The notes beneath the pieces are model-generated. The model did not search any database. It saw nothing but the letters and a program-made list of their open reading frames with translations, and was not told the DNA's origin. DNA of 64,000 nucleotides from Lytechinus pictus. Lineage: Eukaryota. The translations under genes and the position numbers were made by a program. Below, piece after piece: positions 1-64,000 of the stretch; position 1 is the stretch's first letter; the number at the start of each line of letters is the position of its first letter. The DNA lies in assembly GCF_037042905.1 (NCBI RefSeq), contig NC_087251.1, forward strand, positions 30,506,001 through 30,570,000, given 5' to 3'.

Positions 1-646
1 AGGGAGATGGCATCTCATGCATCGCTTACACATATCCTTACACGATAATAATGCCTCTTAAAAGAATTGTTGAGAATCGGATGTTTGTGCACCATTCTCA
101 ACAGCACTAAAAAATATGCATAAAATCACAAATATTAATTATTATCAAATATGAATTATGAATGAAACCGACCTGCGGCTCCTTTTGAAAAGATATATCA
201 GGATAGGCGGATCTCAGAATTAATGTCCAATTTTATGTTTTGGGTATTTACAAAGGTAAAATTGCATTTCATCTAATCAAGGGGAAAAAAGAAAGAAATA
301 TACAATGTGCATATTAACTATATCGTGTTGAATATTCTTAAAACTTTTGGATGGAGCTTTAATTTTTCCTGTTCTGCCCCAACGATTAAATGCCTTAACA
401 GGTCGCCCCTCCACGAGATCCGCCTCGGCAAACATTTTCTTTCACGTTCACCATATACACCGAATATTGCATGCATATGGAATAGCTGTTACAATAGTAA
501 ATTGAATATAGAGTGTGCTTCACCTTCAAATATATATAAATAATATATTCATTTTCACAGCACACAATCATAATGATGGGCCTTCAAATCAGAGAATTGA
601 GGCCAAATGCTTCCAAACCGAGTGATTGCTGGACTATACACGGATC

Positions 647-714
647 TCAATTTCTTGGTGCGTTCCCGAGTCCAAGATGAGTCTTGTATGTCCCAAATGT
701 GTATTTTTGCGATC
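647..714 (-). CDS. Orphan gene terminal coding exon
   Basis: Acceptor tttctctctcttaag; reads R-SQKYTFGTYKTHLGLGNAPRN-TGA. Confidence 0.65.
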
Positions 715-3700
715 CTTAAGAGAGAGAAAAAAATGAGAACATTAAATATGATTATGCGACTGTAATGTGATTTAACAGAGTTTTACATTAATGGTTTCCT
801 GATGTCAATTTCCGCAGTATTTCACTTTCTCATCCTACCCCCACCCCACTTCTGTACCAACACCACCGGGAGTCCAATGATCATGATGATGATGACTCTT
901 TTTGTTTAAAGGGGTAAGAAAATAGGCATAACTGAAATTAAAGTTTCCCATCAGAGCTATCTTCCCTTTTGAAAGTTTTGGCGAGGCCGAAACATGTCTC
1001 CATAAGTCAGCTCAAACAAACAATCATCGTTCTACATGCTGCATCATGCTGTTGTGTTTCGCTTCTGGAGATCTCATTTTAAAAAATATTACAATTTGGG
1101 TTTACATAATAATAGTGTAAAACTCAGCACGGGAGCCATTTACTAATTCTGTTGCTGTTGTTGTTTTTGCTACTTACTTGAGATAGGTTGTTTCTCTTCC
1201 AACCAGAATTTAAAACCTTGTTTGGCATGTTGATTGTAGTAGTTCTCCCTCCATGATCGTCTATTCTGTGGGCTCATCTGATATGAAGCATAGGTGATGT
1301 AGGGAGAGTTACCGTCCATCGCCGCGTTCTGGCTCTTCGATACTGCAGAAAGATGAAGAATGATATTAAGGAGAGAACTTATAATATATACATGCTACAG
1401 TCACACCAAAAGCTATTACATGTATGTTATTTCGAGTGGCATAATAATCGATCGATTGGAGGCCGTATCGTTGGTGTAAATGTAGCATAAAACGGTCTTG
1501 AAAGGATGTGAAATTGTTCCTAGCACATTATCATGATACAAGCAAAACAAAACATACGCATCCGTCCCCATTTACATTAACAAGGCGAATGCACTCCCCA
1601 CTTGCGACTTCATTGGCATCATCACGGGTATCATTTTTTTGTATTTGTCATATATTTCAAGAATATCGTATAATCATCTCTTCTCAATATTTGTTCTGAA
1701 GAAATTAAATTCAAATTTAATCAGATATTTTTACAAATCAAGCTCACATTATTATGAAGATAAACTTTACCGATGGGGGCGCTTTTGAACTCCGACGTTC
1801 AACGCACATTAATCTTGATTAATTAATATTTTTTTTTTTTACCACTGGGTGTCTCCTTTCCCAAAATTTCAATGAAGCGTTTTCTTTTTTTCCTATGGAT
1901 GCTCACCATAAGCGGTTAACCCTTCCCCTACTTCTCCTTTCCACGGAGAGCGAAGAGGTACCGGTCTGACGTAGGATTCCTGTCGGGGTGCTGCCCCATA
2001 CTTGACGATCCCAGACCCATGACCAGAATGAAGAGGTGGTAACTGGAGATGAAAAGGGAAAATAGAGAGAGAGGGGGGAATCAAAATGGTCAGTGATATA
2101 ACATAAAAATTGAACTTTTGGGGTAAAAAACAACACTTGGACTTGCCCCCCTCATAATGGCTATAGGTCTACTATACTCGGGATAAGCAATTTTGTCATC
2201 ATAATCATTAAATCAGAGCTGCCTGATCAGGCTTTCAATCGTTCACTATAGATTCGTTGTTCCAACCAGTTTTATTGTATTTTATCATAATTTTGTATGG
2301 ATATAACCACTTCCATACGAACGTAATTTGTTCTTTACTTAAAAAAAAGAACAGCGAGGGAAAAATTAATGAAGAGTAAGTCATTTAAGGAAAGGTGTAC
2401 GAAAATGGGAGTAGATCAGTGAAAGAGAACCATACGGGATACATTATTGAAAGTCGTGGTTTAAGAAGTGGAAAGGGTAGCCGAAGGAGAGGGGTAGGTG
2501 AAGAGAGAGAAAAAAAAAGAATAATACCATTCTTAGTTGTTTTGCGTAGTTTGCTTGTGGAATATTGACTGCTCTGATCTCGACGCCCTCTGCGATCCAA
2601 CGTGGAATGTTACCATATGCCATTCTGCAATTTAAAAAAAAAAGAAAAAAAAAGAGGAGATTAAGCATTTTTTTACCCCCATGATAAGCCATTATGTAGA
2701 TTACTGATGGGTCACACGTAAATTTCACATTTCAAAAAGCGAAGTATTGTGATACATGCCTATTATTCTTCCCCAAGTAGTTCCAATTCAATTACCTGTG
2801 GTATAGCATTGAGAACAGCTCAATATCACTAAATTTTAGTGAGAGAATAACACTAGTTTCCTTCGGCAAGAAATTTATCCACATTGTGCTGCACTCGACC
2901 CAGGTGAGGTAAATGGGTACCCGGCAGGATTAATTCCTTGAATGCTTGAGCGCCTAGGCAGCCCAGCTAAAGCCGGGGTAATAATAGCAGGGCCCGCTGG
3001 GAGAACAGTTTTCGGAACTGAAGCGGTTACCCTGGGTAAATATACCGCTATTATTATTATTATTATTATTATTATAAGAGAAGGGAGCTGGAGGAACGGA
3101 GAGGAGAGAGAAAGGAAGGAAGGAAGAATGAAGGAAGGAAGGAAGGAAATAAAGAAAGAAAGAAAGAGAGAGGGTGAGAGCGGGAGGGGAGAGAGAAGAA
3201 AGGGGAGGGATCGAGGGAGGGAGGGAAGGGGGAGGGAGGTACCAACGTCGATAGTTTGGGATTTGAATAACTGAGAACCAAAGAATTAACCCTCATTATT
3301 CCGAATCAAACGCTAAATATCTCTCTACAGTTTACATGATAATGATATACAACATACAACAATACACCGGGAGAGTGTTTCATCAACATTTTTGTCCGAC
3401 AAGTTGTCAGATCTGACAACTTCCCTTGATGTTGATTGGCTAAGGAGCACTGTTACTATGGCAACTGTCGGATAAAATGGGACTTGTCGGATAAAACGTC
3501 CGACAAGTCCTTTCATGAAACGCTCCCCGGGAAGGTTCCCTTTTCTCATCAAATATCATTCGGTATTTAAAAATGATGACATGAAGTAAAGCAGTTATTG
3601 TGCCGGATATCTGTGGCAGATCGAGCCACTGATGTAGTTGTCTGGTTTCACACAATCCCTGCAGGGGCACAGATATTGCCAACACCCCCCCCCCCGTGAT

Positions 3701-6700
3701 ATTTTATCTAAACTGGCTAAATCCGCCACGAGATGTGATGTAAGAAATTCATTTTGTTAATATCTGAAATTGAAGGATGACAACTACTCAAAATCAATAG
3801 ATACTGGGGGCCACGCTGTATGCATTTGGGGTTATTATTATCGATAGTATCAGTAGCATATACCTCTTGGAGTTGGGAGACTTTCTCTCAATTTTACAAT
3901 GACAATGGGTAAAACAGACAACCATTTTACATTGAGATAATATATACAAATTGAAATTCTGCTGAAACCCTCTTCGTATTGGATGTTGTAAAACAAACGG
4001 AAATGAATAGAGCAGACAACAAGAAAACCGACGAAAATACTAAAACAATGAATTAAAAACGAAGATTTAATATAATAACGCCAATTAGATTGATCTGCTT
4101 TCATTACTCAACTGCTGGTCTATTACTGTGATACTTTGGAATTCGATTTGGTTTTTAGTTTTAACATATCGTTCCCAAAAGGGGGCACGAGGACAAATTT
4201 GTCAAGGAAAAAAAAGGTATTTAACCAAAACTTAATATTTCGTCCCCCAGCAAATTTGACAAGCAAAAAAAAATGTCTTCACTTTAAAGGGCACACTTCT
4301 GTTTTAATGGCATTTTTACATTACAAATTTTAATTTTGCTTCTCAAAGGGGGGGGGGGGGGCGGCTGTGTCCCCCTGGATCCACCAGTGCCCCACACATA
4401 AAGACGCAGAAGTAATAACAAAAAAATTAAACTGAATAATCCGATGAAAAATGAAAATAGCGCACAACCCATTGTGCCTCTGCTTTTATTCTGATATCAA
4501 ATCATCTTAATTAAAAGTCAGCTCGTCAAGTTTAGTATAGATATTTTCGTACTTTGTACTGTCTGTTTCTGGTTGTATCTTCCTTGCTAGATGTGCCGTC
4601 CTTGATATGTTAATTTAACAAATTAAGTTAGGGGTCGTCTATGGGAAGCACAGCCAATTCCAATTTGACATTTTGGAAGATTGGTGATCATCGTTTCGCA
4701 GCATTTCCAATTCACATCAACTCTCATTTGATCTCCTCGACTTTACTACACAATTTTAATGAATATATGTGCACTGATCAGGTATTGTTTATGTTTTAAA
4801 CAAAATGTCAACAATCTAAACAGCAATGTTTAGCTTCTAATATTTATTGCTTAAACGTGAACATTATTGTTTGAGTTATCTTTAAAAGAGTTCGAATTGT
4901 CTTTAAACTCTCAAAGAACAGCTGACGAAAGTTAAAATAGTTAGCCATGCTGTATTTCTTGTGATTTTTTTTTTGCCTACTGTGTATAGCGGAAATGTGA
5001 ATGGAAGGCCGGCTCATTCCAAGGCCAGTTCCCGTTGTAAAAAAAGTTAAAATTGTGTTTCCATTGGCAACAAAAAATAATGTTGAACGCAAAGTATAAT
5101 TTAGCATTCAGTGTGACGCAAACTTACGACGGCATCATGACCAACATCGGCCTACAAATAAACTTTTTCAAATTAACGACTGTCCCCGAGTCTACAGATA
5201 TCAACAAACATCTTGAGTCTTCTTCAGGCATGCTATGAGTTTTTCTCATACTCCTCATAGACTAACAACATATCGAGCGAGAATGAGAAGTCGACTTATC
5301 CGCCACTGACCCCCATTCTTTTCATTATTATCAAACTGTCCGCCATTGTAAGGAATCTATAGACATACATTCTTAGCCGCCCCACGCCCCAATGAATCTG
5401 TATTATGCGTAACCCTTTCGATGGAGAAAATTTACAAAGAAAGGAAGGGGAAAATCGATGGCCGAGTTATTGTCTGAGCGACGGGAAGAGAGTCCGGATA
5501 TAAAAGATGATCGAGTTTACTTTATCGTTGCATGAGTGTGGCCAAATATTAAGACTTATTTTTAAGTCGTGATAAAGAAATCGGGTACATCGTGCAACTC
5601 CTGACATATCCGCTTTCATTTCCATTTTCCCATTTTTGAAAATTGTTTGACAAACAGAACTGAATAACAAAAGCACATTCGTGAAAATATATTTTTGCTT
5701 GGTTAGGATGTGCCTGTTATATTTTCGCGACATTTACTGAATATAAAGCATTTCCTATCCATTTGACATAATCATTACATAATAATTTATATGTGTGGTT
5801 TTGAATTAAAATTCATTTCAATCAAAAGATGGATAGATAGAAATAGATAGTAGATAGATAGATGCATGCATGCATGCATGATCACTATTTTATATTCCCC
5901 AAAAAGAACATTTTGCCTCCATCACACTTGAGTTAGGTAATAACACGTTTTGGCGTTACTTACGTCATATTAACACCATGTTGGCTCCCTTTGATCTATG
6001 CTATAGATCCACGACAAACGATGATCATGGGGTATATGTCAAAATTTATTATAATATGCGTAGTAGTCATATCTATTTCAAGAGTATATATAGTATATTT
6101 GTGAGACGATCTTCTGACATAAAGGCGTTTACCAGCAAGTCGGTTTGATTGATGTTTACTCGTACTATGTTTTGTGCGTCTTTTATTTAACAATGTTTGT
6201 TGAACCAGCCTTGGAGATATCCCAGGTATAACCAATGGTTGTCATGTCTGGATCACTATCATTACTGGCGGATCCAGTGAGGGGGGGGGGGGGCACAGCC
6301 AGGCTCGTGCCCCCCCCCCTTAGAGAAGCAAAATTAAAATTTGTATTGTAAAAATGCCGTTAAAACAGAAGTGTCCCCCCCCCCTTTGAAAGTGAAGAAG
6401 ACCCCCTTTTTTTTGCTTGTCAAATTTCCCTCCGAAAATTGTTTATTTTGAAGCGACTACATAAATTTCGACAACTCATTTCCTTAAACATTATTATTCA
6501 AAGTAAAAACATGGGTTGGTTTAAATGATGTTAAAGCAAATAAGCATTTTCTCTTTCTATAGCTATTTATCTCCATCTTTCCATCTCCCCCATCCCCCCT
6601 CTCTGTTTTTCCCTCCTTCACTCTCTCTCCATCCCTCTCCGCCCTCTCTCAATTATTAGTATTTCTTTCTTTCCCTCTTTCTCTATTTTCTTTTATTTAT

Positions 6701-7849
6701 CTCTATATTTTCTTGTCTCCATTCTCTACGTTTTGTCTCTTTCTGGGTCTGCAATTAATTGCAAATTACTAGACACGTTCCAAACAAACATTACAACTGA
6801 TTGGATGAGCTTTTATGACTGATGGAAGAATCTGTTTGATTGATCAAGAACAAATCGCCGCTATCAAGCTTTGAACTGATTAGTCTGTTTGCTATCTTAG
6901 GAATTGATGGGTTGGTCCATCGAATGTATAATGGACATTGAAGAGAACTACACACTGTAAAAACGTTGTTTTAGATATTAAGCACATTGTTTAAACCCAT
7001 CACTCTAACAAGTCGTTCAAACTATTCAGAAGAAAAAAAAATCGTTTTTAAAAATTATGAAATTGTTTAAACTTTCAAACAACTTGTTAAAAAATTTGTT
7101 GTTTGAATGACGGGCTTAAAATTTTAAACAACGTATTTGAATTAATGTATATATGGAAATCTTTAAGTTCTTTAAATGTATGTATGTCGGGTATAGTCAT
7201 TATCGACAAAGCCAATACCTGGGTCCCCGTTGCATAAATGTTACTATTATAGTAATTTTGCCATCCATTGGTAATAGGGATGGTAACCGTTCTTAACAGC
7301 CAATCACGATCAAGAATGCCATGGGTGTTACTTGGATGGCAAAATTATCATAATACTTTGATGCAACGAGGTCCTGGTGCTCTTAATACGATTTTGTCTA
7401 CATCCTAGAAGGTCACGTCCATTTATAATACAAACACGCACACCCAATGATTATACCATGCAGGAAATAATAACAAATACCTGATCATAAAGAAAGCATG
7501 CAAAAACATAACATAACACAAGAAAAGTTGAATATATTACAAGTCATGTTTAAGTTTGACGTTCAGTGACTATATGGTGCTTCTTTATCAAATTTTTGTT
7601 TATCTATCATGGTCAGTTATGTATTGAATATTAATATCATTACTCATTAGCCGGAATTACTGTATCTAAAAATTTAGTCTACTTTTTTGTTAATGATGCA
7701 ATTATATCAAACATGTAGAATAAGTGTGTTAATCCTAATGTATTTAGATGTTTATATTTTTTAATAGAATGAAATTCTTACCTTTCGTCTAGAGTTAGGG
7801 GATTGGTATTCTGAAGTTTAACTCGCGGTATTGCCATTCCAGTCGTCAT
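647..7849 (-). CDS. Uncharacterised 177-aa protein, 5 coding exons (candidate ciliary/flagellar protein)
   Basis: Exons 7782-7849, 2528-2624, 1907-2042, 1178-1342, 647-714. All introns are GT..AG with pyrimidine-rich acceptors. Phases 2,0,1,1 join into a 534-nt ATG-to-TGA frame: MTTGMAIPRVKLQNTNPLTLDERMAYGNIPRWIAEGVEIRAVNIPQANYAKQLRMLPPLHSGHGSGIVKYGAAPRQESYVRPVPLRSPWKGEVGEGLTAYVSKSQNAAMDGNSPYITYASYQMSPQNRRSWRENYYNQHAKQGFKFWLEEKQPISRSQKYTFGTYKTHLGLGNAPRN*. No family recognised. Confidence 0.75.
1178..1342 (-). CDS. Orphan gene exon 4
   Basis: Acceptor catctttctgcag, donor A|gtaagt; only the phase-compatible frame is open. Confidence 0.75.
1907..2042 (-). CDS. Orphan gene exon 3
   Basis: Acceptor ttttcatctccag, donor G|gtgagc; overlaps ORF-track 1893..2084. 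Confidence 0.75.
2528..2624 (-). CDS. Orphan gene exon 2
   Basis: Acceptor ttttaaattgcag, donor ATG|gtatta; overlaps ORF-track 2444..2728. Confidence 0.75.
2857..3075 (+). mobile_element. 5'-truncated tRNA-derived SINE with (TTA)n tail
   Basis: Body and tail align with the full copy at 40626-40918 (…ACCCAGGTGAGGTAAATGGGTACCCGG…); ends in TATTATTAT repeats. Confidence 0.75.
3367..3530. mobile_element. Short (~165 bp) MITE; related copies at ~30390-30525 and ~57780-57946
   Basis: Imperfect TIRs CCGGGAGAGTGTTTCAT / ATGAAACGCTCCCCGG; internal TCCGACA/TCTGACA repeats; similar sequence elsewhere in the window. Confidence 0.6.
7220..7376. mobile_element. Short MITE-like element
   Basis: Imperfect terminal inverted repeats CTGGGTCCCCGTTGCAT / ATGCAACGAGGTCCTG. 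Confidence 0.45.
7782..7849 (-). CDS. Orphan gene exon 1 (MTTGMAIPRVKLQNTNPLTLDE-R)
   Basis: ATG at 7849; donor AG|gtaaga; phase 2 matches the next exon. Confidence 0.65.
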
Positions 7850-8194
7850 CTTGACAAACTTTTCTCACCACGCTAAAACTTTAGAAACAATCACAAAATA
7901 AAGGAAAAAATCTGCAAAACACCCCTCAGTATTTCAAACTAATCGTCCAGTTTGGAAGCATGGAAGTCACATATCCAGCCAATTTGATATTTTTATTTAA
8001 ATATAAATCAAATTGTGACCTGCGTGCATAGCTGTCGACATGAGCAGGTTTCCACTTTGCAATGTTCCGATTCTGCTTTAGTGGGGGTATTGATAAAGCA
8101 GCGTGGGGGAGATGATTGGCATGATACCGGTAATTGTTCGGGGTGAGTAGGGCACGGAGGCGAGGGAGCGAACCATTCGCAGACGGCTTCGTCC

Positions 8195-8207
8195 GTTACT
8201 TGGCGAC
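8195..8207 (-). promoter_or_regulatory. RFX X-box-like motif upstream of the orphan gene
   Basis: Minus strand GTCGCCAAGTAAC fits GTNRCC-N1-RGYAAC; lies in a GC-richer, CpG-containing patch about 350 bp upstream of the ATG. Confidence 0.45.
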
Positions 8208-8447
8208 GACCGGGTTAGACTTATTGATACAGTCGTTCGGAAGCTCAGAAAGAATAAAAACGCGATTTGGACGAATAAGGGAGGACACGCTTTGTTCTAA
8301 GACTTCGACCACATAAAACATCGAGAGAGGAAAACATTGATTCCTCTTCACTTAAAGTTATTAAGTGGCATATACTCTACGCATTGGAGTGAGCAGGGTG
8401 GGATATCTACATAGGATAGTAATTTACTACCTTGTAAACTCCATTAA

Positions 8448-9042
8448 AGGGGAATCCAGCCTCGGCCATAAAATGTTGTGTTGGGAAGGAGAAAAATAGA
8501 TTAAACAGAATGGTGAAAGTTTGAAAGAAATCGGACAAGCTATAAGAAAGTTATACCTGCTTTAAAATTGAGATCACTCATACTATGTAGATTTCAAATT
8601 GGCAACTGGGTAAGTAAATTATGACAAGGGGCAAGGACAACTTTCCCATAGGCCATGTACTTTATTATCAGGGATTTGTGGTTTTCTCCTAAGTACCCAT
8701 TCCCCTGGGGCAGTAATCTAAATATAACCCAGGTAGTATATTGTTTTATGTCCTCATGAAAGAAAAATATAATTTGAAAAAAAACTTTTAGGAAAAATGA
8801 CATTTTAGCCATAATATGTATTGGAGTACATGGAAAAGTAGTCCTTGCCTTACATCACTATGACATCCCATATGCGGCCAATTTGAAGTCTCCATGCGTA
8901 TAGTGATTACTAATATTTACAACTTTTAAAAATTCATAACTTTCTTGTTGTTTGTCCAATATTGTTCAAACTTTCACCTATCAACTTGTCTGATTTTTCT
9001 TTTCCTTATAAAAACAAGTTTTTATTTGGATTGGATTCCCCT
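8448..9042. mobile_element. Non-autonomous Kolobok-like DNA transposon (TTAA TSD)
   Basis: TTAA|AGGGGAATCCA … TGGATTCCCCT|TTAA; further internal inverted similarity. Confidence 0.75.
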
Positions 9043-9879
9043 TTAAGGTTGATTTCCTTTTATGTTTATCTATTCGTTTATAAATTTAAAACTAACATAC
9101 GGCACATCTATATTCTAAACACAGTCAGCCCAAGACTTATCATTCATATCAGTTCATGGATCCTTTCACAGAACTTTCACTAGAATAATGACATTTTCGC
9201 TATTTTGATAACTTTCCTATAAAATTTTAGTCAAGAATCAAAATGTTTACAGTAAGTTCCTCAGCATCTTTGCTTTTCAATAAAGACCGAATGGCCATCA
9301 CATTTCTTTTCAACCCAAATTAATATTATATTTCACATTGTTTTATGAAAAGTAGATCTATGTCTATCAGTATCATCCTAAAACACATTGGTCTGTGCTA
9401 TGGAAGAAGATTAAATATGGACTAGATCTTCATAAAGTCAATCAGTTCCTGGTTAATTAATCTATTTTCTTTTCTTTATTAGAGCTTACCTTTTTTACAA
9501 TATATTCATTGACTTGTTTTTCATTTGTTTATTCAACAAATTGATAAGCTGATAAGATATTACTCAATAATAGATGACACTAACACATCTCAAACGAATA
9601 AATTGATATTTATTGACAATAGGATGACATGCACATCACAATCAATATTACTAACACAATATTGAGCCATTCCCTGATGTATGTGCGGTGCTTCATGTCG
9701 ACTGTCGAGATACATCTTGGCAAGTCGACGTTATGTCGATATGGCGAGATAGTCTACTTAATCATACCGATTCCAAACTGACCAACGATATTCAATTTGA
9801 AATAAGGTAAATGATCGGTCTGGTTTCGTTGATGTGACGTTTGACGTTGGAGGTTGATCTTTATCACCTCCTCTGAAGT

Positions 9880-10130
9880 GGTTTATTTCCAATTCGTCTA
9901 ATGCCAATTTGCCCAATTTCTAACTCGTCTACTACCATTTGATCTACCATCAGTTCGTCCACTCAACACATGGTCTACTTTCATTTAGTCTAATGCCATT
10001 CCGTCTAATAACCAGTTGGTCCAATAACCATCTAGTCCATATACTTAAATGACGAAATGTTGATGGACGGAATTAAAGTAGACCATGTGGTGAGTGGGAG
10101 AGTTGGCAGTAGACGAATTGGCAATTTACC
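9880..10130. mobile_element. MITE with ~21-bp TIRs and ~9-bp flanking duplication (MULE-like); related fragment at ~33660-33865
   Basis: TIRs GGTTTATTTCCAATTCGTCTA / TAGACGAATTGGCAATTTACC; flanks CTCTGAAGT / CTCTGAAAG; internal short tandem GTCTA-type repeats. Confidence 0.55.
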
Positions 10131-10753
10131 CTCTGAAAGTGATGTCTGCATTTCCTTTACAGGAATTACTAAATGAAAGGATCAACTCAATATGAGTCAA
10201 ATTAGCAGCTTCATTAGTTCTATGATAAGACATTTGAAGCACATATAATGACAATAATACTATTGTATACGTCAATATATCAACTGATCATAATTTTCCA
10301 ATTAACGCAGTGGCAAGCTATATAGGCCTACAGACTTCCAAGTAATCCATGTACATTACATATTCTATAAGTTCGTATATACCTTCAGCAAAGTTATCCC
10401 TAGAAAAGCTAGAAAGTACGATTTCAAGGGACAAGAAAGGAAGATATAGATATTCATACAGGAAAATTGTAATAGCCTACCAATTTGGGGGCTGGTTGTT
10501 TGAAGACAATATATAGTAAGGACTTTTGAAGAAAAAAATGAGAATATCTGAACTTGGAATATGAAATCTCAGAACATATCTATCATTGTCTAAAACATAT
10601 TGATATATACAATTTCAACGCAGTGGAATTGAATCAAACATTCATAAATCGATTGTAATCATTTGTAAACGATGAAAATTGATGAAGAAATATTAACAAA
10701 TAAAACTGTACATCTACTTTCATTATATTATGTAAATCGTTTTTTTATTATTA

Positions 10754-10902
10754 TTATATAAGTGGAAGTGGGATGTCCATGTCGTTGAATACTTGACGGA
10801 TACCAGACAGTAAGAGGCGCATATCATCAGGAAATAGATGACCGATGTTTCCAATACGAAAACATTTTGCTTTTGTCACCTTACCAGGGTAGATAACCAA
10901 AC
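10754..10902 (-). CDS. phnW: AEP transaminase exon 8 (terminal)
   Basis: [23 protein letters not shown]…PLPLI-TAA. Confidence 0.92.
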
Positions 10903-13900
10903 CTGTGCAAACGATCAAGGTAGAAAAAAATAGAGAAAAGAGATAATTGATTAAGCAGATAAGTATTTAATAAATATTCAAATACATTTTTGTCCGACAT
11001 AAACTGCGATAACCTGCGAAATTGAGTTGATATATGACCGCGATGATCAGTCATTCCCCCATTTTCATGCAAAGGATTTCTTGATCCATCCAGATGTATT
11101 TTAAGTTTTCAAAACCTTCAATAAACAAAATAATCTCATATTCATTTTATCAGAAGAAAGTGACAGATAAAACTAGATATTAGTACAGATTATTAATCAA
11201 ATGATTTCTTGGCCCTTCAATTAGTGAGCGAGAGAGCGGGTAAGATGCATGGAGACTGGAAAGAAAGTGGGAGAAAGTTACTGTAATGACGTATTTAGAG
11301 AAAAGCAAATGTTATAAGGAGTATTATATACGAGCAAAACGAATAATTTTACCCAATTTGCTTAGCCGTTGATACATCTGGGTGAAATCAAAGTTTGGAT
11401 GGTTTGGGTAGTAGAAAGATGTTATGATATAACCATCGTGGGTATCATCTAAAAACTCTTGAAATCCAAACTCTTTCATCCCTTCTCGTAAGATTTGACA
11501 ATTCTCCTTGTACCTGCAAAGGAAGGATTTTTTAAATGTTAAAAGTGCGAAAGGAGGGGTCGATAGAGGGATAGAAAAGATGATGAGCTATTTTTTTTTC
11601 AAATTAAGAGGAATCCTATTAAGTTAAAAAAAATGTCCCCTTTTGGTTACTGTTCACCAATAGGGAGTTTCCGCACCGCGACGCAGAACTGATTAAAAAA
11701 ACAAAGTAAATGTAAAAAAAAAAGAACTATGAGCTCTTTGTCGAAAACTGATGAACCGGCACAGCAGTTTGGTCTAAGTTTCGGAGCTGATGAAAAAATC
11801 TAATGTGTCGTTTGTCCAGAGTCCAGGACGAAACTGCTGTTTTGATTCACCAATTTTCGACAAAGACTTCTTGGTTGCGCTTTGTCATGAAACGCATTTT
11901 GCAATACATTTTCTATGTTCTTGAAAGCGTTCTGCGCCACGGTGCGAAATCTCCCTATTCCGACTCTTCCAAAGGTTTGTAGATTTTAGGTTCATGTTCA
12001 TAACTCAGAATTTCCGGGGACTCTGAAATTTAAATCACACAAATTTAATTAGTTTAGTTTTAAAAAGAAGTGATTACACTCTACAAAGTGTTTCAAGAAA
12101 GATTACAAATCAACAGGTATAATGGTCTTCTTACCGTTTTGATCTTGCCATAACCCCACCTTCGGCTTGAAATTCTTTGAGTGCCTGATGAAAAGCTAAT
12201 ATGGTGTGGGTAGGAGGGGTGAATCGAAACTGACTGTTCTTCTCTAAACCTTGCCACTGGTCGTACAGATCCAGGCTTAGACTACGAGAGTTACCTGTGA
12301 TTAATGATACATCAAAGAAAGATATCAACATGGGCAGACCATGCATGGACCCCACCCCCTATCAACGCCGATAGCTATTGTAAAAAAAAATGCATCAATG
12401 GGTAAATGGTTTAGATTTGAATTTCATGAGATATCGGCAATTATAACCTGAATGGATCATTTTGGAGATTAAAAAGGCGGATATTCGGTCTGTCCGATTT
12501 AATATCTTTAAATAATGTCGCAATGCACGATTTTTTCAAATTCGAAATGCTTTCCCCTCCCTATATAGACCCACATGTACACCATGGGATCTATAAAACC
12601 AACGGCCTAATGAGCGAATGAAAATTAAGGGGTCAGATATGGCGTATATATATGGGACAAAAAAGCTATGAGCGCGCGAAGCGAGTGAGTAAAATTTCTT
12701 ACGCCAAATCTGATTTTGTGATAGATTTGCATGACTTATATAACAAATTGTATCACATATTCCACCCTTTTCAAGCAAGTGCATAAAACCATCATTACCT
12801 TGACACTTCTCCAGCTTATCGATTTTAGCGATAGTGTATCCGAAACCTGGGACACCTTCTAGGCACTTGTTGGCAGAACTGATCAAGAAGTCAATACCAG
12901 AAGATTCAAATTCGATAGGAATCGCTCCGAAACTGCTCATGGCATCGACAATATAAGATGCGTCTATATTGCATGGTATTGGGGATTTGGTGAGAGAATA
13001 AATAAATGGATCAGTAAGTAAATTATCTGAAAATTAAAATTCAATAGTCATTTTGATTGACAAATCAAATGAAATTTAATATCTTCATAATTAGGTGAAG
13101 AGAGGAAAATATATAATGGCATTTGAACTAAATACATTATGGTATGGAATATTATGAAGTATGCCTATCTATTGGAGGTAAGGAACCAAAATAAACAAAA
13201 AAGTAGCTCATTTTCTCCCACTCTCTCGTAAAGCTAATATGACGTGCCGACAGAAGTTTTGAAATTCAAACCTTAAACGTATACAGGTGTAACGAAAACT
13301 TGTTATTATATCAGTTTAATGAAATAATATAGAGTTGGATAGACCATCATACCTGGGCAATACTTTTTCACGACCTTGCCTACATCATTGATAGGATTGA
13401 TGACGCCTGATGTTGTTTCGCTGTGAACGATTCCAACATTTGTCCATCCTCTATCATCCTTTAATTTCTCCTCTACCCGGGCCGGATCTACTTTCTCATC
13501 CTCGGGAAAAGTCATCACTTCCAAACCAGTCTCGGGAATCCCGAGAACTTTGACTGCCTTCGCCATGCGCATACCGTACGCGCCATTTACTAGTAACAAA
13601 ACCTTGATGATAATGACGAGAATGACAAAGAAAACGAATCATGTTTTGACAAAGGATTTGTTGAGTATGAAAAATATCATTTTTTTTAAATCACTCTTTA
13701 TGGCAAAATGTTCCCTGCGAATTTGAAGCGTGTAAATTGTTACCTTTGATTGTGCACGCAAGACTTAAGAGATCATTATCCTTTTTTTAACACGGGAAAT
13801 CAAAATGTCAGTTGGCTTCCCAGTCGGTGTTAACAAATTTCTATGGTGCGAGGTCATTTCAACACGCTGCAGCAGAGCTGTGGAACAAGTTACCATTTAA

Positions 13901-16900
13901 CCTGAAACTTGCCGATACAATTGAGAGTTTTAAGAGTCTTTTAAAGACACATTTCTTTCTTTCTTTATAATAATTTTTTTTGGAATTTGTGCCAAGGTAT
14001 TTTCATCTTTATATGACACTGACCATATATCTATTTCTCTTTTTTTCTCTTTTTCTTTTCTTCTTTCAAGCGCATAGGGACTTAAATTTACTTTTTGTGA
14101 TATGCGCTATAAAAGAATGGTTCATTATTATTATTATTGAATCATTTATAAGTGTCAAAATACTCATACCGAGTTATTTAAGTGAAATGTTAGCGGGAAT
14201 TTACTTTTTTGTTATGTTTATATATATTCATACTATAATTCTATTTTTGGAAACATCCTTTTACCTCAGTCGGTTTGAGTTCTTCTTGAAATATCTCTTA
14301 AAGCTAATGAACTTCGCTATTAAAAGCTAATGAAATTTTTCTACATCTAATTAGAGCTAATGAAACGTCTCTAAAACGCATTTAAGCGAACGAAACTTCT
14401 CTACAACGACTCAAAGCTAAAATGAAACTTCTCTACAACGACTCAAAGCTAAAATGGAACTTCTCTACAACGACTCAAAGCTAAACTGAAACTTCTCTAC
14501 AACGACTCAAAGCTAAAATGAAACTTCTCTACAGCGACTCAAAGCTAATAAAAATGAAACTTCTCTACAACGACTCAAAGCTAAAATGAAACTTCTCTAC
14601 AACGACTCAAAGCTAAAATGAAACTTCCCTACAACGACTCAAAGCTAAAATGAAACTTCTCTACAACGACTCAAAGCTAAAATGAAACTTCTCTACAACG
14701 ACTCAAAGCTAAAATGGAACTTCGCTATAACGACTCAAAGCTAAAATGAAACTTCGCTATAACGACTCAAAGCTAAAATGAAACTTCTCTACAACGACTC
14801 AAAGCTAAAATGGAACTTCGCTATAACGACTCAAAGCTAAAATGGAACTTCGCTATAACGACTCAAAGCTAAAATGAAACTTCTCTACAACGACTCAAAG
14901 CTAATAAAAATGAAACTTCTCTACAACGACTCAAAGCTAAAATGAAACTTCTCTACAACGACTCAAAGCTAAAATGAAACTTCCCTACAACGACTCAAAG
15001 CTAAAATGAAACTTCTCTACAACGACTCAAAGCTAAAATGAAACTTCTCTACAACGACTCAAAGCTAAAATGGAACTTCTCTACAACGACTCAAAGCTAA
15101 ACTGAAACTTCTCTACAACGACTCAAAGCTAAAATGAAACTTCTCTACAACGACTCAAAGCTAAAATGAAACTTCTCTACAACGACTCAAAGCTAAAATG
15201 AAACTTCTCTACAACGACTCAAAGCTAAAATGAAACTTCTCTACAGCGACTCAAAGCTAATAAAAATGAAACTTCTCTACAACGACTCAAAGCTAAAATG
15301 AAACTTCTCTACAACGACTCAAAGCTAAAATGAAACTTCCCTACAACGACTCAAAGCTAAAATGAAACTTCTCTACAACGACTCAAAGCTAAAATGAAAC
15401 TTCTCTACAACGACTCAAAGCTAAAATGGAACTTCGCTATAACGTACTTGAAGCTCATGAAAATTCTCTATCTACCGCGTAGCAAGGATTTAATTTTGGA
15501 GGGGGCGGTAAATGTACGCAAAGCGTTCCAACCAAAGGTTCCAACACAGAGCGCGTGAAGCGCGCTCCCTCGGGGGGAAGGTGCAGGGAGGGGGGGGGAG
15601 TCCCCCCCCCCCCTCCCGCGCGAAGCACGAAGTTTTCGATATCTCATCAAATTCAAATCAAGAAGGCGTCTCTTGTGTCTCTAGTACCTTATCAACTCGA
15701 ATTCAATTGAACTGCTGTGATAAAAAAAAAAACATTTTCAAAAGATATTATGAGCTTGAAGAATTTGAAATAATTCCTCTTACCGCGCGAAGCGCGGAAG
15801 CTAAAGCGTTTTATAAAAATTGAGAAGAGAAGTGGTATAAAATGCCTACCTTGGTCAGTTGGTCACATCACATTTGATTTAAATTTTGTTAAATCAAGTT
15901 AACTCAAGTTGCAAAACAGAGTAGAAGACGGATATATGCAGGTAGGAAATTGGCCCTATTCATTCCCGCGAATGGCGTTGAAGTTCTGAATTTTAGAAAT
16001 TTCTCTGAAACTTTAACCTGTTATAACTTCGATATTTCTTAGACTATAACTCGATTAAGAAGAAAACAAGCTCAAAGTGTGAAAGGGATTATGCAAGCTA
16101 GAAAAGGGACTTAATTTTCCTTTCCCATGCTCGCGAAGCACGGAAACCTTTGTGATTTATTTTGGAGAAAAAAAAAGTGTAATTTTGCTCATATCAAGCG
16201 CTCCCTTTTGTTTGATTAAGAAACTTCAGTGATGTTAAACATTTTTAATCAATGGCACAAAACAAGACAGGGGATGGATGTGCAGCAATATAGAATAAAG
16301 TTTCATATCGCCATACTTTTGCATATAGCACGGCGCGAATTTAGTGCCTCCCCCTTTGAGCAGATATACTTTGCCAAAAAGTACTTGCTGAAAAAGCGAA
16401 AGAAATATCATTTGGGGAGTTGGGAAGTGACGGTAATGTTTACCCTCTCCGAACAGAAGAGCCGACATTTTGTGTCAATGCAATTTTAAAAAATTAAATA
16501 AAATACTTTTCATACTCTTTACACCCATGTATAATTTATAATTTCTGGCACGGAATATACGATTCCCACAGCCGGAAAGGGGAAAAACGGAGTTGATAAA
16601 ATGTGTGGGAAACGAAAGGGAAAGGCGATTTTGACATTTTTCCCGCGCAGAGCGCGGAAGCAAAATTTTGTATGAAGAGAGAAGATCAACGTTTCGTTTA
16701 GGTTTTTAATATTCTTTTGACAAAAAAAGAAGGAAAAAAAATCAAAGCTACATCTTTCTTCCCTTTTTTCCTTTTCCTCTTTTTTTTTTCTTTTTGGGGG
16801 CGTTTTGGGGGGGCGACCGCCCCACCGCCCCCTGGCTACGCGCCTGTTCTCTATTGGGAAAGATAATTGGAAAATTTACTTACTCGAGGGTTTTCTCGAG

Positions 16901-18896
16901 GAATACTAGATGTAAGAGCGGCCTCTACGCTGAAAGTACCACTTCCTTGCATGAGAACGCAGGTATAGGTTTCTTTTGAAACTCCTTGAGCGCAATAGAA
17001 ACGAAAAAGAAAAACAATCATATTCGATGAAATAAATGAAATAAATATTCGCGTTGCCTCTTGATTTTAGGTCATGCTATTGATTCATCATAAAAAATGA
17101 TGCCAGTCAATCATGTCCCATGTCTTTTTTATATTACACTGCCGACAGATAAAATGTCCAACATTTAATCATAATCCACTTGAAATACGCTTTCGTGCTT
17201 TCGTGAGTCATCCTGTGCAAGCCTGTTGTTTTAATTTAATGCTATACTGTATATATGTTGTGGTGACTTGCCAAATAAAATCAATCAATCACTCACTGTT
17301 GCCCCCCCTTCCTCGATAACGTTGTCCCCTCTTTAAAATAAGACTCACATCGGCTCCACCCCCTCCCCCCATGATTTATACCATATTGGCCACATTTCAT
17401 ACCAGCAATTTGAAGTAAACTTTCTCGAACTGATTGGATGATGTTAATAAATGTCTGGTCTCTGGACCCTAGATCTTGAAGCATGGCTTCTTTAGTCGTG
17501 AGGCTGACACTTAGAGGGCCTGGAGTAAATAACTTCTTGCTCTGACTGCATTCTGATTTATAAGGCAAAATGTGGCACATAAAATAAAATTAGATTAATA
17601 AATATGATTTAAAGGGGAAGTTCATACTGACGTCAAGTAGTTTTGATAAAAGTAGAATAATGAAATAAAGATATTGGTGAAGATCCATAAAATAATATAA
17701 AAGTTATGTTTTATTTTATTTTGTGACGCCCCATTCAAGCAGAACCACAATTATGACGTGATATAAATTCCATGAAATGCTTTTTCTCAGAAAACTCAAA
17801 ACATTTCACCCGTGTATTCCATATATCATTAGAGTGTATTGTAAATATCATACACATTTCAATCGTGGAATCTATATGCCACGACAAATATGGGTTAGCT
17901 GCTTGCATGTGACGTCATCAAAAATATTCATGAATCTTATTCTTTGATTGATTGCCGTCAGACATTATTCAATATATTTTTCTTAATTTTCTACATTAAT
18001 ACAAAACCAACATGATGTCAGGGTGGACTTCCTCTTTAAGGGCAAGGGGTCACTATATAGAAAACTCAGGGAACTTGGGGGCAAATACGTAGCTGTCTTT
18101 ATCGCCCCACCCCCTCCCGTCGACACTCTGTCCTCGGCACGCCAGTACAGTGTTTCATTTTACACAGCATACTAGTATTGCAAATGTATTTGACCAGCTT
18201 TATATCATAAGAGAAAAAATACTTTGTCTGCGAATGATATCTTTATATATCATATCTTTAACTCTAAATGGTTTCCTTCCACTACGCCAAACTTTTTTTC
18301 CTACTTTGTCGGTCATTACATGCCTCTCTTTTATTGCACTTATCTGACATCTTTCCCCGTCATTTTTCCATATTCATAAGCTTCCCGCCATTTCCATTAT
18401 CTCTTTCCACAACCGCCCCCTCCCACGAGTAAATTAATGAGAGAGAGAAAAAAAAAAAAAAAAAAAACTTATCTGACATCTTTCCCCGTCATTTTTCCAT
18501 ATTCATAAGCTTCCCGCCATTTCCATTATCTCTTTCCACAACCGCCCCCTCCCACGAGTAAATTAATGAGAGAGAGAAAAAAAGATGAAGAGACAGTCAG
18601 ATAGAAAGAGAGAGAGAGAGAGAGAGAGCGGGTAGGGGAACTTTCACCCCCCCCCCATTTGTGAAGCCCCTGGCGACACCTGTCACACAAAGAAAATCAA
18701 ATTCCTGAAAAAAAAAGATATATAACATACTTTTCAAGAATGTTACCTTCTTTCAACTGATCGCACTCTTATATCCCAAACCCCAAAACTTTAAATACAT
18801 TACCAAAAAAGTTAACAAACCTTTTTCGAAAATCCATGGTTTTATAACTCACTTACCTGTCTTTCCAGTTGAAGTATCATGGAACCCAGACTCCAT
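10754..18896 (-). CDS. phnW: 2-aminoethylphosphonate--pyruvate transaminase (PhnW/AEPT family, PLP-dependent class V aminotransferase), 391 aa, 8 exons
   Basis: Exons 18857-18896, 17403-17552, 16884-16984, 13353-13602, 12799-12963, 12135-12294, 11353-11513, 10754-10902 total 1176 nt; all GT-AG with consistent phases. PhnW motifs: [61 protein letters not shown] (PLP lysine), [33 protein letters not shown]. Confidence 0.95.
11353..11513 (-). CDS. phnW: AEP transaminase exon 7
   Basis: [17 protein letters not shown]…[22 protein letters not shown]. Confidence 0.9.
11659..11959. mobile_element. MITE with ~30-bp TIRs in AEPT intron 6
   Basis: AATAGGGAGTTTCCGCACCGCGACGCAGAAC vs GTTCTGCGCCACGGTGCGAAATCTCCCTATT. 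Confidence 0.65.
12135..12294 (-). CDS. phnW: AEP transaminase exon 6
   Basis: [13 protein letters not shown]…[20 protein letters not shown]. Confidence 0.93.
12799..12963 (-). CDS. phnW: AEP transaminase exon 5 (PLP-binding lysine)
   Basis: [13 protein letters not shown]…[14 protein letters not shown]. Confidence 0.93.
13353..13602 (-). CDS. phnW: AEP transaminase exon 4
   Basis: [13 protein letters not shown]…[12 protein letters not shown]. Confidence 0.93.
14393..15443 (+). repeat. 32-bp minisatellite (~33 copies) with 356-bp higher-order periodicity, in AEPT intron 3
   Basis: Unit AAATGAAACTTCTCTACAACGACTCAAAGCTA repeated head-to-tail with no spacers; degenerate units flank the array. 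Confidence 0.95.
15472..16846 (+). mobile_element. Non-autonomous hAT-like transposon, copy 1
   Basis: Ends CTACCGCGTAGCAAGG / CCTGGCTACGCGCCTG; perfect 8-bp TSD TTCTCTAT (15464-15471, 16847-16854); homologous to 21942-23369. Confidence 0.85.
16884..16984 (-). CDS. phnW: AEP transaminase exon 3
   Basis: [33 protein letters not shown]; not in ORF track, translated by hand. Confidence 0.9.
17403..17552 (-). CDS. phnW: AEP transaminase exon 2
   Basis: [27 protein letters not shown]…; GT-AG boundaries. Confidence 0.92.
17613..18035. mobile_element. Kolobok-like MITE (TTAA TSD) in AEPT intron 1
   Basis: TTAA|AGGGGAAGTTCATACTGAC … GTCAGGGTGGACTTCCTCT|TTAA. Confidence 0.65.
18339..18583 (+). repeat. 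Perfect ~110-bp tandem duplication separated by poly(A)
   Basis: CTTATCTGACATC…AATGAGAGAGAG at 18339 and again at 18468 (period 129); A20 run between the copies. Confidence 0.85.
18857..18896 (-). CDS. phnW: AEP transaminase exon 1 ([14 protein letters not shown])
   Basis: aaaATG start; donor AG|gtaagt; phase 1 matches exon 2. Confidence 0.75.
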
Positions 18897-20445
18897 TTTA
18901 ACAGTTAATATATTGTAAGCTCCTTACAACAATTCTTGTTTGTCTGTGAAGTTCAGAAAACAGTTATTCCGCATTTATCGCCAATGCTGAAGGTGCATCT
19001 TCCTTCCAAACGACATGACTTAAAGACCGGTGCTCCAAAATCTAATAATGGCGTATAAAGCAATAATGTATGTGGGGTGGGGATAGACCAATCGCAAACG
19101 TTGCTTATTTTAAATAAAGAAAACTTGTTTGTCATATGGCTTCACATGTAGGCCTATATTTTTGTTTTCACATGTATATATTTGTTTTATTTTGTACATA
19201 TTCAATGGATGTAATGTTGGTGGGGCGTGGGGGGGGGGGTCGCCCCATTGGAATTATCACAGAAAGTATACAAGACAGGGATAGAGCACATAAACATTCA
19301 GTCACATGTTTTGTCATTATGACAGTGTACCAAACGTGGGTTTTGATCATGACGTATTTGCAAAACACAATTGCCTAGTATATTAAGTCATATGTATAAG
19401 TCCCTCGCAGAGTATGCGTGACCTTTGATATTTAATTCCCTCTTCATTTTTTTTTTGCACTCAGGGATTACTTGGTGTGCTATAGACCTACAGTATATAC
19501 GCAAGTCCTGATGTAGCTTTATTCATTCCTCTTCGAGACGGCTACCCGGGGGGGGGGGGCACTCGACCAAAAAAGTAGTGGGTATGTGCCGCGGGCGAGA
19601 CAAAAAACGGGGGCCTTGGAGCGGGCTTATTGTAAAAAGGAGGGTCCTCGGAACGGGCTTCGGAACTACAAATGTTTGTGAAAACGGGGGTCCTTGGAAC
19701 GGGTCCCTGCGTGTGAGTGCGTATGCATCCCTATGGAACGTGCATGCAGCTAGCCCAGCGGCACGGGCGCCGGGTGCGCTAGCGCAGAGGCGATGATCGG
19801 ACAGCGCTCTGCGGCCGCTTTTCACCAAAATTGCGGCTCATTGGAGAAGAACAATGCGACCAACGGAAAATATGCGAAGCCTTGGAGCGGATTTATTTCT
19901 TCTTTTTCTCGATAAGAAGAAAATGCTATGCTTTGGAGCGGCTTTCTTTTCGACTCCTACCGTTGATAAAAAAAATATGCGAAAAGTCCACGTATTCTTA
20001 TTTGTTAATCAACACGCTCGCGCAATAACACCTCCAATATAACTCTAGGGCCTACTTCAATGGAAGTTAATTCTCCTGGTAAACAAATTGATTCGACCCT
20101 ATCAGCGTTTTATTTTAGGAAACGTTGCGTAGTAAGATGTTTGTTAATCACTTTATCAGTGTCTATATGAAGTATAGCGAACCAAGGGGTTACCTATTGG
20201 TTTCAAGGATAATAATCATGAATTCTATGATAATTTAATAGTTCTATCGTCTATCTCTTTGCCGGGATCTCTTTATGGGATAAATAACATATCATTCCTC
20301 TTTTGGGTTCATTTACATTCGGAAATATGTCGACATCATGATTTATGAAGTATACGCTTATAGTAATCCCGCCCCACCCCCATTACTCCCCCCAATATGA
20401 TTTTGATAAACTCATTCGTGATATAGTTAAATGAACTCAAATTAA

Positions 20446-20944
20446 GGGATGCTCAAGGCTGAAGATATTAATATTTTGATAAATAGAGTAAAATTCACAA
20501 AGCAAAATGCTGAAAATAACAAAGTTATTGACTGTTAAAGATTTGCATTATTCCGGTGAAAGAGTTCTAGGCATGTCTTCATATATATTCATTAGGTGGG
20601 CTGATGATGTCATATCCCCACTTGTTCTTTTGTATTTTATTATATGAAATTAGTTTAATTACCAGTTTTTCTACCAAGAACTAAAACAAAGGGATCGACA
20701 ACTGACTAAGTTCATTAGTTATAAATTGCTGCAACATATTTCATCATCAGGGAGACACATCATTTACACATGCATGAAAAAAATGAAACCATTATGATTT
20801 CATGTGATAACAAAATATTGCTAAACTTAAGAATTCAATAACTTCGTTATTTTTTATCCGATTTTGATGAACTGTTTAGCATTTTGCTCTGTGAATTTGA
20901 CTCTATATATTTATATATAAATATTCTTAGCTCGGAGCATTACT
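20446..20944. mobile_element. Kolobok-like MITE (diverged), sharing a TTAA with the next element
   Basis: TTAA|GGGATGCTCAAGGCTGAAGA … TTCTTAGCTCGGAGCATTACT|TTAA. Confidence 0.55.
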
Positions 20945-20948
20945 TTAA

Positions 20949-21427
20949 AGGGGAAGTTCACCCTAAAGAAAAGTTTGTTGTAAATATAGCAAAAAAAACA
21001 GAATTAAAAATATTTGTAAAAGATTAAGAAAGCTATTAGAATTTTAAGTTTTGGATTTGTGACGTCATAAACGAGCAGGTGCCCCGTGTGTTATGTAATA
21101 TAGAATCCATGAATTTCATTTTTTTTAATGGTTCCTGATGACTTATTTTGTTTTCTTTTCGTGATCGGGTGTGAAATGATTTGTCTATTGATAAACAATA
21201 GTTACAGTCAAAAAACCACTTCCAATTTTCAGAGAAAATGACATTTCCTTGATTTTTACCATTCGCTATGTAGGAATGCTGATCGCATATGACGTCACAA
21301 ACCAAATAATTAAAATTCCAATAACTTTCTTATTCTTTGATGGATTCATCTCAAACCTTCGGCACATAATTCTTATTATTTTTCTGCTATTTTTACAGTA
21401 AACTTTTTGTCCGGGTGAACTTCCCCT
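20949..21427. mobile_element. Kolobok-like MITE (TTAA TSD)
   Basis: TTAA|AGGGGAAGTTCACCC … GGGTGAACTTCCCCT|TTAA, perfect 15-bp TIR. Confidence 0.75.
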
Positions 21428-21941
21428 TTAAAGGAAGTGATAAGATTTTTGTTATGTTATCACAATGACCACTGTTAATATCTAATAACAGTGTTATTAG
21501 ATAAGTCATGTTGTTATGTGTGAGGATGTGCAGAAATTGAAAATATGAATAGGGTTGGGGGTAAAACCAATGACAGTTTCATTTCACAAATATATTTATA
21601 ACTGTGAGAGCAAGTATAGTACGACAGGAACGCACATCAATTCATGGTACTTGCCGGAAACGTTGATTTTGATCCTTTCATAAATATTATACAAATGACT
21701 GGTTTTTTTCTTCTTCTTCTTAAAAGTGTATGTAATTCAACTATTGGTAATACATAATCGACCTAATATGAAACATGTAAAAACATAAATTTGTAAATAA
21801 TTATGAAAGAATAAAAATCAACATTTCCGGCAAGTATCATACTAGCAGTAATTTGATGTTGAAAATTAAATTCATGCATGGATAATCAAGATGAGCGTGA
21901 TGAACACAAATGGTAACGACTCTTTGAGAAACGTTTGTCAG

Positions 21942-23369
21942 CAACCGCGTAGCCAGGATTTCATTTTGGAGGGGGCGGTAAATGCACGCGAAGCGTGCCA
22001 ACACTTACAGAGCGCGCGAAGCGCGCTCCCTTCCCTAGGGGGTGGGTTCAGGGAGGGGGAGTTTCCCCCTCCCGCGCGAAGCTTTCGGTGTTTCTTAAAT
22101 TAAAATGAAAAGGAGCCGTCTCTCTTGTCTCTAGTACCTATATCAGCTCCAATTCAGTTGACTATATTTTGATTTTGAACATTGTTTTAAAAGTGATTGT
22201 GAACGCACAAAAAGGGATAAAATTGAGGAAATTAAAATAATATTTACCTCGCGCGAAAGCTAAAGCGTTTTATCAATTTTTTTCTAAAGAAAAGGGTCCC
22301 GAGATAAGGGTATTCTCTAAGTTATACTGAATGCTTCCCTTAGAAAGATCAGATTTTATTACAAACAATTTAGCGGCAGTGCATATCTTTAACTCGCAAA
22401 ACAAAAAGGGTATATGCCGGGAGGAAGATATTTCTCCCCGTGCAGAGCAATGAAACTCTGAAATTTCAAAGGGCGGACGTTTCATCAAATGCAGATATCT
22501 CTACCCCATCAGCACTAATTCAATTGATTTTCTAAGATTATTGAACTTCATTACAAGAAAAATAATGCGCAAAAAGTTGAAACTTCTGTGATTTATTGAA
22601 ATTATATAAAAAAGGATAATGTATAATTTCTTTGATTTATCCTGAAGCGCTTAATTTTGAATGATAAAGAAACTTAAGTGTCATTCAAAATTTCAAACTG
22701 AGGGCGCAAAACAGGAAAGGAGATGAATGTGCAGGGAAATTTTTATAGAATTTGATTTAAAAAATATTGTACTTTTTTTATTTAATACGACACGAATTTT
22801 ATACCTTCCTCTTTTGAAATTAGGAACCTGTTTGCCCCCAAATTATGGTTGTTTAGTAATGAGCTGAAAAGCGGGAGAAGTTGCCTATATGGAGGTGACG
22901 GCAGAAATTAATATATACAGATTTTACCCGCCCGGAGTCGACCCGACCAGAAGTTGCGCGATCAATTTGAAAAAAAAAGATAACTTCATATACTTCGGCC
23001 TAACCTTACTCTTATTCCATGCCCTAATGTATACATCTAACTTTAACTGGCAAGAAACACATAGCTGAGGTCGAAAAACAGGGTTAGAGGAAGGGTTAGG
23101 GAAACAAAGGAGAACTGCAGTATTGTCATTTAACCGCGCGCAGCGCGGAAGCAAAATTTATATATATAAATTTAGAGCAAGAGTGAAGGAGTTTCTCTTT
23201 TGAGAAAAAATAAAGAATAAAAAGAAAAACCCACAAAGCTACCTTTCTTCCCTTCCCCCCTTCGCTTTTCCTTTTCTCCTCTCTTTTTTCTCTTCTTTTT
23301 TTTTTCTTTTTGGGGACGTTTTGGGGGGGGGGGCGACCGCCCCCACCGCCCCCCCTGGCTACGCGCCTG
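21942..23369 (+). mobile_element. Non-autonomous hAT-like transposon, copy 2
   Basis: Ends CAACCGCGTAGCCAGG / CCTGGCTACGCGCCTG; perfect 8-bp TSD TTTGTCAG (21934-21941, 23370-23377). Confidence 0.85.
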
Positions 23370-23380
23370 TTTGTCAGTAA

Positions 23381-23895
23381 AGGACAAGTCCACCACAGCA
23401 GAAAGTTCATTTGTATAAAAAGAGAAAAATCCAACAAGCATAACGCTGCATATTTCATCAAAATCGGATGAAAAATAAGAAAGTTATGACATTTTCCAGT
23501 TTCGCTCAGGCTTATTTTTCACAAAACAGTTATATGCACATCCTGGTCGGTATATGCAAATGAGGGGACTGAAGACATCACTCCCCGCATCACTCACTCA
23601 CTCACTCACTAATTATTTCTTTTGTATTTTATTATATGAAAAATGAAATATCCTAATTTTCTCCTCATTGTCCTGTGAAACAAAGTTTAATTTCTCCCTG
23701 AACATGTGGAATTACCAGTGTTTTACATTTTTTAGTTCAGTCAAGTTAGGCCTTATGGTCAAATCTGCAAAAAAAAAATCTGCGAAATTTCAACATGTCA
23801 TATACATCCGATTTGAATGATTTTTTTTAGCGTTATGCTTGTCTGATTTTTCTCTATTCATTCAAATCAATATTTTTCTGGGGTGGACCTGACCT
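23381..23895. mobile_element. Kolobok-like MITE; partial relative at ~39640-39950
   Basis: AGGACAAGTCCACC … GGTGGACCTGACCT|TTAA; left flank is GTAA. Confidence 0.55.
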
Positions 23896-24321
23896 TTAAT
23901 ATGTATTTGTGTATAAATTATATCCCACTCATAGATGTAGCTAGGCCCATCTGTAAAATCCAACGAAGACTCTGAACATTGCTACTTGGAACTGAGAAAT
24001 GATAAATGAAGTAGAACATGTATGATATTGAGGTGAAGTGACGAGCCTTATCTCCTTATCTTCAGTATTCGTAATAGATTTATTACGGTTCATCAAACTT
24101 TTTCTTTAGTAGGCATGATAAACATAACTGAAGAGCTCATTTATCAACGTCAAGCATTGTTTCATTTATTTACCATACTATCTACTTGGGGTAAGAAAAA
24201 GTTTTGTGAACCAAAATAGATACATAGATACATCTATTCCAAATACTGAGGGGGTTAGTCAAATTTGATATAAGGAAAGACTTTTCCAATATAAGGGTTA
24301 TTTGATGCCTAAACATGGGTC

Positions 24322-25077
24322 AAGTGGCTTCTTGGGGGGGGGGGCAAGTGCCGCTGGCAAAAAACGGGGAAAAGGAGAAAAAGAAGGAGAAAGGAAGAGA
24401 AACTTAGTGGGAAAGAGAAATTATTGTTCATTATAATGTGATGTCATATTATAATCATGTTATATTACATATAAGAAACATTTTTTTTTCATAACTTTAT
24501 GAAACAATTTGCTCAGGGCCTATGTCTTCATTGTTCCTGGTGCTCGCATTGCCTGTTTAACGATATATATAATCGTGTTGTACTATAACCTCCCGTTTTC
24601 AAGTCAATACACACCAAATATATTTCCTCGCACTTCGAGTTATTGTTTTATGACATTTGCTCTTTTTCATGACTACTTAAAGTGATTGCCCCATTTTAAG
24701 GTCTTAACATAAAACATTTCCTGTCCATGCTTACGTTCGCATTAGTGGGTTGGTGAGATATGTCTGCTCTTCATGAATTCCTAAAATCAGTCCTTAAAAA
24801 TAATCTGAATATCAAAAATTTTCAGCTCGTGCTTGCATCATTTGGTTAGTGAAATACGTATGGTCTTAGTGAATTCATACAAACAAGCCTTAGAATGCCC
24901 CTCTTCAGGTCTGAATATCAAAAATTTTCAGCTCGCGCTCGCATTATTTGATCAGTGAGATACATATCCGTTTAATGTCAGTATACCTGGCAATTGAGCG
25001 CGCTCACTAAGTGACTCAAATTTTTTGCTGGTACCCCCCCCCCCCCCCTCCATACCGTGACCCACGGTAAGCCACTG
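24322..25077. mobile_element. Non-autonomous hAT-like element
   Basis: Ends AAGTGGCTT / AAGCCACTG; 8-bp TSD CATGGGTC (24314-24321, 25078-25085); subterminal G/C runs. Confidence 0.7.
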
Positions 25078-28000
25078 CATGGGTCTGATTCAGGCCCCTT
25101 CCCCTCCCCAGCCCTCTACCTCAGCCATTACCACCCAAATTCGGTCAAACTATGCCATAAATTACAGCAATACATTCTCAGATATGTATCTTACCTAATT
25201 TTAACATACTCATGTTAAATCGTGCACATGTGATTGCTGGTTTTTTTTTTTTTTTACCACGTAACTCCTCCACAATCCACAAGTATTTCTAATTTACTTG
25301 CTTATTCAGGAAATGTTCACGTGTGCAATTTGAAAAGCCTTTGATTGACTTTTACCGTCCGCATCCACTTTGTGCTTCAGTTTAATTCGCAAAAAATGCT
25401 AAAATTTACTCTTCAGATGGTGCGTTTTCTGTGAAGGGGGGGGGGGCGGGGGTTGCATTGCCCTTTTTTAAGCTGTAGTTGTGAAGATGTTACAGTGCAA
25501 AACCAGCTATTGTATTTCAACTGTCAAAATTATTCTAAGGTAAAGGAGAAAACATTTTAACTGAAGGTACAGAGAACAATGCTTCTTGAATGTCCACTTG
25601 AACAGAAATCATTTTTGCTTGTACAATATCCTTCTACACACATTACATATTTATGACATATGTGTATTATACTGTACATAAGAATGAGAAAAACACTAAA
25701 CACACAAAGCAACAAAATTAAGTGATTAAAGTCTCATCTTTCGATTAATTTTTATTTGTCAAAACATGACAATAAATGCTATACAGATGGACTGCACAAT
25801 ACATTTACGGATAAAGATATCATATAAATGCTATCAATGACTTGTTATATTTCATATTCATACATTTAGTTCAGTGACACTGAACTGGAACATGAGTTCA
25901 GAGGTTGCAGTAGGGGCACCTTTCATGGAGTGCATGGTCACCATGGAGCAGTTTTCACCAATGAGGAGAAAATAGTATTTGGTGATCATCCAGAGGGGAT
26001 ACAGGGTATAAAAAGTAAATACACAACAACAAAAAATCGTCCAAAATTGTTTTCTACCGACCCCTGATTCCCATAGGAATTAGTACACAGAGGACGCAGT
26101 TTCAGTTGGGAAGGGGTTAAGAAGAAAATGAAAACCCACTAATTAAACAACCATAAAGACCGAATATAAATACTTGCACAGAGGCAACGGTAAATAAATA
26201 GGCAATACATGCTGGGTTCATTGAATAACACAATTCCTTGTCTCCATATCAAGTGTACATTAACATTAGATTTATTAATTTGTATATCATAGATCAAATT
26301 GATAATTACTCTAATCAATTAATAGGTGCCAATGAAATGCATTTTGCAATGTATACATGAGCTTCCATTGGAGATGGTCATAAAATTGATAAACTTTTGT
26401 GGAATAGTGTACAAGTCTGACACAGCAGATCCATGGTCCTATCAGGATATACCACTTTGCATTATACCACATCATGTAGAGAATCGTCAGATGAAACATT
26501 CATTGTACCATAACAACATAGCAAAAAGAAATGGAAAAGGTACAGCACAACAGGCTGTAACAATCCTCAAATTGGCAAAAAATCCCATCAAGCTGGGATA
26601 TATATATAAAAAAAAGTGGAGGAATAGAATTTCTGTAGAGTAGAGGTATAGATCTTAAGCCCTTTAGACCACAGAACTCTGTCATCAATTGCCTGAGGTC
26701 TAGTAGTAAAGGTGTTGGGTCGGAGTGAATTCTTATTTTCCATTTCTCTGAGTGAATGATCTTCTTGGCTGATAATTTATTTCACCTATGAATTAAAACC
26801 AGCAGCATATACTCTGTTGAAAAAAGGATGTAATAAAACAGAAGTTGGACAATACTAAGCAAGAAATTTGACTTGGTATTCACTTGCAGGTGCAGTGGAT
26901 TTTAATGGCAGCTTGCAACCACTTTGGGTACACTGCACAAAGCCCTGGAGCTCATAGACAATATATATAATCATGTGCTGTAAAGCATACACATTTATGT
27001 ATACAGGTTGTGAGGAACAAGCCTCCATTGGTAATAAAACACAGCTGAATCGGTTGATTTACAGTATTTGCTATCAGGTCTTGAATCTTAATGGTTTCAA
27101 ATTCCACATGATACTAGACCATCAATATGTGACAGGCCAATTCAACATTCAGAGTAAAGAAAATATGGTGAAACAATGTCACAATGGATTTTATAAAGTC
27201 CATTTCTTTGTTTTCTACTGTTATGTAGACATGGGATAACAAGGTAATGTCCCGGTTCCAGAAGGATTTATACCAAAGAGATTCCAATGTAATCATACTG
27301 AATAGAGGAGGCATCACAAAGGGGAGGGGGGAGGTGACTGTCTTCTCCTTGTGATTTTATTATGACATTACTTCTTGAGTCTTGCCCCCTCCCTGCTAAA
27401 AAAATCAAATAAATAAAAATAAGAATACCTTGGCATAATCCCTGTATTTATACTCTTTGCATTACAGGAGACAAATGCATAGAATTGATAGATTTCATAG
27501 AAATACAACAAGTGGACCCATCAATGTACTCGAATACACAACCTGCAAGAATATAAACGATGAGACACTTCCTATCATTATATATATCATTATCATTATA
27601 TATCATTATAACCCACCCTCATGAATTATGAATCAGTGATTATATATTCATTTATTACTGAATGAGAAGTATGTTTTGAGGTATGGCATGAAACAAAGTT
27701 TCAAGGTGGTATCATGAAAACATATATAAATGTGGGCTTTTAATTGTTACCAGCTTTCTTACTCTTTGAGTAAGACAACTTCAAAGAGATATTCTAGCAA
27801 GGTTTAATCATCACTCAACCCAACTATGAGAATCATTTAAGATTCTAATGATTCAATGTGTAACAGAATAACAATTACTATTAATGATGTAAATGTTCCA
27901 ATCTATACTTAGAAATTGTTAAATAAATACAAATAATGCAATCCCTTATTCCATGCCTGTTAATTGCGTAGGTTATAATTGATGATGATGCTTATTTGAT

Positions 28001-29716
28001 GCAATATAGACATTTGAACACAAGGATCTGAATTCATTTTCAGCTTCCCAAACAGAGAAACACCAAGCATTCTTATCACAAATATGCCCAGTTCAGTACA
28101 CATCTAACAAATGAATGAATTCCAAATTGAACGAATTCCATTAGTGTTATAAGTAAATGATGAAGTGCTAAGTCTCATTATACTAAGGATTTCTGACCTT
28201 AAACTGACCAATACCTGACCATTCACTTTATCATGAAATAGGAGTTCACTAATTCACTTTGTAGACCTAGACTCCATAGGATTTAATGCATGAATGGGAT
28301 CACATTATCCATTGATTCAACACAGCAATGAAGGAGTACACAATTGATAAATGGTGCCCCAACGTATTGAATTGCCTATGTAAGCAATAATATTTGTCTG
28401 TTGAAATCAAGAAGAGTATTGATATATATAACTGTCCTCTGATTCATCATCCCAAAAGTAACATTTGGTCCTCGGAATAGAATATTTATAGATAGATGGC
28501 GCTATATAAATGCCTGTTATTGTTATCATTATTATCATTAAGCCTAAGGTGATTGATCACATTATTTGTGAGACAAATATGAAAAATGTTTGCAAAAAAC
28601 ACATGAACTGCATTAGAATTAAATACACTTAGGTAACTCTGCAAAAAGAAGAAATGCATCTTGTATATCAGTACTGCATCTAATGCCACAGTGGAAACTT
28701 TGTATAAAGATATCGCATATACAGATATTTTTGATATTCCACAGAGTACAAACTATCTACATCATAATTTATTTCAACCTAATATATCAGAGTTGTGTAG
28801 TTTGGTGGTCTACCAAAACTCACCGTAATTACTTTTCGGGTATTTTATGTTGAATAGGCATGACTCCAAGTTTTCTTAACAATTTTCTATAAAAACAGAT
28901 GGAGCAAGTAGCCAATGCATAGGCAATCGCATGTTGTTTCAATTCTAGTCAACCCTCCAGATGTGCATTTTGGGTGCGACACTTGAGCATTTTGGATGCA
29001 GCAATGCATCATGTAGATAGGCCTTGAAATGCACCTTCTTTCTAAGAGAAGGATATAGCAAGGAACGGTGAGCTCATTGAGGTGTATATCATAGTTTATG
29101 GCTATACTTGTGATGTCACAATAGGAAACAGTTGTTAAGCTCTTATTCTGTGCAATTTATAAAATAGAGGGATTTGAACCATAAATTTGTCCACTATAAA
29201 TGCAAAGTGCCTAACCATTTATAAAACAAATAATGCACAGGTTAGGTTTGTAGTGTTAAAGGTGATGAGAGTATTGCAGGTATTCACAATGATTAGGCAT
29301 TGGCACTTTGCACTGTTGTTCCATTGTAAATATCCCTGTGTGCACTGCATCATGACTGAGAAAATCTCACCTGTGAATTTTTTGTGTAACAAACAATCAC
29401 ATGGAACTCTTCAGCATGAATAGAATCACCATGGGTACAAAAGACAAGTTCAACATCCTAAGTACTGCACTGTCAAATCAAAGTACAATAAATAAATCTC
29501 AAAATACAACTCTTGATGTATAAAACATACAAAATCATAAAAACAATCTATAAATCTCTTTCTACTTCAACTACCCCTGGCATTTGGTAGAATCAACCAC
29601 TAGTCGCTGAACAGGTGCCCCGTAGCTGACCCTCTGTCTCCTGTCACGCTCCATCCTCATGTTCTTCTTTTTGATCCAGATAGAATATAGAGTTCATTTT
29701 TAAATTAATTTTAACA

Positions 29717-32700
29717 TCAGCTCTCATCCTCTACGATTTTGATCTCAGGTAGGTTGTCTTTTCCTTCCAGTCTCAGCTTCTCTCGGTAAAATGAGATGGG
29801 ATTCTGGTTCAGGGGGAAGGGGGAAGGGATGAAAGAAGTAATTCAAGACAACTGTTAGTTCATCTTCATTCTAAAATGAACAGTCAAATGGATCATCACT
29901 TTCCCCAAGGTCAAGGAGTTCATCACAACATTACACTAATAAGATTGAATTTGAAGTACTGCCAAATCTGAACGCATGGAAATAGTGATAAATCATTATG
30001 GGTGGAGAAAACAGAATCTGTGACCCTGATTACATTATTTCCTTGACACTATCATAGACCTTTTACCATCAAAATAGTACAGTTTTTAGTGGTTGAAATT
30101 GCTCTCTTCTTTAAACACCAAGTCTAGAAATGTTTAAAGAACACTGAGGCAGTTGGCTGTTAACTCACTTGCCTATTACACAAGGGAGTCACGAGTAAAC
30201 AAAGCTTTAAAAAATCGTAACTTCAATGACTACTTGCCATTGGCGAAAATCAAGCTGCAAATTCATTTTTTTACTGTTGGCACTAGATTGCAGGTTTTCT
30301 GCACTTGTCTTGATTCTTAATCATAATTTAAAGAGTCAGAAAATTATGTCAGAAACTAATTTCATACAGCAGAACCAAAAACACTCAAGGACTGTTTCAC
30401 AAAGATTTTTGTCAGTGATTTTCGCCGACACATGTTACAAGTTACTGGAAATACTTGCGTCTGATTGGCTGAGAGCAAAGTGATCAATGAAAATCCCTGA
30501 CAAAGCTGTACATGAAACACTCCCTGGGAGTTTATTTGTCACTCACTGGTGGTTCATCAAATGGGATTGGTTGACCAGTCTTGGTTAGTAATAAAGCTAG
30601 TCTCTTGAGCATGAAGTCACTCATGTGTAAGCCTTCTTCTTCCATCTTCTGTTTCACCATCAAACCACCCTGGTAGTTGTTCTGGTTGTCTGTAAGATAG
30701 CACAGAAAAAAAATCAATCAAAGCATTTCTTTGATGACCAATTCACAGCATTGAAAGATGCCATCATTGAGTAATAAGACTATACTTGCAGCAGAAGTAC
30801 TACAATAGAAATGAAGTCACTGGGAGCTCTTATGTTTAGTGTTGACCTTCGGTGTTGGTGTTCGTTGAATTTCTACATCAATACAGCATTAGACTTAAGT
30901 GAAGCTGGTCATGGGACAAATCATAGTTACTGAGCTATCATTAATGTGATTTGGATCATTTGTGTGAACTCATATGAGGCATTCAAGCTAGAAACAACAA
31001 TCTAAATTTTGCTTCTATCACCAACAACTAACTTGATATCCTTTAATATAGCCAGGATCTATCTAAAAAAAATAAAACTCCAGCTTCAATCAGTATACAT
31101 CAATAAACCAGTTGTGAGAATGATATTGAAGAATATAAACATGGTATATTGTGGAGCATTCTTTGAAATTTCACTAATTTGTCCCAAGTCAGAATTATGC
31201 TAAACATATATCGACATGTAAAAGAAAATACAGACAATCACAGAATGTCATATGAGGATTCAACTTACCTCAATACATGTGTCTGCATCAAAAGTTTAAT
31301 TAAACATGACTTTTCACAACATTAACCTCATTTTTTCCTTCTAAACTCATTGATGACTGAGCACACATTTATGCAGGTCTGGGATTTTTTGGAAATTGCA
31401 TAATCAGCCTGTAAATGTTCAACCAAATGATTTTCTCTAAAAGCTGATTTATTAAGTAAACCTTACCATGTGCTTTGAGTAAATAGAAGTAGATCTTTGA
31501 TCTATCAAGATAATCCTGGTCTTTGGTGATTTCCAAGACTTGTTCAATCTTCTCCTCCTGGAAAACAAAATCATTACAGCATGATCACATCTGTGAATTA
31601 TCACAATGTTCTTTTGTATTAAGATATTACATTTGACATCCTGATCTGACCAAATATCATCTACAACTCTACATGCATAAGATTTAACCTTGATTTGAGA
31701 ATAAAATTGCATCTGTACATTTGATTGATATGAATATAAAACATTCAGTCAGAGGCACTCAGCCATGATTGATTCTTTAAAACAAAATTCTACCCTATTC
31801 TCTTTAGTATACAAGAGAAAAGGGACACATTCCAATGTTGCATGATAGGAAAAACATACTATATCACAAAACAGCTCAAACTTTCAGAAACTCTGACATT
31901 GAATCACGCCACTGTCACATCTACATGTATACATCAACCAATATCAAACTTAATTTACCCAAAAGATTTTCCTAAATTGTGAATATAAGCAAGCCTCATG
32001 TGTAAAATCAAGCAATTTAAGAAGAAATTTACATGTTATGGAGAAACAAGCTATTTACATGTAAGTATGAGAGTAATGAGACCATAAAAAAACGTTTGTA
32101 ATTCGTAAGTACTTCAGAATTCATAATTCCATATAAATCTCAGTAGTTGGATGCGACTCTAAACTTTTTTAATCAGAGGACATATCTTGAACGATCTTGA
32201 TAATGACTGACTTACCACATCACTGTCTGATCCTACCATCTCTATGGCATATCCTATTAAACCTGATGACTTCTCCCTGATCACATCATATCTCTGAAAG
32301 ATAAAAAGAAAGAAAATAAATCCCATAAATAAAACTTCTGAGTGTCTTCTGAATTTTTATTCTGATCTTTTATTTTTTTATTTCTAATTACTTTTACCTT
32401 TGATTGTTCATGAAACATTTTGTTGTGGATTTTGATGTTGTGCATATTACCATGACCATATTTGTATCTTTTTTAAAAATGTTAATTGTGTACAATTCAG
32501 CCAGTGGCTGCGAGATACAATTTGAAATAAACCATGAATACTACTACTACTAATAATAATGATGATGATAATAATAACATACATGTAGGAATCACATTAA
32601 GAGAAATATTATTATCAATACTTACTGCAACATGGTTCAGGTGTTTTGGGGAGTGTAGGGACAGTGATTTTCCGTTTTAAAAAATTGCCTTTTCCGTTTC

Positions 32701-35700
32701 AGAAAATCTCAATTTCCGTTTCAGCATGTCAGAAACGGAAATTATGTTTCCCCATAGACTTTGTGTACATAAATAAAGGGGATTTCCGTTTACACATTGA
32801 ATAGCAATATCACACCCGCGCTGGTCAAAATTTGTATCTGCCACTGTACCAGCAACGCAATAGAATCCGTTCTTATCGGATCTATGCGGGTACACAAAAT
32901 ATTTTGACAAACATATTTAACATAAATACATCCTCACCTTTCGAATTAATAGCATTATTTTTACGGTTAAATGAAATTTCATTGATAATTCGGGTTTTTG
33001 GACATTGTTTCCAGCAGTCAACGAGTTTCGCCTATCCGCCATTTTGGATTTCAAGACCCCGATATCGTGCTGTTACATCTTCGAACGTAGAGGGCAGTAA
33101 CACACGACCGTGTTGTTGAAATGAAGCGTGTGCATGTGAATGTTTTCGATAAGCCCAATACAACCCCGACCGGGCCGGCGCCAGGTATGGGCGGCGAGTG
33201 GTTTGATCGAGTGCAGTCACGATGTGTGAATTGACATGATTGTAGCGAAGTGAGATCGTGTTTTCTGGGGTTTTGTGGCCATTTAATATTGATATTCTGT
33301 TGAGATTTTGAGTAATTTCTATTGCTGTTCTGTGTATTTTGAGGAAAATATGTTTTCTGTGATTTTCCGTTTGAAATGCCACTTTCCGTTTCAAAATGCC
33401 CTTTTCCGTGATTTCCGTCCGTTTTCCGCGATCGCGGAAAATCACTGTCCCTAGGAGTGGTTTCTTAAGATTTGAATGGAGAATTGTTCTAAAACTAATT
33501 TTGAGAGTGGTTTCTTAAGATTTGAAAGGAAAATTGCTTCTAAGACTAAGCATTTATCAATATCAACTAAAAGATGTTAAAACATACCTCCATACCACTT
33601 GTACCACTTTGTCTTACATTTGCACACTATGTCAAATAATTTTTTTTTCATAAACAGTTCATCTAATCATACGGACTAAGTGGTATCATACCAAGTAGAT
33701 ACTAGACAAAATGGAGAGAGCATAATTGGAAATTGGACAATGTGGTAAATGGGCTAAATGGCAGTTAGACCAAATGGTTAGTAGATGAACTGCTGGTTGT
33801 AGACAAACTAGGATTAGACCAAATGGAAAAAAGCCGAAGTGGGTGTGGACCAAGTGGCAATTTACAGATGCAAGTAGCAAGCCAAGCTAGTTACCTGAAT
33901 GACATCTCTGGCTCCGTCTGTCTTGCCGTTGTCTAGATGAGAGTACAGAAGCTGCCATGCTGGTCCTTCTATATCTTTAGCTACTAATCTGTCCACCATT
34001 GCATACACTACAAAAAAGAGAGTAGCCAATACAGAAATATGAGAAAGAAAAACATTTAATGATGGGAAGGGAATATGTAGAAACAGCCACATGGAGAGAG
34101 AGAAATACCCTTCAAGTACGATGGAGAACTGAGGACCTAAACATACTGGACTATGTTTTGTTACTACAAGAGGAATTCCTTCATAAGATAGTCTGCAGAA
34201 AAAAAATAATATTCCCATTCATATAGCTCAAATTAGTGCTGTAGCCGAACCGCCGAACCGAACGGTAGTTCGCCGAACATGGCACTTCCGAACCGAACAG
34301 AACCGAACCGAACACTAAGACTTGGTTTGGAAGTTCGGAAAAAAAAAAAAAAAACGGCTTTCAGCTAACAAATTTATAAGTTTACACCGTTTCTAATCAT
34401 TATATTTGCGCATTCTCTATTTGATCTTCTTTGCAATTGTATGTTGGAAGTATGCGCTTATTTTGCGGTTACTAGATTTTGTTTTCATTTTCATGTTGAC
34501 ATTGTGGTTTTTACGGCCCTGATTAAGAAAGGAGATCCGATGAATGATGTTGCGCGAGCTTGCGCTATAATCATTTTACTGGCTTTCATCATCTTTCGCT
34601 CTGTGGCCGAATCGCCGAAGCATGGTAAAGAAAACCAAAACTGTATGAGTGTTCATTGGTTAAATCTAATTATCTAAAATATTGTTGTTTTTAGGTGGCG
34701 AACAAGATTCTTGTTTGAAAATCTTCAAAGTATTTTGAATGAATGAGCTCAATAAACCGAAAGTGAAAGATGAAGTACCATTAATATTACGAATTACGAT
34801 ACGATGTGATTAAGATCGTAACTCGTGTATTGTTGCGGCGGAGAATAAAGATCTGATTGAGATGATTGACATTATTATTGAGGTGTCGGCTCGCTACTGT
34901 CTAGTTTTCATGATTTTAGAGAGAAGTAAGGAGTTTTGAAAACGAGAGATCCAGTGAAAGTGGGAAATAAAGTGAGTGACTGTTAGAGATGAAAAGGAGA
35001 GACGCAAAACAAATAATATAGAAATGAGATGAGGTGAAGTTATCTTTTTTATTATTAACAATCAGATGAAAATAAAAATCAAACACTCATGAATGATTAC
35101 GGTATAGCATATAGCAAGATCCACTTCCCCTCGTTGACAAGTTGAATGAAGATAAAGCCATGCGGAAACATTCATCTCTTGGGGGAAAATGACCCCCAAT
35201 CTTTACTTTTTTTCCCCTTTCTTATCAACTTCTCAAATTAACCATAAACAATTCGATGATCACTCTACTCCCCCTGTCCCATTACAGTCGTAAAACTTTG
35301 CATCCCACTTGGTCTGTATGTTCATGGTCGAATGAAATCTGACCAATGAAATCATAGAAATCTCGGGAATTGCTCTTCAATCAGTGAGCTGAGTTTCGCG
35401 AGCAGACAAAGCACGTGGCTGTATGTACCGATGCGACAATCAGCGACATGCGATTGGTGGTTTAGTTCACCCATCGAGCCAATTAGCGAAAGGCGCATTA
35501 CATAAGCACACTTTCTTCGACACGCCCCTGGCCCTACTATGCCTACAGTTCAGTGCACTGGCGCTGGCCGCCTCGTATGTGATGCAATTGCCAATCACGT
35601 TTGGCCGGACTGTATATATAAATATTCATGAGCTCAGAGTCCCGCTACAAGGGGACTGCATGCGCTGGCCTAGCTGGTACGGGTACGAGTGCGATCGCGA

Positions 35701-38700
35701 GCGTAGTTAATTTGGCAAGTATCCAAAGTGTGGTCCAGGTATGGACGACTAGGAAGAGTCGCCATTTTAGAACTGTGAGTTACCCAATAAATCTGTCATC
35801 AGATAATCAAATTCGAGATAACAGTTGATTCGTTGAGCGCTATAACTTTCATAGTTTCATGTCAACAAGATAGAGATAAAATGGTTTGATGTGACAGAGG
35901 TACGCGCGAGCACATGCAGTCAATCAAGTACAAATTGTCTACCGGTACGCTACGTATACCTGAATGAACTATAGCGTTATCAGTACAGTCTATCATTACC
36001 GAACCCCGAACCGAACCAATGTTCGGCAAATTTCTGCCGAACCTTGCCGAACCGAACCGAACCCGAACATGGCGCCTGACTTGCAGCACTAGCTCAAATA
36101 ATATATCCCCAAAATAATTTCCCATACTATACAAGTACAAATATTCAGCATTTTTTATCAAATGATGTTCAACAGTCCTCCTTCCCATTTTTTAAAGATG
36201 GATCAAAATGTCATTCTTAGATGCCTATTAAGAACACATATTGAGGTTAGAGGAGTACAACAAAAGGATTTATAATAAGAGCGTTGAAGAACATAGCATA
36301 CATATTATTAAAAGTACTATTCCAAGTTTTACACATGATTATGTACTATGCTAAAGACAGATATTTATTATCTTACCCTCATCCAATGGCTGATCCTTCT
36401 GAAGAAGTTTACCAAAGAATGACCTCATACCAATCCGTCTTGACCTCTTAGGATCCTCCTCAAGCTCCTTCTCTATGTACGACACTGCACCTCCTACATC
36501 ACCCCTACAAGGTCAAAGGTCAATAGTATCAAAGGTCAACTCATCTTCCAAAGGGCAATTCCATTAAGCATATACATGTAACCCCAAACTTGCTGTGTAC
36601 ATCTTGTTTTCTAAATTACTAGTTATGAGAGCATTCTTCGTGGGCTAGCAACTTCAGTCTTCTAGCACTATGTCTATTTCTATTGAACTATAACTATTAA
36701 AGGGTCATTTCAAACACTAATTATGCACAAGAATGTATGTTGCAATGCAATTAATTTCTTGCTGCTGTTAGTTTCGTAAAAAAAACCTTATTAATTGATC
36801 TCTCATACAAAATCTTATTTTTGGGAGAATATCTGCTTTGAAATAATGCAATGATAAATATGTCCATACACGACCCAGACCTGCCAACCTCTGGGAATTA
36901 AAAATTACATTCTGTGATAAAAAAATGTATTTTTCCCCCAAAAAAAACTGCGTTTCATAATGAAATGCGTGGCGCGCATTCTCATCGCGGCGCTCAAGCT
37001 ACATGCAAGCTAAAATGTGCACTGCTCTTTCACATGAAAAAAAAAACATTGAAACATGTGTATATCTCACCATGGTTTTAACAAATTGATTGAGAAAAAA
37101 AAACAAGTTACCTGAAATAACATTGATCCAATAACCATATTTGTGTAAGTTTTTTATTATTCTTTTTACAAAATCGCATTTTTTACAGAAAAAAACGTAC
37201 TGTCGTATTTTGGTTGCAAAAACATACTAAATACGCCAAAAAATGTACTGGTTGGCAGCTCTGATGACCTGTGCAGAATGATTTTTTCCCCCACATTATT
37301 TCACAATCAGCTTTTAAATAATTGGACAAATAAATATGCTTTCTTTTACAGATTTCATCAAATTCATTCTCAAACTTTACAATTGATAACTTACTTCACA
37401 ATATAAGCCCCAAGGACCGATTTGCCGATAGGAAAGCGAGACTGCGTTCTCTCCTCATATTTTTCCTTCAAAGTTAGGAGTGTATCTAAGAGTCCATCTT
37501 GTTCATATCTCTCACACAGCATTCTGATTCCAGATGGCCTGGGGACCTCCCCTGAATCTAACGTCTGGTCTAGTAACCTTTCTGCATCTAAAATACACAA
37601 CAGATATGGAATTATATTTGGCATCTCTACTGCATGAAAAGTATCAGCAATAACCACCGGCTACTTAAATCCCAGAATTTGATTGGCTTATAGCAAATTA
37701 GTTATAGAAATGTAGCATTAGTGACAGCATAGGTCTTTTTCCATAAAAAGACCAATTATGAAGAGTATACACTTTTAAAGTTTCAGTGAAAATAATCGGA
37801 AAATCATGTAAATTTCACTTTTTCTGGTAGTTGAATACTTCCAAATCATCATTCAATTTCATTTACAGCATGATACCAATAATCAAGATCAACCATGAAG
37901 CAATAGGCAATATGCATGCCGATTTTTTGTTGTGATCACACGATCGACAGCCAGACTTTCCAGCCTCCAAAATACCCCAATCTCATAAGGGGTTAACATG
38001 AACACAAATGAATGTAAACATTAATATTATTACAATAAAGGTACTACTTAGCATTCATCAACTTAACTTACTTTCTATATCTCCTTTCTTGATATACTCA
38101 ATGAGAAGTTTGTTGGTGAGTATGATGGACATCTTAAAGTCACATGATTTCTCACCTCTACAAAGATAAATAAGAAAATAAAACATTTTATAATCCAGAC
38201 ACTGAATGGTAAAGTAAAAAAAAGTGGATTGCCTCTGGCAGTCTTGCCTGCATTTAATAGGCGATTCAATATTGCAGCAGAGCTCACTTTGAAAACAACT
38301 ATTGAATAATTCACAAAAGAAAATATTCATATGATAATAAAATACTATTTTCATTGACCCTTAATGACCTTTGACCTTTGTCATGTGACCTGAAACTCAG
38401 TCAGGATCTTCAGTGATACACCATTACGCTTATATCCAGGTTTCAAGAATTAGATCTACAAACTTTCAAAGTTATGATGACATTTCAAAAACTGAACCTT
38501 GGTTGAGATTTTGATATTGATTCCCCCAACATGGTCTAAGTTAATTGACCCTAAATGACCTTTGACCTTGGTCATGTGACCTGAAACTCGGGTATAAAAA
38601 GTATTGAAAAAAATATCCTTAGCATTGAAGAGAAATGTCTTAATCATAATAAACGTCCTAACATGGCAGAAAGAACCATCCTTGCTATGAAAGAGAAATG

Positions 38701-41700
38701 TCTGAAGCATAATACAGGAGCATCATTAAGAGCGAAACATCTATACCAAGCATAAGAAATATCCTAATGTAAGAGAAAGTGTCTTTCGCTTAGGAAAATA
38801 CATCCTAGGCAAAAGAGATAAATGTCTTTAGCATGAGAAAAAATAAAAGTACTTACAAATCTTTGACAGTGAGAGCATCATCAATACGACCCAACTTGAG
38901 CATCTCAAAAATGACCCTGTCAAAGACACCAGAACCAACATCCTTCCCACTCGCAAGAGTTTCCTTCAAAAGCTCCTCTGCTCCTTCAATATTCTATAAA
39001 TTAACAAGATGATGGACAGTTTTAATGAAAAATATTTAATTTGTTAGTCATCAAGTCAAAGACATTCTTCCTAATTTATCAAGTTACTATTAAGGTGTGG
39101 CTAGTGAAAATAATGACGATTTCTTTTCTTGGAAAAACACTACAAACAATGAGTGATTATGCTATAGGGACATTTAATACTAAAGAAATGCAAATTGATA
39201 ACAAAAGTTTTAAGACCTAACATATTAGGTCATAGATTAGTAAATCAAGATCAAACAAATCATTAACATCTTTTATTAAATGTCAATACACCCCCGCCCC
39301 CCCGCAAAAAAAAAGCATCAAAGAGCAAACAATAGGGATTAAAAAGATAAATCAAAATGTCTTATATCATGGAAAATTATCAATAAACATTACAAAAATG
39401 ATGTGTGTTTGATGTTAGTAACAAAAAAAGCAAATGCTTACTCCTGCTTTCAAGATTCTATCTATCTTCTCAGTGGTGTTAAGTTCTTGATTGTCAAGCT
39501 GAAGACACAATTAATGGGGGAAAAAGTCAACAAAGTATATTTTACAATGTTTGATATATAACAAATCATAAAAAGAAAAGAAACCATGTGAATAAGTCAT
39601 TAAGTAGAAGTAAATAACAATTATTGTGTTTCCTTTAAGTTTTATATAAAAGATGTAACATAATTTCCTTTCATGATAATTTGTAACTTATGATCAAGAA
39701 TATTGTTTTTGTCTGAATCTGCAAAAAATATTGTGTAATTCAAACAATCAAATACAGAAAGTTAGTGAAATCGTTGACTCTCCCATTTACATATCAATAT
39801 ATTGTGCATAAAACTGTTTTGTGAAAAATAAGCAGAATTTTATGTCATATCACTTATATTTGACATCCAATTTTGAAAAAATTGTCATTGTTATGCATGT
39901 TTGATTTGTCTCTTTTTATATCAACCAATTGTTGGGGTAGACTGGACCTTTAACATAGAAAACGAAGTTGAAAAGCTGTCTTTGTTCATTTTTTCTCTAT
40001 TTTCTTACTGAACTAAGAGTGAAATGAGAAACTCCACTTGACGCACAATCGCCTAAATCATTTTGAAAACATTAATATTTTCACATCTAGCTAAAGTTTT
40101 AAATCATGGATCAGCTTCGGAATAGTACACTTTTATCAAAATAACAATGCAAACAAAACTGAAAAAAAAATAGTCAACTGCAAAGTTTAAATTTCAATGT
40201 CCAACTATTCTAACAAAACAAAGTTTTGAACCCCAAGATGCAGAAGTGTATACCTGTTCAGCAGTGAGCTTTGGGACATCGAATGGTATAGGTCTGTCAT
40301 ATGATCGTAGTACATTGGCAAGATAACGCATTGTTCTGTCTCTAGGTACCACACCCTCCTCTTGCATAGTAGTCCATACTTCAAGACATTTATCAACATC
40401 ATTATTACGAGCTTTGAAGGGAAGATACAACAGAAATGTGGATCAGAGAAATAATTAATTTGGTATGATAAAAACCCAATATTCCGACCAAAACAGCCTT
40501 TGTCTTGGTCATGATAAGAGAAACATTGTTGGAATTTTAATCCATTCATAATAAAATATTACTCTGACTGGGACCCCACGTCTGATCAAGGCTCATGAGA
40601 ATTGAATTCACCACTACGCTCATGTGGAGCATTGTGGCCCAGTGGATTAGTCTTCTGACTTTGAAACAGAGGGTCGTGGGTTCGAAACCCAGCCATGGCG
40701 TAATTTCCTTCAGCAAGAAATTTATCCACAATTGTTGTGCACTCAACCCAGGTGAGGTGAATGGGTACCCGGTAGAAGGAAATTCCTTGAATGACTGAGC
40801 GCCTAGGCAGCCCAGCTAAAGCCGGCGTAATAATAATAGCAGGGCCTGCTGGGAGAACAGTTTCAGAACTGAAGTGGCTTTCCTGGATAAATATACCTAT
40901 ATCATTATCATTATTATAATTAGCACATTGAGCACTCTGAGGCATGGATATGAGCACTCTGCAGAGTGGATATGAACACTTTGCTGAGTGGATATGAAGT
41001 TGCATTATTAACTTTTTTTATCATCATTCTTAATGTAAACATAAGTCTTTGATGAGTAGCTGGTGAGCTGTGAGACAGAATAGCTTCACATTGCCCTTCG
41101 CACACATTGAGAACTTCTCACACACGAGAGGACTTACTGTGCAACTGAATAAGATAGAAGTACATCTGGTCCCTATCACAAGCATACAGGTCTTTGGTGA
41201 TGGCTGTCAGTTGTTGCAGTGCCTCCATATTATTAGCTCCGATACAACGTTCAGCATACCATTGGATACGCTTGTTCTTTGCAATCATACCAGGGGTCTA
41301 TTTTAGTTAAGATAAAGGGTAATAGAACACACAAGATAAATGTAAATATCCGCTTTCATCATTGTAATGATATGCAACATCATTATCATAATTTTTGTCG
41401 TCAGCACCATCTTTGATACGAGCAATAACGTACAGTTCACCATCATCAACATCACAACCACTGCAAACATTACGTGTTGGTTGTTAAAAAGAATACAAGA
41501 TCATTCAACAGTGCCAATATAAAATGACCATTAACTTTCTTCTTTTTATCAGTTATCATTTGGATTATCTAAACTTATTGAGAAGATAAACTCCACAGCA
41601 TATGCACCCTTCATCATCAAAAAGTTGAATATTTATTTATCTTCATGGAATCATTCTTATCATTCTCACCCAGTCCTATGAAAAAAAAAAAAAAATGATA

Positions 41701-43645
41701 CAAGATGATTATTGCATCACACTGTATCACATGATATGTATGTTGTTCAGAAAACAATATTTGGATTTGGTGTTTACCTCAACTAGTTTCATTGCTTCTT
41801 TGTATTTTCCCGAAGTGCAGAATGCAAAGATGAGGTCATACAGCATGTTAATATCACCATGCTGCTGGCTTGCAAAGTCCATTGCTGTAGATATAAAGAG
41901 AGGTAATTGCTGAATTTTATTCATTAAAAAAAATGTATTATCATAAATCAGGCATGAGAATGAGTTTCTTGAAAAATATCTGAAAGGAAATTAAACCTAC
42001 GGACGGGGTTCCAGGGGCAGCGCCCCTGGCGGGGTCCAGAGGTAGCGCCCTGGCGGGCGTTCAGGGGGCAGCGCCCCCTGAAGCTCCTGGGTTTTAGCAT
42101 TTAAAGGGGGTATAGGAAGCCATTCTGGAGTACCAATTTGATAGAAAAAGGAACCCATTGACATTGTGGAGTACCAATTTGACAGAAAAAGGAAATAAAA
42201 ATTTGACAAACTATACAATGCAATTTGTACTTTATGAACACTGTTTGTGTAAAGACCTATACACCACACCTATAGTAAAGTAAACCATATGCTGCTGACA
42301 TTGAGAGACAATTATGGAACACAAGCATGTACAATGCAGTAGACTATTCTGGAAGCGACAGAAGTGTAAGACCTCCGTTGCCATACCTTAATCCTTATGC
42401 TGTCATTGCACCATAATCATAACTAAGCACCAAGCTTCACCGGGATTGTACAGCTTACGAAAACAATCCCCGGCCAAATGTTGATCAGAAGTGCCTTCCA
42501 AAATTATATGGTCACGCCACGACCAGTGCCATCTATTTTTGACGGATTTATCTATCTCTTTCGGGTCCGCTTCTCCCCCATTGCGATCAACGAACTTCGG
42601 TGTGGATGCCGCCATTTTGATACCACCACACGCTTTTCGCTCGCATCGTTCATGTCAGTCAATGGTATGGTGCAAGCGAAATAGTGCGCGGTGCAGTCTC
42701 GCGCTCCGTGCATGTTGCTGCTTGAGCTAGCGTAGCTAGCAATTGATCGATCAGTGCGTTCCCTGCCGGCGCGACCCGGTAAGGATTCAACCTCGCAGTG
42801 ACTCGCTACCCCCCAGACCCTACCCCCCAAATATTCACAAATTCACATCGAACTCGGCGACCACAGATTTTGATGAAAAAAAATCGGAATTCCGATAAAA
42901 ATCTGACAATTCTCATGCCTGATAAATACTCAAAGTGATATTGTCTGGATTCTATTACTCAGTACTGCATAATTATCACATGTTGCATCCAATATAGTCA
43001 TCATTCTGATAATGTTAACATTGTTAGAATAATAATAATAATCACCATCATCATCACTATCACCCCCACTATCATCATAATTACTAATCAAAATCATCAT
43101 CATTATATCATATCATCATAATTCTCACCATTATCATCATGACATATTTCCACCACCGTCACCACCAGCATTGCAAAATATCACCACAGTAACCATAACC
43201 ACCACCATCATCATCATTATCACCATCATCCTCATCATCTTCATCATCACCATTACCCCCACTATCATCAAAATTACTAATCAAAATCATCATCACCAAC
43301 ATCATTATAACATATCATCATAATTCTCACCATTGTCATCATAACATATTTCCACCACCATCACCACCAGCATTGCAAAATATCACCACAGTAACCATAA
43401 CCACCACCACCATCATCATCACCATCATCATCATCATCATCACCACCACCACCATCATCACCATCATCACCATCACCATCATTATCATCACCATCACCCC
43501 CACTGTCATAATTACTTATCAAAATCATCATCACCACCATCATTATATCATATCATCATAATTCTCACCATTGTCATCATAACATATTTCCACCACCATC
43601 ACCACCAGCATTGCAAAATATCACCACAGTAACCATAACCACCAC

Positions 43646-43689
<44 letters not shown>

Positions 43690-46600
43690 CCATCACCATC
43701 ATCACCATCATCACCATCATCATCATCATCACCATCACCATCATCATCATCACCATCATTATCATCACCATCACCCCCACTGTCATAATTACTTATCAAA
43801 ATCATCATCACCATTATCATTATATCATATCATCATAATTCTCACCATTGTCATCATAAGATATTTCCACCACCATCACCACCAGCATTGCAAAATATCA
43901 CCACTAAAGCAACCACCAACATCATAAACATCACCACCATCCTTATCATCATCACCATCATCATCATCATCGTCATCATCTCCATAATCATCATCATCAC
44001 CATCATCCTCATCGTCATCATCATTATCACCACCACCACCATCACTATCACACATCATCATAATCCTCACCATTATCATCACAAAATATAACCACTACCA
44101 TCACCACCAGCATTGCAACATATCACTACAGTAACCACCACAATCATCACCATAATCATAGCAACATATCATCACCATCATCACCACCACCAGAACAACT
44201 CGTCATCACCTACCTACAGCTCCATGAATCCTATAACCATCTCCTCCCTTGGTCAATAAATAGACTAACCTCTTTGAAGCTGGTCTGTATGGCCCTCTTC
44301 TACCAGACGAACCAAGACATCTTGAAAGTGAGGCATGATGCTGTATTTCGCTTGACAGTCTCGGATACATGCCAACGCTCCTTCCAAATCATTCCTGAAA
44401 ACCAATCATCAAAACCAAATTCTCATGTCTAAGCATTAATTCCATCATTACACTGATCAGAAAAATTCTTTCATATCGCAAGATTGACATTCCCTTTGCA
44501 CATCTGCAATAAAACACATATAATCATCAAAATAAAAAATACCCCATTGCTAATTCTCAGTATGTAAGAGCATGTTATGATCTCAACTGAAATTACTACA
44601 ACTGATCATCACAACACAACTGAAATATCAATTATTTTTGCATTAAGTTAAGCCCTACAAGAACTGGATGCTGAACAGCTGGAAGAGTGATGTTGGGGGC
44701 TGAATTATGTACATGGGCCAGACATTCCCTCAGCATTGTGATCATGAGTTTGACAACTACACTTTAAGATATGAATGATGAAAGGTCCTTACTTGGCCAT
44801 GTACGCGCTGACAATGGGTCCCACAAGGTTATTATTAGGCTTCACCAGATCAAGCTCCACCATCGTCTCAAAGATGCGTTCCACCTCTTCAGTCAGTCCG
44901 TCAGATGCTAGTTCATTCAGCATATGAAACGTTTGCTTCTCCATCCGATCCGTTTCAACGGCAAGTTCTTTCATCTCGTGTACCATGCTCAAAGCATCTA
45001 TAAATAACACCAAATAGGTTTGTATTGGCATATTAATCTTCATGTCATTCATCTGACGTTTGAACAATTATTGCGATTAGAGTAATATAAATACACACCT
45101 GCTCATATGATCATTCATTCAAATAATAATAAATAAATTTGGTACATGAATATGGTACATACATGAAAATATTACACATAAGTTAAACAAACAATTAAAG
45201 GAATTTTGTATACCAATGGTATGTAAAATTGTTGTTCCTTTGATTCAATTTAATACTAATTGATAACTGTAAAGTAACTTGTTGATAAACAATTTTTAAC
45301 TTTGAACTCATCCAATTAACAAGGCACTGGAAAATATAATTTGAATATCAAAGATATCTTAGCATACTCTCAAAATGACATTTTTTTTTACAAAGTTTCA
45401 TAACAAAAGGCACTTCTGTGTACATTAGTATATTGCAGCTTTATGCAAACAAAATGGAAGTAACATTCTCATTAGTATGTCACAAATAAAAAAATTCTAA
45501 AATAAAACAATATTAGAACCCAAGGAAGAGCTCCTCAGTTTCGATGACCTTATTTGGTGACCATCTTCAAAGTCTACATTCGCCCACTTTTAGAATTTGG
45601 ATCACCAGTTTGGAGTTCGAGTCTTACTGCGGCCCAGGTGGAAGAACTAGAACGTGTTCAAAAGCGAGCTCTACGCTGCATTGCATTCCCGAATGTTCTA
45701 CCTTATTTCGATCAGCTTACGTTGTACGGACTAAAAACTCTCAAAGAACGTAGAGATGACCTCCTGCTTCGTTTTGGACTTGGGTTACTAAAATCTGAGC
45801 GTCATCGAGATATGCTCCCCCCTACCAGAAGATCTCAGTCCCGCTCGAATGTCCAGCTCCGGAACTCTGAATGCTTGGACATACCATTTTGCAGAACTCG
45901 AATATTCAAACAATCCGCGATACCACATATTGTATCTATATTGAATTCACAATGATTGCATTGATTTTGTTGTATTTTCTATATTATCACAAACCTTGCT
46001 CAATTCCTTTATTTTTACTTTCCTTTTTTTCCCTTTTCTGATCTTTCTTTTCCACTTTTTTCTCCTTTCTTACCCCCTTCTTTCTTCACTTTCCTCTTTT
46101 ACTTTACCTCAAGCGTGTAAATGAGCTTACTGTGATTTTGATTTTGTGCAATATTGAAAGCTTGTTACTGCCATATTTTACCTTGTTAATATTTGAAATT
46201 GTAATGTTTTCTGAACTGGTTTTTATTCCCCGGCAATCCGGTGATTTGCACAATTTTCTTATTTTTTAGATCAAATGAATGTAACAGTTAACTCTAATGT
46301 ATGTATATACTCAATTTTAATTCGTGCCAATGCCCATCTTTCTTGCCATTATCTCATCGACCACACATTTCACCTTTTTTTCTCTTCATTGACGTATTCT
46401 TGGCATTTTTTTTTCATCACTTACTGCTATATTTTTACAAGGTTTTAACCAGCTTTGTGTCCATATTTCCCTACTATTTTTCCCCCTTCTGTTGGTCTTC
46501 TTTTCCATATCTTGCCTTCATCTGCCCCTCCTTTACCTTTCCTTTCTGTTTCTTTCCTTCCATTATTTTCCCTTGTCACTCTTTTTTCATCATTCATCCT

Positions 46601-49600
46601 ATCCCATCCTCTCTTTTTTTTTTCTTTCTCTTCCTTTTCTCATTTGCTTTTTATATTTATGATTCCCGTAATATGGTTTCCTCTCACTATCTCTCTCCCT
46701 TTCTCTGTTCCCCCTTTATTTTTGTCCCCGTATTACTTGGTTATACATGTAATATAGCATTTAATGCCCTAGTTGAGTTCTGTTCGAATTACACTTTCAC
46801 ACTTCTTGACGTTTGTACATGCTTCATTGATCAATATGTTTCTTTTTAAAGTTTCTTTTTTTTTCTTTTGGTATATCTTTTATGATTGTGTAATATGATT
46901 ATTGGTTGGTTGTAATTCTTTGCTTTTATTTCATCTTTATAATATTGTAATTTGCCTTTGTTTATACTGTGCACTGGATTTTTCAGTCTTTGGACTGTTT
47001 TGCCAGTTTTTTTTATTGAATAAATACCATACTACTACATCTCTTGGATAGGAGGTTAAGGTAAAAAGGCTCAATGGATAAAAATGAATTACACATGAAA
47101 TGTCATTTACAAACCTGGGAGTTGATTATTCTTGGCCAGGTAGCAGATCAAATGGCGATACTTGGAGATGTCTAACTTGAAACTTGGATCAAACTTGAGC
47201 CTGAAATATAATTCATTCATTAAAAAAAATTACGAATGAAGTCTATCGAATAAATATATGATTTTTATATTGCGTTTCAATAGAAAATCATTCAGATGGA
47301 AAAATTAACTAGCACCACCCAATTAATTTTTTTTAGTGGTATTTACAACTTCTAAAGAATAAGAATATAAAGATTACATTAATGGAAATACTTAATTAGA
47401 TCCTCAAAAATAATATCAACCACTAATCCTTCAATCTTTCATTAAATATTTAAGACTTGAAAATCATGACAGATTTACCATAAAACACATCCAATGGGAA
47501 AAGACTTACAGTTGATCTTTCAACTCCATGGCTTCAGTCCATTTGCCTTGGTTACAGCACACGTTCATAAGACAGGCAAAGATGGCCCCCGTTGGTTCAT
47601 AACCAGCCTCATCAAACTCCTTCTTCAACTCCATTGATCGTTCAAAATTCTAGAAGGAAACAAATATTTGGATAGGGTGACTTGCATTAAAAATTTACTT
47701 AGCACAATGATATTGATCCTGATGTTTATTACAGTGGTACATGATATACCAATGATCATTCAGGCTATCAATACACTCAATTTGATTAAATCTTTCAATT
47801 CTTTCACAAATCCGACCGGTCATAGGTCAAAACTGTTTGACAGGACATTTTGATGTGCATGCATGTGCTTTCTGCTATACGATCACAAGTCTATATCAAT
47901 GTTGGCGGTATACTATGTTTCAGCATAGTTGTAGTCTTTAAGATATTTTACATTTATAGTTTTTCCTTTCAATCTATATATCATGATTCTTCTAGATTAC
48001 ATGACTGATAATCATTGGTTACCATCTGTTCTATCATCACAACTCTCAGACAATGAACTAAAATTAGACATTGAAGATTCTTTACAAACATATTGAAGAC
48101 GTTGTCGATTACACTGTTTTAATGCGAATCATTTAGAAACCATCTCAAAAGTCTTAATGGGTACATATACATAACAAGAAAACATCATTAAAAGTGCATA
48201 TCCCATGCTTTGATAGCAATATGCAATAAATCTGATGCATACTGCTAGAATTATCTTAATAAATTTGATACATATTGCTGGGAATACCTGTTACATGATT
48301 CTATTTCAGAAACACTTCAGCAATTATACCTTAAAATAACTTGAAGTAATCTACCAAATTCAACTGGCTGTTAGCATATAATTTGTGCTTGGAATAAGAG
48401 CCTTGATAGGAAGGACCGAGAGACTTACATTGTTTGTAGTATGGACCAGGAGGAGTCTCCTCAGGATCCCTCTCAGGTTACCTCCTTTCTCCCTCAGCTC
48501 CACTAGATGGTTCTCCAGCTCCTCAAGGGATACCTCCTTAATGTAAAAATAAAAATAAAGCTACAGGGTTTGAATTGATCCAAGGTCATCGATGGCTATG
48601 AGCAAGGATGCCCTATTGACTTATATCAATGCCCATCTCATTGGCCTTGAAGAGTTTTTTTAACTTTTTTTTCTCTTTCCCACTTGTGATGTAATTTTGA
48701 AATATGCCCTACAGAAAAGTGGCCTTGCACTTAAAATGGTGAAAGTTAAGGCCTATAGCCACTCAGCAAGTTGGTCTAGCTTTTATTTTATGGAACAATC
48801 AACTTTCTATCTTGAATGACAAGTTGATTATCATTAGATTGAGACTACGCTAAATATAACAGTGGTGTTTCCTCTAATCCTAATGGGTTTTGGAGAGTAT
48901 TTCGTGGGGGCAGCTAACATTATTCATATACACCTACAGGACAAGAAGGATACTTAACCCTAACTAGGCCGGGCTTTTTTGGCTGTTCTGTGGCCGGGGG
49001 GGGGGGGGGGGGGGGGTTGATTCAACCCCCCCCTGAGATCTCGACCGCCGATCGCGCGAGCGCCGCAAAAATTTGCACGCCGGTAGTATGCGATGTAATC
49101 TACAAGGCTGTATGGTAAAATTTTCCAAAATAATGAGATTTTATTTTACATGAATTAATTATGCTAATTTATGCGTAAATCATACTTTTTGCTCTAATTC
49201 ACTAAATAAAGCTCCTAGAATGCTAATTTTTGGTAAAAATATTCTTTGTAGCATTCTTAACAACGGCAATTGAAAAAAACTTCGGTTTGGAAATCAATTT
49301 CTTATGTATTTTATTGTTTTATGAATTTCTTATGTATTTCTTTGTTTTTCAACCTTTTGCTTTTCTTTGTTTTTTTCACCAGATTTATTGCACAACCTTT
49401 TTGAAGCATAAATATGCTAAAATCAATTGCTTTCAGCTGTTTGAAGTAAAAATAATCATATCTTTATGAATATGATGAGAAAACTCAATTTACATTGACT
49501 TTGTACACAAAATTACGTTTTGGAACAGTTTTTGGTCCGAAAGCACTTACAAAATGTTGCGTAATTTCGGAACCGCGTACCCGGGCGTCGTAAATTTGGT

Positions 49601-52600
49601 CTCAAAAGATGCGCGAGACTTAAAAGTATAAACTCTGCGAGTGGCGCGGTCAAAAAATTTCGCGCGGCGGAATGATCGCAGAAAATGTTGAGAGGGGGTT
49701 TGATTCAACCCCCCCCCCCCCCCCCCGGCCATTTTAGGGTTAAATGAAAGGAAGTGTGACTGGTGACCTTGTACATTGGAAAATCTGGTAACCTGTGTGT
49801 CCATAGGTTTTTCTCAACACTCCTTGCTTTTAGTCCATGGGCAATTCAGCAGTTCTTTTTCTTTCACCTTTTTACCCGTCTCGTACACATAACATTTTAT
49901 TTCCTCTCTCCCTCTCTTTTCTTTTTTTCATTGCATCTTGGGCACTCTTATCGTTAATTACATCTTGCCATCAAGCTATGCTTCACTTTAGGTCCTTCTA
50001 CTTTGAATCTAAAGCTTTAGAATGTTTATTTTGCATTTGCATTTCTTTCTTTCAGTCTGAGTTGCAGGTTTTTATACCTCAACAGATCAGATCATGCATC
50101 AAAGAGTAAAAGGCCCTCTAAGAGAATCATCTGATTGGGATTACTTGGAAGAATGATACATACCTCACCAGGCAGAACATCAAAGTTAGCAACACGATCC
50201 TTCTGTATCTCAGTAGGGTCTAGGAGTTTGAGAGCAGCTGATTTAAGCATTGGGAGCTTGATCCGATCCAACTGATTCCTAATTCCGCGATATCTTGGTC
50301 CACTGATGAATAATCCCTGATAGGATAGATAGGAGAAGTGATCACATAGGTGAAGTGTTTGATCTGGAAGGTGTCAAGCACCAAAAGTTCTAATTTCTTT
50401 CCAAGTAAATTCCAGTCATGCTACAACCATAACATGAATTCCATTAGATAATTAGTATTTGCAGAGTACAAAGCAAAATAAGCATGGCATTCAATCCGGT
50501 TTGGAGGAGCAATAGTTATAGTAAATACACATGCCTATGAAATGTTCGCGAATTTTAGATGTCGGTCTAGATTCCTTTATTTCACAGTGCTTGGTTTGCA
50601 TGCCGATGTCAGAACTTCTGAATCCATAAGTATACTGGTATGGCAAAATGATTTGGACAGACTCTCTCTTGAAGAAGTTGCTTAATGAAAGTGCTCAAAT
50701 TCAGCTTTGGTTGTATAAAGAATAAATTTCATCTTTATTCAGCCTTTCAGACAACCCTTATCAATGATATAATAACTTTTTTTAGCATGATGGGTATATA
50801 ATGTCTGGCAGCATGTAAGAAAAACAAGTGGAATGCCTCTGGCCGTCTCACCTGCATCACGCGATTCAATATAGCAGCAGTGCTGATTTTGAAAACTACT
50901 ATAACTCGCACAAGATGTTCAGTGATACTTGGTTACTCTTATTTCCACGTTTTATGAACTAGACCAATACACTTATAGAGATATGATGGCAATTCAACAA
51001 ATACCCCCAACGTGGCCAAAGTTCTTTGACCTTACATGACCTTTGACCTTGATCATGTGACCTGAAACTCGCACAGGATGTTCAGTGATACTTGATTACT
51101 ATTATGTCCAAGTTTTATGAACTAGACCAACACACTTTCAAATTTATGGCTGTAATTCAACAAATACCCCAATTTGGCCAAAGTTCATTGACCCTAAATG
51201 ACCCTCGACCTTGATCATGTGACCTGAAACTTGCACAGGATGTTCAGTAATACTTGATTACTATTATGTCCAAGTTTCATGAATCAGATCCATAAACTTT
51301 CAAAGTTATGATGGTAATTCAACAGATACCCCCAATTCGGCCAAAGTTCATTGACCCTAAATGACCTTTGACCTTGGTCATGTGATGTGAAACTCATGCA
51401 GGATGTTCAGTGATACTTGATTAACCTTATGTATAAGTTTCATGAACTAGGTCCATATATTTTCTAAGTTATGATGACATTTCAAAAACTTAACCTTAGG
51501 TTAAGATTTTGATGTTGATTCCCCCAACATGGTCTAAGTTCATTGACCCTAAATGACCTTTGACCTTGGTCATGTGACATGAAACTCAGGCAGGATGTTC
51601 AGTAATACTTGATTGACCTTATGGCCAAGTTTCATGAACTAGGTCCATATACTTTCTAAGTTATGCTGTCATTTCAAAAACTTAACCTCAGGTTAAGATT
51701 TGGTGTTGACGCCGCCGTGCGCCGCCGCCGCCGCCGCCGCCGCCGTCGCCGTCGGAAAAGCGGCGCCTATAGTCTCACTCTGCTATGCAGGTGAGACAAA
51801 AATCATTCTCTGGACTGATACACAGAATTCAAAATCTAAAATTCAATTTTTATATCATTGCTTTATTAGATAATTCTGCAACTGATTTTTTCACAAATAA
51901 ATTTATCCCGATGTAGATCTTAAACTTTTGTATGAATGACATTTGCTTAATCTTACACTACTGCATGATTACTGACTGGATTGCACCTACCTCTCTCGCA
52001 AGGCTTCTGAGTAACAGATTAAGATCAGGTTTCAACTGTGTAGCTTTGTTCACTGGAATACTAGAGACAATATCATACAAGAAACTTCCAAGCTGGTCTG
52101 AAAAATGAAACAAAGAATAACATTTAACATTATTTAACATTTCAATAATGCCTAACAATTTCAAATATTATTCTTAGTTGTATGTAAGCTATTAGTCAGA
52201 TTAGGATGATCAATACATGAAATATCCATATCTCTGATTGTTTCAAATGCTTAAATTGTATAAGTGTAGAAAGATATGTTTCTAAAAGAAAACATTCTCA
52301 ATTCTATATCATAGATTCATTTTAACTACATGCATGTTTGGGCCTCATGAAAATATTTCACATAATTTGTTTTACAACTAAATTGTTGAAATCCTCATAT
52401 TTTCATCTAAATATATGAAGAAAAAAAATTCTTGCTTTCAATGTCTTGGGTATATCATAAAGCATATATAGCACATATCATTCAACCTCCATTAATTTCT
52501 TCTTCTTTTTTTACAAACAGTCCACTTTTAATAGTTGAATGATGAAAATGAAAAATATAAACAAATACTGACTATTCATGATATATGTAATAAACTGTCA

Positions 52601-55600
52601 TCAATTAATTATCAAATATTACTGCTATTAAGTGCAAAGTGTAAGAAAAATAATATATGTTTACCCATTTTTAAGATTGTTACTAAATCTAACTCTGGGT
52701 TTATACTAAAAAAATTACCTTGAGCTTTTATTGAATAGTGAATACATTACCTTCTTTAGTAACATTATTGTCCTCAAGGTCTTGATGTGATTCAACAAAA
52801 TGTTTGCAGATTTTTACCATTTGCTCTGGTTGAGGATTTCTGTACAAAGAATATCAAATATATGTAATATCAATTAGATACATGAGATGATATTTAAAAA
52901 CAAATGTTTAGACACTGTATCTTCATTAAAATACAATTTGTTTACAAACAGAGTGAGATTACTTACTGCCTACATTCTAATGGAAATTGAACTTGGGATT
53001 CAAGTCGTGATTCAAGTTCAAGTTCTTTTTTAAGTTATTTTTTACAACTAAAAGAAAGAAATCTTATTCTATAGCCTACAGTCTAAAGTCTATATCAGAT
53101 ATAGCAATGTATCATTACCAGGTTGAATTTAACCCCCTTTCCCTTAAAAAACAACAACGAATATTTGTCTAAAATCATCAAAACAAACATGATTATCATA
53201 ACACATTGAGAAAGGATGACATGTGAACTCACTTGCTGAAGCAGGAAACCAGACCAGCTCGAATGAGAGGAACATCAACAAAATCTCTGTATTCTTCAAC
53301 TAAAGGAAATCAAAAGGATAAAAAATGCAAGTATAAAATAAAGATACACTACAGCTTGCAACTTCAGCTCACCATAAATTACACAATCATCTTGTGAACT
53401 GATTTTCAAAGTCCACATTACAAATGCCATGAACTTCAAATCAAATATCATTTGTTAAATCATTTTGTAGATTAAGTTTAGTGCAATGACCTCTTGGAAA
53501 AACTAATGAGAACTTGGAAATAACAAGTAAACAAGTGGAATGCCTCTGGCCGTCTCACCTGCATCACGCGATTCAATATAGCAGCAGTGCTGATTTTGAA
53601 AACTACTATAACTCGCACAAGATGTTCAGTGATACTTGGTTACTCTTATTTCCACGTTTTATGAACTAGACCAATACACTTATAGAGATATGATGGCAAT
53701 TCAACAAATACCCCCAACGTGGCCAAAGTTCCTTGACCTTACATGACCTTTGACCTTGATCATGTGACCTGAAACTCGCACAGGATGTTCAGTGATACTT
53801 GATTACTATTATGTCCAAGTTTTATGAACTAGACCAACACACTTTCAAATTTATGGCTGTAATTCAACAAATACCCCAATTTGGCCAAAGTTCATTGACC
53901 CTAAATGACCTTTGACCTTGATCATGTGACCTGAAACTTGCACAGGATGTTCAGTAATACTTGATTACTATTATGTCCAAGTTTCATGAATCAGATCCAT
54001 AAACTTTCAAAGTTATGATGGTAATTCAACAGATACCCCCAATTCGGCCAAAGTTCATTGACCCTAAATGACCTTTGACCTTGGTCATGTGACGTGAAAC
54101 TCATGCAGGATGTTCAGTGATACTTGATTAACCTTATGTATAAGTTTCATGAACTAGGTCCATATATTTTCTAAGTTATGATGACATTTCAAAAACTTAA
54201 CCTTAGGTTAAGATTTTGATGTTGATTCCCCCAACATGGTCTAAGTTCATTGACCCTAAATGACCTTTGACCTTGGTCATGTGACATGAAACTCAGGCAG
54301 GATGTTCAGTAATACTTGATTAACCTTATGGCCAAGTTTCATGAACTAGGTCCATATACTTTCTAAGTTATGCTGTCATTTCAAAAACTTAACCTCAGGT
54401 TAAGATTTGGTGTTGACGCCGCCGCCGCCATCGCGGCCGCCGTCGGAAAAGCGGCGCCTATAGTCTCACTCTGCTATGCAGGTGAGACAAAAACTAATGC
54501 AATTGGTTGAAACATCACTTTAAACATAGTTCGAATTATTTTCCCCCATAACCCTTGTCATACAAAATGCACTTTTATACTGATAATTCCCTCCTAACAT
54601 TCATGAACCAGTAACCTGTGGTTTATGCAATTCCCATTTGAATTAGAGATGTATAGATACTTCAAAGAAAAGAGCGATAGCTTACTGAGCTGAACAACAC
54701 TGTCTAGTCTCTGCTGTTTGACTTCATTCCTTGCCATGGCGATGACCAGAAACTTATCAACTGTTATACCAAGCTCCTGTGTGGACAGAACATATTGAGA
54801 TAAAAAAATACCAATTTATTAGATGGGATTAAAGAAAGGATCCCCAAGTTCAAGCCAAAGACTCGCAAAGCAAATGGTTTGCAAGTTGCCCGCTGACTTG
54901 GCAAACATGCATACTTAAAACTATCCATCAAACTACACTGTATAAAATCATCTGGCTATGACCTTTTGCACATATTATATGCTTACTTCCAAACAAAGAC
55001 CACTTTATTGTGTCATTCCCTGACAGGTGTAATATAACTTACATTGATTGTTGCCTTGATGTCTGTTAGTGTACCTCCGAGACATGGAAAGACAAACCTG
55101 GTGAATGTATCACTGCTGGCCTCAACACCCATCTCACCCATCTGTTTCAATGTATTCATGATACCTGCACAGAAAACAAAGCAAAATGAAATTTTCCTTT
55201 TTAATCCTTTCTCAGGAACAAATAACTTTTCATCACTGAAAAATACATCACAAATATGAAATTCTCACTGGATATATCACAAATGCATGACACAATTTCA
55301 CTAACCCTTAATTTAAGGGACGACCAAGATTTGCTGAGGATTTAGTGATGACACAACATGAGGGCCCAATAAGCGTGATAATTACAGCTGATGTGATGAA
55401 TCAGCCAATAGACACTGTAAATATCTGGGTCCCATCTTACAAAAAGTTGCCATTGATCTGATCAATCTCAAATATATGTTAATCCATGTCATAATTTTTA
55501 TCCCTGGAAATCTGCACAACGTACTTCTCATACAAAGACCAGCAACTGCCAGAAAAACAATCAATGTATAAATATAACATCATATTTAGTAAAGAGATTG

Positions 55601-58600
55601 AACAAAAGGGCATTTTTTATGTTGACATTACTGGCTTTCCACTCGTGTGGTTGACTGAATCAATCGCAACTCTGTGTAAGACAGGGCCCTCTCTCTCATC
55701 TGTGTAAGATGCCTTCTCAAATCAATAATTTTAAGTTCTGGGATTTATTTCAAATTATCAGGCAGCTACTACTACATTGCCACTGTACAGCTTATCTTTT
55801 CTCTTCTGACAGGTTATCTGCTACTATAAATTACACTGAATTAAAAAAAAAACAAGAATCCTTATTGATATCTTTACCTTCTTTGTCATTGGCCGCGGAA
55901 TCTCTTGCAAATATTGGCCAGAAGTAGTGAGGTCTAACTGGAATATCCTGTCAAAAAAAAGAAAGAAATATTTATCATTCATCCCTGCATTCATTCATTC
56001 TTGGTACGATCTTACAGAAGTGACACTGAATTCTTTGTTCAATGGTATACAAAGATATTTTAAAAATTTACTTGCTGTGAATTGGAAAGCATTTTCAAAC
56101 AACTTTCAAAGTTGGAAAAAACGCGATAAGCTTAATGTGCCTTTTATAGGACATTTTCAATTGCTTTAAACAAATTCCTTGAATATATACAATACATTTT
56201 AATATGCACAAGACATCTGAGCAGGTTGATCTATGATTGTGTTGACTAAATTCAAGGAAAAGTTCAAATTCTTCGTCATAACTGGAATAACTATCTGGCA
56301 TGGCAGATACTATCTCAATGAGTGAGCTAAAGCATGCAATGACACAACTCAGTAATTCCTCAGCAAAGAATTGAATTCATCTATCTCAATTAAATTCATT
56401 ACATTTCAATTCACTATATTATGGTCCAATCGTTTTCATCATAATACAATCAAATTCATAAAATCTCAATTCAATTCATTTTATTTCAACTTAATTCATA
56501 ATACTTACAAGTTCAAGCATCCTTCTAATGATTCCAAAAGCATAATCTGCGTAGAAATTATCAAAAGTACAATTTATAACAAAGTAAGTGTTGAAAGTAA
56601 AAGCAGAAATTTGCATACTATTATATCATCATTGATGTCTTCCCTATTCATGATAGCATTGGTACTATTATGAATACTTTACCTGCACCTAAACACAAGA
56701 ATTTGACACATAATTTTTTCAATCATTAATTGCGATTAACATAAAAGTCAACTGTATGATCAATAACTGCTTTGTGATAATGGCCCCTGAAATCTGATAT
56801 TACCTTTTGCATCTTTGTTGCAGAAGCATGAAATTCACACAATTTACAATATTACACAAGTCAACACAATGATGATTAAAGACAACTTGCTGTGGTAAAC
56901 AAGCAATTGAAATAAGCTCATCTTGAAAGAAGGAAATTAATATTAAAATAGTAGCATTATATTTAACATACCTTTATTATCCTTCACTTTCCTAAGCGCT
57001 GAATGAAGTGCTACAATGTACGGTGATGAATGGAGGCCTGATGAGATTAGCTCATCCAAGTGTCCAAACAAGGTTTCATGAGGCTAAGAATAAAAGTTAT
57101 TTAAAGAATAAATGAAATCATATTCTTGCAAAAGAAATACCAATTAATAAGTAATCAACATCTAATCCTGAAAAGTAAATCACTGGGTGCAAGCCAGATA
57201 TGTATTTACATAATTCAACTTTCCCGGCAAACCGTTAACATTGCATGACCAAAAACTATTTTATATTAATCTGCATTTCAAAATGCACTTCAAAAGTAAA
57301 GAAAAATAATTTCATTTACATTTATTCAATGTCAGAAATTTGAACATGTACAAAATATTTAAAAAAGTATAACACTCCCAACAATAAGGTATATTCAGCA
57401 GGGTCTCACTTCATATCAATATAATTTCATAACCTATTGGTAAAACTAAAAAATCCTGCATTTTGATTAGCCAATAGCCAATTTGCAAAATATCTTGCAT
57501 TTGTTGACAAGGAAATGAGGTGATACTCATCTCCATGAGAGCAAAGTAATAATCTTCAAGACAACTTTGGATCGTGTTAACCACATGGTAAATACCCATA
57601 CTCACTAGTTGAATTTGGACTGCATGATCGATGAAAAAGTTTCCTTGGTTCTGTGGCTCTGCAGAGTTTTCTACTCTCAATCCCTGAAACATCTTTAGAA
57701 CTATAAACGCAGCATCGTCGTGTCCCTTGGTCATCAGACTCAATGAAAGGTTAATAGCATCTGTACCAAACAATAATTAGGGAAGCGTTTCAAGAAAGGA
57801 TTTGTCAGACGTTGTATCCGACAGAGTCTGTTTTATCCGACAGCAACTCCATTATTATCATAATAGAGATGCTCAGCCATTCAAAATTGAGACAAGTTGT
57901 CATCTGACAAATCGTCAGATGAGAAATGTTGATGAAATGCTCCCCAGAAAATGGTTTTCTTTTTTTCTCAAAGGGATTCATTCACACATGGCAAATTTAA
58001 TTATGATAAAGACAAAAGAAAAAGACCATAACATTCTATTAAAAGAAACATGTTTCGAGGTACACACCTCATCATCAGCCTAAAATCATAAAACAGAGTC
58101 ACTGGTATTTATACATTTGGGATCTCAAGGTAATTTCAAGAATGTAGTTTTAAAATACAATGGTATGTGGAACAAAGTGAATTTAAAAAGGAGTGAAAGA
58201 CAAAATTATGTCAGTGATAGGTCAGTTTGGGTGGGTTGATTAAACAGAAAATATTATTTGATAAATTGTACACCTGTTAAGTTAGGGGCTTTCTCCATTT
58301 GATGAAGAGCCCTTCTTTTATTTTGAGCTAAAAGTCTGTTGATTATCATAAATTGATTCTGATAATCAACTGTTGTTCTGACAATTAACCATACCCCTAC
58401 CCCAACTCCCCTTTCATGCTAGGTTGCTAGTTTATAATTTTCTCTATGATTTCTTTCATGATTATTACTTCATTTAGTTTTTTTTACAGGTTAGGCAATA
58501 TTTGTAATGTAAAATTGACAATTTTGCTTAATAAATTGCTGAGTATGCTGGCAGTTTTACGATTCTGAATTTTGTCTTTCTATCGGAGAAGACCTGGCTT

Positions 58601-61600
58601 ATCATAACATACAGTTATCATTCAATATTTCAATAAGTAAATGCAGAAATCTGTGCTCTTTACACTTTTGCATCTGACAGATATTTATAAAGTTCTGAAT
58701 CAATATGTGTATATCAATCCCAGACATTTCAAATGCTATTTGAATGATAAAAATGAGTAGAAAATATATTGTCTACTCATACTTAATCAGTTAAAATTAA
58801 TTAAAATGTGAGAAGAATCGACACAAGAGGATATCCAGGACCCATAATAAATATATGTTGCCTTTTTCAATGTTAGAGGAGAGGGATGACGTGGCTCTCC
58901 ATACTCACCAGGGATATATCCTGCATTGAGTTGCACTTTCTCTAGGACCTACAAAATAAAAAAGAACTCTTTATTTGATATCTTTATTTGAATTGCAAAA
59001 TACAGCTGTGCTCAAAATTAAGCAAACTCCACCACCCACAAAATACACTCCTTCATGCTGAGTGTTGAATTTAGAAAACAATGCTACAATGTTCAGCAAG
59101 CCCAGAAAAATAAACTTCACTGAAGGTAACATTTCATCACCTGAGTTCACAATTAAATACATAAAACATGGCAGAACCTGAACACTAAATATGTTCATTT
59201 TCTGGTGGGGTTTACTTTCTTTTGAACACCATTGTAGATGTATTGCTTAAAAGGATTGCAAAACTGATTCTCTATTTCACTTTGAGCAAAACAAACAAAA
59301 AATCTGTCTCATGTTATGTAACTGATGAAATGGCAAACAGTGGTGAAGATCACCATTTATCCACAAGTTCAATGTCGGCTTGTAGATAGGAAGAGACAAA
59401 CTAAGGCAAAAAAAAGTTTGATGAGTCACCCTAGTAAAACCTGCAAATGGACCCCAATTTTCATCTATTTTCTCACATTTACAAAAAAAGTTGATAAAAA
59501 CTGGGGGATATTGGGACAGAAAATTGCCTATATCATCAGCTTATCAGTGAAAACCAATATCTGACTAACCCTCCATCTCCATTATACATGTATTGTGCAC
59601 ATGCACAGGTCTGTGACATGTAAGCCTAATAGGAACCCCCCCCCCCCACCCACACACACAAGAAAATAGATTTCGGTGCATTCAAATTACACCTACAAAA
59701 CCTGACCAATTTACTCTATTTTTCCTCTCTGTTTCAGCAAACATTTTTTTTTTTTTTTTTGGGGGGGGGGGCTTACTAACCAACCATGAGGACTATTGGC
59801 TCACCTGTGGGAGATGCTCACTATGTCCATATGTAGCAAGACTGTATGCTACACTCAGGAAACATCTTCCTGAAAGATTTACATTCTCCGATTCCAATTC
59901 CTGTGTCAGCTGTATCATGGAAATCAAAGTTAAAATAAAGAGAAAAATTATCCAAAGGATTTCAAAATCATATGTTTTTTTTTTATTTGCTTGACATAAA
60001 CCTGAAATATAATTTGAAAAAGAAATGTGGTTCACTTTGAGAAACCCCCCCCCCCCCCAAAAAAAAAGTAGGTTAAAAGAAACCATGAATCAAGCCCTAT
60101 TCTTTTCCCTAAAATGATCATTCAAAATATTCATATTAACATTCTCATTTTAACAGAGCCTCTACTTTGTGACAATTAAACCACCTACATAGATTCTCCA
60201 CCTTTGACATTTCATATATATTTTGCAAAGTTAACTCATAAAGTTTGAAGTTGATCCCTCAGATGAAATTAATATACATGTATAGCACCATTATACAATA
60301 ATATGCTTGTCTCAGGGATGTTATCAGGAGTTTAACCGAATTCAAAACATACCTTGTTGATGCTTTCAATGTCTCCTTTTTCAGCGTAAGCACACATGAG
60401 TGCAGTATAGGTATCAGCACTAGGCTCTAGACCGACGCTCCTAGGAAGAAATAAAATTGCTAACTTGTTACAGACTGAATGTGAAACAAAATCAGTTCCC
60501 TTTGATTTAGATCAAATGGGATTAGAAAGGTAACAATCTAATTTTAAAAATAGATGCCTTAAACCCTTGCCAAATACACAATATATTGCACATGTATGTT
60601 GAACTTTCAAGAACTGTAAATTGAAAATTCATTGAATATTTATTACACTAGAAATAAAAAAACTGCAATCTAAAAATGAATGCAAAGTGCAGAAATAACT
60701 GCACACACACAGTATTGTGTGCGTAAATCAATTTATATTTGAATGACCTAAGTAGATGGAATTATGAATAGGGAGTAAGTCTTATTCATATTGTGACTTC
60801 TGGAAAGAAACAACTATTCATCACAAAATTTCTCATTACCATACTGACATATAACTGTAATATAATAAAACTATCTTAAGTCAAAAGATAAATGAAAAAT
60901 ATCCACTTACCTCATTACATTCAATATGTTCTGTGCATTATCAAGATCTCTGCAGAAAAAAAAAAATATTATTCATAGTAATGGTCAAATTCACCATACT
61001 AAAGGTTTGTCACCACTGAACATCTAATCAGTCTCAGAATTTTTTTTTTTTTACTTAAATGAACACATTCTGATAGGTAAAAACAAAATAAGTGATGTCC
61101 CCTAAAAAGGCATTCCATTCATGACGATAGATGCTTAAACATGATTTCACATAACTAACACTATGGTAGTAACGATACCAAAATGAGTTTGTACAGAATC
61201 CAATTAAATGACTGCCCAAGTGTCTGTTTATATTGATAAAAATATCTGCCAAAGGATCGTGAAAGAATTGTGTAATTGCTGAGAAATAAGCAGCATAAGC
61301 ATGGGATCTGAGCAGAATGTCAGATCTTTTTCCAAACAATAATTATACAGTGAAATCAGGAAGTGCTGCATCTACTATCTTTAAGTCCTTGGAAAAAGCA
61401 CATGACTGACACAAATCTACCAAATTAACAATCTGTTTAGATTTCAACATTTGGAGGAAAAAATATCTCTGAAAGACAAAATTACCCTGCTCTTCCATGT
61501 CCCGTGATGAGGGAATTAAAGATGCCTTCTGTAACAGGGAGATCCTTAGACTTCATGAACTCCAGGATCTTGGTAGCTCCCTGGATATCGCCTTGCAAGC

Positions 61601-63930
61601 AGTACGCACTGATTAATCTCTGGTAGGTAATCTGCAATAAAAAAAAATACATAAATATATCTAATCAATGACCTACAATGAGCTTCAGGACTACTCCAAA
61701 CACCTAATAGGGATTTTACGATTTGCACATTCACTAGTGGACTGCTACGTACGTATTTCGTAAGAGATATAAAATCTGCTTGTGTTCTGTGCTGACTAGT
61801 TGGTGGAGTGGAGCAAAGCGATAAGCAAGCACCTATTGACAATACATTGCTATGATCTATTTTCAATAATCTATGTTATTTGGGGAAAATGTGTCATCAA
61901 AATTTTTTTTTTTTTAATTCCAACAGGGATTTTTCTACTAATCCTCACATTTCATCACAGACAAACCAATGGGCAATGCTGGAAAGCTGCAATGAAAGAA
62001 CATATTGGCATTTCTGGATTCCCACCGAATGATCCGGCACAGTCAAGTTGCCTATCCTTGATGGTGATTCTCAGGCGATTTGAAAAATAAACTTGCCTTG
62101 ACTGAAGGCTTACTGGGAGGAACAGGCTCTTCAGGTGATCATAACAGAAGTTGGATACATAGACTATCAAAATACAATGTCGGTGGCTCAAATCTTCAAT
62201 GGGCGGTGGTGTTAAAAAAAGAAACCATGATAATTGGACTACTTACCCTGTTTGGATCAATGCCATGTTGTTCCATTTGAGCCAAGAAGTCAGTTGGGGA
62301 GAATTTATGCTCATTTTGAAGATAAACCCGGAGAAGGGCATTGTAATGGGTGACATCAAAGGTAGTTCCTGATACAATACAAAATTTGGGCAAAGATAAC
62401 ACATTTTCAAGCTGTTGATAATAATTGTCAATACGATAAGAGGCTAATTCTAAATATATCAACATTCACATACAAAGAGATGTTTTGTGAGACAGCTTTC
62501 ATGAACATTAGAACCCTCTAAAAATAGTCTTCAATGGAAAAATCAATTAAATCTTAAGGTTATTCCATTTCCCCAGAAAAACAAGAATTAAATGGCATTC
62601 AATAGCAAAGATACAGCTATTTCACTTTGGCTTCACATGAATATCAATAATAAACATTAACTAAGACTAAAGTACAGGTAAAATGTGTTTTATTGTACAT
62701 ATCATAAGTACATTCTACGATCACATTTCAATATTAACTGATGTTCTTCATGAGATGCCCTTGAAGTGATTTACTTTGAAATCCTATCCAAGTTTTCCAC
62801 TGGTCTTCTTACCGAGCTCTTTAAGTTTATCCCATATACTGGAGACAAGTGCTGTCCTCTCTTCAAGGGCTACCTCTGGCAAGAGTGACCCACAGCTTCT
62901 GATGAGTAGCAGGGCCTGGTTCGGCTTAGCAGCACCTGGGCATTTAGTAGGGGGGAAGAGAAGAAAGAAAACATTACAAATTTTAATCATTTGGCAGTAA
63001 AAGGACAATGCCTCGGAGGAAAATATTCTAAAATTAGACAGTTCAAAACTCCTTAGATAATTAATCTTTGAAACTACCGTAATTTTTTTTTTAATTAACA
63101 TACAGATAATCTAGAATTTTTCTGATTTTTAAAAAAAGAATCCTGCAATTATTCTTTCTTCCTGATAGTAAAATAATTTGTTTCAAAGCATGGACTGCCC
63201 CAGAGTATCCACATACATTTGTTGGACATATTTTGGAGCGTTGTGGACCAGTGGATTAGTCTTCTGACTTTGAAACAGAGGGTTATGGGTTCAAATCCCA
63301 GCCATGACATAATTTCCTTCAGCAAGAAATTTATCCACATTGTGCTGCACTCAACCCAGGTGAGGTGAATGGGTACCCGGCAGGATTGATTCCTTAAATG
63401 CAGGAGCGCTGAAAGGCAGCTCGAGCTAAAGCCGGGGTAATAATAATAACATTGCGCCTCGGAATAGAATATTTCTAGATATATGGCGCTATATAAATGC
63501 CTATTGTTATTGTTTATTTTAAATGGAAAGCACATATCTATGGAAATTCAATTTAATATGGTAAAATCTACATTTCATGATACCCAGCTTTTAAACCTTA
63601 TTGATAAAGAAAACTGTCCATTTACAATTGTAAAAAAAACCAGAATGTCTTCATCATACTGTATAGATTTTTATTTTTTTGGCAGGGATAACAGAAAAAC
63701 ACAATTTCCTACCTAACTTGCAAATTTCATCAAATACAAGAATCAACTGAGCTTTGGTGATTCGTCCCGTTCTTCTGACCATATCGTCTAATCTTCTGAG
63801 AACCATTCTGAATTCATTGTCTGATCTGATTGGCTGAGCGGTCTCCATGGAATCAGGTTGTTCAGCAGACTCGGCAGAGATTGACTGAAACCTGGATATT
63901 GCCGCTGAAAGGCATTGCAGGTTAGAAGTT
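29717..63930 (-). CDS. LRPPRC: Leucine-rich PPR motif-containing protein, mitochondrial (LRPPRC/LRP130); 36 exons in window, 5' end outside window
   Basis: Exons: 63713-63930, 62813-62935, 62247-62368, 61486-61631, 60911-60949, 60353-60440, 59805-59909, 58909-58948, 57606-57760, 56972-57083, 56509-56546, 55878-55947, 55043-55164, 54686-54776, 53233-53299, 52751-52839, 51991-52097, 50164-50316, 48429-48536, 47510-47649, 47115-47200, 44793-44997, 44270-44394, 41778-41884, 41138-41297, 40254-40411, 39442-39498, 38857-38993, 38072-38157, 37395-37587, 36377-36504, 33895-34007, 32216-32293, 31467-31557, 30547-30689, 29717-29803. Total 4087 nt (~1361 aa), all phases consistent. Diagnostic segments: [88 protein letters not shown]-terminal PIPFDEPP. 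Confidence 0.95.
32656..33453. mobile_element. Non-autonomous DNA transposon, 19-bp TIR, 6-bp TSD (LRPPRC intron)
   Basis: TAGGGACAGTGATTTTCCG / CGGAAAATCACTGTCCCTA; TSD GGAGTG; subterminal TTTCCGTTT repeats. Confidence 0.8.
34234..36091. mobile_element. Non-autonomous hAT-like transposon (1.86 kb) with CCGAA subterminal repeats
   Basis: Ends TAGTGCTG / CAGCACTA; perfect 8-bp TSD GCTCAAAT; arrays of CCGAAC near both ends. Confidence 0.85.
36876..37263. mobile_element. MITE, 14-bp TIR, ~6-bp TSD
   Basis: CAGACCTGCCAACC / GGTTGGCAGCTCTG; flanks ACGACC / ATGACC. Confidence 0.65.
38221..38592 (-). mobile_element. Degraded partial copy of the Helentron/DINE-like element
   Basis: Shares AAGTGGA(T)TGCCTCTGGC…GCGATTCAATA and TGACCTTTGACCTT…CATGTGACCTGAAACTC units with 50822-51802. 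Confidence 0.65.
40626..40918 (+). mobile_element. Full-length tRNA-derived SINE
   Basis: A-box TGGCCCAGTGG, tRNA-like arm TCTGA-CTTTGAA-ACAGA, B-box GGTTCGAAAC, central ACCCAGGTGAGGTGAATGGGTACC core, (TCAT/TAT)n tail. Confidence 0.8.
41949..42921 (-). mobile_element. Internally deleted DNA transposon retaining a transposase-like N-terminal fragment
   Basis: 13-bp TIR CAGGCATGAGAAT / ATTCTCATGCCTG; 6-bp TSD ATAAAT; ORF 42403-42615(-) with KNRWHWSW…[12 protein letters not shown], resembling the start of a zinc-finger-bearing transposase (from recall). Confidence 0.75.
43030..44200 (+). repeat. Compound (CAT/CAC)n microsatellite organised in ~200-280-bp higher-order units
   Basis: Anchor ACCACCAGCATTGCAA(A/C)ATATCAC recurs 5 times, separated by variable-length CAT/CAC runs. 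Confidence 0.9.
45520..47040 (+). mobile_element. 5'-truncated non-LTR retrotransposon (CR1/L2-group ORF2 C-terminus plus long pyrimidine-rich 3' UTR), antisense to LRPPRC
   Basis: ORF 45554-45955: [21 protein letters not shown]…[10 protein letters not shown]…L+TL++RR…[11 protein letters not shown], typical of the post-RT C-terminal region; ends AATAAA + (TAC)n. Confidence 0.8.
48958..49739. mobile_element. Non-autonomous piggyBac-like element
   Basis: TTAA|CCCTAACTAGGCCGGG … CCCGGCCATTTTAGGG|TTAA; subterminal GGGGG(T)TTGATTCAACCCCC palindromes. Confidence 0.8.
50822..51802 (-). mobile_element. Helentron/DINE-1-like non-autonomous element (Tsp/pearl-like architecture), copy 1
   Basis: Minus strand: T-run, subTIR GTCTCACCTGCAT with adjacent GTGAGAC inverted repeat, (GCG)n microsatellite, four 162-192-bp internal tandem units, 3' subTIR ATGCAGGTGAGAC; no TSD. 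Confidence 0.7.
53529..54493 (-). mobile_element. Helentron/DINE-1-like non-autonomous element, copy 2
   Basis: Nearly identical to 50822-51802 apart from a few substitutions and a shorter GCC tract. Confidence 0.7.
63235..63517 (+). mobile_element. Full-length tRNA-derived SINE, alternative-tail subfamily; a 3' fragment also at ~28470-28535
   Basis: Same head and core as 40626-40918 but the tail is GCGCCTCGGAATAGAATATTT…GGCGCTATATAAATGCCTATTGTTAT. Confidence 0.8.
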
Positions 63931-64000
63931 CTGGAAAGCAAATGGAGAAAGACTTGCTTTGAGGATATTTGAACACATATTTCGAATTTGAAATCTATAT

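Follow-up and report, generated by a model that had tools for sequence, protein, structure and literature searches.

A host-encoded PhnW-family aminotransferase gene in the sea urchin Lytechinus pictus, a likely first step of 2-aminoethylphosphonate breakdown

2-Aminoethylphosphonate (AEP) is more common than any other natural phosphonate, and the capacity to degrade it is generally ascribed to microbes. A 64,000-nucleotide stretch of the Lytechinus pictus genome, referred to here as the window, carries what a first-pass annotation described as an intact animal gene for PhnW, the AEP transaminase (AEPT). This raises the questions of whether a sea urchin encodes such an enzyme, in which direction it would work and how the gene was acquired. 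Our overall reading, which we consider probable, is that this is a host gene with a PhnW-family product, likely responsible for step one of an AEP breakdown that would be completed by PhnX.

The gene model, with exon placement guided by a relative, comprises 8 exons and 7 introns on the minus strand at window positions 10754-18896, recovering exactly the coordinates of the annotated 7-intron, 391-aa gene. The exons sum to 1176 nt, corresponding to 391 codons and a stop, and GT..AG borders are present at 7/7 introns. The features, in transcript order, are as follows:

18897..19014, minus strand: 5′ UTR, up to the limit of one spliced contig (1278-nt contig of run X1, unspliced from exon 1)
18857..18896, minus strand: PhnW exon 1 (ATG, 40 nt coding); gene model, and joint to exon 2 in spliced contigs
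17403..17552, minus strand: PhnW exon 2 (150 nt; LFTPGP); gene model and profile match
16884..16984, minus strand: PhnW exon 3 (101 nt; QGSGT); gene model, profile match and contigs
13353..13602, minus strand: PhnW exon 4 (250 nt; HSETT); gene model, profile match and contigs
12799..12963, minus strand: PhnW exon 5 (165 nt; D187 and the PLP lysine K213); gene model, profile match and structure alignment
12135..12294, minus strand: PhnW exon 6 (160 nt; FRFTPP); gene model and profile match, joints in runs X1 and X2
11353..11513, minus strand: PhnW exon 7 (161 nt); gene model and profile match, joints in runs X1 and X2
10754..10902, minus strand: PhnW exon 8 (149 nt including TAA; R358 in CFRIGN); gene model, profile match and contigs

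The spliced window product was identical to RefSeq isoform X2, which is without exon 2, at 341/341 residues, and to the L. pictus entry P0004 in nr at 385/391 residues. The gene is a single locus in the L. pictus genome. All of the annotated motifs were located in the product: HSETT at 157, IVDAMSS at 185 (D187), SSANK at 209 (K213) and CFRIGN at 356 (R358). Because no obvious targeting signal was seen by eye, we infer a cytosolic location for the protein.

Junction support in public sequencing runs, which had been proposed as a check of the model, was obtained for every PhnW junction. The exon 1|exon 2 joint (17552|18857) was carried by spliced contigs in 4/4 runs and the exon 2|exon 3 joint (16984|17403) in 3/4, all four runs belonging to one study whose "RNA" label is a guess. 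Single contigs of 1278 nt (run X1) and 1213 nt (run X2) connect exons 8-7-6-5-4 at the predicted sites, including the exon 4|5 joint (12963|13353) and the exon 7|8 joint (10902|11353) in both runs, and the X2 contig continues past exon 8 to 10737. The exon 3|4 joint is implied because record positions 310-411 of the X1 contig lie on exon 3 and positions 410-659 on exon 4, so that the two abut; the X2 contig also lies on both exons. Since the genome has one PhnW locus, the spliced form does not stem from a retro-copy in the assembly. No exon-2-skipping joint was listed in the four runs. In two rRNA-depleted RNA-seq runs (X9 and X10, each read to roughly 6%), no read fell on exons 4-8, and PhnW expression is therefore low or not universal. 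The PhnW gene is real and transcribed.

The family assignment was assessed by profile and structure comparisons. Peptides from seven exons of the window align in colinear order with PhnW models and span positions 4-366 of the 369-position profile, a match far beyond chance, and PhnW models were the top match for each of the seven larger exons. Whole-protein HMM scores were taken from the database entries P0004 and P0003, the latter identical at 341/341 residues to the window product minus exon 2. P0004 scored 474.4 bits against NF010006 (cut-off 296), 456.5 bits against TIGR02326 (cut-off 400.8) and 433 bits against TIGR03301 (cut-off 360.8), and the score for the next NCBIfam family was 124 bits, its cut-off being 600; P0003 likewise exceeded all three PhnW cut-offs.

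The best solved relative is Salmonella typhimurium AEPT (1M32; E 4.6e-101, query 17-379 on chain 3-360), a member of the same three families and of the same length class, colinear with the urchin protein throughout, from which the latter differs by a 17-residue N-terminal extension. The AEPT chains 1m32, 9kk8 and 7e7g gave E values of 5e-101 to 1e-89, and archaeal and bacterial serine/class-V aminotransferases gave 4e-33 to 3e-25. Eukaryotic AGXT/SPT, although AGXT is a class V enzyme sharing the fold class (Pfam PF00266) and PLP chemistry, is distant, at 1e-12 to 1e-17 compared with 1e-101 for AEPT. Residues D187, K213 and R358 align with D167, K193 and R339 (chain index) of 1m32, Asp, Lys and Arg positions common to both proteins, and are invariant in 79/79 aligned rows (43/43 holozoan, 36/36 bacterial). 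In the literature numbering of 1M32, we take Lys194 to be the PLP Schiff-base lysine, Asp168 to pair with the pyridine nitrogen, and Arg340 (R358 here) to bind the phosphonate group of AEP. Taken together, these comparisons uphold the annotated choice of PhnW/AEPT over AGXT/SPT: by sequence, the 391-aa product belongs to the PhnW family of class-V aminotransferases and is predicted to convert AEP and pyruvate to phosphonoacetaldehyde and alanine.

The first-pass annotation had called for a whole-genome search for partner genes and, with none in the window, had left the direction of the reaction undetermined. A TIGR01422 profile search of the genome identified four colinear exons on a contig separate from that of PhnW (C19 and C7, respectively), belonging to the following gene:

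contig C19, 13834532-13840037: PhnX phosphonoacetaldehyde hydrolase gene (6 exons, 5 GT-AG introns)

The six-exon model was identical to the database entry P0019 at 291/291 residues; P0019 scored 305 bits against TIGR01422 (cut-off 220) and matched solved phosphonatases with E values of 4e-58 to 9e-53. The model contains DWAGT and PMGAHK motifs, which presumably hold the Asp nucleophile and the Schiff-base Lys. The closest bacterial PhnW genes usually adjoin phnX, with a PhnX-like gene within a flank of <=3 kb at 48/80 loci, whereas the urchin PhnX lies on another contig. The urchin PhnW gene further differs from bacterial PhnW in being nuclear, with seven introns and no operon, and Pho-type regulation is not expected for it.

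No match to PepM (TIGR02320 or PF13714, E <= 0.001), Ppd (TIGR03297) or PhnA (TIGR02335) was found in the 812-Mb L. pictus assembly, in an exon-by-exon HMM search of this one assembly with a loose prefilter, in which no match does not equal absence. As a positive control, a TIGR02326 search of the genome recovered 7/8 PhnW exons, the weakest at 30 bits. With PhnX present and no match to PepM, Ppd or PhnA, a degradative role of PhnW is likely, and the direction is narrowed to that extent. In the proposed route, PhnW would transaminate AEP from the diet or environment with pyruvate, yielding phosphonoacetaldehyde and alanine, and PhnX would then convert phosphonoacetaldehyde to acetaldehyde and phosphate.

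AEP transamination is reversible, and a biosynthetic direction has to be weighed, in which the enzyme would catalyze the last step of a PepM-Ppd-AEPT route, with the AEP going into phosphonolipids or glycans, in line with the proposal for corals. PhnW orthologues were found in molluscs, cnidarians and other phyla noted for their AEP lipids, and, in the accessible part of the literature, Acropora digitifera is described as having an AEP transaminase gene together with PepM and Ppd genes (PMC3640398, 2013). PhnX and PhnW are likewise described in 11 deep-sea coral genomes in the portion available of a more recent report (bioRxiv 10.64898/2026.05.06.723128, 2026). As far as these partial sources go, the coral AEP-pathway genes are host-encoded, intron-bearing and expressed, and of the same family as urchin PhnW. 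Because the coral orthologue, a member of the same PhnW orthologue group, is read there as biosynthetic with PepM and Ppd, orthology alone leaves the direction unfixed.

The partner genes distinguish the two cases. With PepM and Ppd reported in corals, both synthesis and breakdown would be possible there, whereas the urchin genome gave no TIGR02320, PF13714 or TIGR03297 match by a method that found 7/8 PhnW exons and four PhnX exons. Without PepM, AEP itself is the only known source of phosphonoacetaldehyde, and a co-resident PhnX would destroy this pathway intermediate. We therefore consider a biosynthetic role unlikely in L. pictus. In the part of the literature available, no report was found of sea urchins containing or consuming AEP. 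Tentatively, and at somewhat less than an even chance, sea urchins may have kept only the degradative half of the pathway, a holozoan-ancestral AEP transaminase plus PhnX without PepM or Ppd, and may mineralise dietary AEP with it.

The substrate is a separate matter. A PhnW-clade aminotransferase might have shifted in animals to another omega-amine, or to glyoxylate or serine as in AGXT, making the name misleading. No assay of any animal PhnW member was found in the literature, and many orthologues are labelled "Alanine--glyoxylate aminotransferase" in UniRef; we read this label as a family-level rather than a specific name because the AGXT match is so much weaker than that to AEPT. Such a shift is nevertheless improbable: the scores exceed three equivalog cut-offs, the match to solved AEPT surpasses that to eukaryotic AGXT/SPT by a factor of roughly 10^84 or more, the arginine that we take to bind phosphonate is invariant in 79/79 rows, and the partner PhnX is kept in echinoids.

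The degradative reading, if true, has several implications. Echinoid PhnW and PhnX would allow abundant grazers to use phosphonolipids as a source of phosphorus, nitrogen and carbon independently of their microbiota, and the mineralisation of dietary AEP by a major marine grazer would be an ocean phosphorus-cycle step normally credited to bacteria. One ancestral enzyme would then serve synthesis or breakdown in each lineage according to the partner genes kept. L. pictus, in addition, is a tractable genetic model. The novelty of the gene itself had been overrated: it already bears the RefSeq name "2-aminoethylphosphonate--pyruvate transaminase-like", dozens of invertebrates have annotated orthologues, and rotifer and coral AEPT/PhnX genes have been published, with AEP catabolism by the animal's own genes already suggested for both groups. 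The advance on what was known before is modest. What is new is the pairing of PhnW with PhnX and no PepM or Ppd match in the L. pictus genome, together with a tree favouring old vertical descent over lineage-specific transfer.

PhnW orthologues were found across animal phyla and in Capsaspora, and outside animals the closest relatives come from bacteria (44-54% identity). In a tree of 43 holozoan and 36 bacterial PhnW rows, with rotifer sequences left out, all 43 holozoan rows fall on one side of a branch, apart from the bacteria (SH-aLRT 97). Support was 100 for Echinoidea and 91 for echinoids, asteroids and the ophiuroid together, and the holozoan group that contains urchin PhnW also includes the cnidarian sequences. 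This grouping points to old vertical descent rather than contamination or recent transfer, and of the two histories first envisaged, the tree agrees better with an ancestral gene lost here and there than with a transfer into one lineage.

Published accounts of related genes differ in this respect. In bdelloid rotifers, AEP transaminase and phosphonoacetaldehyde hydrolase are among the transcripts described as "foreign" (PMC3499245, 2012), and these two, in the part of that report available, embody the same idea of an animal-encoded two-step route from AEP to phosphate. The rotifer genes are classed there as recent horizontal acquisitions, whereas urchin PhnW groups with orthologues across animals. 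For PhnX, the coral papers, in the parts accessible, favour a dinoflagellate transfer (PMC3640398; bioRxiv 10.64898/2026.05.06.723128); in our analysis, the PhnX proteins of Orbicella and of echinoids share one starred clade.

The genomic setting of PhnW is provided by three further features:

14392..15470, no strand: minisatellite in intron 3 (32-nt unit, 33 copies, 356-nt higher-order unit)
16480..16880, no strand: host interspersed repeat in intron 3, from a genome-wide match search
44789..63998, minus strand: LRPPRC exons, upstream neighbour of PhnW, from matches to human LRPPRC (8any_A5) and PPR Pfam matches

Although the closest non-animal relatives are bacterial, the idea that the gene is a contaminant, or entered sea urchins from bacteria recently, has practically no probability left, being contradicted by the seven spliceosomal introns, the interspersed repeats and minisatellite within them, the LRPPRC neighbour, a site 30.5 Mb into a chromosome-scale contig (>30 Mb), the spliced transcripts and the holozoan grouping at SH-aLRT 97, in agreement with the earlier rejection of contamination.

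The host transposons reported in the introns were borne out as host interspersed repeats. For the repeat at 16480-16880, a first look gave 1215 candidates genome-wide, and 40/40 scored candidates matched: the copy in the window at 100%, and the 39 remaining candidates, which lie on 13 contigs, at 79-89% across the greater part of the query. Three of the 43 match rows were short extra fragments at 85-95%. The LRPPRC neighbour was confirmed at exon level. The segment at 62784-62960(-) matches only human LRPPRC (residues 115-158, E 1.7e-9), and that at 44789-45067(-) matches LRPPRC residues 766-834 (E 2.5e-5), with several designer PPR proteins ranking higher; PPR Pfam matches lie at 44792-45067 and 62199-62465. 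The LRPPRC gene is on the same strand as PhnW, runs past the right-hand edge of the window and, on the other side, probably continues closer to PhnW.

Aminotransferase-like peptides were found in minus-strand stop-to-stop frames across window positions 10754–18896. When seven exon peptides were scored singly against NCBIfam, the three models for PhnW, the 2-aminoethylphosphonate (AEP):pyruvate transaminase (AEPT), were the best matches for all seven, and the peptides covered positions 4–366 of the 369-position NCBIfam PhnW profile in order. NCBIfam was more informative here than Pfam, whose PF00266 matched two of the seven single exons. A search with the largest exon as query returned one 391-aa and one 341-aa protein, and both served as guides for exon placement by script, yielding the following model.

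Protein-guided model of the PhnW gene (window positions)
18896–18857, minus strand, exon 1
17552–17403, minus strand, exon 2
16984–16884, minus strand, exon 3
13602–13353, minus strand, exon 4
12963–12799, minus strand, exon 5
12294–12135, minus strand, exon 6
11513–11353, minus strand, exon 7
10902–10754, minus strand, exon 8, TAA included

The coding exons total 1176 nt, corresponding to 391 aa plus the TAA stop, and are separated by seven GT..AG introns; the coordinates 10754–18896 proposed in the first-pass annotation were exact for this eight-exon, 391-aa model. The window product was identical at 385 of 391 positions to the L. pictus nr entry (P0004) and at 341 of 341 to RefSeq isoform X2, from which exon 2 (150 nt) is missing. 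The window corresponds to contig C7, positions 30506001–30570000, of the 812-Mb assembly, in which a genome profile search identified PhnW as single copy.

We then assessed the family assignment. P0004 scored above each of the three curated cut-offs for PhnW (474.4 against 296, 456.5 against 400.8, and 433 against 360.8 bits), while the next NCBIfam family, pyridoxamine-pyruvate transaminase, fell short of its cut-off (124 against 600 bits). The best PDB match was Salmonella AEPT 1M32 (E 4.6e-101), colinear over residues 17–379, followed by three further AEPT chains (E 1e-99 to 1e-89) and a fused nucleotidyltransferase-AEPT. Serine/class-V aminotransferases of archaea and bacteria matched at E 4e-33 to 3e-25, and eukaryotic alanine-glyoxylate/serine-pyruvate aminotransferases (AGXT/SPT) at E 1e-12 to 1e-17. 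A grouping with AGXT/SPT, the outcome that would have overturned the initial PhnW call, was not found, and the call therefore stands: the family assignment is right, with the function predicted from sequence.

Residues D187, K213, and R358 of the window product aligned with D167, K193, and R339 of 1m32 in chain-index numbering and were invariant in all 43 holozoan and all 36 bacterial rows. We take D187 to pair with the pyridine nitrogen of PLP (Asp168 of 1M32 in literature numbering), K213 to be the Schiff-base lysine (Lys194), and R358 to be the phosphonate-binding arginine (Arg340). We regard the gene as ordinary and conserved among animals, and RefSeq already lists it under the correct name, "2-aminoethylphosphonate--pyruvate transaminase-like".

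The PhnW gene is transcribed. We examined Logan contigs from four runs of one study (X1–X4), whose kind, 'RNA?', is a guessed label. A 1278-nt contig from X1 and a 1213-nt contig from X2 ran across exons 8-7-6-5-4 with joints precisely where the model places them, reading CT..AC on the plus strand. The joint between exons 1 and 2 was seen in all four runs, and that between exons 2 and 3 in three of the four. In the same X1 contig, record positions 310–411 lay on exon 3 and 410–659 on exon 4; from these abutting positions we infer the exon 3–exon 4 joint, which spans a minisatellite in intron 3. Broad expression is disfavored, because two raw rRNA-depleted RNA-seq runs (X9 and X10), each sampled to about 6%, yielded zero reads on exons 4–8.

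In isoform X2, exon 2 (17403–17552) is skipped in frame, which removes residues 14–63, LFTPGP among them. No exon-2-skipping joint was listed in the contigs of runs X1–X4, so this isoform may be a minor form or an annotation artefact.

PhnW is a host gene. LRPPRC exons lie upstream of it on the same strand: window 62784–62960 had human LRPPRC residues 115–158 as its sole match (E 1.7e-9), and window 44789–45067 matched LRPPRC residues 766–834 (E 2.5e-5), ranked below several designer PPR proteins. Pfam PPR matches also supported this neighbor, so that the nuclear LRPPRC noticed at first pass is now backed by both exon-level protein matches and domain matches. Intron 3 carries two repeats.

Repeats in intron 3 (window positions)
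14392–15470, 32-nt minisatellite, 33 copies, with a 356-nt higher-order period (95% matches)
16480–16880, host interspersed repeat

The interspersed repeat had at least 1215 first-look candidates genome-wide, and all 40 candidates scored were matches: the copy in the window itself was identical (100%), and the other 39, on 13 contigs, matched at 79–89%. A second copy seems likely at 23129–23518, judged from similar Lys/Pro-rich translated frames. The minisatellite shows short open frames when read on the plus strand.

Other features of the window were also recorded. At 18338–18583, intron 1 holds 1.9 copies of a 129-nt unit in perfect (100%) tandem, a duplication that looks very young, followed by a (GA)n tract at 18568–18628. 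Summed contig depth reached thousands, alongside numerous loose ends and joints that switch strand, at 9822–10143 (just downstream of PhnW), 11754–11914 (intron 6), and 19569–20000 (upstream); these are high-copy transcribed repeats. A Pfam scan outside the PhnW gene, covering 138 of the 193 open frames that were 62 aa or longer, gave only minus-strand PPR matches and one FA_desaturase match, with no domain found in window 1–10000. The FA_desaturase match, below cut-off and on a His-rich low-complexity frame, was probably due to chance; it fell at 43199–44432 (plus strand), where long open frames rich in His, Ile, and Thr run over a simple-sequence tract. GC skew was strong at 42001–44000 (−0.42). 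A 135-aa open frame at 45548–45952 (plus strand), within an LRPPRC intron, resembled by eye the C-terminal portion of ORF2 from a non-LTR retrotransposon and had no Pfam match.

To place the gene in evolution, we surveyed the relatives of P0004. The best 120 were mostly named animal proteins, from echinoderms (echinoids, an ophiuroid, asteroids, a holothurian, and a crinoid), hemichordates and amphioxus, many molluscs, a brachiopod, annelids, a priapulid, insects, crustaceans, chelicerates, a myriapod, cnidarians, sponges, and the filasterean Capsaspora. Named bacteria entered this list at 53% identity, and a GTDB genome scan returned 590 bacterial relatives, the best 80 of which showed 44–54% identity. 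A quick IQ-TREE build (LG+C20, SH-aLRT only, root not inferred) comprised 79 rows: the window product, 42 named holozoans from the best 120, and 36 bacterial loci drawn from the 80; unnamed rows, extra species of well-sampled phyla, P0004, and the isoform X2 protein (P0003) were left out. A branch with SH-aLRT 97 separated all bacteria from the holozoans. Echinoidea received 100, the window product with Strongylocentrotus 99, and echinoids with asteroids and the ophiuroid 91; deeper animal relationships were without resolution.

The tree fits one origin before animal diversification, followed by vertical descent and losses. Contamination does not fit this tree, and neither does an echinoid-specific transfer. 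The present analysis thus adds a tree that favors old vertical descent.

We next considered the direction of the reaction, which the first-pass annotation had left open for want of a partner gene in the window, searching the 812-Mb assembly exon-wise with family models of the partner genes at E ≤ 0.001. As a positive control, the PhnW model TIGR02326 recovered seven of the eight PhnW exons, down to a 30-bit exon, with zero matches elsewhere. The AEP synthesis partners PepM (TIGR02320 and Pfam PF13714) and Ppd (TIGR03297), and the degradative partner PhnA (TIGR02335), gave no match at this threshold in this one assembly, which is not proof of absence. The model for PhnX, phosphonoacetaldehyde hydrolase (TIGR01422), matched four colinear exons on contig C19. 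The locus (C19:13834532–13840037; L006 and L007) has six exons and five GT-AG introns, and its spliced product, with DWAGT and PMGAHK present, was identical at 291 of 291 positions to P0019, "phosphonoacetaldehyde hydrolase-like [Lytechinus pictus]". P0019 scored 305 bits against the TIGR01422 cut-off of 220 and matched solved phosphonatases at E 4e-58 to 9e-53.

PhnX hydrolysis is irreversible, and to our knowledge AEP is the sole source of phosphonoacetaldehyde without PepM. For these two reasons, a degradative pathway is likely in L. pictus as predicted from its gene content: PhnW would convert AEP to phosphonoacetaldehyde, which PhnX would cleave to acetaldehyde and phosphate. This likely direction, with PhnX present and PepM and Ppd giving no match, is a further addition of the present analysis. 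Among the 80 closest bacterial PhnW loci (L008–L087; best 80 of 590), 48 had a PhnX-like gene in the available flank of 3 kb or less, in most cases immediately downstream and in the same orientation, so the nearest bacterial relatives come mostly from degradative phnW-phnX pairs. By analogy, this pairing is in keeping with a degradative direction in the urchin.

Related reports exist for other animals. Acropora carries PepM, Ppd, and AEPT genes (PMC3640398, 2013); in bdelloid rotifers, transcripts for AEPT and phosphonoacetaldehyde hydrolase were classified as foreign and interpreted as serving AEP use (PMC3499245, 2012); and coral HGT candidates include PhnX (PMC4878875). PhnX and PhnW are expressed and present in nearly all coral genomes examined in one preprint, which reads them as host AEP degradation (bioRxiv 10.64898/2026.05.06.723128), and eukaryotic phosphonates are described as 'even more cryptic' in a 2023 review (PMC10574752). 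Among the listings and passages searched for AEP in sea urchins and other echinoderms, or for the enzyme by name, there was nothing on echinoderm PhnW; the supplementary PhnX tree of that preprint, which takes in 'other Metazoa', may show echinoderms.

The spread of PhnX was much narrower than that of PhnW. A phmmer search of the library with P0019 gave few close relatives, namely hemichordate, coral, and unnamed marine sequences. The closest named ones among 10 representatives checked were from the hemichordate Glandiceps (52%) and an Orbicella coral cluster (47%), and bacterial entries began at approximately 40%. A 59-row tree combined four echinoids, Glandiceps, Orbicella, 30 unnamed representatives, and 23 bacterial PhnX proteins, the latter being every second match from the 80 closest bacterial PhnW loci. 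A clade with support 99 united the six named animals with seven unnamed rows, and all 23 named bacteria fell outside it.
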